Origin: Takakia lepidozioides
Taxonomy: Eukaryota > Plantae > Bryophyta
Reading direction: 5' to 3'
Length of the DNA stretch: 64,000 nucleotides
Assembly: GCA_030704615.1 (NCBI GenBank)
Contig: CM060733.1
Location: 40,114,001-40,178,000, forward strand
The notes under the pieces are model-generated. The model saw nothing but the letters and a program-made list of their open reading frames with translations. It made no database searches and was not told the DNA's origin. A program made the translations under genes and the position numbers. This document shows positions 1-64,000 of this stretch, one piece after another. Each line of letters starts with the position of its first letter. The stretch's first letter is position 1.

Positions 1-541
1 CCAAAATGCCTATGTCATCAGAACCTTGCCACCGTGGAATAAAATATATGGGGCCATCTTACGAACAATCTCAGACAAATAAATGTAAATGAACGAGTGT
101 TTGATGACATATTTTTGGATATCATACACATTCATTCTTGTAATCCAACCCCATGTACGTTTGATAGTTTGGACTTTCCAGGTGCGCATGATCATTGGTA
201 CTAGTATAAAGATGCATTTACTTCATCTATCCCACCCTCACATCCTTTGGCACACTTCCGAGAAGTCGGCTGGTTATTATGTTTATTGATGAGGTTCTGA
301 ATAAAAGTTTAACAGCTACCGAAATTGCTCCTAGGGATACTCTGTCTACAGGGGCCACAAAAAAAGTAATTAAAATGGACGGCTGCATGTCTGGAAGGAA
401 TAACAGAATGTGCACAATCATCGTGTGAGCTTTCTTCGCGATATTCTCTGCTCATTCTTCAACAGTGTACTGGAGACCTCAGTCAACAGATTTCACTGAA
501 GAACTGCGATAGCAAGGCATCTTCGTACTAGAGGAGGGAAG

Positions 542-1867
542 ATGGCTTCCTCTTAAGCAGAGTTCTTCTCTGACGACTACCAGTGCCGTTCTCCAAGGAA
601 GCCCTTGACAATGGATTCGCAATTGTCTTGGAACATATCTTGGCTACCCGGTTTGAGCTTCAGAATGGCTCCATCTTTTTGGAGAAAGAGGTGTACGATT
701 TGGAAGGGAAGTTGTTGAAATACTCTTTCCAAAACCGTGATGAGACGGCTCATGTCAGCCAGTGGAGAGTGCGCCCTGGTCGATACAGAGTACTTGGAGA
801 GCCTCGGCGGAAGTCCCTTGGATCATATGTGACGCCCGGGACTGCTGCTTCAGTCGCTGAAGACAAGAAGGAGGTGGTGGTGAAAAAGAGCAGACGTCTT
901 CCACTCCAATCGTTGAGCTTTCGGATTCGTCCGATGATGACATAAGTGAAATTCCAAATTCAGACCTTCATACTGTAGTTGGGGAAGCGGATAAAGATTG
1001 CATTTGTAGTGTCATTCCAAAACTGCGGGCGATGGGAGGAATGGCAGGTTTCAAAAGTGAGTTGCGAGGAATTCATTGGGAATCTTTGAAGCAGGTGCCT
1101 GTGAATTTCCTACCAGAGACTTTTGATGGCGATATCCTATTCGAGCTGCCTCTTCCTCCGCGAGTTGGAGGTGTCACAATCATGATGCATGGAATGGACA
1201 AGAAACACGACGGGGCACCCGTGGTGCAGAACAAAAACATCCAATATTCAAAATGATGACAAGCTTGTTTTCAGGAGAACAGTTTGCAATGGACACCTTA
1301 GGTGTGATAATTTGAATTGCAGACACTTTCTTCAGTCTGGGGTTCACAATCAAAGCGAGTGGGAGGGTCTGGCGGAAAATCCATTTAAGCCTGGGACTGC
1401 CCCTCCACCGGCAAACACTTTCGTTTGTAAATTCTGCAAACTTGTGCCATCCTGCCTGGAGCTGTGCGGAGCAAGAATGTACTATGTTGTCCACCGTTTG
1501 AAAACAATGACAAGAGCTTGTGTGCATTTCGGTTTCCATAACCATCCTGTCTCGAAGGGGGATTATAGGGAGAGTGTTGAGACAATATCGAGGTTCATTA
1601 AACAGGAGTACGAGAGAAACCCATCCGCAACAACATCTGCAATTGCTCTTAGCGCAAGCAAGTCCTTCTTGGAAAGCCATATTTTGAGTGAAGGGGATTC
1701 TGTGGGGACTAAACTTGGTGGTGCTGCATTGGACCTGGTCATGGATCATATCTCCATTTTGAGTTCACCTAATATTCGGCATCAGATCAATGCATTGAGA
1801 ATGGGCTCTGGGATCAGAGGCTACATAGACAACATTTTGGAATTGAAACGACTGAGCAAGTACGACT
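542..1867 (+). pseudogene. Degenerate GCM/WRKY-GCM1-type zinc-finger protein, probably the N-terminal part of a Mutator-like DNA transposon ORF; 3'-truncated
   Basis: ORFs 583-945, ~888-1214 and 1216-1867 join through single-base frameshifts (a missing base near 888; an extra G in GGGG 1212-1215). The joined frame reads ...FLPETFDGDILFELP...MHGMDKKHDG|HPWCRTKTSNI...FRRTVCNGHLRCDNLNC...CKFCKLVPSCLELCGARMYYV...TRACVHFGFHNHP, the Cys/His layout of a GCM-like domain. There is a premature stop right after the ATG at 542. Confidence 0.65.
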
Positions 1868-2289
1868 CTAGATGTGAAATGACCATGCTATGAAATGTCC
1901 AATTTGCAACATTGTCATGGAAATTCAATTCAAATCAATTCGTTTGCAACATCGTCGGCGGTGCAATGATATGGCGTCCCTTATCCCTCCATTATGCTTC
2001 CAACTATACTGAGTGAGCTCTGAGTGACAACTTTTATAAGCACATGCATCCTAACTCTCATTGTTATTTGGGGAGGAACTCTGGTCTTCTCGTGGCAGCC
2101 TCTATGGCGCACACTTTGTGAGGATATTTTCTCGTCCTCGTAATTGTAAAAGTGAAAGAAACATTTGTAATTGCACAATGTTGGATGCTACAATTGTAGG
2201 CCTCATGGTAGTCTTGATTGTATTCAGCCAAGGATTCATTGCATTAATCCCACGGTCATAGGACCATCCTCGGTTATAGGCGACGCATG

Positions 2290-2445
2290 TTAGTGCTGAC
2301 GTGGCTGATGACGGTGCAGTGCCACGTCATCATTTGCCGCCACATCAGCCTGCTGACATGGCGCTCACGCCACGTCAGCGTGGGTGCAGGCTCACGCCAC
2401 GTCAGCTGGCGTGAGCGTACGCTCACGCGCAAGGCTCACGCCATT
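2290..2445. repeat. GC-rich cluster of GCCACGTCAGC / GCTCACGC motifs in both orientations, probably a TE subterminal region
   Basis: ctgacgtggc, gccacgtcat, gccacatcagc, gccacgtcagc (x2) and gctcacgc (x4) occur within 150 bp. A similar motif set occurs at ~4889-4935. Confidence 0.6.
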
Positions 2446-5000
2446 GCGTCGTTGGGATGGCATGCCCAATTGCTGAGGATACTGACTGCCTACACTGCCA
2501 CTAGATGGAGCATGCATTCCAACATGCAATACAGAAGCCATAGACATACCAATTCCTCCCCCAAGAGCGGGATTAGGAACATGCACCACAGGTACACTAC
2601 CTACACTTCCTACTTTGACAGAGGCACTCGGTGGGGCCGACATACTGCTCGTAGTAGCCCCCATATTCTGAACAGATAAATTTACACCACCGCAACTGGC
2701 ATCAAGAAATGGGGAGGGTTTTTGGGTGGTGTACCTGTCAACACCACCCGTCAAAGGCCCTTGTGATACCAGATTTCCCCCATTATCAGAAACTACGTTG
2801 GTATTTGGGCTGGGCCGAGTCATTGTTGAACCATATTGAACCCCTTTAGCTACTGTGCAATCAAAATCAGCACGAAGGGAAGAGTCAAAGGAGCCATGTA
2901 TGGGCAGTCTAGGATGCCCGCTATCATGACCACCAAAGGAGAGTTGATCCACCAAGTCACCATCTTCTTGACTACAGGCTTCCATCCCATCCGTTAGTGG
3001 AGCCATCGGGGGATCTGAGTTAGTTTCTGGCAATAAAGGAAAGTCGCTAGCAACACACCGTGGATCCACCATCACCGGATTATAGATTACCTCTTCTTGA
3101 GCACCTTGTTCTAAACCCATTATACCCGCACCCAATCCTTTGCTAGATTCAAGCACATCTTTTTCCGAGTTAGGATCGGGCAGAAGCCTGTCACCCATTC
3201 TTCCCTGACCAGATCGCAGCCAGGGTAGATGGTCACCCTCTATCTTGAAGCAAGTTTTAACAATTCAATCAAGGTAAGAGTAGAATGACCCATCACCTGG
3301 TACTTTAAAGCTTAAGCGGCAGGGATGAGCAGTTGCGGATGAGGCTCGGCAGGATCACGAAACAAAACAGAGCAAGAGACCAACTTCACCACGTCGTGCG
3401 ATTGTGACTCGTAGATGCCCAGTGCTAACCACTCCCACGCCTCTGCCGTTTTGACCCAGAAGCTCACCCTCTTCCCTTCTTGCCAAGTGCGAGAGAGAAT
3501 CGTCGTAACAGGGTAGTCGTCCAAATTGGCAGAGACCCGCGGACAAACCACACACTGATGATTAAACACTGAACCCAAAATAACTATGTCGGATGATCGA
3601 GCGATCAGGGCATCACCTCGCAGCCCGTTGAAAATGTGTGCATACGTCGGCACCAACTCACAGAGCCTAAACTGGAATCGTAGTGCCTTCAAAACAAAAG
3701 CCCTAGTCCCTCTTAGCATCAACGACAACCATACATCACCTACAAAATCAGCAGGCTGATAAAGAGCTGGGCCATGAAGAGTAGAAAGAGGAAAATGAAG
3801 TCCAAGTTCAGGCCACGTCAACTGTCGATGCTGGAGGAAGCGAGCCTTGATCACGCTGCTGGGCAATTGCGCCGAGTTGCGCAATCCGAGTTCTTACTGG
3901 GCAAGACGAGCAGCACGAGTCTGCGCAAATGCGTTTCTGGACAGGGAATGAGCAAGCAAAACTTTGTGTCTCCGTGTGAACTCTACCACATCACGTTGAA
4001 CGGCATTCTCAATGCACTTGAACCAAGAACGATCAGTGTCACCAAGCGAATCGTCAGGTGTTTGGGATAGTGCGTTCTCCCTGTCACGTTCTTCATCTGC
4101 CCTTCTAGCTTCAAAATAATCGGGTCTCGGGTCTATGAAATTATCAAAGTTATAGTAATCATGATCACAACTATCCAGCGAACTAGACGACCGTGCAGGA
4201 CTGGGTGACCACGCCTCTTCCCCTACAAGATCAGCATAATCGCTAGGACTTGGTGAGTTTAAACGAACAACAAGACTCAAATCGATAGCGTTGTCTCCAG
4301 GTACGATTGACACCGGCAGGGCAAGAGTGCCAGGCGGCGCAAGGGATGGAAGGTTAGCAGGATTGGTAAGACTAGCAGAAAGCGTAACGAGCAGATCAAG
4401 CTGAATGTGCAAGCGCTCTTCCTCACGACTGACAACGCAGCTAGAGACCGAAACATGCGACGCCATCACAGGAAAGGTAAGCAAGATTAGCACATAAGCA
4501 AAAGGAAAGCATGACAGCGAAAAAGAACACAGAGACGGGACGGGTTGAGGCCATCTTTATACAGCCCTGATGAGCGCTAACACATCACATAAACCGCCGC
4601 TGCAGGAGATTAGGGAAAGGACAATCAATGGCACCCAACGGCTCTCCACCATAAAACAAGATGGGAGAATAATCTCATGTCCTCTCAAGTATAGAACAAA
4701 ACGACAAGGGGCGAGCAAGGAGGAGCGTGCATTCACGCGAGAGGAGGATCTCAACAAGCGAACTGACATAAAATCATACACACGTATTGCAATTAGAAAG
4801 CTTTACACATCTACATGCATCAAAGTATATGAGTTGCTTGACACAAGGTCAGGCCGCCGCTTTATACAAACCCTAGCTGCATGCCTTCCTGACGCGTGGC
4901 GAGGCGTGTCATGCTGAGGCCGCGGCGCCACATCAAAACCCTAGATCTATTGAACGGCCATGATGCAGCCACAAGCCATAACTAACCCTGGCTAATGATA
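2392..5000 (-). mobile_element. Unclassified retroelement-like remnant: LTR-like leader, ORF-A (4493-3312, one internal stop) and a Ser/Pro/Gly-rich ORF-B (3198-~2450)
   Basis: ORFs 3894-4493 and 3312-3884 are in the same frame and are separated by one TAA. ORF-B follows 114 bp later. Both are intronless. There is a TATAAA and a TAGGGTTT-rich leader at ~4860-4950. No catalytic motif was recognised. Confidence 0.35.
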
Positions 5001-6326
5001 TCTTTGTACCGGTTCAACGGTTATTTAAGCCAAAAAATTATACTACGAATGAGTATCGCCGCTTTGGATGAATAAGGTGAATCTATGATGAGGAAAGTTT
5101 GGGGCATCACAAAACAATCTTCGCATTTGCAACTCTTTCAATTTGGACCTAGTTATGGTTGGATCAAAATAGGAGGGTGACCCATTTCAGGCATGTAAGG
5201 TTAAGAACCTGTGTAGTGCACAAACTTGTTCAATGTGCTTCCTAATGTTTGTTCTCAAATGTTGGGTTCAAACAAGATGAGGCCGAACACCTTTGGGACC
5301 AGTGACAAAGCTGTCTGCAGACTTCAAGGGCTGCTGAGCTTTCTCAAAAGATTCTCAGAATCCATCCATGTTTTTGTTATTATTAGTTTTATTATACCCC
5401 TCTTGAGTGGGGTATCCGCGATCTGGTACAACAAACATGGAAGGTCATTCTACACCATATCATATTCTTGCAATTGTTGTCTTTACTGTTGTCTCTGAAC
5501 CCAGGATCAGGGTAAAGAGCATCTTGGAATCAATTTGGTCCCATGCCAAAAGCACTCCCCGTATGTCCTTATAGATTTTGATACGAATTCCCAATCCCAC
5601 ATGCCTCCTTCGTAAGGACGAGACGAATGATTCACCTCACTGGGTACCCCAATCTTGAGATTGTTTCCAAGTTACCACCAAAAGAGCGCTACAAAGGCAA
5701 CTTGGTCTCAAAATTGATGTTAATTATCCTTCGCTCAGAAAGTTTCAGAATACCTAATTTAAAGACTACCATAATCAAGATGTACAGAAGTTGAAGAGGG
5801 GAAAAGATGTGGCAGAACAATCCACATCAAGCGGAAGGAAGGTGGATAGGTTTCAGATGCAAGCTCATGCTGTCCATCCCTTGGTCAAAAGGCAGTACTG
5901 GACCTCATGAACCTAGTTATCAGAGGGAGGACTCAGTGATAGGCACTCGCGACAGCTTGAGATGATCAACTGTACACCAGAGGCTCACATGTTCACTCAG
6001 AACTTCGACAAACCTGGAGAGTCCACCCTCATACACTGAATTGCTAACACATCCGGCCAAACCATCTGCCTTCGCCTCAATACCTCAAGCCTAGTTCCCA
6101 CTTTGCAATCTGAAAAGTAATGGCGTCAAGCCAGCATTCTAGCAGTTCCTGCTAAGGATGGAGGCCAGTTCCATGGATTTTACAAAGGAAGGATGAGGAC
6201 GCATATCACAGTACCGAAGGTCGGCGGCGCTTTCTGGGGCGAGTGCGAGGATATCTTGCATGCTGGTCTTGTGGAGAGACAGGCCTTTGTAGCTGCATCA
6301 GTTCAGGTACATATCGTGCATGTTAC

Positions 6327-9300
6327 TCATTTCCAGTATAAAAAATACAAGGAATATATAGAACTCAGCAAGGAGATCTTTGGGTATTGTTGGCTAGGAA
6401 CTTTGCCGTCGAGTTTCCCTTGGTTTCCGTTGGGCATGCATTGAAAATCTTGTTTGGGACTATCCCTTTTCTGCTCGTCCGAAAAGGGCCCGGGGTCCAT
6501 GGGACAAGGCGACAACAAGTAGTCTGAGGAGTACATTCTCTCTATCTGCAGTTTGAACTATAAACAGCCTACCAAGTAGCAACCAAAACTACTTTCCCAT
6601 CCACCACAAATGCCACTGTCTAGATTTACGCTATCTTCTGATGATAAAAAACTTTTAAGGGGACATGATAAACCACTAAACTACTGAAGTTTGACCAAAT
6701 GCTCGAGAACATCAAAGAAGCACAAGAAGTTGTAAACTCACCAGAGCACTACGTATAGGATGTAGAACTTGACTATGAGTCCAAACTTGGGGCTTTTGAT
6801 GACACTGGATCTCCTGCATGGGCAGATTTAAGATCTCTTTAGCCTGAGTCCAAACTTGGGGCTTCTGATGACACAGGATCTCCTGCATGGGCACATTTAA
6901 GATCTCTTTAGCCTGAGTCCAAACTTGGGGCTTCTGATGACACTGGATCTCCTGCATGGGCAGATTTAAGATCTCTTTAGCCAGTGACAGTGAATGTTAA
7001 TCCATCTCATGATTTGACTCAGACTGCTAAAGCTTCTCACTGCTGATTATGTATGTTCCCTTAATCATAGAGATCATAGAGACCATAACCATACCAATAG
7101 AGACCAGCGGTTGCCAAAATTTTCCCTACTCCAAAGGTGTCACTCAGTACCCTGTTCAAGTAGTAAGTTAAGATACACTTTAACCTCAGAAGCTATGTAG
7201 ATCCACTGACAGACTAAGAACTACATATCAGGGACCAGAGACACTGCATAGGCAGTTGACAAGGCTAGAAATGCCTACAAAATCTATGTACCGGAAGTCA
7301 CTGTCAATTTGCCTAAATCAGGACTGCTACTGTAGCAAACCACTTGGCATATGAATAAACAGCTTTTAATTGTGATAGCACTCACACTATCTGTCTCACC
7401 TCCAGCTCCCTCATAGCATCTGCCGCTCCTCTCCGTCTGGCTTGCAGTTCCATTATGCAGCTCCCCATCTGTTCTTCCAGCAAGGCCTGGTGAGCACCAC
7501 GACCAATCAGTGTATTTATTGATTTCAGTTTGGAGCTCTCGACAGTGACCAGAATAAAGTTGCTGTAATCCTCACCCCAGAAACATCAAATGTAAACCCT
7601 CGAAGCAGTTGCAAACTAATGGGATTTATTTGTATCCACAGACACTATTGGGCACTACGAAGAGGGCCATAAACAGTTCCAGCTGTTGGTGCTCTAACTC
7701 CTCAAAAGCATAACGACCAAAGAGAACCATGCCAACTTTATCATAGGGAGCATTGATCAATCATGCATGCAACAGTAACATTCCAACCAGTATTGTGAGT
7801 GGCACAGTTCCGATGAGTGGCTGAGATAAATGAGCCTCAATGAGAGGGTTTTTGGATCATGCAATACTATCATGTCCATGGGCCTTAATGCACACAATAA
7901 CACATCCACCACGTGAGACACAGTTTCCTCCAGGCTTCCTCCCTTCCACACCCTATATTTGCTTACTCGAAACATTGAGATGGACATACCTTCTCATGCC
8001 GCAGACGTCTGTTCTCATCATCCAATATTTTGTATTTCTCTATGGATGGACTTCTTTGTTGTGTACATAAGAGGTACCTCATTTGTGCAACAAGCCTAAC
8101 AGCTTTCTCTTTATCTGCAACAGCACATGCCAGGATTTTTGCACCCTCAATCTGTTGTGTCTTCAAGCGCTCTGATATCAAGCATTCCTGTAAAATTCTC
8201 CCTGTCAGGGCTTCATTCTGTTTCTCCAGCGAAGAAAGAGCCACACGAAGATTGTCACACTCTTTCATATGAGATGCATCCCCAAGCACATTCTCCTGCC
8301 TCACCATAGCCGACCCATCTTTTAATGCAATATTTTGCATAGGATAAGACTCCTGGCTCACGAGCGGGAAGTTCTCATATGCTGCAGAGAATAGCTCCAG
8401 TTGCACTTTATTCCTCTCCAGTTGAGCACTATTCCTCTCTTTCACCAATACTGAATTTTCTGACAAAAGTATCTCATACTCCTGTTGAAGATTTCCACAT
8501 TTCGTCTCGAGTTCCTTCACATGGCTTTTAGATACTTGAAGGGCTTCCTGAAATTCCTTTTTCTCTTCCAACCTTTTGCCCATGAGGAGGTTGTGCTCCC
8601 CTTGCAGACTCTCAAAACCCGTCTCCAGTTTCTCCAATGTGTTCTTGCACTCATCAAGTGCTGTCTGACATGAGTCTCGCTCTCTTGTCATCTCTACCAT
8701 TCTCGACAAGTCATCTCTGCGCAGGCTTTTACATTCAGCTTCCAGTTTCTCCGCTTTGCTCTCAAACATTCTACAATCTGCCTCAAGAACCTCCCACTGT
8801 TTGGTAAGTTCTGCCAGGTGACTCTGACGTAGGTTTTCACACTCAGATTCGAGCTTCTCTACTTTCTTATTGGACTCTTCAAGGGATTCCTTCAGGGTGA
8901 CCTTGTCAATAACCAACTGTATATTGGACTTTTGGAGATTACGTTTCTCCTGGGTCACTTTTGCCATCAAGTCATCTTGCTCTTCCAACCTTTTGCCCAT
9001 AAGGAGGTTGTGCTCCCCTTGCAGACTCTCAAAACCTGTCCGCAGTTTTTCCAACGTGTCCTTGCACTCATCAAGTGCTGTCTGACATGAGTCTCGCTCT
9101 CTTGTCATCTCTACCATACTCAACAAGTGATCTTTTCGCATGCTTTTACATTCAGCTTCCAGTTTCTCTGCTTTGTTCTCAAACATCCTACGATCTGCCT
9201 CAAGAACCTCCCGCTGTTTGGCAAGTTCTGCCTGGTGACTCTGACGTAAGCTTTCACCCTCAGACTCGAGCTTCTCTGCTTTCCTATTGGACTCTTCCAT

Positions 9301-12300
9301 GAGGAGTTTGTGCTCCCCTTGCAGACTCCTAAAACCTGTCTCCACTTTCTCCTGGCTCACGAGCTGGAAGTTCTCATATTCTGCAGAGAATAGCTCCAAT
9401 TGAGCACTATTCCTCTCTTTCACCAATACTGAATTTTCTGACAAAAGTATCTCATACTCCCGTTGAAGATTTCCACATTTCATCTCGAGTTCCTCTACAT
9501 GGCTTTTAGATATTTGAAGGGCTTCCTGAAATTCCTTTTTCTCTTCCAACCTTTTGCCCATGAGGAGGTTGTGCTCCCCTTGCAGACTCTCAAAACCCGT
9601 CTCCAGTTTCTCCAATGTGTCCTTGCACTCATCAAGCGCTGTCTGACATGAGTCTCGCTCTCTTGTCATCTCTACCATACTTGACAAGTGATCTCTGTGC
9701 ATGCGTTTACATTTAGCTTCCAGTTTCTCCGCTTTGCTCTCAAACATTCTACAATCTGCCTCAAGAACCTCCCGCTGTTTGGCAAGTTCTGCCTGGTGAC
9801 TCTGGTGACTCTGACATAGACTTTCACACTCAGACTGGAGCTTCTCTGCTTTCCTATTGGACTCTTCAAGGGATTCCTCCAGGGTGTTCTTGTCAATAAC
9901 CAACTGTCTATTCCACTTTTGGAGAGAACGTCTCTCCTGGATCACTCTTACCATCTTAGCTGCCCCGAGTTGTTGGCTGCCTTCCACATTCATGAGAGTT
10001 TCCTTCACTTTGGTGAGCTCTTCCTCCAATCGAAACTTCTCTTCCAATACCACCTAGTACAGAGTTCAAAGTCACTGACAGTTTTTAGCCATTGCATCTG
10101 AAGGACTGCAGGATCTCAATGTGTCACACTTTTCAGGAATAGCTGTGTCCAGGATCTTCGAGAGGTTCGACTTACTGGCGTAAGGTTAAGAAACTCTTTC
10201 TCCCTATTTTATTCCACTGGGTGTTTCTCAGCTCTGCAGAAACTCTCCATACAAAACCGATTTTTGCTAGTTTTATGTCTTCATGTTCTACCTTGTCCCA
10301 TAGATCCTCGTGGCCCTCTGCGGAGCTGTAAGTATCTTTGTTTAATTCCTTTCTTGTTCCATATAACTCTACAGAAAGTGCACGCGAAAGTTCATGACAA
10401 CCCATCACAGAAGCGAGGTAAACTGAGTCTTGAAGAACATATTCTTATCATCAAGAAGAAACATGCTATCAACCCGAAGGAAGGCTGATTATCAAAAAAG
10501 GATTGGCTATGGAGTATCCAACTAACAATGATTGCTAGATTGCTTGTTGACCTGGTGTTTGTGGCGTAATGTGTCGCCAACTTCTCTATGTTGCTCTCTC
10601 ATTTGCTAGGCTGCAAGCAATTCTGAGGTGGTCCCCTCTTTTTCAGACTCTTCCATGAGGCGGCACAGTTAAGGGCCCTAAAGCTCTGCCTGTACCCTGT
10701 ACAGATTCAATAGTATTGTTAAAAAGTAGAATTTGAGATCTTCATAGAATAGGGCAGTGATGAGGGGACCTGGTAATCAATCAGATGTCAACTAAGTCTT
10801 GTAACCAACTTGAAGTTGTTTTATCGGGAACATTTTTAACAATCTTTCATGCTTCCAGGCCTCCAGCTTGAAAGTCTACTAGAGAGAACAGATGGTTGAC
10901 CACATGTGATGTTCCTGTTGGTCCCGAAAACAGAAGTACAACAGCAAAAGCAATGTTCATGTCCTAATGTTCATGTTCATGGTTCGAGTCACCTATACCT
11001 GCTGTTCCTGGTGCAACTTCTTGCAATCGGACTCTAACTTCTGTGTTTTGAGCTCCCAATCTTGAACAAGTGCTGCAGATTCTTGTACCACTTCCTGCTT
11101 CACCACAAACTTCTGTTTTGCGAACCTCAACCCTGCCTCCAAATCCTTTGTTTTTGTGTTAAGGCCATTGAGTTGTGTGCCCAATCTTTGTTTGTCGGTT
11201 GCTAGTATAGAGAGCTCCTCAGTGACCTTGGATTTCTCCTCCTCCAACCGCAACTTCTCTCCAGCTATATCCTGCTTCTGCAAGCGCAGGTTCTCACAGT
11301 CTAGTTCTACCATCTTCAGCTTGCTTGAAACCTCATTCCAAAGGCTTAGGGAACTCTCTTTACAAACTTTCACAGCTTGATTAGTGGCTCTCATTTCATT
11401 TACCAGCTTCTCCTTGCTCACTGCTAGTTTCCGAAAAGAACTTTCTGTCTCTGCAACACCCTGGACTTCCTCCGATTCTGAACTCGTCGCCTCCAGGTTC
11501 TGTATTGATGGGCTCTGTTCATCCCTACTCACTACTGATTGTGGACTTGCCCTTTCACTTTCATTTAAATCCCGGACCTCCACAGTGTCAGACGTTCGAG
11601 TTTTGCATATGAATTCCTGAATGGTTGACATCCAAATGGGGAATTCATACCCCTGTCAGTCAACAAATTATTGATGCGATACCTAGGGATTAAGACAAAA
11701 GGACTTCCCATATCATTGTGGCAATTTCAACCACAAAACATCACGTCTGCATTGCTGCATGCACGGCGGAAGAGAAAAAGTGTTTTGTCTTCCACATATA
11801 TAAGCCTTTCAGGCCCATGGGAAGACTCTCCAATGCCTGATAGGACTCCAACAAAGTAAATGCACAGGCCATGACAAAACCAGGAACTAAAATAGGCATT
11901 TGCATGGGTAATACATTTGGTAATACCGTACACAGGGAAGAGGGCAGCTAAGCTTGAAAACCGAAGATAGCAAAAGCAAAGATGAAGGTTAGAAAATTGC
12001 AGCAGAGAAAAGATTATTAATGACATGTGGGCCCCAGCAGGTTTTAGTGAGGTCCTTGGTCAGTATAGTCATGTCCAAGAGCCAAGTTCCCATCTAAAAA
12101 CTCAGATTCAAGTAGCATTCAAGTAGTATTCCTCTAGCAAAAGAGGGTGGTAGAGTACCTGATATTTTTGCACATCTGCTGTTAGAGCTTGAATACTCTC
12201 AAGGGTAACTGTTTGTTGAAACCCAATGGCAGACACGGTAGCCTCCACCTCCCTTTCCAACTCGAACAATGCAACAGCCAAATTCCCTCGTTGCTGTCTT

Positions 12301-14329
12301 TCGTATTCACTATCCACCTAAGACAGGTAAGAAGAACTGTGACTGCAATACTTCATAATGAAGGAATGAAAATCCCCTTTCAGGTTTAGATGCCGGACAA
12401 TGAGGATTATAATGGCAATCCTGTGTAACCCACCGTCTGCCAGGTTCACTAAATGATGTTGCTGCGACTTAGGGCAATTCACCATGACAAGTTGTGGCCT
12501 ACCAGCTTCACAACTAGCACTAAATATATCATCATGGCTTGAAACTCCTGTGGATACATATCTCACAATTTGATCGTCTTTCCAGTCTAGGAAACTTATA
12601 GCAGGAGGAAGACGTTGCATTAGTGGCACAGATGAAAGCAAACAAGTACCTCAAGCTTGCGCATCTTTGCAACATTTTCTCTCAATCGAGCTTTGGTGCT
12701 GTCCAATGTCTTTTTGACCTCCTCCAGTTCTTCATGCAATCTACATTTCTCATTCTCCAGGGCTGAGGACTCGGTCTTTGCAGTATGAAGCTTTTCATGC
12801 AATGCAGAAAGGGACGCCTCCAGATGTTGAACGTTTGCCTGTCTCAAAAAAGAGAGGTTGGCTACTGAAACGATGAATGCCACGGGAAAAATAGAGAGGA
12901 AGAAAGAAAAAAGACAAATTTGTTAAATGTGCGGGAAGGCCCATGGGACAGATGTGGCAAAAGGGAAGCATCAGCACCAGAAGCAATAGTCACATGCATA
13001 TTTCTTTCCCTTCCTACAATCTTCCTCCAAAATCACCAATTCCAAAGGAGAAGAGCAAGGTGGCAAGGTGGCTCTCAATAACACCATCCACACAGCTCCA
13101 CAACTAAGAAGTTGTTGGCCACCACATGTGGTCCTCTGAAACCATGCATCTTCAATGAGATTCATTCACCCCTCCAGTCAGTCATTCATATTTAGAGTAC
13201 TTGTTGTCTCTCTGGCTGCAAGAAATCATATCCAGCAAAAATGAATGATCACCACTGATAGCAACAGCAAGCAGATGCAACTTAGTTTTAAGTGCTACTA
13301 CCTTGCCTTTCGCCATCTCCACAAGCTTCAATTTAAGAGCTTGACAATCCGCATCCCTTTCAGCAAGGAGCTTCTTCTGCTCTTCTGTTTTCTTTAGCAC
13401 TTGAGCCTCCATCTCTGAAAAACGTTTCTCAGCCATGCCTTTCGCCATCTCCACAAGCTTCAATTTAAGAGCTTGACAATCCGCATCCCTTTCAGCAAGG
13501 AGCTTCTTCTGCTCTTCTGTTTTCTTTAGCACTTGAGCCTCCATCTCTGAAAAACGTTTCTCAGCCATGCAACCTTCTTGTTCTCTTTTTAGCTTCTCTC
13601 TCTTCAGTTCTTCCTCAAGACCTGTCATGCTGGTCAGTGCCTGTGAGCACATATCTGACCATGTATTTTTCTCCCTCTCCATGTCAGCAAGTGACCCCTG
13701 ATTTGCCTGAAGCTCTTGCAGCAGATTCACTTCCCTACGATTTTGCATTTCCCTATCCTGCACCAGACAGGAGAGTTCTGCCCTCTGCATCTCCTGCGAC
13801 AGCCCCACTCTCAACAACTCATGTCCATGGCCATAGTTGCCACCTTGCTCGCCTCCTGGCCGTATCTCAATCACAAACTGCCGTCACACAAATCACATAC
13901 TCTTAGCATTGTCAGCATAGTTCTGAGAATTTTACAAACTGCACTTACCTTTTCTTGAAAACCTGAGTACTTTAGTCACTTGCTAAATACATGTGAAAAC
14001 TATGGAAACCATGGTGCAGAGTGATCAATATACTAATCAATTTACTTATCAAACAATTATAAGCACAGCGGGAGCAGGAAGAATCCAAAGGATACAATAC
14101 TTCAGTTCAAATACGCTACCGGCTCTGCTGACGGAGTCGTAATCACCACTCGTTTTTTATTAGGATATTCAGAGCCAGATTGCTGCATAGCTGGTCCCAG
14201 ATCAACAGAAACATTTGCTAGGTGCTGGTTCTGGGCTAGAGGGGCACCCCATTGTGTCCCCAATAACATTTGCTCTCTCTCTCCTTGACGCAGACTAATA
14301 CCAGGGGTTCCCCTGTTTGGTTGCACCAC
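6327..14329 (-). CDS. Uncharacterised long coiled-coil protein (>1300 aa), multi-exon; 5' start and last exon(s) uncertain
   Basis: Phase-0 GT-AG exons stay in frame: 14329-14120, 13877-13302, 12838-12650, 12317-12159, 11652-10999, 10053-7990, 7486-7400, and probably 6545-6327. The sequence is E/K/L/Q-rich with a heptad pattern. No globular domain was recognised. Confidence 0.7.
6776..6981. repeat. 69-bp tandem repeat x3 (23-aa unit AKEILNLPMQEIQCHQKPQVWTQ on the minus strand)
   Basis: ccaaacttgggg recurs at 6781, 6850 and 6919. Confidence 0.95.
8350..9910 (-). repeat. Intra-exonic repeat array: three ~105-110-aa modules (EESN...KRLEE), two with a ~65-aa extension
   Basis: MVEMTRERDSCQTALDECK occurs x3 and KKEFQEALQ...VLVKERNSAQLE occurs x2 in ORF 7963-10053. 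Confidence 0.95.
13304..13569. repeat. 132-bp in-frame tandem duplication (44 aa), present only in copy A
   Basis: MAEKRFSEMEAQVLKKTEEQKKLLAERDADCQALKLKLVEMAKG occurs twice. It is single in copy B (~31052-31186). Confidence 0.95.
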
Positions 14330-17329
14330 CTGTGGGGAAGGATAAACATGTCAGTGGGAACTGTAAACTCAACTCAACTCAAACAATTCCTTAACTTTTT
14401 CAGAATACAAGTACCATTACAACAGTGCACGCTACAGGATGTAACATAGAGTTCCACAAAAGCACTGCTACCATATGCACACAATAGTCACTTGGTCAAA
14501 GCCCAGAGGAAGGGAGAGAGAAGCACACTGTGCAAAGGGGGTTCGGGGGCAAAGACAGACGCACTTATTAGAGGGTTCCTGTGCACCTTGGCTTCGGGTT
14601 ATAGTCCTACAGGATACCAAACCTCCCAGAGCCAGCTGTGAAGTTTCAGCCCACAAACATACACAAACTCAGCCTTACAACACTGGCACGTAGTCCATGA
14701 CAAGCTGATTGCAGGGGATTCAGTGTTGAAGTAACAACTGCTACAAACTTCATGCTAGAAAACCAAATGAGGACTCAAACATTTGACACAGATACGACGT
14801 GTGTAGCTGTGGCTTCACATTGTGCTTGAGAGAGGAAAGATTAAATCAGAGGAAATTATAACACCCAACAGAAGTCCAATGAGCTTATGGGGAGTCCTGT
14901 GGAGACAGAAAGGAAGAAAGTAAATAAACGATAACATCCACAGATGCCCACAGGTCCCAATTGGGTGATGCTGCCACTCCCACTGTTTCAGAAAAGGGCA
15001 GAAGGAAGGATATAACAAGACGCCTTTATGCAATGATGGAATATTTGGATTCTTCAATGTCAACTTCATGTGCGAATGAGTGTCTTGATTTATAGACTTG
15101 GTTCAGATAATCAGAAGCTTCACCCTCTCCTTGATTCACCAAGTAAAAAAATACTTTTTTGCCTGTATTAAATTACAGGCCTCCATTGCTCTCTTTGACA
15201 AATCCATGCATTTGAATCTTGACTAAGGTGTGGCACGACAGGCATGGATGTAGATGGAAACAGGAAAAGGGTAGAGTGGAGAGGCAGGGGAGCAGCTATG
15301 GGAAGGGCATGCTCTCCGAGGTGGGATTAATCAGAACAGGAAGGTGAAGAGGGACAGGGATGGGGTTCTGGAAGGCTAAGCTGCAGCATCAACTTGCACT
15401 GGCCTATCAACCAGGATTAGCCATGCCAGACACAGACCCTGCCTGCAGGGGGGCCTTTTCCTCAGAGAGGGCGTACCTCACGCTGGTGAAGCCAAGAGTA
15501 AAGAGAAGAGAGAGAAGGTAAGCTGCGAGAGAGGAGGGAGAAACTAAGGAGGCCAACCACCAGAGGGCCTGTAGGATACGGTAGAACTAGAACCAAAACC
15601 AGCATTGTTTTAAGGGGTGTGGGAGCCAAGGAGCTCACGAGAGAGAGGAAAGAGACTGGTGTGTGCATATGTGTCTTAGGGGGCGGAAAACCTCATGTAA
15701 AGAATCCGTTTATCCTCTTAAGAAATTGCCCTTGCATTCACTCCATACATATATGCATCGTGAAAATGGAGGAGAGAGACTGAATGACAAGTTTCAGCAT
15801 TACAAATCGAGCTGATGCTCCTATATGCTTGCAAGTGATGTGAGGCAGTGGAGGAGTTTGGCGGGGGAATTTAGCAAAACCACATTCGAGATTGTCAGGT
15901 CCCGGTTCTATGCGCGATAGCTTTTATAAACAAACGTTTAATCTCTACTGACTATCCAAACTGCTTCGAATCCAAACGAAGAATTTCTATACCACCATTC
16001 CCAACCCAACGCTTCGAGACAGTCTGAGCAGAAGTATTACCCGGCGCTGTTCTGGCACTCTCCCCGCCATGCCTTCGTTCCGTTTTCCTTTGCTTCTTCC
16101 TGAATCCGGTCGAGTTGAATCACGACCCCACCAATGTATTGCACAACACAAGCGTCCGACACGGATTCTCTCCTAAGCTGCTTCTACCTGAATCCACATT
16201 ACTGTAATCAGGCATACACGCCACAGGCACAGCGTGAAACATATCATACTCCCACAATCTTCCCCTCTCCCCTCCCCTGCCTTGTTTCTCCCGAAACAAA
16301 GTAGAAACGTTGTTCCAAACAAATCACACGCCCCTCCCACACTTCCATCTCTCCCCTGTCCGATGCTTCAACGCAGAATTCGGCACAGAAATCATGGTGG
16401 ATCCCTTCATCGGTTCACAATCTCCTCCCTCGCAATTCCTTCCGAATCTCCGCGACAACTCTTCCTCGACTCTCTTCGATTTTGTGGGACGACCGGCGCA
16501 GCCATCGACACGACCTGTTGGTCACCGGCACCTGCCAATGCGATAGTGTTTTCGTCCGTGCAGGTAATTTTCCTATCCGAGGTCCTCGGGCCTCGAATTG
16601 ACTTGCCTTAAATTTGCGACGGCGCACGTGGCAGTTACACTATGGGTTTCATGCGATACATTCTACTAGCGCACATCGTAACCCCCCCACCCCATGAAAA
16701 TCAAGTCTGTGAGAGCTGAGGTTGTCAAGCACTCTGATGTCCCTCCAAGTTCTTAGATACGTGGACAAGCGGAGATTGTCGCACAACTCTTGGATTACTT
16801 GCTTTGGCTGGCATCATCATGCTTGGCCCTCGTATTGTTGCAGGCCCAGATCAACACCAAATCCACTATTGAATTTATCCTGTCATTGTGTATACAGCAC
16901 CATGTCACCAGTGAAAATGTTTGAAAGATATTTGGTGCATAATAATCTTGCGCTACAAAGGACTACATAAAGATAGAGTTGCTTTCTTGGAAAGTGCTAG
17001 TCAACGATATATTACATAGACTTGAAGACTAAGGGCATTATCAAAATCCCCAAGTCTATGCTACCTCTACACCTCTCCCCTCCTGTAATTCAACAGTTGT
17101 AATCCTTTGTCGACTTCCCTAATTCTGGCAGTTACACTCTTATGCACCCAACAACTTCTTGGCCTCCTCCCGCATTTCACAGAGGCAACAAAACAGTGCA
17201 ATTGATAGGGTGGATTCCTGTTAGCCTACGTGCTTATCTGAGAGTGGGCTTACTTTTCAGACTCCCAGCTTAGCCTTCACATCTCTCGAAAAGGGACAAG
17301 TAATCGTTTGCAAAACTTGAATTAGATGG

Positions 17330-17673
17330 CATAGGAAGGGAATGCAGAATCACATAAGAAGAGAATGTACTCATAAGCATATTTTGACGTAGCCCTGTGG
17401 CCATAGACCCTGCATCCAGTTTGGGCGGAACAAGAATAAACAGACACTAGCTTTGTGAGGGGCTCACCCCAGTAGTGGGACTTGTCTTGATATAACAATT
17501 GGTTTGGCCTTTCCAGATCTCTGGAAAGCCCTTCACACAAGCATCAATTTGCTGTGGGTGATCTGCCCAGCAGTTAGACCCTAAAAGGGCAAGGGCTTTA
17601 GGCTTAGCCACAAGATTTAGAGCAGGGACTCACTGAAGAGGGTTGCTCTCTGGTGAGAATACCCTGGACATTT
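17330..17673 (-). mobile_element. 5'-truncated non-LTR (LINE) 3'-end fragment, dispersed family
   Basis: The reverse complement matches 38555-38840 and 53923-54200 (gtattctcatcagaga, attgatgcttgtg, ccactactgg..tgagcccctcaca, gggtctatggc). Confidence 0.7.
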
Positions 17674-17870
17674 GGCCTGCTTTAGCCTCGGGCGGCTGGG
17701 AAGACGAAAGGCAAGCGCACGTCTCCGCCCCTACGGCCCGCAGCCGATATGGGTCGGACCACCTGGTCGCGGCTCCTCTTCCACGACACCCGGACTCCTT
17801 CAGGCTGTCTGCATATCGAGCTTTGACAATCTTCTTTTCACCTCTGCATCTGTTTATTGTTCAAAGGTAG

Positions 17871-18419
17871 TGTCACATCTCCTTGCTCCAAATCAAATCA
17901 AACTGAAATTCCAAACGGCTGTAGACAGTGGGCCCCACCAAGAGCCTTCCACTGGCTCTATTACAGACGTAATTTCACAAAGGTCCATCACAGAGAGTCA
18001 CTTTATTCACTCGTACCTCCCAACCACCGCACCATGCATCTCTATTCCCTGTGTCCCCTCATCGTCATCATTTCATATCCTCTCCTAGTCCTCCTTTCTA
18101 ATTCAGCCTCTTTCAAGGACCTGCAAGCTATCTATAAAAGCACTGTACCGGGCTGCTCTCCCGGTCCACCCAACCGCCGCACCATGCTAGAGTATCTCAT
18201 CAGGCTAATCCAGATCGCTCAAGCCTGTCATGCCGTCATCCAACGCCAGCCATCGTTCTCTTGATCTCCCTTTGCACTCTGCCTTTTTACGTCTGCCAAA
18301 AACCCCTAGCCTTTGATCATCTTCATGCTCCTGAGCTTGCTTCACTTAACTTGCAGCGATATTCTAGCAGTCTCTTGTCACTCCGAACTCGTTGACAGGT
18401 TCGTTCCTGGCACCTAACA
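17871..18419 (-). mobile_element. Solo LTR (549 bp) of a family related to the adjacent Ty3/gypsy element
   Basis: TG...CA ends, with a 5-bp TSD GGTAG at 17866-17870 and 18420-18424. The reverse complement begins tgttaggtgcc and shares gactgctagaa, tagcatgg and ggaccgg...ccggt...gtgctttt blocks with the neighbouring LTR. Confidence 0.9.
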
Positions 18420-18429
18420 GGTAGACTCC

Positions 18430-19140
18430 TGTTAGGTGCCTTGAACAAAGATCGAGACCTGTCGACCAGTTTGGCGAAGCAAGTGACTGCTAGAAGACCG
18501 CCGAACTGACAGTTGCAGGTCGAATGGAGCAGGCTCGCGTTCACGAACAGATCCACGATTAGGGATTTAAAAAAAGTGGGCTTGGAGATGGCAAGAGTGG
18601 AGAAGAGAAAAGAATGATGGTGTACAGGCATCTAGAGCAGATCTGTATTGACAGGAAACTAGCGTAGCATGGCGTGGTGGCTGGGCGGACCGGACGTAGC
18701 CGGTGCTGTGCTTTTTGGTGAGCAGAAAAGAGGTCGTGAGAAGAAGAAAAAGGATCGATCTGCACTGGTCTATGGTGATAGAATGTGTTGATGCACGGTG
18801 TGGTGGAGGGGCGGACTGGACATCGTAGTCCAGTACTGTGCATAGATAGAATGGCATGAGATGAGTACATAGGTTGACAGGGAGATCTTTTGAACAAGGA
18901 ATCAGGCCAGAGTAGGAGTGACGATCACTTGATCGATCTGTGAATTTGTAAATGAGGGAAGTGGAATAAGAATAGGGCCTTGGCTGGAATTCAGATATAG
19001 ATGAGAGTCCGGTTGAAACAAAATCCCGAGCAATCAGTTTTCCTTGGAGTTTTGGTAAATTCCCTGTGAACAGCAAACCAAGCAAAGCGCCTGAAATTTT
19101 GTCATAGTTGGACAAAGAAAAGAGAGTCAGATCCTTTACA
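18430..19140 (+). repeat. 5' LTR (711 bp)
   Basis: tgttaggtgcc...atcctttaca; near-identical to 23858-24516. Confidence 0.97.
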
Positions 19141-19142
19141 AG

Positions 19143-19154
19143 TGGTATCAGAGC
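19143..19154 (+). promoter_or_regulatory. Primer-binding site complementary to the tRNA-iMet 3' end
   Basis: TGGTATCAGAGC lies 2 bp after the 5' LTR. Confidence 0.95.
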
Positions 19155-19219
19155 TGGTTTGCGATCGGGCAGAACAGATTGTGGATTTCGCAATTTCGAG
19201 AAGTAGGGTAATCGTGTGA

Positions 19220-22200
19220 ATGAGCCAGATCTCGTTCGGCTCTGTGAGCACGCAACCTGGTGACGACGATCAAGATAGTGAAATGGCTGGAGATCGTGAG
19301 CGCTCAGATGCGGCCAGTCTGCACCGAGCTTCAGATCGCGAACATGGAAGTCAGTTATTTTCCCAGCAGCAAATGGAGGCCTTAGGTACTTTGATTCGAT
19401 CTGAGATACAGAAGTTGGCCCCTGCACAAACTCAAACTGACAAGCGATCTAGGGAGCTGCCTGTGAGTGAGCCACTGAATGAGGACGAATCTGAGGCTGA
19501 CTCCCATGAGGCCAAGATGAAAAGAAGCAAGGATGTCACCAGGGAGATCAGAAGATTGGTGAAGTTGCCAGAATTCTATGGTAAGCCATCTGTCAAGCCT
19601 GAAGAAATATTGTCTTTCTTGGATACCTTAGAAGAGTTCTTTGAGGACGATTATTCAGAGGAAGCCAAGATACAGACAGCTGCTCTACAGCTCCGTGATG
19701 CCGCCAAGCTATGGTGGTCGCGTCAAAAGCAGGAACGCCGTGAATACAAGAAACCATCTGTGGATAGTTGGGCTATGTTTAAGACACTGTTCTTAGCCCA
19801 TTACCTACCTGGCGACTATGCACACAAGATGAAAGTTGAATTGTTCAGATTGAGACAGGAGACTATGAGCGTGGGAGAGTTTAAGACGAGATTTGAAACC
19901 CATGCCAGTTATTTCCCCTCGTTGAGTGAAGAGGACAGAGTTGATTTTTTTTTCAATGGTCTCAGTGATTCTCTCAAATTTAAGGTCAAAGCCCACAACC
20001 CTCGTACAGAGGCAGAAGCATATCGTTTGGCCTGCAATTTTGAGAATGAAGTAAGGGCACAACGTTCTTCGAACTTTGCCCGTGGCATGGCCGAGTTCAA
20101 GCCTAGATCATCTGGTCCTTGGCAGTCACCAGCGAAGAGAGGGAATTGGAAGAGATTTAAACCGTTTAAGAAGGCGGGGGATCAAACTATACGGAGACCG
20201 CCAATGAGGGCTCCCCCAAGGCTCAGTTTCAAAGAACAGGAAGAACACAGGCGTAAGGGTTTGTGTTTCTTGTGCCATGAACCTGGACACAGAGATGCTG
20301 AGTGTATGAAGTATCCAAATTCTCGTCAGGCTCGACAGACAGCCGCCTTAACAGTTGAAGAACCTACAGAACCTTATGTGGTTGTTGAAACTGGAGAGAA
20401 ATCAGGACAAGAAAATGGGAAAGGTCCTAATGTGCGGGTTTCTGCAGCTATCATTGGAGACCAAATAGAGCATGACCCCAGTGTGATACGGGTTCATGGG
20501 AGAGTGGCTGGAATTCCCACTCAAGTGCTGATTGATACTGGCAGCACTCACAACCTGTTGTCAAAGGATTTTGCTAACAAATTGAGACTAGTTCAAGAAG
20601 ACATGCAACCCTGTCAAATCTTGTTACCAGATGGTGGCGTGGATTCTACGCACAAACACATCCCAAAGGTACCAATGGACATGCAAGGAGTACGGACTAT
20701 GGCTGACTTCGAGGTCTGGGAGGGAGCTCGGTACGACTGCATCCTTGGCATGCGGTGGCTGGATCCGGTTGATGTTGTGGTGTCTTGCAAATCCGGACTG
20801 GTTAGTGGTACCTTGCCCAACGGGAAGGGATTCAATATCAAAGGTATTAGAGCTCTTCCCAATATACCTGTTTTGTCAGCTATTCAAATGAAGAGATGTA
20901 TCCGAAAGGGAAATGCTCAGCTTTTTGCTGTTAGCTTGCATGAGATCTTGGAAACAAATCAGGGAGAAGGGAAGTCACATCCCAGACTTAGCCTGGTCCT
21001 GAATGAATATAAAGATATGTTTCCTGATGAGATCCCTGGGATGCCCCCTGAACGGGAGGTTGATCATGCAATCGAGTTGATGTCAGATGCTGTACCGGTT
21101 GCAAGGGCACCGTACATGCATTCAATTGCAGAAAATGAAGAATTAGAAAGGCAGTTGAATGACTTGTTGGAAAAGGGGTATATACGTCCTAGTAAATCCC
21201 CTTGGGGTGCCCCTGTAATGTTTAAGAAGAAGAAAGACGGAACTTTGAGACTGTGTGTGAACTATAGATGGTTGAATAAGGTCACCATCAAGAATAAGTT
21301 CCCTTTACCTCGTGTGGACGATTTGTTTGACTATTTATATGGGAGTCAAGTTTTTTCAAAACTTGATCTTCGGTCTGAATATCATCAGATACGGATCAAG
21401 AATTCTGATATACCAAAGACAGGATTTCGATCTCGTTTTGGTCATTATGAATTCTTGGTGATGCCATTTGGGCTCACAAATGCTCCAGCAACATTTACTT
21501 ATCTGATGAACTCTCTGTTCCAGAAATATTTGGGGAAGATGGTTTTAGTCTACATGGATGATATACTAATATACTTGAAGTCTGAGGAAGAACATGAACT
21601 GCATTTACGCTTGGTTTTAGACATACTAAGAGAGAACCACCTGTTTGCTAAGAGAAGCAAGTGTGAGTTCTTTGTAGACCACATGGATTACTTGGGATTT
21701 TGTATTTCCAAAGATGGAATTTCAATTGATCCTAAGAAAGTCCAGACAGTGATTGAATGGCCTAAACCAAGTGATAAGACTGAGGTCAGGAGCTTTATTG
21801 GGTTTGCTAGCTTCCTACGGAAGTTTGTTAAATCTTTTTCACAGATTGCAACCCCATTGACTGACCTGCTTAAGGACTCGAGTCCTGTAAGCTTGAAGGC
21901 TGTTTGGACAAGAGATTGTGATAACAGTTTCGAGAAGTTGAAGTATGCCTTAACACATGCTCCTGTACTGAAATTGCTCGATCCTACGAAAGGAGCAATA
22001 GTACTGTGTACTGATGCAAGTGATCTTGCTATTGGAGCTGTGCTGATGCAAGATGGGCAAGTGATTGCCTATGAATCTCGAAAGATCAGTCCAGCAGAAA
22101 AGAATTATCCCGCTCATGAAAAGGAACTATTGGCAATAGTTCATGCTCTGAAGATATGGAGGCATTACCTGCTTCCAGTTGATTTTGTGATAGAGACTGA

Positions 22201-23863
22201 CCATCAGAGTTTAAAATATTTGACCACGCAACCTCATTTGAGTCAGAGGCAGATCAGGTGGTCAGAACTGCTTCAGCAGTTCCATTATGACCTAAAGTAT
22301 GTCAAAGGGAGAGAAAATGTGATTGCTGATGCACTTTCTAGGAGACCATTACACGTTAATGTTGTCTCATGCGTCAGTAGCACTATATTTCAAGACATTA
22401 AAGGTCAGTATGAGGTCGATGAATTCTTCAAAGAGCCATTAAAGAGTTTGTCTTGTGATCAGAGAACTTCTATTGAGAAAGAGAAGTACCGGCCATACCT
22501 CTTGAGAGATGGGGTGTTATTTTATAATGGTCGGCTTTGTGTTCCCCTGATTCCAGACTTGAGATTGCGCATTATTCATGACAGTCACAATATTCCAATC
22601 TCTGGACACCCGGGCTTTCAGAGAACCTATTGGTCAATACGGAAGCACTATTTTTGGCCGGGTATGAAGAGAGAAATTAAAGAATATGTGCAGAAATGTT
22701 TCCCATGTCAGGTTTCGAAGTCAGAGAGAGTCAGACCTCCTGGATTATTACAACCATTATCTGTTTCTGGATGGAATTGGGAGTCCATTAGTATGGATTT
22801 CATTGTGGCATTGCCCAGGACCAGAAGTGGCCATGACAGTATCATGGTGGTTGTAGATAGGCTGTCTAAGATAGCCCACTCGATACCTACAAGGAGATGT
22901 GCTACGACATCTGATGTTGCATCCTTGTACATGAAAGAGATATTCAGGATCCATGGTCTGCCTCGGGAGATTATTTGTGACAGGGACTCAAAGTTCACAA
23001 GTCATTTTTGGATTGACTTGTTTAAGAAATTGGGAACCAAGGTGAAATTGAGTACGGCCTTTCACCCAGAAACAGATGCCCAAACAGAAAGGACCAACCG
23101 TACAATTGAAGATATGTTGAGAATGTACGTTGGTGAAAGACAGTCCTCTTGGGAACAATATCTGTATATGGTGGAATTTGCTTATAACAAGCATTTCCAC
23201 AGTGCCATTGGCATGAGCCCATTTGAAGCTTTATATGGACGAGATTGCTTAGCTCCTGCTTCGCTTATCACACCACCATCAAATGTGCAAAGCGTGAATG
23301 ACAGAATCAAAGAGATCCACTCTGTCCTAGATCTGGTGAAGCGTATGCAGGCTGCACAAGAACGGGCCAAGTTCTTTGCTGATAAGCGTAGGACTTTTCG
23401 TGAATTTGCCATTGGTGATATGGTGTTTTTGAAAGTTACACCTAAAAGAAGCAATCTAACACTAGGCAAGTGTTATAAGTTGTCACCAAGATTTTGTGGT
23501 CCGTTTAAAATCCTGGAACGCCATGGCACAGTGGCCTATGAGTTGGATCTGCCTCCAACATGGAAGATCCATAAAACTTTCCATGTCAGTCTTCTTCGGA
23601 GGTATATGTCGGACTCATCACACATCTTGCCGACGTTGCCTCAAGCCATGAATGATGGTCAGCTGATGGCTGAACCCGAAAAGATTCTAGAAACGCGAGT
23701 AAAGCACCTGCGCAACCGTTCTTGGAAAGAACATTTGATTAAGTGGTTGCATTACCCAGAGACAGAAGCTACTTGGGAGAAGGAAAAGGAATTGACATTG
23801 AGTTACCCCTCATTTTCTGTCATTGAGGACAATGACCTGTCTTTGGGAGGGGGAGTTTGTTAG
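19220..23863 (+). CDS. Gag-Pol polyprotein (gag, CCHC, protease, RT, RNase H, integrase, chromodomain), 1547 aa
   Basis: [14 protein letters not shown]; LIDTGST; YMDD; [12 protein letters not shown]; H..H/CFPC and D,D,E integrase; C-terminal EPEKIL...[15 protein letters not shown] chromodomain. The stop codon lies in the first bases of the 3' LTR. Confidence 0.97.
23845..23855 (+). promoter_or_regulatory. Polypurine tract
   Basis: GGGAGGGGGAG lies just before the 3' LTR. Confidence 0.9.
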
Positions 23864-24516
23864 GTGCCTTGAACAAAGATCGAGACCTGTCGACCAGTTT
23901 GGCGAAGCAAGTGACTGCTAGAAGACCGCCGAACTGACAGTTGCAGGTCGAATGGAGCAGGCTCGCGTTCGAGTGGAGAAGAGAAAAGAATGATGGTGTA
24001 CATGCATCTAGAGCAGATCTGTATTGACAGGAAACTAGCGTAGCATGGCGTGGTGGCTGGGCGGACCGGACGTAGCCGGTGCTGTGCTTTTTGGTGAGCA
24101 GAAAAGAGGTCGTGAGAAGAAGAAAAAGGATCGATCTGCACTGGTCTATGGTGATAGAATGTGTTGATGCACGGTGTGGTGGAGGGGCGGACTGGACATC
24201 GTAGTCCAGTACTGTGCATAGATAGAATGGCATGAGATGAGTACATAGGTTGACAGGGAGATCTTTTGAACAAGGAATCAGGCCAGAGTAGGAGTGACGA
24301 TCACTTGATCGATCTGTGAATTTGTAAATGAAGGAAGTGGAATAAGAATAGGGCCTTGGCTGGAATTCAGATATAGATGAGAGTCCGGTTGAAACAAAAT
24401 CCCGAGCAATCAGTTTTCCTTGGAGTTTTGGTAAATTCCCTGTGAACAGCAAACCAAGCAAAGCGCCTGAAATTTTGTCATAGTTGGACAAAGAAAAGAG
24501 AGTCAGATCCTTTACA
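23858..24516 (+). repeat. 3' LTR (659 bp)
   Basis: Same as the 5' LTR except that it lacks 52 bp (18543-18594) and has about two substitutions seen by eye. Confidence 0.97.
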
Positions 24517-25037
24517 ACTCCCCGCCCAGAGTTTAAACTCAAGTCATAGGCAAAGGAGATTCTCTCTACCTCGAGCTTCAAGGGAGAAGTTGTGGGAGGA
24601 TAGCGCTCCACTAGAGGTGGTTGTACACTGACCGACTGTTAAGATTTACTTATGTGGCAACAAAATGTCAGCACTCATTTTCTCCTGCTGAAAATATGTG
24701 TAGAAGCTGCAGGAAGTCAAATGTCTGACCCAAAATAGGAATTACAACAATTTCGATTCTCGAGAAAATGAGAAAGAAACAAGCCTCTTACCGTTGCCCT
24801 TGTACTTGTTATACAGCTCAGTGAGCTCTGTGTAGTTGGTCTGTGTCAACCCCACAGCCTGTCACCTATTAATCATCTCTGAGATCCTTGATTCTACTGA
24901 GTGAAGCCAACCTGTGCCCTTCGCCAAGGTCCCTGTACCCGGACACCATTTGCATCCAAGATTTCAATCAGAGCTGTTGTCATTAGATTCGCAAGCGGAG
25001 CTTAATGAAAGACCCCTTTGCATCACATGTGAAACTA

Positions 25038-25931
25038 CAGTCTGCCCTGGATAAATGTTAACAGTCGGGAGTAGGAAAAAAAAAAACATTTAGACAAGGT
25101 TAACACATTAACAGTTTATGAAGGGGTTAGTTGTAGCACATTAACATTTACAGAATGTAACATTTAACAAATGTAAAAATGATGAGAATAACACTTTATG
25201 AAATAAAGTGTAATATATTCTATTCTCTCTTTGTTTGTGAGTTGTCTTTGATCTTTATTAATCAACTTATTAGTACAACACATCTATCTAATCACATGTG
25301 GGTGCGCCTACCTATCAACAACCAAAAAGAAAACTGCATAGGTATTTCAAGAATATTTTAACTACACTCGCATGCACTCCTACCTGCAAGCCCATTGGCC
25401 ACTCCAACCACCTTAGGGGGCATTTGTCTACTCCCATTGACCCACTTCCTTCATCTCCAAGCCTCCCATGACCCCACAGATTGGCTCTTCCCACAGCGTC
25501 AGGTTGCCTGACCTTCCCAAACTGGCCAAATGAATTGGGGGTACAAAGTGATCTCGTCTCTGGAAAACATCCTGCATGTCAAGTCTCAAAATGCTGAACG
25601 TACAATCGTTGTATCTCAGAAATAACCTCCTGGATATCAAGTCTTGAAATGTTGTATATGCACTTGCTTCATCTATTCACTTTAGTATTACCTCCCACTT
25701 AATTTCTGGTGGTTATGTTTTAAGATGGAGTCTTGTCATAATCTAGTTGGAACTTATACTTAGGTGAAGCCTTTATGGCACACTTAACATTTATGGAGGG
25801 CAAATTAACAAAGAGGGGAGTAAACATTTGTTAACAAATAACACTTAACATTTGCTAGTGTGCACAAGTAGGGGAGTAAAATTTTCTTAACATTTATGGT
25901 GTTTAAGGTAACATTTATCCAGGGCAGACTG
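25038..25931. mobile_element. Non-autonomous Tc1/mariner (pogo-like) element / MITE, 894 bp
   Basis: Perfect 23-bp TIRs CAGTCTGCCCTGGATAAATGTTA (25038-25060 and 25909-25931), flanked by TA on both sides. Many subterminal TAACATTT motifs. Confidence 0.92.
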
Positions 25932-28149
25932 TATAAAGCCTGTCAAATTGGAGTACATATGGTCCTTGGGTCCTCTCAATCATGCTGAACCGGCAACACA
26001 CTCATGCACATGCTTTTAACTGGAAATGGTGAATGCCCATTCACATCCAGTAGAAACCACGAGGGAATTAATGGAAAATGGTCACTTTATTTGTCCACTC
26101 AGGCAAACTCCGCCATTGTGCATCACAGAGATAGCAACAGAACAATGGTGCAGAAGATGGATGAAGGAAAGACACAACATTCCAAAAGGATCCCACGGTT
26201 TGTGATGAAACACTTGCGAGTCTCTCTCGTGGCACGCTCTCGCCCACAGCCACAGCAATTGTGCGTGACAGTGTGCCATTGCTGTTTCATGACCCATCTC
26301 ATAAAGCTTGCCCTCTGCACTGCACATTCATCACCCAACCTCATATCCCTGCAGATTCTCGGATCCATAGAAATGAAGCCTTGAATTATGCTCCGAATCC
26401 TACCCACAGCCTCTGTATCATAGCTTTTCGCAGTATGGATTGCAGGATTGTAACATTTTTTGGGCTTCAAATTGGATCAGTGAACTTGCAGTGTTAGTAG
26501 AGGTCCTGAAAACTTCACAACTCCTATCATTTTGTCTAACTGGGTAATATTGGGCAGCTATCCCTAAAATTTCCAGAAGTTTTGGAAGTTCTTGGACTCG
26601 TCTGTTGAGGAGATCATTCTGGGCATCACAGTGTAGTCCCCATTCGGGACATAGATTAACACAGAAGAATATCCGTCCATGGGCTGCAAGCTGGCACCCT
26701 TGAGATTTGGGATGCCACAGCAACCCTCTGTATGTGGGCTCATCCACTGCCCTTTTTGTAGGCTGTACAATACCTTCTTTGGGTTGCAGGATTTGACATT
26801 GCAGAATCTCTGGTTTGTACTCTGATGCCATGTTATGCTTTTTGGCCTTGGATCAGCAATAATTTTCTCCAGTGAATTCAGGTCAGGCGGCATTGGAAAG
26901 CCCTTACAATCTTCGCATTTGCAACTCTTTCAATCGGACCTAGTTATGGTTGGATCAAAAAAGGAGTGTGACCCATTTCAGGCATCTAAGGTTAAGAACT
27001 TGTGTAGTGCACAAACTTGTCCAATGTGCTTTCTAATGTTCGTTCTCAAAATATTGGGTTCGAACAAGATGAGGCCAACCACCTTTGGGACATAGTAGCA
27101 AGGCTCTCTGCAGACTTCAGGGCTGCTAAGCTCTCTTAAGAGATTCTCAGAATCCATCCATGTTTTTGTTATTATTGTCTTTACTGTTGTCTCTGAACCC
27201 CATGCATCAACAGAATGTCTTTGCTTGCCATCATTCTTCACTAATCTACTCACTAACCCCAAACATAGTGCCTTCTCCGTGCTAGTATTCTTCTCTTGTC
27301 GCCATAACTCAGATCGCTCTCTTGTCTGTAATCTCTCTAAGACTGACTACCTCTTTTTTAGACTCTCTCGATACCAGGCCTTGTACCCTTCTGCAATTCC
27401 TAGATTAGGCCTGCTTCTCGTAACTGATCTGTTTCTAATCACCGCCCAAGGTAAAGAGCATCTTGGAATCAATTTGGTCCCATACCAAAAGCACTCCTCC
27501 TATGTCTGTCCTTACAGATTTTGATACGAATTCCCAATTCCACATGCCTCCTTCGTAAGGACGAGATGAATGATTCACCTCACTAGGTACCCCAATCTTG
27601 AGACAAGCAAAAGAGATTGATCTCAAGTTACCAACAAAAGAGCGCTACAAAGTCAACTTGGTCTCAAAATTAATGTTCATTATCCTTCACTCAGAAAGTT
27701 TCAGAATACCTACTTTAACACCTTTGAATACCATAATCAAGATGTACAGAAGTTGAAGAGGAGAAAAGATGTGGCAGAACAATCCACAGCAAACGGAAGG
27801 AAGGTGGGTAGGTTTCAGATGCAAGCTCATGCTGTCCATCCCTTGGTCAAAAGGCAGTACTGGACCTCATGAACCTTGTTATCAGAGGGAGGACTCAGTG
27901 ATTGGCACCCGCGACAGCTTGAGATGATCAACTGTACACCAGAGGTTGACATGTTCACTCAGAACTTTGCAAACCTGGCACCCTCATACACTGAGTTGCT
28001 AACACATCTGGCCAAACCATCTGCCTTTGCCTCAATACCTCAAGTCTAGTTCCCACTTTGCCATCTGAAAAGTAATGGCGTCAAGCCAGCACTCTAGCAG
28101 TTCCTGCTAAGGACGGAGGCCAGTTCCATGGATTTTACAAAGGAAGGAT

Positions 28150-31100
28150 GAGGACACATATCACAGTAACGAAGGTCGGCGGCGCTTTCTGGGGCGAGTG
28201 CAAGGATATCTTGCATGCTGGTCTTGTGGGGAGACAGTAGCTGCAACAGTTCAGGTACATATCATGCATGTAACTCATTTCCAGCTTCTGATGACACTGG
28301 ATCTCCTGCATGGGCAGATTTAAGATCACGAGTCATTCTCCCATCCATCCCACCTTTCCACACTGTAAAGCCCTCCAAGTGTTGCGATAGTGCACTCCCC
28401 GAACCCTGCCAAGTCCGCAACAGAACAAGGCAATGTCACAAACACCAACACGACATCATTCGCAGCAGTGTTCATCACAATTCAAGAGACATCAATCAAG
28501 TGTAGACACTAATATATACAGGTGTAAGATACATTGCTTAAAATAGCAACCCGGTTGACAACAAGTGCTGACCTGTAGTTTAATTTATTACTCATGTAAT
28601 CCATCTCATGATTTGACTCAGACTGCTAAAGCTTCTCACTGCTGATTATGTACATTCCCTTAATCATAGAGATCATAGAGACCATAACCATAACAATAGA
28701 GACCAGCGGTTGCCAAAATTTTCCCTACTCCAAAGGTGTCACTCAGTACCCTGCTCAAGTACTGGCGAGTTAAGATACGCTTTAACCTCAGAAGCTACCG
28801 GAAGTCACTGTCAATTTGCCTCAATCAGGACTGCTACTGTAGCGAACCACTTGGCATATGAATAAACAGTATTGAATTGGGATAGCACTCACACTATCTA
28901 TCTCACCTCCAGTTCCCTCATAGCATCTGCCGCTCCTCTCCGTCTAGCTTCCAGGTCCATTAAGCAGCTCCCCATCCGTTTACATTCAGCTTCCAGTTTC
29001 TCCGCTTTGCTCTCAAACATTCTACGATCTGCCTCAAGAACCCCCCACTGTTTGGTAAGTTCTGCCAGGTGACTCTGACGTAGGCTTTCACACTCAGATT
29101 CGAGCTTCTCTACTTTCTTATTGGACTCTTCAAAAGATTCCTTCAGGGTGATCTTGTCAATAACCAAGAAAATATTTGACTTTTGGAATTTACGTTTCTC
29201 CTGGGTCACTTTTGCCATCAGGTCATCTTGCTCTTCCAACCTTTTGCGCATCAGGAGGTTGCGCTCTCCTTGCAGACTCTCAAAACCTGTCTGCAGTTTT
29301 TCCAAAAACATCCTATGCTCTGCCTCAAGAACCTCCCGAAGTTCTGCCTGGTGACTCTGACGTAAGCTTTCACACTCAGACTCGAGCTTCTCTGCTTTCA
29401 TATTGGACTCTTCCATGAGGAGTTTGTGCTCCCCTTGCAGGCTCCTAAAACCTGTCTCCACTTTCTCCAATGTGTCTTTCCACTCATCAAGCACTGTCTG
29501 ACATGAGTCTCGCTCCCTTGTCATCTCTACCATACTAAGTGATCTCTGTGCATGCGTTTACATTTAGCTTCCAGTTTCTCCGCTTTGCTCTCAAACATTC
29601 TACAATCTGCCTCAAGAACCTCCCGCTGTTTGGCAAGTTCTGCCTCGTGACTCTGGCGACTCTTACGTAGGCTTTCACACTCAGACTCGAGCTTCTCTGC
29701 TTTACTATTGGACTCTTCAAGGGATTCCTACAGGGTGTTCTTGTCAATAACCAACTGTCTATTCATTCATGAGAGTTTCCTTCACTTTGGCGAACTCTTC
29801 CTCCAATCGAAACTTCTCTTCCAATACCACCTAGGACAGAGTTCAAAGTCACTGACAGTTTTTAGCCATTGCATCTGAAGGACTGCAGGATCTCAATGTG
29901 TCACACTTTTCAGGAATAGCTGTGTCCAGGATCTTCGAGAGGTTCGACTTACTGGCGTAAGGTTAAGAAACTCTTTCTCCCTATTTTATTCCACTGGGTG
30001 TTTCTCAGCTCTCAACTCTCCATACAAAACTGATTTTTGCTTGTTTTATGTCTTCATGTTCTACCTTGTCCCATAGATCATCGTGGCCCTCTGCGGAGCT
30101 GTAGGTATCTTTGTTTAATTCCTTTCTTGTTCCATATAACTCGACAGAAAGTGCATGCGAAAGTTCATGACCACCCATCATAGAAACGAGGTAAACTGAG
30201 TCTTGAAGAACATATTCTTATCATCAAGAAGAAACATGATATCAACCCGAAGGAAGGCTGATTATCAAAAAAGGATTGGCTACGGAGTATCCAACTAACA
30301 GTGATTGCTAGATTGCTTGTTGACCTGGTGTTTGTGGCGTAATGTGTCGCCAACTTCTCTATGTTGCTCTCTCATTTGCTAGGCTGCAAGCAATTCTGAG
30401 GTGGTCCCCTCTTTTTCAGACTCTTCCATGAGGCGGCACAGTTAAGGGCCCTAAAGCTCTGCCTGTACCCTGTACAGGTCCAATAGTATTGTTGAAAGTA
30501 GAATTTGAGATCTTCATAGAATAGGCCAGTGATCAGGGGCACCCGGTAATCAATCAGATGTCAACGAAGTCTTGTAACCAACTTGAAGTTGTTTTATCGG
30601 GAACATTCTTAACAATCTTTCATGCTGCCAGGCCTCCAGCTTGAAAGTCTACTAGAGAGAACAGATGGTTGACCACATATGATGTTCCTGTTGGTCCCGA
30701 AAACAGAAGTACAACAGCAAAAGCAATGTTCATGTCCTAATGTTCATGTTCATGGTTCGAGTCACCTATACCTGCTGTTCCTGGTGCAACTTCTTGCAAT
30801 CGGACTCTAACTTCTGTGTTTTGAGCTCCCAATTGCATTAGTGGCACGGATGAAGGCAAAGAAGTACTCAAGCTTACGCATCTTTGCAACATTTTCTCTC
30901 AATCGAGATTCATTCACCCCTCCAGTCAGTCATTCATATGCAGAGTACTTGTTGTCTCTCTGGTTGCAAGAAATCACGTCCAGCAAAAATGAATGATCAC
31001 CACTGATAGCAACAGCAAGCAGATGCAACTTAGTTTTAAATGCTACTACCTTGCCTTTCGCCATCTCCACAAGCTTCAATGTAAGAGCTTGACAATCCGC

Positions 31101-31776
31101 ATCCCTTTCAGCAAGGAGCTTCTTCTGCTCTTCTGTTTTCTTTAGCACTTGAGCCTCCATCTCTGAAAAGCGTTTCTCAGCCATGCAAACTTCTTGTTCT
31201 CTTTTTAGCTTCTCTCTCTTCAGTTCTTCCTCAAGACCTGTCATGCTGGTCAGTGCCTGTGAGCACATATCTGACCATGTATATTTTTCCCTCTCCATGT
31301 CAGCAAGTGACCCCTGAATCGCCTGAAGCTCTTGCAGCAGATTCACTTCCCTACGATTTTGCATTTCCCTATCCTGCGCACCAAACAGGAGAGTTCTGCC
31401 CTCTGCATCTCCTGCGACAGCCCCAATCTCAACAACTCATGTCCATGGCCAAGTTGCTCGCCTCCTGGGCGTACTAATACTAATCAATTTACTAATCAAA
31501 CAATTAGAAGGACAGCAGGAGCAGGAAGAATCCAAAGGATACAATACTTCAGTTCGAATACACTACCGGCTCTGCTGACGGAGTCGTAATCACCACTCGT
31601 TTTTTATTAGGATATTCAGAGCCAGATTGCTGCATAGCTGGTCCCAGATCAACAGAAACATTTGCTAGGTGCTGGTTCTGGGCTAGAGGGGCACCCCGTT
31701 GTGTCCCCAATAACATTTGCTCTCTCTCTCCTTGACGCAGACTAATACCAGGGGTTCCCCTGTTCGGTTGCACCAC
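28150..31776 (-). pseudogene. Collapsed pseudogene copy of the coiled-coil gene
   Basis: ORF fragments 28898-29533, 30930-31364 and 31549-31776 match copy A. Copy-A equivalents ~7470-8730, ~11061-12615, ~12691-13159 and ~13865-14030 are absent. There is a frameshift near 29535. Confidence 0.9.
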
Positions 31777-34759
31777 CTGTGGGGAAGGATAAACATGTCA
31801 GTGGGAACTGTAAACTCAACTCAACTCAAACAATTCCTTAACCTTTTCAGAATACGAGTACCATTACAACAATGCACGCTACAGGATGTAACATAGAGTT
31901 CCACAAAAGCACTGCTGCCATATGCACACAATAGTCACTTGGTCAAAGCCCAGAGGAAGGGAGAGAGAAGCACACTGTGCAAAGGGGGTTTGGGGGCAAA
32001 GACAGACGCACTTATTAGACGGTTCCTATGCACCTTGGCTAGGATGGACCCTTCAGGTTATAGTCCTACAGGATGCCAAACCTCCCAGAGCCAGCTGTGA
32101 AGTTTCAGCCCACAGACATACACAAACTCAGCCTTACAACACTGGCACGTAGTCCATGACAAGCTGATTGCAGGGGATTCAGATTTGAAGTAACAACTGC
32201 TATAAACATCATGATTCAGAATGTGCAGCTTAATCTCTGTGGAAGTGCACATATATGTACAAGTTTATGATGATGAATTGGACGTGAATGTCGATCGGAT
32301 GGAAGCGAAATTTTACATTCCCTTACAAGTTTACATTCTATTTATTTTACATTCTCTCAACCATGGTTACAGTTCTATATGTTCTGGTTCCGAACGTGTG
32401 GTCAAGAAAACAACTGAAGAGTCGTTATCCGTTTGATCCTGGAACGCCTAGAAGGCAAAGAAATTATCTAATGCGAGCTGTCACCAGAAAGTTGAGCTGA
32501 CTACAACATCTGTGAAATGCGTCAGACTGACAATATTCACTCCTCCTCCACTTCCAACAACTGATTTTGACTGACTAGGCCGGGGATATTTGTGATGCAT
32601 AGCTCCATGTACAGGCCTTAAGATTGATGTAGGCTCTTCTTGAAAGCTTGAAGAATTCACCCTTGCTCCGCAGTACATCATGCGGCGACAAACCCGCTAA
32701 GAAGAAAACATTTTGACGTATTAAAAGTTGACATCTTCTGCCTTTACATCTTTCTACGTTGACTACATTATGCAAGGTCATAAATCATGATTTTAGCACT
32801 AGATAAGAAAAGAGAAAGAAATAAACTGTTTAACGTCCACAGAGAAAGAAAGACAGACCAGTAAGTTGGAAGAAGGTAAAGAGAGGCATGAGGGGGAGGT
32901 TCATGGCGTGGTCCCGCAGACAGAGAGGCCCTACGCTCCTCTGTTGTGCGCATCGACTCCATTTCCATGGTCTTCCTCGCAGCTCCCAAAATCCTCGACA
33001 AACCAAACGCCAGGCAGTGCCGCACTCCTGGCTAAACCCAAACACTCTGTTTTGCCATATCAGAATCGCCACTTGGATGAAGGTGTAACTTGGATGACAG
33101 CGGCCTTCCAACGAACAATACAATGCAGAATGCAAGTCACAAAAGATGACAAAAGATGGAGTGTGGAAAATATGAGAGAGAAGGAGTGATATGCACTGGA
33201 ATGCTAAAAACAAACAAGTGTGAATTTGAAACACCTCAATGGAGTCCTTCTCAACTTACTGTGGACCTGCAAGGCCACCATAATCAACCAGGCCTTCAAC
33301 AGTTTTCCTGTCTCAGCACAAGGTGTTCACACCCTCTTCTCTCACCTATAACCCATACAGTTGCTTCTCTTATCTCTTCACATCTTTTGGTTGTGGGGGC
33401 TCTCCAGGGCAAGGGTCAAGCTAATAGGATGTCCCCCCTTGCTAGAATCAAGCCTAGTTTTGGATGTAAGGAAAGCTTCAAATCCATTGAAAGAATTCGA
33501 TCTGGGGCAGCATATTTCATGAATTGCAGATTAAGAAAATACAAGGTCCAGGTCTATGCAACTCAATTGAATCAATTTGTATGGGTAGAGGGAAAACTCT
33601 CCTCTCCCAAGCCCATTTCCACTTCACCCCTTGTGGCACAGGCAAATATCAAAGTACTCTTGTTACTTGAGCCTGCCTGGGTTCTCAACAGGGCAATGTG
33701 ATGCTTGCTGAGCTCTAGGCAAATTTCTAAGCAAGGCATATGAATTGGAGAATATTAAGCTATCATTGTATACTAGACAGTAACATTTATACGAAGTCTG
33801 TTTCTGGAAATAGGTGTATCTCTTCATCTCCGCATCCAAGGATTGTGGTCTTCAACCTCGCAGATCACAACACATGTGCTTTCCTGGCCTGTTCAATCTC
33901 CAATTCTTCATTCTGATGAATTTCCTCCTAATAAAGGCAGCTGAGTGATTATTTTTCCAGATTTCATACCTACAAGCTAAATGCTCTGTTTTCAGACTCC
34001 TTTGCATATGCAGACTTTCGATGAAACAAGGGCCCAAAGGTACGCACGCAGAAAATAAAGCAAACTGGCTCTCTGAGTACAAACTGCATAGCGGTCAACT
34101 GGCACAGAACAGATGTCAAAGATTAGTATAATGAAATGATTCAAAATTTGACTCATTGATCTATGATGGGGGCTGGAGAATTGAAACCTCAGCATCTAGT
34201 GCAGGGATCAAATACTGTGTCCTTTTTGTCTACTCACACTGGCAGCCGGGCTGCTTCTCACCCACCAACCAGGGACTTCACTCTATAATGTCCGGAGTGT
34301 AGAGACAGCTCTCTCATTGTCCACCTTTCAAGATAAAAACAAAAGGGTACCCCAAAAAGCCACGCAGACCATATCTGCAGAGCAATCTTGGTGAAAAGGA
34401 ACAATCTTCCTTCAAAAACCATGTCAAACAGAAGCTTACAAGAAGTCACCTAAACTCTCCAACAAAACTGACATGAACTTCCTTCAAATTATAAAGCATG
34501 ATTCACAATGAACCCAACTTTCTACCATGCAGCAAACCGTTGGGCTGAAAAAGTCCAGCTGTAAGGTGTGTGTGTGTATCACCCCTACTAGTCCCAATGT
34601 GTGTAATTTCCCATTCCCTTCACCAGAAACTGATATTGATTAAGTAATTCTTAAGTGGAAGACCTTCCCACAGTAATGAGATTGTAGCTCAAAACCAGTT
34701 CGATTTCTCGTAATCACGGAAACCTCGCAAGTAATTCTCCATTTCTTCACGGGTGTTAT

Positions 34760-36220
34760 CCCATTGAAGTGCCCCAATGACCTCATCAGGAGTGAGCCTT
34801 GTTTCCTGCTCCCGATCAACATGTATGCTTCCCCTTTCTGCTCAAGAGCGGGCAAAGGCCAAATTTCTTCTTCTTGAAAAGAAAGTGGAGGACAGATCAC
34901 GGTATTTTGATGGGGACAACAAGGAAGCCCGATGTGCGGTGAAGCTGCTTATCGATAAGAGCTGCTCCAACCCGCCGGCAGGTAAAATCTTAAAATCGCA
35001 CTAGGTGCACATGTCCTTGAACAGCGCTTTCCTTTTGTATAATTGCTAATAGCAATCGATGTGTTATTGTCTACTTTAGAGTTTTCAGTTTTCCAAGCTT
35101 AGAAGACTCATTTTCTTGTTGGATGCATTCTGCAGAGCCATCAGGTGCACCGGACAATTCTGCTAAGTGGATCAAGTGTATGTTTGCTGGAAAACCCGAG
35201 CTTCCACGTAGTAAGTTTGATCTTACTGAGGTATTATTCCCTATATGTCATGGGAAGCTTCCTGTGACCAAAGAAGCATATCAATCATTCACAAGGGGAG
35301 CGCGGGAGAAAGATGCCGCAAAGAGATATTTGGAAGAGGCAGATGGTTCAGAATTACCCACTCACGAGACATCCGGTTTGAATTTCCATCATCGTGCTCC
35401 ATCAGATGAGATGGACATATCATCCTTCATTGCCTACCAATTCAGTTCGTTCTTTGACCTGTTTAAATCGTATAGCCCGCACAAACTTATCCACTCTCTG
35501 CTGTTCAATTGTAACGAAAAATTAGGGGATAGTCTCACTAGTAGTACTAAAGAGAGGCCCGATACCCTTTTAATAGCCCGTTCACGCACCCTCCTTATAG
35601 GTGAGGACAAGTGAGGACAAGCTCAAAAGTTTGGAGGATCTCAAGGTAAAGGTGAGACGACTTTCCCCTATTCTTTATGGAGACTTGGAATTTATACTGG
35701 GTTGTATAGCAGCAGGCTCACTATTTCAGTGGGTTTATGTGGGCAAGAATGGCAGTTTTGACCTCAGTCTAATCTGTCCATGTCTTGATTTAGACTTTTT
35801 GAACGTAAATGCTTGTTTTATCTTAGCCTTGGCTATGCTTATCACTTGATGCATAGCATGGCAAAGTCACTCCCGGGAGTCAATAGCGACCATGCAATGT
35901 TTTCTACGGATGAAGAGGGAGGCAGGACAATACATTTCGAGCCCGACTATGTTCAGAAGAGTGTTAAGAACTCCAAAAAATATTTTACTTCTGTGGGGAC
36001 TACACTGGATGCGGTAAAGAAGGCATATACATTTGCAACAGGATGTCGCTTTCTTCCTCAGTGCACATGGGACCAAGGTAAAGTTAAACGAGGAACGTAC
36101 ACTGTTGATTATGGACCTGTTGGATACAAACCCAATTTGAGGTCTGAGCAGGATATTAGGAATATGACTAGTTGTGTCTGTGAAGCCCTACATGTCCTTC
36201 ACGTAAATGGCCTTCTCCAC
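34760..36220 (+). pseudogene. Crinkler (CRN)-like effector pseudogene: short N-terminal exon, PD-(D/E)xK REase-like domain, and the N-terminal half of a kinase-like domain
   Basis: Phase-1 intron 34982-35135. Motifs: TKERPDTLLIA...LIGEDK, then EDLKVK..LSPILYGDLEFILGCIAAGSLFQW, then GPVGY...CVCEALHVLHVNGLLH, cut off just before the expected RD. A 10-bp tandem duplication gtgaggacaa (35601-35620) and a second frameshift near 35800 break the frame. Confidence 0.7.
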
Positions 36221-36419
36221 ATTTGCTCTTGACAGGGAAGCTTCAGAGGCTGTAATATACAATTGAGCTGCTTTGTTCACAATATCAGTACAGTCAAGGT
36301 TACAGGGTAATTCTCCGGCGAGGTATTTTCTGTATGGGTGACTGGAGCATCTGTACCAGGAGACTTTTTTCTTATTTGTGAACTGAGCTAGCATTTATAA
36401 TATATGTGTGAGATTGCAG

Positions 36420-36489
36420 GTTGGCAGATGAGGTTGCAGTGGGAAAGGATGGGTCAGTTTACTTCAACGATGCAACGTCTAAGTTTGGT
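36420..36489 (+). pseudogene. Orphan exon fragment of a strictosidine-synthase-like (SSL) beta-propeller gene
   Basis: Acceptor ttgcag, then LADEVAVGKDGSVYFNDATSKFG, matching the SSL-type F/LADDVxVxxDGSxYFxDASxKF motif. It stops exactly where homology to copy A resumes. Confidence 0.7.
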
Positions 36490-37759
36490 TAGGACTCAAA
36501 CATTTGACACAGATACGACGTGTGTAGCTGTGGCTTCACATAGTGCTTGAGAGAGGAAAGATTAAATCAGAGGAAATTATAAACACCCAACAGAAGTCCA
36601 ATGAGCTTATGGGAAGTCCTGTGGAAACAGAAAGGAAGAAAGTAAATAAACGATAACATCCACAGATGCCCACAGGTCCCATTTGGGTGATGCTGCCACT
36701 CCCACTGTATTAGAAATTGCCCTGCATTCACTCCATACATATATGCATCGTGAAAATGGAGGAGAGAGACTGAATGACAAGTTTCAGCATTACAAATAGA
36801 GCTGATGCACCTATATGCTTGCAACTGATGTGAGGCAGTGGAGGAGTTTGGCGGGGGAATTTAGCAAAACCACATTCGAGATTGTCAGGTTCCGGTTCTA
36901 TGCGCGATAGCTTTTCTAAACAAACGTTTAATCCCTACTGACTGTGCAACTCCGGGCCGAGGAAATAAACTGCACATCCAGCGTGAAAAACACAAAAACC
37001 AACCAAGCAGCCCTCTACCTCCAAACTGTTCGAATCCAAACGAACAATTTCTATACCTCCACTCCCCTTCCCAACCCAACGCTTCGATACAGTCTGAGCA
37101 GAAGTATTACCCGGCGCTGTTCTGGCACTCTCCCCGCCATGCCTTCATTCAAATTTCCTTTGCTTCTTCCTGAATCCGATCCAGTCGAATCACGAGCCCA
37201 CCAATATATTGCACAACACAAGCGTCCGACACGGATTCTCTCCTAAGCTGCTTCTACCAGAATCCACATTACTGTAATCAGGCATACAGCGTGAAACATA
37301 TCATACTCCCGCAATCTTCCCCTCTCCCCTCCCCTGCCTTGTTTCTCCCGAAACAAAGTAGAAACGTTGTGTTCCAAGCAAATCACACGCCCCTCCCACA
37401 CTTCCATCTCTCCCCTGTCCGATTCTTCAACGCAGAATTCGGCACAGAAATCATGGCGGGTATTTTGAAGATTCTGAAGATTCATGGAATTTCGAACAGT
37501 GAATGGTTCCGTCCGTAAAGACGACTCGACGATGGACCCTGAATGGATGGTTTCTCTTCCGGTCATCGTCAGTGCGAGGGCAATGTGGAGGGACAGACGA
37601 AACTTGGACGGAAAGACTTTCTCGTTGAGGGATGATCATTGGTTAGGGGATTTAGACCTGCGGCGGCGTCACCGTTTCTTTCTTTTGCATTTCGACAGTG
37701 GCTGAATCACTCGTTTTGCAACCACATAGTCCCTGTCACCACAGTTTTCAGGAAGATGA

Positions 37760-38200
37760 TCTAGAAATCTAGATACTCTAGCATCTCCACCCGTGTTCTA
37801 CTAACTCATGCTCAATGTTCTCCTGGGCCCCATAATTCATGGAGACTAGTCCTACAACCTCCTTTGGACTCCATGAAGATACCACATGTATGCAAATTTT
37901 TCTATCAAATCTGCAACACAAGTTTGCGCCCTGTAAAAGCATACTTGGAAAATTCATGATTTCATCTCTCATATCAACCAACTCCTCTGAACATCACCTT
38001 GAATAGATGCAACAAAGACATTAACCATGACGGGTCTGATAACATAATCAGGGCAAGACCTGTGTCGACAAACATCGATTTTATTGACCTGCTACTCAAA
38101 GGTCTTCTCTCTACTAACCTGCAGCTAACAAGGCAACCATCCAACCAACCATAACAGTTGACTGGCATCCTGACAATTCAGAGCCCATCAAATCCATCTG
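37760..38200 (-). mobile_element. Highly decayed Ty3/gypsy integrase fragment (tentative)
   Basis: Across frameshifts, the minus strand gives traces of the integrase core order (LVD..., HGVxKEVV.D, LW...TLxMS). Confidence 0.25.
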
Positions 38201-38269
38201 TCACCTCGAGTATGGTCTATCTCTCTACAACTCTCTCTAACTTTAAACTGGCCTTCCTAGCTTAGGTTA

Positions 38270-38850
38270 TCTGGAAAGCCCGAACTAATTGTTCACCTCC
38301 AGGCTAGTCCCACTACAGGAGTGAGCCCCTCACAGGTAATATTTATTCGCACTGTTTGCAACCAAACTGGGTGCGGGGTCGATAGCCACTAGGCTGCAAA
38401 AAACAAAGTACATTGTCTTTGGGGTCTACCTACCCTCAGCACTAAACTGAAATTTCAACTCAGGGCACCTCTGAACAATAAACAGATGCAGAGAGGAAAG
38501 GGAGATTGTCAATGCCACATGTGCAGGCCTGAAGACAATATCCATTTTCTGTTACAATGTCAGAGATATTCTCATCAGAGTGACCCACTTCAGGAACACA
38601 AAACTTTCAAAATCTCAAGGCCCCTGGCCGCCCTGGCCCTGTTCGGGTCTTATTGCTGCACAGCACACACACAGTGGATTGATGCTTGTGTGGAGGGCTT
38701 TCTGGAGGAAATCCAGAAAGCTCGAACCAATCGTTTATACCAAGGTAAGTCCCACTCCTGGAGTGAGCCCATCACAGACGTAGTTTCTGTTCCCTCTTGA
38801 TCCACCCAAACTGGGCATGGGGTCTATGGCCGCAAGGCTCCGGCAAACGG
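38270..38850 (+). mobile_element. Two tandem LINE 3'-end fragments; the longer one retains the ORF2 C-terminal CCHC motif
   Basis: CHMCRPEDNIHFLLQCQRY at ~38512-38570. The tails match 17330-17673 (reverse complement) and 53905-54215. Confidence 0.65.
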
Positions 38851-39366
38851 CATCTCATGAATATATCCTCTCTCTCTCTCTCTCCCCCTCTAAACCCCGG
38901 GTGCAAAGTGCAAACCCCACAAAAGGCTCCCGGAGGATTAGTTTCTCAAGGGGTCTATGGACGTATCGCTATAGCAAGCCAATGTTCGCAGGGAACGGCA
39001 TGAGCACTCTCTCCCTCTCTCTCTCTCTCACATGCAACCCCCAACTGGGACATGTACACGGCCTCTGCATATTGCAGGCAACCATGCAGTTAGAGCTCAT
39101 GTACCTTATGAGATAAAGAAACATAGCAGAGTGACAAACAACATCAAAAACACGTCTAATCCAACACTTAGCACCTAAATCCAGTTTGCAGCAGAATAAC
39201 CCATGCAGTGAACTTTTTGGAAGCACTCTTCTGATGAGTACAGCACTCCAGAAAAATAAACATCTCCCGCACATATCTATAGGCTCTAGAAAAGATAACT
39301 CAATTCCCTCTAAACGGCAGGGATTATAATTTTGGGGGTATGGCAGACGCGATTGATGGAACAGAT

Positions 39367-42257
39367 CTACTGCCCGCCAAAGAAGTTACTGTTGATGATA
39401 GAGCGCAAAACTGGAATAATCCCAATAAGGACCATTTGCAGCTGCTCTGAACTGCTTGCTCGAATACTGATTTGGCCTGCACCCCTGTTATTTAAATTAG
39501 CACGACCAACCAGCATAGTCTTCCCCAACATGAACTGTGACTGCAGGTTCCCACCGATAGCCAAGTCCCCATGCCAATCCATGATTGATAGACCAAGTGT
39601 GGAAAGCGTACGACTCAGGGGGTACTCTTTCCCTCTCAGTGTGGCCTCCAAACTACCCCCAAATGCCTTGTCGCCGCGGCCTGTAAGAACCCCTCCATTT
39701 ACTACCATTTTCAACCTTTTCCCCACAATCAACCTATCTTCGAGCTTCAATCCACCAGCTATCGTATCCCCCAGCAAAGTGAAAGTCAGGCCTGCAGTCG
39801 TCTTGTTCCTCTTGAAGTTGTTAAACCGGGTCTCTGCCCTGAGAGTGTATGCAAGATCCTTCCCAATGGTTTGTACATCAAACCCGGTCAATGTCACTTT
39901 GCCCTCTCCATGCTTCAACGAGGCTGCACATTCAACGGTAACGTTTGCCTCCTTCTTATCCTTGGTGATCTGCCCTGATACAGATGCTGGCACTTTATCT
40001 GCCACAACAAAAACCTTTTCCACGTTGAAGCCATCATAGCCAGGGTCGTGGTCCCACCCATGGGTCTCCAATACAGGGCGTACCAACCACTGGTTGACTG
40101 TCTCCAGGTACCGGTATCTGCAACCGGAATGCTGGATGTGAGAAAGAGAAAAGCAGAAAAGAGCAAATTTTATCAAGCCAGTGCTGCCTATTGAGTCAAA
40201 ACCTCTCTGCAGAAATCAGCCACATTGTGAAATTTGACACCAACAAATTCAAAAAGGAAATTTTGTTGAAAAGGTGATCGTACCGATGACTGGGGTTATC
40301 CGAATCAAATGAAGGTGGCAGAGCCATGTCGGGCATGGGAACCGGAACAGCAGCCCTTCCAGCTTCATCATCAAGGTTGGAGCTCTCCTCAGGAGACAGT
40401 TCCTCTTTGGGCATGGTAGCAGCTCGTTTCCTCATCTCTTTCCGTCGCCGGAGTTCTTCCCTCCATTGCTTCTTCTGGAACAGCCTCTCCCGATCCTCCA
40501 CCTCTTCGAAGTACTGCTGCTTTTGCTCAGGGCTTAGCTCAGCCAGTTCTTCCTTTGCAAGGGGCCTGACAAGTGGGACATCAGAAAAACAGAATAGCTT
40601 GGACCATCAAACATTCATCTCACTAGGATAGACCAGGATACAAAGCCATGATGCACACTATCGTGGTTGGTATCACACCATCTTAAGCCTTACCCTCCCT
40701 GTCATACGTTTGGATCCTCTCATGACTAGGAGTGACACATTGTCCTGAAACGCTTTTGCCTCCCTGCCTACTGATCTGAACTAGTGCTAAGTGATCTAAT
40801 ATAATTTGACAAAAATACCTGAAAGACGGCAACTCATCATAGTCGTCACCATCTGACTCATCCTCTTCCAGCTCCTCATCTGTATCATCTTCATCGCCCA
40901 TCTGTTCATCTGGCATTTTGAGCTGTGCCCGAGACTGCAGGAGAGAGGAGAGGAGGAAAGGCAAGGGGGGTACACGTGGACGCTGCCCAAAGGGCCTTCC
41001 CGGGGTACTAGTGTCTTGAAGCTTCAGCAACAAATTGGCCTCAGCGAGTATCTTGGAGGCAAAACACAGTAACAAAAGCTGTGGTTTCCATATCTGCCCA
41101 TTTGGGAGCACACGCTGCCCTGACCGGTTGGTCCTGCAAGCAGGGTGATTTTCCACTAGAGACACAGGATTCATAAGCCTCATATCTCCAGCAGCTTGCC
41201 GAATCGTTTGTTGTACAACATGGGACCTCTGGGCTACAAACATCTCATAGCTCAACGGAACACCATTGGGTCCATCTGGCGGTGCTGATGAGGCATGGGT
41301 AAGAACCACAATGGCATTGAACCACACAGCAGCACCAAAGAGATCGGTTATTGTACGCAACAGAGGTAGATCTCCATAGTCTCGACTCTGCATATCGAGC
41401 CGGTCAAAATAAAGAACGATATCCGGGGATGATTTTCTGATGAACCTCTTCACTGACCCCATGATCCTTTCATTGTGTTGCTGATCAGCCACTGAAGGCA
41501 GCAGCCCTGGTGTGTCGATCACCCTCACCTGCACGACCAACATGAGACAGTTTCAGAGTTGGAAACAACCATAACCTACAGGAAATGTACTAGTTACACT
41601 TCACTGGCAATAGCCTCTTGTCGCAAGAGAGAAAGAGAGAGACACCATGCATATGTGGGGCCCAAACATGGTGTAGCCTTCCACATCTTGTGCTCCCAAT
41701 GCGTGTCTCCTTTTCAAATACCAACACAAAGGAGGATTTCCAAAGTAGGCTTTCACAAACAGTGGAGGCAGGGCTATGTGACCCTGTTTGTGCACGAAGC
41801 TCCCAGGAGTCCTTCTCTTGGCTCTCCTGTGTTCACTGGCTGTGTATCTGGCTCAAGCCTGCTAAACTGCCAAAGTAGATTGTACGAAACCCCCTTTGCA
41901 GCATGGCGTAGTGGGCCCATCAAACCGGACGGAAAGGGTGATAACCACGAGGACGCTGGGTTTTAGAGGCAAAGGTCTAAAATGGTCACTTATCCAGATG
42001 AGCCTGTGGGAAGCACATCTGCATGCACAAAGGGCAAGACAGCGTTTGCCATAGCCTTGTTGCCATAGACCCCGCACCCAGATTCGGTGGAAGAAGAGTA
42101 ATCAGCACTACCTTTGGCCAACTAGTACCATACCCTTCAGATCATCCTTAAGAGCCTCACCAATGTCACAAACCGGAAACAAGTCCAGGGTTTATGCATA
42201 ACTTCAGACATTCTTCGTGCTTCCGACATGGCCTTATACACATGAGCCTCCAAAGAG

Positions 42258-42304
<47 letters not shown>

Positions 42305-45063
42305 ACCCAACTGGCCACAAAGTACCATTGAGATCAGATACCCTGCACGATACTAGCGATCCTGGAGCTCCTCATGTGGTTTTCAGCCTCAACCCACCAG
42401 AGTAAGAAATTTAACCCAGAAGTTGTCAGAGCCAACCACCAATAATCGGTCTCCAATTGTGATGTTGTACTGAGGGCTGGGACAGACATTGGTCAAAAAC
42501 TGTGACATCTACATCACTGCACTACCAGTCAGAGAATAGGAACTGTAGGGCACAATCATAAACTGTTCTCCCAAGATTGGCTATGACATACCATTGGCCA
42601 ACTAGTATCATACCTTAATGCCATGCACACTCCCGATAATCTCTTGCACCTTGTTGGTCGACGGGTTGAACGCATTTGTCCCACTGCGAGGCTCATCAAA
42701 AATGGAATTGATAGTGGCACTCTTACCCACCCCTGTTTTCCCCAGTAGCAAAATTGTGCATGCAAAATCAAGCTCCTCTTCTTGGCCAGAAGCTTCTTGT
42801 TCCTCTGCTATGGCATTTGCACGGTCAAAGCTGAAGGCGCCAGCTCGGCTAGCAGTTCGACCCCCTCTTAACTGTTCAGCTAAACCCAGGCGATAAAGAA
42901 CTTGGGCTACCACTACATTTTGGGGAGACTGGCCAAGCCGGTGAGCTAGCCTCAAAAACTTCACCCGAATATTCTGGAGTTTCTCGCGTGTCTCATCATT
43001 TCCATCATTGTTTCCATCACCATTTGAAGGATTCTCCTCTGCTGGGGCAGATAACTGAGAGGCAGCCGGACCGTTGCTGCGCTGTACCTGCCTTGATGCT
43101 GGTTCCAAAGACGTGACCGAACGACTCCGCGCCGTTGGCCTGTCTGGTAGAGAAGGCCCTGCGGCACCCAAAGACGGGGGCTTGGGGATTGCTTTTGACC
43201 GCTCCAAATCTAAATCTGCCCGTTCATCTTCCTCGTCATCTTCCTCTTCCTCTGACTCATCAACTACAGACCCACCCCTAACTTCCTCGGGAACAACCTG
43301 TGCTGGTCCTTCTTCCTCCTTTTTAACACCATGCTCATTCGTGATGAGTGGAACTGGTGTCTCCTCTACATCCTTTGTAGCTTTGAACTCTGGAGCAATG
43401 CTCTGTGGAGCTGCCACAGTCTCTTCTTGATCCTGGGAATCATCAACTCCAGACCCATCCCTAATTTCTTCAGGGACAACCTGTGCTGGTGGCTCTTCTT
43501 CCCTTTTCTCACCATGTCCATTACCATCTTCGGATATGCGTGGAACTGGTGTCTCCTCTGCCTCTGCATCCCCATTAGCCTCCCCTGCTTTCGGCTCCGG
43601 GGCACTGATCTGTGCTGGTGTCACAGTCTCCTCTTCCCCTGCTTTTGACTCTGGGGCAGAGACCTGTGCAGGTGCTACAGTCTCCTTCTGATCCTCTGAC
43701 TCGTCCACTCCAGATGCATCCCTAACCTCTTCAGGGACAACAGGTGCTGCTTCTTCTTCTTCTTTTTCATCCCCATTAGTATGTTGGGTTATCACTGGAA
43801 CTGGTGGCTTCTCTACCTCTGCATCCCCAGCAACCTCTGGTTCTTTCAACTCTGGAGCAATGCCCTGTGCAGGGGCAGTCTCTTCCTGATCCTCTGCCCT
43901 GTCCGCTGCAGACCCATCCATTACTTCTTGGGGAGCACCCGGTGCTGCTGGTTGTGCTGCTGGTTCATCTCCCTTTCCATCACCATTGGCATCTTGGGAA
44001 ACGACTGGAACTGGTTCCTGTGCATCCCCAGAAACTTCCAGTGCTTTTGACGATGCCGGGATGGTCGGTGCAGGTGCTAGAGAATCGTCCTGATCCTCTG
44101 ATTGGTCCTCCACTCCAGACCCCTTTCTAACTTCTTCAGGAACCACCTGTGGTTCTGGTTCCTCCTCTACCTCTGCATCCCTTCCAGTCTCTTCCTCTTC
44201 ATCCTTTGATTCTCTGGCAATAATTCGTGCTACTGCCTCGTCATCTTCTCCATCTTCCTTAGATTCTCGGGCTATGATCCGGGCAACCGGCTCTTCCTCC
44301 TCCTCTTGCTCACCATCTTCCTCTTCATCCCCATCATCCTCTTCATCCCCGTCCTCCTCTTGCTCTTCATCATCTTCGTGATCTCCGTCCTCCTCATGAC
44401 CTCCCTCGTCATCCTTGGATTCTCGTGCAATGATTCGCGCTACTGGCTCATCCTCCTCTTGGTCCACATCACTATCTTCATCCTCTCCATCATTTGCTTC
44501 TTCAAAATCGTCGCCCATCTCTCCATACACGCTCTCAACATCTATACGCCATGCGCATAACAAGGGTCAGTGCATCCCTTTTCAACCTCGAGTGAACATG
44601 CACTCCATTTCTCTCCCCCCTCCCCATATGGATTCTCCCATGCCAAATCATGCACCACCGTTGCTCACCATAAACACAACTACATACTTGGCAAACAACG
44701 TAAACTAGTAAACTACGAGGGCATTTCTGCAGGCACGCTCCTATTCTGCCGTGATGCAAAACAAGCTCAAGCAGCAAAGCACGGAGGTGCAATCCCCAAA
44801 CAAAGGCTGCCCTTGAGCACGCAAAATCGGGATGCAGCCAACAACCCACCTGAGCCAATCAAGCGGGGCACACTATGCGCATCTTCGAATGTCTCTCCGT
44901 CATGAGACAGGGCATCCCCATTCAAGGACTCTCCATCCACGGAACCGTCCTGCCAGTTTTCGGCACCGAGATGGTCCGCCGCTGGCACGAATACCTTGGC
45001 TGCAGCATCTTGAGAGGCGTCAGCTGCTGCAGGCTCGGCCGCCATATCCCTCACAGCATCCAT
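39367..45063 (-). CDS. TOC132: TOC159-family chloroplast import receptor GTPase (Toc132/Toc120-like), 5 exons, ~1294 aa
   Basis: Exons 45063-44850, 44541-42614, 41528-40819, 40565-40284 and 40117-39367 (GT-AG, 3885 nt in frame). Acidic A-domain; G-domain GKTGVGKS / VIDTPG / VLTH; M-domain VPVPMPDMALPPSFDSDNP, HGWDHD, LNNRGAGQISIRASSSEQLQ. The symbol denotes the subgroup; orthology is not proven. Confidence 0.95.
42261..42303. repeat. (GA)n microsatellite in TOC intron 2
   Basis: About 21 uninterrupted GA units. Confidence 0.95.
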
Positions 45064-45358
45064 GGTTGTTGCAGGCAATCTAGCAGCCGTGCTCTCTCAT
45101 CCCTTCACACAAAACCCCACCTTTGTGTGTGTGTCTTAGTCCCAAAACCCCAGCCTGCCTGCGCAGTGTAAGTGTGTGTAGTCCCTTGAGCCACGGAAGA
45201 TGAACAGATAAGACTGCCAAGGGGCGGCCCTAGCTGCCCTCCCTATGCTCCCCCTCCCCCCTCACTAATCCCCCTCCACTCTCACTAATCAGCCACTATT
45301 GTCACTAACCCCTCCTTTACTGTCCCGGGCTACTAACTAACCCTACCGCATTTCCTGC

Positions 45359-45367
45359 AAACCCTAA
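45359..45367 (+). promoter_or_regulatory. Telo-box (AAACCCTAA) about 300 bp upstream of the TOC start, next to repeated CACTAA motifs
   Basis: Exact motif match; function is inferred only. Confidence 0.3.
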
Positions 45368-45376
45368 TCCAGAGCT

Positions 45377-45727
45377 ATGTGCTCTGGGCATCATGCATCT
45401 CTGTTCATCCATTTCAACGTCCTCGTTGGAATAAATCATCCATTAGTCCATTGGAAGGTTGTTGATGTTGTGGGATGTGCATGGTGGCATATGATTAATA
45501 ACATCCTCGCAGAAAATTATTCGGACTACGAAATTGTTCGATACGGTAGATAGGTAATGACTGGCTCGGTTTATGTGCTCTGGGCATCATGCATCTCTGT
45601 TCATCCATTTCAACGTCCTCGTTCTGATAGATCATCCGATTGTTGATGTTGTGGGATGTGCACCGTCGCATATGATAAATGACATCCTCGCGAAAATTTA
45701 TTCGGACTACCAAATTGTTCGATAGGA
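45377..45727. repeat. Imperfect ~195-bp tandem duplication
   Basis: tatgtgctctgggcatcatgcatctctgttcatccatttcaacgtcctcgtt at 45377 and 45572; ttattcggactac..aaattgttcgata occurs twice. Confidence 0.9.
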
Positions 45728-48700
45728 CGGAGGTTGGGCAGCGCATGAGCACAAGTAAATATTAAGGACATTCCTTAAATGTTTTCGAATACTCTCCAAA
45801 ATTGAGAAACTAAAAACTTTGCGAAACTTTTTTTAACTGCTCACATAGGCCCTCACAACATCACTTAAGAAACAAGTAACACCTATACACGATAAACATG
45901 TTACCCTATAGGCGTGGGGTTTCCTCACGTTATGCGAACCGGATACCCCAAAAAACCCCAAAAAAACAAATTTCGTGGTTTTCAGTCCGGGTATTGGCAG
46001 TATAAGCCCTAGAAAGTTATTTTCGCATTGAGAAAATAAATTTGAAGGTAACTCAGATGTAATTCCTATGACCGCAGTTTGAAAACATTTAACCCCTATG
46101 ACCGCGAGTTGTGCTCACGCCGTGCTCACGCTCTGCTCATAGGATACCAACCCCCCATAGGACCGATACTACCCACAATAGAGTTCTCCAATGCGACCGG
46201 ATAAATTTATCCACAAGCATGGATTTGAACGATACTTTTCTTACTTTGCATGGATGAATGTATGTATACAATTCACTATGCAATTCCGTTGTGATGGCGA
46301 TGTTCACCTAGGAGAAGTTGAGTACCAAAATGGGAATTTCTACATAATATAGGAATATCCATAGAATCTTTATGGTGACACAAAAAAGAGCTGAGGCAAC
46401 AAAAAATTTGAGAATCTGTTATGCTCCCTCGGCCACAAGCCATCCACAAGTACACAATCGACCCTTGCATGAGGTACCCATTCCAAAAAGCATATTGCAG
46501 TAGTTTAGGATATTCCAATATTTGAAGTGATATTTAGATGTCAAATATTTTTTATTTTTTGTAAGTCTTATGGCATTTCTTTCATAGATTCCAACTAAAT
46601 TTTGTCACCTGGTATTTTTAATTAACTCGTTGTGCCTGGATTGCTGCATAATTAACCTCACAATGTCCTCCGTTGTGGCAGTGAGGATGTCCACCAGATG
46701 CGCCGTAGAGGAGGCACTCCAGGAAGAATGTACGGATTCGTCCATGTTTGTTGTAGGCATGTCAATGTCGGAGTCCAGGCACATTTCTTGCACATGCACA
46801 TTATCAGGTTACAAGCAAATTACAAACAATGACTAGCATAATATTGAACGAGACGTGAACTCGTCCAACTCACCTCCCGCATATAGTCGCCAAACTGGAG
46901 GAAACGATAATGTCACCATGCTAGCCAACTGACCATTGCTCCCTCGTCTGATTTCTTTACAGCACTTGACGTTGTCCACATAACCACTAGTAATGGTACT
47001 ATGCCCGGATATCTATTGGATGTCTAAATATAAATACAACAATATATGAAGCAAGCCAGTTTGTTGGCCTTGCCTTCCTAAGGCATAACTACGCAAAGGG
47101 TTGAGCGGCTTATCGCTGCTATAGCACCAATACTTTCTATTACACTTCCAATTCGATAGAGAGAGTTGCCACTAGAATATTTTGTCCATATTTTTAATGG
47201 ATGATATCCCCTGGATGAACAGTTCATGGTCAGAACCAGTTTTGTTTGGCCTTCGGGTCCGGAGTTCAACTTCTTGTGCATGCCATAAATGAGGATATTA
47301 CCCTGTGTGCCACCCGGGTGATTCAGGGCTCAAATCCTATTACCGCAATATTTATCAATAGGTCTCCGATGCAACACAAAAAGCATTGAGGATCTCAACA
47401 ATGTTATGCACGTTGACAAGCTAGGAAACGCTACTCCCCATATTTTTTTGTGCTCCTCATAATCTGCATAGCTGGCCTCTTCGTGTCCAATCAAAACGTT
47501 CCACATAGGTGTGGTTGTGCATTAGGCATAAACTAAGGGTTGTAACTTGTAACCCGAGCTGTGTCGCTCCTTGTCGCAGAATTGACAAACCGAGCATTAG
47601 CAGCTATGCTGCTCGGGGGTTGGTATCTCGTGAGCAGGAAAAAAAAAACAAGCATGAGCACGACCCACTATTATCAGGGTAAACATGTTTGCAAACTGGA
47701 ATATAAGTCATAGGCGGACCAGGGTACTGCTACATTAATAGGGTTAGTTACATGGTCTATGAGTATATTTTAGCTAAAAACCCTATTTTAGCTGAAGTGG
47801 TGTTCCGCTATTACATATTTGTGTTTTATAGAGGATTTTAGTTATAGAGATATTTGATATTATAATGTTATGAGCAACAGTTCGCTAGCGAAATTACCTC
47901 AAAAATTGTGCTCACACAATGAGTTTTGTTGGCAAAATAAACCAAAAAATAAAATGAAATCGAAAATGCAGTATTCTTCTAATTTCGAAACTACTCAAAA
48001 ATTTGTGCTTACATGAGCACCATGAGTTTCGTTGGCGAAACAAACCCAAAAAATCAATCAATCAATCAATCAATCGAAAAGATAGTTCGCGCGACTCGCA
48101 CAAATTCTGATGTAATTGTGCAATTTTGTCACGTGAGCGTATTTTCGTTTCATTATAGGGATATTTTTGGAATCTATAAAATATTCTAGTTCGCTCGCGT
48201 GAGTACGCTCAGACGCTGCCCAACCTCTGCTGCCCCCTGCGCTACCTAGTAAATAGACCATGTAAATGACGAGAATGACGTAGCAGTACCCAATGCCCGC
48301 CTATGGCTCGTATTTCCGTTTGCAAACATATTACCCATATCACCGGGCCTGTGATAGCGTGGACGGTTTTCCTACTACAAGTGATCCAACACACAACCAA
48401 CTCCTCTTATCTGTGGGAGTCTGGGGAAATGTAGCACAAACAATAGAGGGATTCTTTCCTGAATGTCCAGTGGTCATATGCATTGCTGCTAGATCGGCCG
48501 GCCCCACCCAAGGAAGGGAATTCCGCCTCTTTTATTGGTGCATCATCCCTCTTGCATGGCGTGGGAGTTGAACAAACAAACAATGCGTCTGGTGTGTTCA
48601 ACAAAAGTCACATGAGGTGTGGGGTGGACTAAGTAGTGGGGTGGTGAGGTTGGTGCCAAATTGACTACCGAGTTCAACATTTGGCCCACAAGCTTACTGG

Positions 48701-48778
48701 CTCTCTTGTAGAGAGAGACTTTGCAACATGTTGAAGTCAATGGAGAAAATGTGGTCAAAGGACCTTACACCACGTCCG

Positions 48779-48897
48779 GGCTCTGATTTGTGCTGAGGTA
48801 TGCACCTTACTCTCACCTTCCTCTTATGTTTTGCCAAAGCGTCAAGGCTCCGATTTGTGCTGAGGTATGCACCTTACTCTTTTATGTTTTTCCAAAG
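48779..48897. repeat. Short direct repeat (~60 bp x2)
   Basis: gatttgtgctgaggtatgcaccttactct...ttatgtttt.ccaaagc occurs twice. Confidence 0.85.
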
Positions 48898-50776
48898 CAA
48901 GAGAGCCTATCGCCCTGTTAGGCTTGTTTTTTCCTTGCTCTCCGGTCAGTCAATATGATCTTCAGGGCTCCAGCCCCTTTCAATATCATACTTTCAAACA
49001 ACAACAAAAACAGTAATACACTTTCTAGTGATAACTATATAGTTATCCAATAAGTCAACAAGGACACCCCACTTGGATAATACATCAATATATATGACCG
49101 CAACCAAAGTTAGCGTAAATAAGAGCCTCTTCCCTTTGCTATTGTCCCTTTGGGGGGTGGGCTCTATTACTTGGATAACAGATTTTGGGTGGGATGTGGT
49201 GCCAAGTTTGACTTGCTTTCCTTTTGTAGTAAAGCTTTTGTGGTCCCTTGACATCTCTCTAACACAAATCATAATCTCTTCAAATAAGAGCCACCTTCAG
49301 AACTAACTTAGGAACTGGCTCAAGTCACTTATTTACGTCTACTTTGCCGGAGTCTTCTCTCACTTCAAACAAATAACCTACAAAATTAGACAAAATGTTG
49401 ATGATACTTGGATGCGCTAGGTTTTTTTTTTCCCTTTAATTTTCAAAGGGAAACACCTGGGAGCAGGCTATTCGTCGTGTACAATCCCAGAAAAAGAATA
49501 TATTGCCACTCAACTCTTTGTGAATCAAGATATTAAATTTATGTTCAACACTACTGGCTGGATCAATCATGTCGCCTATCACTAAAGCAACTCCTCCCAA
49601 TTATGTTTTTTCTAAAATTGAAAGGGAGACAGCCAACAGCAAGAAAAATAAAATAAAAAATAAAACAGACCGGATTACATGCTCTTCAATGTTTTTTTTC
49701 TGGGAAAAAATGGCCAGATTTTGACCTGGAAAATGGGTCAGCTACATGTACAAATGAATTATAGGGGTAAAATCCGAAAATTTCACAAGTAGTTGAGAAT
49801 TAGGAGCCTAATTTTGCAGACGTGGCCCAGTTAAAACGTGCCACTTGGAATATAGCCACTTTTCTATCCCTGCCACCTCGTTATTCTTGCCACATGGGCA
49901 CTGGACAGAATTCACATGTGGCCCCGCCTGCGATTTTGAAAAAATGAAAAGAAAAACACTAACTTGCTCTTTAGTTTGTGACATTTTTCATATTTGTTTT
50001 CGACCCGCTTTATTTTTATTTATTTTTATTTTATTTTTAAAGTGCATAAATAATATTATACTACAATTGTCATTATTTATAACCGGGATCGGGGTGGGAA
50101 AAAGTTAGGATGGTTGAACGGTTCAACGATCATCAAATGGCATCATCCCATTCGACGATGTGTCCGCCACATGGCACGTTTTCACCCCTATGCTCTGTAC
50201 GTTTGCCAAGTGGACACATCGTGGTCGCTCCAAGTTCGGATCATTGGGAGTCGTCTCACTGGAACGGGATATATGGGTCACGTAATTAATTGGAATAAAA
50301 GAAATTACGAAATTACAATGTTTTACATAAATATTAAACAAATAAGCAGCGGTCGGAGGGGTCCGTCGGCGTGTTGGACTCCACTCGCAGTCTGCGGAAC
50401 CCATTCTATTAACAGACATCTGCCCCAGGGTGGCTGCCCTGGCTGCCCAGGCGTCATCGGGCATGGAGGAAAAATTGTTACGGAGGCTACTTGTCCCTGG
50501 GCAGACAAGGATTGTTTTTCGGGGCAGACCTAGGAAGGTTCAAAGGCCTGCCCGGCTCTCTTATTTGAGGATTTGTACCCTAATAAGGTGCGGAGCTGTG
50601 GCTATGGATGCCTGCAGAGGTTACTTAGAGGCGTGTTGATGTGGACGTGCGTGATGGGGGAGGGACATGGTGTGTTGAGGTCTGTTGATGCTCTGTTGAT
50701 GCTCTGTTTCCTGGTGAGGGAAGACGAGCAGTTATAGATCTGAAGGGAGTTGGAGGAGTCGAGCAAGTGTGGAAGA

Positions 50777-53700
50777 ATGGGGCGGGGGGCCGCTGAGGCT
50801 GGAGCAGCTGATGCATCTGAAGGTGCATACAAATCGTTTGGCCCTGCGGCGGAGAGAGGTGGTGGGGATGAGAGCCCGCGGGATGGTTCGGGGGACGGAG
50901 TGGGTGCGTCTCGTGATGGAGATGCAGTGGAGGATGCTGTGCCCAGCATGACTGGCTCAGGTGAGTCGTTGGGATTCATCTCACCAGCAGCCAGTGTCTG
51001 TTATGCGTTGAGTTTTGGTGCCTGCTGTCTTTTCCCAATCCCTGTAACTTGCAACTGTGGTCGGGAACCGCAACTGCCAACAGCAAATCGAGACAAGGTC
51101 ATCCATTGCGTTAAAAAAATTGCCTGGGGAAATAATGCCCTGTCCCACACACACGCTTCCTCCCCATGTGTTACCCTTTTGCAATTCTCGAACGTCACCG
51201 TTTCGTTTTCCCTCAGGCTTTTTTCTTATGGATTTCATATTTTGTCACGGAGGGCTTCTCCTTAGGTGGCAAAGGACTCGAGACCTTTTTTATTTATTTT
51301 TCTCTCTCTCTCTCCCCCTCGGTTTCGGATTTATGGGAAAAGCCCTTGCAATGTTTCTCTCGCCATTTTTGTTGGGTGACCAAACGATCACTCTGTATGG
51401 TGCTGTCCACATCCAACGAACTCTCTGCTCCACCATGAAATATCTCCCTCTCTCTCTCTCTCTCCTGGTCATCATAATGTCATCTAAACTACCAAGGTCA
51501 ACTTTGTCAGTCTTCGGGGTTCCTGTTCTCCCCGCTCCCCTCCCCTCTTCCTCCTAATTGTGGTTCATGACCACAAGGCTAGTGAAGCCAAGTCTAATTA
51601 ACACATTTTAAAATAAGAATGTGAAACCCTAATCCACTCATCTGTAGATTGTGTCGTTTGCGTTTGATGCGATGCAATTCGGTGGGCCCTTCAACAAGTG
51701 AGTACATAAAGCATCCTTCAAGATAATCAAGGTTCTTATTGTTGTCAGCACATGCTAACTCTGGATAGTACATGCCTAACCGATGTGGAGGTGGCAAACA
51801 GGCTTTTTTCTTAGGCTTATGTTGGGCCCTGTAAATGTTCGTGCTGCACGGAATGACAACCGATATAAAGTGAAAGAGGAGTACAACACTTACAGGGTAA
51901 GCTACCTCTAACCAGAGGTTAATTCCTTCGCCCCTCTCTCTATGCAGCACTTCTAGGGGCTGACTTTAAACCCTCTTGGGTTTATGTCCCATGAATGGCC
52001 TCCTGAATATATCAGGAGACTATGGCCTTGAGGGTATGAATGATAATAGATCTTTCATAAATAGCATCCAAAAACAGAGTATCTGAAAGCAGTTGTTTGG
52101 CACTTAGAGACCTAGCTCTTAGATCCTAAATACAGTGTTATGCACCAGGATTGGCCTCCATGACCAATTCGACTTACCAAGCGTCAAGTAAATTTCAAGG
52201 AGATACCTGAATATTGTGCAGTTGTTCCAGATCGCCAGCTTGTGGAGCTGGAATTCATTCTCTCCTCTTCCTGCTGGATCTCTTACTTGAACCTGACACC
52301 TATGTGGTGTCCTTTTGAAAATCTCAGCTTTGCCAATGGCTGGTGAAGTAGGACAAGCCTCCACCAGTCCTTCAATAGCCATCTAGACAGATAATAAAAT
52401 TTCCATTATGGCAATCTAGCTATAGATGAGTAGCAGAAGTGTGTGTGCCACTGCAGAGAAGGGCTGAGCACGTACTTCTCCACCCACCAATCCATGCAAA
52501 TAGTAGTTCATCAGCTATCAATGGGCTTCTGTATTGAGCAGCCAGGGAAGTTGGGAATGTTCAGCCAGAGCTGGGTCTTTGGTAGACCCACAAATGTGGC
52601 AAAGTAGTTATTTAGTAGAAGTGTACCACTGATTCTGTGAGTCCAATACACTTTCTTTTCCTCTTGTTTTCTGTGTGTTCAATATGTGGACTATGGCTTG
52701 TGGGTGACCAGGATAGAACAGCGGTGTTGTTTCTGGCCTTCCCGGTTATATTGTTAGTGTTAAAGAACCAAGTGTGGAAAGGGTGCTTTCCAGCTTTGCC
52801 GGTTCAAATATACCAGGTACTCTCCTTTCATGGAACCCATTTGATACTCGGATTATGTTTCACAGTGGGATTTGGTCAGCAGTCCAGGCACCTTAGTCTT
52901 CAGGGTGCTCAAGTTATGGGTTTGGTTTGAAGTAGTCGGGGTCGACATGCCTACCATGCATGATAAGTTTGTTTCTGATTGCAGGCATGGCTACTATTTT
53001 TCTACACTAGTCTTGCGCTGCGTGAGAACATTTTGAGGGTCAATGGTAGTGACATTCGGCCGTGGTGTGTACCTCTTCCACCCACCCACCGCCCCCCCCT
53101 CCTGTGTTTGATTTTTGTGGTTAGACATGACCGGTATCCTAGATACAAGCATGCCATGTATAGGTACATAGTCTGTCCTTGTTGCTAGCAGCTGAAGCAG
53201 CTGACACTGACGGCATGAAGTTCTTCGAGGAAACACCCCAACCCTACCTACCACAGGCGTAGTTTATCTTTAACAGATTGGACATTTATGTGGCCATGCA
53301 CATGCATTGCATGGGTGGGTTTGCCAGGTGGGTATACCATCATTACTGTGCAATGTTTATGGCACTGGTGAGCCTCACGTGGGGCATTCAAGGGGAGCCT
53401 AATTGCAGTCGCAAGCAGGTATGCTTATGGTTTCTAAGATGGACAGCTTCATATGCTTTACGCTTCGTTTGTCTCTTTGCAGCTTTCGGTTGTATGGTAA
53501 TAATGTTTGTCATTATTTGTGTGATCCACTAATCTGGCAAGGAGGTCTTCATAGGGACCAGGCCTGGCCACCCATAGATTCTCATTGCTCTGACAGTTCA
53601 GCAACTAGCTGTTCATGTCAGGGCCCCGGGGGGCAGCTGTTTTCAGGATGGAATGCCAAGAATTCAAAACATCAATATTTTAAATCATGTTTACAAGTTG

Positions 53701-56497
53701 GGAATCTAGATCTTTGCATAGTATTACTTCATTTCCAGTTATTGATGGTTTGTGGGGATTGATGTCCACAGCAAGGAGTGCGGCTGTTTCTGGCATGGGC
53801 AGTGATGCAGGGTGTGGCCATGCTTCTGCAAAACCGCTACCAACGTCAGCGCCTGTACACCCGTATCGCACTGGGCAAGGTCTCTCTCTCCCTCTCTCTC
53901 TTACACCCAATATCCATTTATAAAATGTCTAGGGTATTCTCATCAGAGAGCGACCCTCTACAGGGCCAATCAAGAACATAGTCCCTGCACCTCTGTTCAC
54001 GAATTTTCAATATCTCAAGACTGAGCCGAAAGCTCAGCTCTGTAGGGGTCTAATTGCTAGCCTCACACCGAGCAGATTGATGCTTGTGGGAAGGCTTTCT
54101 AGAGGAAATCTGGAAAGCCTTGTTTATATCAAGGTTAAGTCCACTACTGGATTGAGCCCCTCACAAAGGTAGTGTCTGTTCCCTCTTGCACAAGGCAGTA
54201 CATTCATTCTCTTACACCCACTTGGAATCCCACTGCTTGAGTGAGCATTTCCAACAAGCCTTCTTTCTTGCCTGGTTGGTCTCAATGTTCACAAAGAAAT
54301 GCAGGCTAAAGCCTGGGTGATGTTGGATGTATGCAGGCAGGGAGGATGGATGTGGTGTGGGGAGAGACAGCAGGTGTGAAAGGACAGCTCTGGATACTCT
54401 ACCCCCTTCTTTTTATCCTGCAGGTTAATTTCTCTTACCTTGTTTCGAATTTAAATTTTAGCAAGGAATGTGGGACACCCTACAGTGTGCTTTTTGACCA
54501 CAACCTTGGCAATGAAAGAAATGCTGATGCAGACAGGGGGTGGGCAAAGTAGTGAGGGAATTGGGGCTGCAGCGTGTGGGAGATAAAAGTGGTAGAAGCC
54601 CTAGAATGCCAGCCATAGCCAGGTGGTGCTAAGGCTTTCACACCCAAATCATGGACAGACAGAGCACACATGGCCAACTAGTGACTAAGTATAGCAATCA
54701 AAAGGAAGCCACAAGTGGGGGACTTTTTGAAACCAAGCTGTCATGATCTGTAGTGCAACTGTGACCGTAAGAGCCACTACTCATCCATCCCACCAATCAG
54801 AGGGAAAAGTTGGACCCCAACAGTCAACCTACTTGGAGAAAGCAAGTCAATGCTTTTTTGTCCCCAGGTTCAGTTAAGGTGAGACGACAAGCTCTAGGCT
54901 GCATTCCTTTTACCCTCAGACAAGAGCTCTTTGCAGTGGAATTTGAATCAGCTGCTGCTTTATATTTTACCCAGCACAACATCCTTGTTCTTCAGCAGAA
55001 GGCAACATTTGGCTTTCAAGATGTGTTAGTTCTTGGACGCTGTCTAAGCACGGCCACCATACTTCTGGTTAAACGGAAGTTTGAGGTGGCTTTCTACCTT
55101 GTGGAACCTTAACAGCGTAGAGCATGAGGGACTATGTCTGGATTCGTCAGACCTCAGGGCAGAAGAAGCTTGAGAACATCCTCTGGGCCCCTAAGGGCCC
55201 ATTGGACAAAGTAAAATAACAAAAGAAACTGCAGGAAACATCAAGTGACACCTGAAGAGGAAGGGGAAGCAATACTCTGCAATGTCAGCCAGAGACAATA
55301 TTTAATTAAAAAGAGTCCCAGCTCAGCCATGTTTCAGTAAGCAATACTCCACGGATGGTTGATGGGAGAAAGAGATGTCTTCTAGCTACAAGCGATGTGG
55401 TGCCCCTGCAAATGGCTGACAAGTTTGCGTCAGTCAGAGCCCCATTTTGTAGTAGTTACAGGAGCTCTGCCGGTTCTTGGAAAAATATATCAGACATTGG
55501 GAAGTCTTTTATCTGTTGTACTGTGCAAGCACTTCAAGACTAGTCACTCCAGATTCAACAGACATCCACCAAATACTCCAGCCTGAAACATTTTCTGCTC
55601 ACAATCCAATTGTTTCTGCCAAGCCATGCCATGTTGTGGTATTTCGAAGCAGTTCTTTGCTGTCCCATTTATCTCATTTCAACACATTTATATATTTATG
55701 TCATTACAATACTCAGACAGGACCAGGTGTCACAAACTGGAGAAAATTGAAGGCACAGGCCGGGGTGGACCTCCTCCCTGAGTTCAGTCTCTACATGGCT
55801 ATCACCAAGTTTTCCAGAGTGAATCTTGTCCAGACCTCGGACTGGTGACACTGAGCATAAGTAACTTGGGTACATCCTGGGGTCCACTCGAAACCTATTA
55901 CTGTATTTAGCCAAGTCTCTGATAGAATCAAATGGGCACTCACTGCCCGCAGCTTTCCTCAGTGCTAAGAGTTGATAATGTGCCAGAGCTCGTCGTACTT
56001 ACCTTCTTAAGAATTATGGAAGCTAAAGCAACCGGCAAAATGAGGGGTGTTTTTGTTTGATGCAGGCCTTTCAGTTTTTCATTGGCCTGTTGCTTCTACG
56101 GACAGCCATACTGGAAGACGACTCAGAGTGGCAGGCATGTTACTGTGATCCTTTCTTGTGATATCTGCATTTTTCACTTACTCCTCTTTCGTCTCTTTCA
56201 AACAACTTGGCGAGTTTCATCATGCAGCGACTATAGGGCTAGAATTTCAAGCACACAATTTCAAGTAGAATTAATTTATGTGGTGTAATGATTTCATGGA
56301 AGATTTCGTGGGATTGGTGGGTGGGACAGGTGGTAGTGTGTGGATTGTTGCTGTTGACTATGGCAGTTGGCAACTTCAGTAACACTATGGCCACTGTCTT
56401 TGCAAAGAACCAAATAAAGGCCGAGATGAAGAAGAGAACTCAGCAGGTGCTGCAGCGCATGTCAACCGGCAAGCGGGCTTCCAAGAAAGTTTTGTGA
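50777..56497 (+). CDS. TMEM120: TMEM120/TMPIT-family membrane protein with a non-native, TOC159-exon-1-derived N-terminus (chimeric), 9 exons, ~328 aa
   Basis: Exons 50777-50960, 51802-51896, 52712-52816, 52985-53064, 53328-53418, 53772-53879, 54337-54423, 56066-56134 and 56330-56497 total 987 nt with no stop. Motifs: LGPVNVRA, KVKEEYN, LALRENILRVNGSDIRPWWVYHHYCAM, MQGVAMLLQNRYQRQRLYTRIALGK, MDVVWGETAGV, MAVGNF. Exons 2-9 are high confidence; the exon 1 linkage is inferred. Confidence 0.88.
53905..54215 (+). mobile_element. LINE 3'-end fragment in TMEM120 intron 6
   Basis: Same family as 17330-17673 and 38470-38850. Confidence 0.7.
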
Positions 56498-57275
56498 CAA
56501 CGGTTCAAGGGACTTTGTACATACAAACTGTCTGATTGTAGCCCTCACGCGTGTTTTTCTAAATAGATATTGAGATGCCCAGCCAACAAGACAATAACTC
56601 CTCCTGCAGGGGGTTGTCAAAGTTCGAGCAGAATCTGCATATATTTTCGTGGCATTTCTGGCCCCCTTCAGGTTTGTGTCAAGGCCTTTGCTTGGGGAGC
56701 ATGGTCAAACAACCATACGAAAGAGAGAGAAGGGTGACATAAGATTTGAGGCACCTGATGGAAGATGGGGTGTGGTACTTTTCCAGTGATGGCGAATCGA
56801 CTTCGCTTAGTTTAGCCTTGTTGCAATAGACCCCACACTCGGTAGGGATGTGGCGGAAAGAAGTTTGGTTGAGAGCAAGTGATTGGCTCATGGAGGTTGC
56901 ATATATGTAGATTGTGATTGCTAGTCATTGAGTTGTTTCTGAAAGAAATCGATTGGCAATAATGCCATTTTTGCGGGAGGATGCAATTTTCTAATACATC
57001 TTTTCTAGGGCATTTCTTGGGCATTTCTCTCAAAGCACTTACCAGCTTTTCAAGAGCACATGGGACCAATGGGTTATGTCCAGTGCCCCCCCCCCAAGTT
57101 TTCTGAACCCTGTAGCTTTCTGCCTAGGCATATTCTCATGTCGTCATTGTGCATGCTCTCTGAAGGTCCTCTCTCTAATCCCAGGCACTACGAACCAGAT
57201 TTAGATTTTACAAAAGGGATTCATGCCCTTCTTTTTCACACTACACTCTCATCAGACTCGGCCATGCATTTGCAG

Positions 57276-57342
57276 CACGGAGCAGAGCTGGCATGAGTTT
57301 TTGAAAGATCCTTCACGATGGTGGGACAACCGCAAACGGAAG
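57276..57342 (+). pseudogene. Orphan exon encoding half of an OSB-type PDF motif (organellar ssDNA-binding protein)
   Basis: tttgcag|...TEQSWHEFLKDPSRWWDNRKRK|gtaccg. No following NPxxPDFKHK exon was found. Confidence 0.65.
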
Positions 57343-58729
57343 GTACCGGTGTGGCTTTTTCTTAACGTACGTTGTGAAGAAGTTTGTCCATCCTGCAAAC
57401 GTGGGCTCTCGGCTCCTGTTAGGACCATGATTTGGTATTCTTCTTGATGTTTACGAGGTCCTTGGGAGAGTCAGCTTTGGTCGTGTTTCAATCTCTGCCC
57501 GCTCAGTTATGCACCGTGGTGGTTCTCACGGACCAATCCGACATTACCTGACTACGGACACAAGCAGCACACACAAGAGGTTCGTAACCAAAACCAAGGA
57601 GCACAGGGTCAGGGTCAAGGTCATGACCAAGGCATGGTGGATAGGCTTGCCCAGCTAGAGCAACGTCTAGAGTAGAGACTCTCATCAGGCTTTGCTTGCT
57701 GTAGCATGTAATTAAGGACCCTTTCCAGGAGCTCAGACACGGCCGAGACAACAACACATCTACATCTAGACTGCTTCTGATATGACTAGTGGGAATCCAG
57801 AAATCATCTTTTTGGAGACACCAAAAACCCAGCAACTGTTATGGTGAATTCTGTATATTAGATACCTCTGTATTGGTTAGCTTCTTCTTAACTCCCTTAA
57901 TTTCTGCAAGCGCGAAGTTATTTGTTAAGAAATGGTTTCTTCCATTTGACACAGATTAACTCCAACAATGGTTTTCTAAATGTTGCCCAGATATCCCATG
58001 TATAACCTTTCTAACCCTTGGATGTCAGTGACTGTCAAGCTTGATAGCTTCAACTGAAGTGTGTTTATGCAGATCCCAGAAAGGTAAGCACAGACCTGTA
58101 TTTGTCCATGAATTTTTCTTGACCACCTTTACAGATGTTAATGTGCATGGGTAAATTTCCTCTTTCTTTTCTAGTGTTTTGAGGTCGCCCTCCCTAAACT
58201 GTTAAACTGCTAAACCTCTCGTGTTGACTTCAGTGTAAGTGGGATTCTGTTGCAGTATTGGAGTTTCTGAGGCCAAGCTGGGACCCATACTTGTCACAAT
58301 CTGATCTTCTGTTTAGTTCCATCGGTTATAAGCCTGTCGCTCCAAGTCTCACAAAGGGTAGCAGTTTGTAGTTCTGAGCCCAAAGAGCTTACGGAACAGT
58401 ACTGGATTGCAAACAAAGGCTAGTGCTGCACGGAAGATATTAGACAGGGGAAGTTGAGAACAAATCGTCTTGTGAACTAATCATCAAGCTGATGTTGATT
58501 TTCACGAGGGATTGCACGCCACCCTTCCATGCTCTTTTGGATTTCAGAACTTGAGTACACCATCTCCATCTGGATTAGTGTTTCCAACCATGATCTGATT
58601 GCCAGTCCGTAATTTGACTTTGACGTGAGATCATGAGCTCAGACTTCACAGTGCGATGTTTACGTGCAGTCAGAGAGATCAGAGCAAACTGACAAGCAAT
58701 GCACATAATCCCGTGACGAGTGGGGCAAT

Positions 58730-60400
58730 TCAAGCCCATTTACCACCTGCAGCGACTAAAGCCAGGAGTCTAGCATAAGTAAGGACATAAGGAACAATTC
58801 TCAGGGTCCCAACTCCATAGAGGGAGGAAGTTATCGCACCCAAATGCTCAACACCAAGGCGCCATTGAAGCATGCACCGATCATCATAAGACCATGTAAC
58901 CCGGTTGAAACCCAGTGCCCCTTTAAAACTCCGATGATGGAGAGGATTGCCAAGCAAACCATTGTGGCGTCTCAGAAAGCACAAAGAAGTTTTCCACCTG
59001 CATTTGTTGGCTGCCCTCCAATAATACACTACGTTCAGTATGGTTGCGATCAAGACAACAACACAAGAAACCACATTTGCCCACACTGGCTCATTATGCA
59101 AGTAGCTGCTTCCGACAGGGTGGAACCAAGGGGTGATGGCGAGGGCGCAAAGCCAAAGCACCAACACAAATGATTCAAGCCATGTTCCCATCCAGAGGGG
59201 GCGCTCTGGGAGTGACAAGAATCCCTTCTTTGGTTTCAGGACAACGAAGACCCTGCCTGCACGAGGGACGACCATACATTGTGCCAAGCTACAAAAATCA
59301 GACAACGGGAGCTTGGTCTGAGTAGCATCCACCACGTGCCCTCGCAATGCTCGTCTCGCCAGTAGCACACTGGAGAAGCATCGGTGCGGAAGAGCAAAAC
59401 TAGCACACATGCCAGTGTAAATGCACCGATTCTGGACAACCACCATTGGGCAGCAGCATACTGAGTCCTTCCCCACGAATCTATAGACTCCTCCCCTGCT
59501 AGAGCCTTGCTGTAAGCAGTGGTGAAAGGGTTCTCGTTGCCCCGTTCATCAGCATCCTTCACGGTGCTTGCTTCCAATATCGTGCTCCCCCACAACACGC
59601 TACTTTCTTCGGCCAGATCCAGTAGTATCAGCCCTGTATTTCTTTCCTCCAAAACATACAAATCAGAGACGCTTTGTATCAGTGTATCTCCACTTGTTAC
59701 TGGGCCACCCAAGGGGCCTACCATCCCTGACTGCACACCCTGACGCATGGCAGTTGAAAAAACGGCACCCAGCGCAAATGACCGCATCAAATTCGTCATT
59801 AACTCTGAAGAGTGCTCCAGTTGCCAGAGTTACCAAGTGCTCACTCACCCCAGGTATCCTTTGCAGCAAAAGGCACTTACACAAGGTCCCCGGGAAATTG
59901 CACATGTTGACTCCCGAAGGATAATTCCCATGCAGCCACCTTGCTGGCATTAGTTGCCAGAGGTTGCACCGTAATAGGAGAAGAGTTGCTGAGCCCAGAT
60001 CACTGCTTTATCCTCTACGATCAGTAAAGCTGTGCTCAACGAATGCTGCTTCCCGCTTGTGCCTCCCAACATTTTCACCGGTTCAAGCTCCCTGCCGGAC
60101 AAGTACGTGAGGAGGTCCCTGCTGTTGCTTTCTGCATCCAACCTGCCTCTCATGATTGTCGCCACAAGGGCTGTTAGTAGGCCCAAAGCTGTAAGGCCAG
60201 CATCCAGGAAGTTGGCACTGTCAGAAAGCGCCAAGTTGGGTTCTACCGCACTAACACCTGGAATACTGCCCCCCCAAGGCCAGAGCAACAATGGTGATGT
60301 GGGTGACGAAACAAGAGAGCATGTAGGCCACTCGAACGGTGTGATGACCGACCAGACCAGGCTCCTTCTGTAGGTAGGATACATTGCACCGGGCTTTCAT
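58730..60400 (-). pseudogene. Intronless multi-pass membrane protein of unknown family, disrupted
   Basis: Consecutive minus-strand frames (ATG 60400; 59950-60270; 59236-59799; 58730-59340) have several hydrophobic segments. They join through a frameshift in the G-run near 60270, stops around 59800-59950, and a frameshift near 59340-59400. Confidence 0.55.
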
Positions 60401-61383
60401 GATAAAATGATCTGATCCAAGTCACAACACTCAGATTATCCTCAGTCGTCCGCAGTCCTCCCCGTAAGTCCCTTCGATCGGCCTCCGTGTCCGTCCTCAG
60501 CTAATCGAAGTTGGAATGAGCTTCTCCTGTGGATTCCAGGACGTGGATTCTGCCATTTGCAGAGAATAAAACATGCCTCGAGAAAAAGAGTTTTAGAGTC
60601 AGCTTCCTTGTTCACGAGAGATTGATTACCTTTGAGATGGCCAGTTTGCACCGCAATACGCTTCTGCCTGTATCACTCCTGAGCACACGCACTCCCATTT
60701 CAAGTTCCACTTATGGCCAAATTTAGCTACGAGCCTCGCACTGAGCTTTTCCGATTTGGCACGTCATGCTGTGCGGAGCTAGACTACAAACTCACACCAA
60801 CTGCATCTATACGACCGAATCATTTTCTGGATCATGCTTCGATCAATCAAATCTGAAAACTTGCAAGCACGTGATAAAGTACCACTCCACAGAGCACTCA
60901 CAGTCACAAAAAATGTGTGGCAACGTCCATGGTTAAGCTTCAGATAACCTGATTCACAGATCTAGTTACAGCATTACATCCCCGCGCGAGTGTTGGACAA
61001 CCTCGAAGTCCTGACAAGAGACGAAAAAACAAATTTTTCGAAACGATGCGGCAAGATCGCTGCCAAAGAAAAAATCACACTGCAACTCCTGTTGGTGACA
61101 GCTTCAAAAAGAATCTTCCACGCCATAGCTCGCTCGCATCTGCAGCAGCACGTCTCCTGCGATCCCTCACACAATTTGTCATTCGATTTGAACTGCGGAG
61201 AAGGATGCCCCGCGCTCATGCCCTGCGGGGCGCGAGAGCTCTCAGATTCATCCCATATTCATCCATGTTCCTGGAATTGTATGTCGTGCATCCTCGTGCA
61301 TCCTTGTTTATGGATGAATAAAGTCCGTCCAGGATGGCTGCGAATCTTCGGATGAACAATATTTCCATCTATGTAACTACTGC

Positions 61384-61565
61384 TTTATTTTTACTTTTTT
61401 GTTTCCAAGGAACGGAAACACGCCCGGAAACACCAGCCCCAGCAACTGGGGAGATAAATTAAACCCCTTTTCTGAGCCACGGAGGCAGAGAAACAGATGA
61501 CAGGGTTTGAACCCCAGACCCGCAGGCCAGTCCACAAGTGGCTTACCACCGGGCCACGCCTGTTG
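61384..61565 (-). mobile_element. tRNA-derived SINE
   Basis: On the minus strand: A-box TGGCCCGGTGG, B-box GGTTCAAACC, and a degenerate acceptor stem (61493-61563). A ~90-bp body follows, then an A-rich tail aaacaaaaaagtaaaaataaag. Confidence 0.65.
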
Positions 61566-61669
61566 TGTGTTTATATTTGGATTTTGAATAAATAGTTTAT
61601 CATTTCAAAAATTCAAATTTACAAAATAGAATACTCTTAGGAAAACAACGAACTCATACTTGCTCAAGT

Positions 61670-62100
61670 ATTTATTTATAATTAATAATTTTAATTTCAT
61701 AATTAATATTAATTTTTACATAATGACGCTATCTGCCAGCTCATGAAAATTAAGAAGAGTCGTGTAATCAATTATAAAAATATAAATTAAATTGAAATTA
61801 TGACTAAAATTATAGCTAAATTATAAACAATGGATAATCAGTTATCTTGCTATTTTATTAAGTAATATTAAATGTTGATAGCCAGCTCATGAAAATAAGA
61901 AAAGTCGTGTAATCAATTATAAACTAAAATTATTATTTTTTAAAAACAAAAACAAAAACAATTGTAAAATTTTATATTAAATTTAAATTACGAATATTAA
62001 ATCATGACAATTATAGCTAAAATTATAATCAATCAATAATCAGTTTTCTTGCTATAATACTATATTTGTTTAAATAATATTAAAATTGATAAAATAGCTT
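61670..62100. repeat. Very AT-rich tract with ~145-bp imperfect duplications
   Basis: gccagctcatgaaaat..aagaa.agtcgtgtaatcaattataaa at ~61735 and ~61881; attatagctaaa.ttataa occurs twice. Confidence 0.8.
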
Positions 62101-62358
62101 AAACAGGCTAACCGACATAAATGAAAGATCGACAACTGGACAGTTTACGATGGGACAACATTCATCCATCACCAGGGTTGTTCATCCAGGTGCTCGCACA
62201 AGTGTCTTTCCCCAGCACGAGCATCGTCTTTCTCACCCTCCAGCAACCCTCCTGCCATTTCTTCCCTCCCCGCTTCCATCGACTCACTCTCTGGAGCGCT
62301 GCTCTTCATCTTTTTGGTTAGACTTTGGTATTCTAGTTTCTGTTGAAGTTTCTTCACA

Positions 62359-63500
62359 ATGAGAATTAGAAAAGGACGCCTGCCGGGGCTTCCAGTGCTT
62401 GCCCCGGTGACTTCTCCGTCCAGAACGATAGATCAGCTCGGTAGTTCTAAGATTGAAGCAACAGGAACCGCGGCCGTAGCGGAAGACATCGTCGCTACCT
62501 TCAGTGTGCGTGCGGACACGCAGGACTGCCCTGAAATTGGGAGTTTGAATGGACAGGCATTGCCTGCCACATCTGGCATGGATGCTTATGAGAACCCCAC
62601 ACAGGTGGAGAACGGCTCCTTGTTTACCCGTGCTGTTCTAAGGAATGTCAAGGTTGAATGTATGAAATAGGTTGGAGTCACTGCATGCAAGGGATTTTCC
62701 TCAACTTGTATTTTCTCTTTTCGCCTATGTGCTGTGATGAGCTGCAGATTTGCATGTCATTTCGTCCAGCTCTCAGAGCTTCTCCGGACCTCGTTCTTCT
62801 CCCTCCTAGAATGGCCTAGAATGAATACGTAGATATCATATTAATAGGACGAGATGTTAATATTGAAGGTCCTGATTGCTGTACTGACACACACTGAGCA
62901 TACTAGCAACATTTGTCGTTCCTAAAGGTTATTGTTGAGCTTCCGTATCGCTGCCACGCATTCCACTGCGACAAGTGAGTCCTGGTACAGTGCACAGGAG
63001 GACGCAGCTATCATGCACATGATGTACACTTAAAGTTTCTATTTGTTTCTGCCAGGTGGATAAAGAAGGATCCGGACCTACAACGAAGACAAGTCCGGTT
63101 CAGAAAAATGGTTCAAGTAACAGGTACTTATTTCTACTTAAGAACTTCCCGTTTATCAGACGATAGTGCAATTTCAAAACAAGTTTATTTCAAGTTGGGG
63201 AGGTCGGTGTGCGTGCACCATAGGAAAGCTCAACTGGTACAAGTCACTTGTCATAACACGGCTGAGTCCTCAACTTACATGAAAATTTCAACGTTCTTGG
63301 AACTATGTACAGCTGCATGTAAATTTTATGAACAATATTCTGTCCCTGGAGGGATACCATAGCCAGTGACTGCAGCTCCAGGGCATTCTCCCGAACAATC
63401 TCACTCCATCGAATCAGTCGTGCATCAATCAAATGTGTTGACTGCAGGTCGCTAGCTGAGAATCAGTTGCTGGAGGTGACTTCCATGGATCACGGCACAG
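62359..63500 (+). CDS. 5' exons of an unknown spliced gene, probably continuing beyond 63500
   Basis: Exons 62359-62652, 63056-63123 and 63448-63500 have GT-AG borders with compatible phases (0, 2, 1) and no stop. No domain was recognised. Confidence 0.4.
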
Positions 63501-64000
63501 GTACATCTTCTTCTTGTAAGATTTTGGGTTCAAACTATGAAGTCAAATAACAGCTCCGGTGTCGTTATTTAGTACTTAAGCGATCTAATCGGACTCTTCA
63601 TCAATCGGCACTCCATGCTAGCCTCATATACAATTGTTGAACACTTGTGTTATTTACTACCACCGAACTCTGAACTCATGTGATTCATGATGCAAACAAG
63701 TCTCTAATTTAGCTCTCTATCGTTCAGCTGGATGTACCTGTCTCAAAGTCCTCGTTACAGACCTCAAGTTATGAGCTCCTTCGAGACTCCATATGGGCCA
63801 GACTATGTTGGTACATATGATTATAAATGGGTGTGCTCTTGAGTATTCATCTTATCGATCGACCCTGTAAGTTGTAGATGTCAAGATTGAGCTCTATACT
63901 CGGACTGGAACTTCACACATGAGACCTACATAAGTGCTGAACATTTTGGCATATGTGTATGCACATGATCTCACTGTAAAAAATGTGCTACTAAAGGTTT

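Follow-up and report, generated by a model that had tools for sequence, protein, structure and literature searches.

The locus raises a plain question. How does a gene for TMEM120, a conserved membrane protein of lipid metabolism, come to start in the early-branching moss Takakia lepidozioides with an exon that resembles the first exon of a TOC159-family gene lying head-to-head with it, and is the composite a working gene? In the window, i.e., the whole stretch of 64,000 nucleotides that was analysed, a TOC-derived exon 1 and eight TMEM120 exons can be joined to a stop-free 328-aa protein in which parts homologous to two different genes share one reading frame (Table 1). An earlier note had claimed that the acceptor at 51802 opens a phase-1 TMEM120 exon and completes such a product, an in-frame fusion; the joined exons, their phases and the open frame bear this out, with the fusion placed at the conserved phase-1 intron. 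We consider it probable, at roughly 0.7, that this is a live chimeric TMEM120 gene which arose by exon capture from the neighbouring TOC120/132-type gene.

Table 1. Features of the chimeric TMEM120 locus and the adjacent TOC gene (positions in the window)
Feature	Position	Strand	Remarks
TOC159-family gene, remainder	39367..44541	-	acidic domain, AIG1 GTPase, TOC159_MAD membrane domain
TOC120/132-type gene, exon 1	44850..45063	-	71 aa (71 codons + 1); phase-1 donor; probable origin of the copied exon
Spacer between the two ATGs	45064..50776	.	5.7 kb; transposon-like inverted repeats (45730/48227; 47610-47760/48253-48399)
TMEM120 exon 1, TOC-derived	50777..50960	+	184 nt = 61 codons + 1; ATG 50777; donor CAG|GTGAGT, phase 1
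Intron 1 (inferred)	50961..51801	+	841 nt; acceptor is the conserved TMEM120 acceptor
TMEM120 exon 2 (= native exon 3)	51802..51896	+	re-entrant helix, start of TM1; Pfam PF07851 95-125
TMEM120 exon 3	52712..52816	+	joined gene model, bryophyte intron comparison
TMEM120 exon 4	52985..53064	+	joined gene model
TMEM120 exon 5	53328..53418	+	W156 (human W193, CoA site) and HH motif
TMEM120 exon 6	53772..53879	+	joined gene model
TMEM120 exon 7	54337..54423	+	joined gene model, bryophyte intron comparison
TMEM120 exon 8	56066..56134	+	GC donor, followed by a GC-AG intron
TMEM120 exon 9	56330..56497	+	includes the stop codon

The TMEM120 part is well preserved. Pfam PF07851 is matched independently by five of the exons and the core is 73-84% identical to land-plant homologues; database matches were obtained with single exons, and the joined translation was used only in local comparisons and in trees, where the core has a normal branch length. 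All 76 invariant and all 71 near-invariant plant positions are kept, as are the intron positions of the bryophyte orthologues; the GC-AG intron is common to the Sphagnum gene. The chimera shares with TMEM120A/B (TACAN; PF07851; PDB 7n0k, 7f3t and relatives) the re-entrant loop and helix between the domains, six transmembrane helices, the HH motif and the equivalent of the CoA-pocket tryptophan W193, assigned by alignment through the native moss sequence P0426 to PDB 7n0k. Against three moss sequences dN of the core is ~0.12 and dS 1.07-1.67, a comparison which the earlier note had proposed. Conservation extends to the phase-1 acceptor and to the residues ahead of Met68. Because the 76 invariant residues are all in place the TMEM120 gene looks alive, and as such it needs a phase-1 first exon. 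The TOC-derived exon appears to be the only strong candidate: among the phase-1 donor candidates upstream its donor sequence is unique, and splicing would lead from 50960 to 51802.

The TOC origin of this exon, in inverted orientation as proposed, is evident from the alignments. At the DNA level 134 of 182 aligned bases are identical (50788-50972 against 45043-44838) with a local score of 115, compared with a mean of 26 and a maximum of 44 in 1000 shuffles. The proteins share 31 of 56 aa (score 92; mean 30 and maximum 59 in 10,000 shuffles; BLASTP E 6e-6). The similarity begins at codon 4 and, as had been claimed, runs into the intron, where it stops after 12 nt: 10 of the first 12 intron bases match, compared with 4-7 of 12 for seven other introns of both genes, and beyond them no intron similarity was detected. 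Equally in keeping with the earlier note, no remnant of TOC exon 2 was found in TMEM120 intron 1. A fold-back palindrome of the whole spacer was ruled out, since the only inverted similarity is that of the exon copies and of a pair of local repeats. A decayed upstream start was considered at TTG 50750, nine codons ahead of the ATG, the spacing seen in TOCs of Physcomitrium and Ceratodon; it is without statistical support.

Both flanks of the exon copies are unalignable, the exon itself is conserved, and the aligned parts differ in net length by a multiple of three. With a dS of 0.71 the copy is old. The pairwise estimate, which covers 56 codons and mixes both lineages, gives a dN of 0.32 and an omega of 0.44 (p=0.022), and 24 of the 52 differences lie at third codon positions (p=0.037). 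The observed pattern has a P of 0.03-0.09 under a neutral copy and of 0.25-0.96 under a constrained copy. On these 56 codons, compared pairwise, the balance is some 10-fold or more towards purifying selection on the acquired exon and away from neutrality, though not decisively; the divergence seems to fit constraint better than drift, in agreement with the coding constraint suggested earlier. Exon 1 had no relative in metagenomes and the chimeric protein was not among the best 120 matches in homologue searches, hence no second species serves as confirmation.

Native bryophyte TMEM120 genes have two N-terminal exons, not the single one whose absence had been reported; the absence as such extends across the window. 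On both strands of all 64 kb, with stops read as X, neither exon was found. The best HMM scores were 1.9 and 4.4 bits, compared with 19-102 bits in 40 and 48 of 50 control loci. Weak tblastn matches to the native exons at 9072-9806 are attributed to chance (E 0.03-0.4). The 64-kb window holds no match to the coiled-coil domain (CC1, CC2). In the model of P0426 helices 15-77 and 83-101 precede the junction and helix 116-122 follows it; the junction residue G62 of the chimera corresponds to P0426 G115 and human G106. Judged by its sequence the chimera is a TMEM120 variant without coiled coil and not a canonical member. Compared with TMEM120A/B both coiled-coil helices (~100-120 aa in plants) are swapped for the 61-aa TOC-derived leader. 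A new membrane protein lacking the coiled coil had been suggested: the loss stands, the uniqueness does not, because another moss clade is without it as well.

This clade (P0211, P0425, P0427, P0429, P0431-P0433) consists of proteins of 286-291 aa from intronless, transcript-like JGI and Logan contigs and nests among Bryopsida sequences. Here, too, the leader is short, acidic and rich in Gly, and the S|G position at which it is joined is identical. Of four tested, three have a leader derived from the native first exon (EPKGG motif), whereas the leader of the Takakia gene is unrelated, and placing the window gene in one clade with these proteins is rejected (AU p 0.029). As a TMEM120 devoid of the coiled coil exists in other mosses, such a protein can be retained.

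The presumptive donor is a full member of the TOC159-family receptor GTPases of the TOC120/132 type, like Physcomitrium Toc101/Toc108 and the Sphagnum orthologues, and groups with moss TOCs at 100% support in a tree of 583 G/M-domain columns. The 328-aa product, in contrast, contains neither the AIG1-type GTPase nor TOC159_MAD and is not a TOC receptor. Transfer probably proceeded from TOC to TMEM120: a phase-1 intron preceding an E/D-F/Y-EEA exon is present in the Sphagnum and Ceratodon TOC genes, and as an ancestral feature of moss TOC genes it favours this direction. Further, F[ED][ED]A occurs within the first 120 aa of 28 of 83 long TOC proteins and of 0 of 164 TMEM120 proteins.

How may the chimera have formed? 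A copy of the TOC 5' end would have come to sit inverted upstream of native TMEM120 exon 3, where the copied exon replaced native exons 1-2. What was copied may have been a whole TOC paralogue that later lost its body, as the earlier note had it, or just the exon. Since TOC intron 1 shares phase 1 with TMEM120 intron 2, the captured exon would have been in frame at once and could have been spliced immediately. It would supply the start codon, a strong donor and an acidic, Gly/Ala/Ser-rich cytosolic leader. The leader is probably disordered; secondary structure is absent in a single-sequence model, which is weak evidence. The product is predicted to keep both the re-entrant helix and the barrel of six helices that binds CoA. 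Animal TMEM120 is a CoA-binding homodimer of the ER and nuclear envelope (PMC8376247, PMC8480983, PMC12855804, bioRxiv 10.1101/2021.06.29.450322). Most likely, the chimera would still work there as a CoA or acyl-CoA handling protein. Xue et al. (PMC8376247) argue that TMEM120A must function as a dimer, to which the coiled coil contributes, and this speaks against exon capture. A loss of dimerisation, as the earlier note implied, is nevertheless overstated, with the re-entrant helix and the transmembrane contacts kept; perhaps the re-entrant loop and membrane contacts suffice for the chimera to dimerise. Neither the function of TMEM120 in plants nor a deletion of the coiled coil was the subject of any paper found in our literature search.

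The TOC-like exon could be a bystander relic, TMEM120 then starting at an unrecognisable short exon, at Met68 or at native exons >51 kb upstream. Other mosses show little conservation of their short leaders, therefore a further short TMEM120 exon could be missed, and for a neutral copy P does reach 0.09. Yet a relic is unlikely in view of an exon conserved between unalignable flanks, a reading frame still open and a donor still matching the consensus at dS 0.7, and the conserved acceptor and residues ahead of Met68. Moreover, in Sphagnum, Physcomitrium and Marchantia no more than ~1.7 kb separates native exons 1-2 from exon 3. We give little credence to the reverse course, in which TMEM120 shortened its own first exon and this was copied to the TOC gene in place of a longer TOC exon 1. 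Two events would be required instead of one, neither exon resembles native or short TMEM120 leaders (protein p 0.13-0.95; DNA likewise), of the two copies the one in TOC has an intact FEDA motif, as is typical of TOC120/132 N-termini, and the one in TMEM120 a decayed one, and TOC exon 1 aligns weakly from Met1 with a Ceratodon TOC. This course would accommodate phase 1 at both donors, the truncation of a native exon by which other mosses lost the coiled coil, and the unusual shortness of the TOC exon 1. The latter also weighs against exon capture: its counterparts are far longer in Sphagnum (345 aa) and Ceratodon (181 aa), and it can hardly be aligned to them (among 13 targets, the best p is 0.017).

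It is hardly credible that the assembly wrongly connected the 5' end of another TOC paralogue with the 3' portion of a normal TMEM120 gene. Tandem TOC paralogues occur in Ceratodon and the intron has (CT)n tracts, but the window contains no N, the copy is 26% divergent and so not a collapsed or doubled repeat, and the intron is normal-sized and in the correct phase without an orphan TOC exon 2. Finally, the fusion might link TMEM120 to plastid import, by a promoter shared with TOC or by a piece of A-domain which at ER-plastid contacts would recruit preproteins or partners of TOC. The head-to-head layout and the constraint on the leader would suit this, as would the implication of A-domains in substrate discrimination (PMC4274882, introduction). 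According to the same paper the targeting information of Toc159 is C-terminal, however; of the acidic domain, which has some 500 residues, only ~57 were captured, and unrelated acidic leaders serve in other mosses. Promoter donation by TOC and co-regulation with plastid import, both put forward in the earlier note, find no backing: ahead of codon 4 no similarity between the two copies is detectable, and the ATGs are separated by a spacer with transposon-like sequence. The link is very unlikely, and plastid targeting of the chimera is unsupported.

Exon capture from the TOC gene has counterparts in plants. Chimeric genes formed by exon capture or gene fusion, e.g. those of two Oryza surveys (PMC3673630, PMC9199173), are alike in having parts of two genes and a phase-compatible splice; compared with these, the Takakia event is old and remodelled a deeply conserved gene. 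TOC and TMEM120 as partners were not found in the literature searched. The case is a clear and old one of phase-compatible exon capture between unrelated conserved genes, and does not suggest a new pathway.

The function of TMEM120 is debated, i.e., channel, CoA-binding protein or partner in lipid synthesis, and the cryo-EM papers regard the coiled coil as integral to the dimer. Natural variants without coiled coil that have every invariant residue are a ready test of its role. Whether the chimera is the only or main TMEM120 of its lineage, expressed as such and doing the job of the family without the coiled coil, is a tentative proposition which we hold possible at clearly less than even odds. 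If true, mosses would have dispensed at least twice, counting the independent short-leader clade, with a domain thought integral to TMEM120, once by capture of a chloroplast-import exon which may add new partners.

As a gene model the chimera is real. Its first exon and exon 1 of the head-to-head, TOC120/132-type TOC neighbour form the longest inverted pair of the region; in their alignments 134 of 182 bases and 31 of 56 residues are identical, and the similarity lies far beyond that of any shuffle. Each exon closes with a GT donor of phase 1, identically placed in the two, and the similarity runs on into the intron (10 of the first 12 bases). With eight downstream exons, five of which match Pfam TMEM120A-B when searched separately, the first exon would encode 328 aa without a stop. 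Exon placement, TOC homology, common donor and open product thus all stand as the earlier note had described them. The neighbour itself is complete as a TOC159-family gene: acidic region, AIG1 GTPase and TOC159_MAD domain are all present.

The TMEM120 core retains 76/76 invariant and 71/71 near-invariant positions of a 50-sequence alignment, including the W193 equivalent. The proposed dN/dS comparison, made with the coding sequences of three mosses, gives a dN of about 0.12 and a dS of 1.07-1.67. The intron pattern is kept, including a GC-AG intron at equal position in Sphagnum fallax; the Physcomitrium paralogue checked has GT. A gene with such a conserved core and introns must have an upstream exon that ends in phase 1 and brings the start codon. 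Among open candidates in 45100-51800 only the TOC-like exon carries the consensus donor CAG|GTGAGT. Highest identities of the core are with mosses (up to 84%); in the tree it lies outside Sphagnum plus Bryopsida and outside liverworts, at a node of unresolved order. The window TOC groups with moss TOCs (100% support) as their first branch (84% for the remainder) in a tree without liverwort or hornwort TOC sequences. Takakia lepidozioides is sister to other mosses (PMC13120521).

The TMEM120 genes of Sphagnum, Physcomitrium and Marchantia are split into ten coding exons. The first (phase 0) and the second (27 codons, phase 1) stand before the third, the GFFL exon, and within about 1.7 kb of it; this GFFL exon is exon 2 of the chimera. 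Profiles of native exons 1 and 2 found neither in the 64 kb on both strands, stops read as X (best scores 1.9 and 4.4 bits); as a control they matched 40/50 and 48/50 loci. The claim that no native N-terminal exon lies nearby is borne out. In an AlphaFold model of Ceratodon TMEM120 two long helices (15-77, 83-101) precede junction residue G115 (G106 of human TMEM120A by alignment), and a short helix (116-122) follows it. Judged by this model and the alignment, the chimera has lost both coiled-coil helices and still has the re-entrant helix, another site of dimer contacts (PMC8376247, PMC8480983).

Features of the window and of related loci
Feature	Position	Remarks
Chimera exon 1	50777-50960 (+)	predicted splice 50960/51802
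TOC exon 1	45063-44850 (-)	
TOC acidic domain	43238-44493	internal repeats, incl. three-fold ARIIARESK (once in Sphagnum TOC); intron splitting this exon in Sphagnum and Ceratodon missing
GC-AG intron	56134-56135	Sphagnum fallax L002:14403
Spacer inverted repeats	45730-48227; 47610-48399	nested; resemble non-autonomous DNA transposon ends
Spacer direct repeat	45376-45724	196 bp
Dispersed repeat	17383-17868; 38269-38849; 42043-42116; 53923-54188	68-82% identical; in TOC and TMEM120 introns and elsewhere
Ty3/Gypsy chromovirus-type LTR retrotransposon	18430-24517	apparently intact; flanking direct repeats about 700 bp, 92% identical
Ty3/Gypsy ORF	19220-23863	1547 aa; gag, protease, RT, RNase H, integrase, chromodomain
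Direct segmental duplication	5114-16400 / 26906-37459	large; blocks 90-97% identical
Repeat array	8350-9955	in 696-aa ORF 7963-10053 (-) within the duplication; ORF without convincing Pfam match
Short-leader TMEM120		P0211 (L001:219-1094), P0425 (L054-L056), P0427 (L057, L058), P0429, P0431-P0433
Ceratodon TOC159-family genes	L053:10001-22297	two in tandem; local TOC duplication in another moss too
Sphagnum phosphofructokinase-TOC annotations	L052:10001-26153	P0450, P0452, P0471, P0474; joined over 5-kb gap to downstream TOC; probably gene-model merge

We favour, at a probability of roughly 0.7, that the 5' end of the TOC gene was copied and the copy inserted in inverted orientation beside the parent gene and upstream of exon 3 of TMEM120, replacing native exons 1-2. 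Since both introns are phase 1, the TOC exon would be spliced in frame, and a disordered acidic leader would substitute for the coiled coil. Transfer from TOC to TMEM120 is the simpler direction. The TOC genes of Sphagnum and Ceratodon have a phase-1 intron followed by an exon whose start is an acidic stretch plus F/Y-EEA, and the window TOC has precisely this arrangement; the donor is therefore native to TOC. The motif F[ED][ED]A is frequent near TOC120/132 N-termini (28 of 83 long TOC proteins) and occurs in 0 of 164 TMEM120 proteins; TOC exon 1 has it intact, and in the chimera exon it has decayed. The two exons are unlike TMEM120 leaders, native or short. The reverse transfer is entertained since exons of the A-domain can hardly be aligned from moss to moss; given donor and motif it is quite unlikely.

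It is unlikely that the TOC-like exon is a bystander relic. The exon copies differ by dS 0.71 and dN 0.32, and omega is 0.44 (Fisher p 0.022), a ratio which mixes both lineages; third codon positions hold 24 of 52 differences (p 0.037), in line with the coding constraint suggested earlier. Because of the mixed ratio, both cases were simulated over TOC omega values of 0.6 to 0. The probability of remaining open and equally similar was 0.03-0.09 for a neutral copy and 0.25-0.96 for a constrained one. Mis-assembly at the join with TMEM120 is extremely unlikely, and the gene is probably functional. The flanks of the two copies have lost alignable similarity. By dS the copying is old, yet later than the Sphagnum split, although these distances are rough and near saturation.

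Promoter donation and co-regulation were over-read and are ideas only, because the similarity extends from codon 4 to 12 nt inside the intron, nothing aligns upstream of codon 4 between the TOC and TMEM120 sides, and the two ATGs are separated by 5.7 kb of DNA that contains transposon-like inverted repeats. Toc159 carries targeting information at its C-terminus and its A-domain is disordered and divergent (PMC4274882); the leader is thus not expected to direct the chimera to plastids. When modelled from its single sequence the leader has no structure, by itself weak evidence. A plastid link is unsupported, and a functional tie to plastid import, as an add-on, very unlikely. By analogy with animal TMEM120, an ER/nuclear-envelope, CoA-binding protein (PMC12855804, bioRxiv 10.1101/2021.06.29.450322), the chimera is probably still a CoA-binding protein of ER or nuclear envelope; it may dimerise by its re-entrant loop and membrane contacts.

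Seven moss TMEM120 proteins of 286-291 aa, the short-leader clade, also lack both native modules. Of the earlier 'new membrane protein lacking the coiled coil' the loss of both helices stands, its uniqueness does not. The clade is seen solely on intronless transcript-like contigs; those looked up come from several samples and carry a stop in frame with the ATG, three codons ahead of it. One sample holds two paralogues. The acidic leaders of the clade, 35-40 aa long, derive from the native first exon in three of four tested, whereas that of the chimera is TOC-derived. The clade is nested among Bryopsida sequences; joining it with the window gene in a single clade was rejected in a quick tree (AU p 0.029). 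We found no paper on this clade. Loss of the coiled coil from TMEM120 seems to have occurred at least twice in mosses.

This parallel makes it more plausible that the chimera works as a protein, and it also makes the chimera less unique. Exon capture itself is a known process; for TMEM120 specialists the chimera is a surprise and a natural test of the role of the coiled coil.
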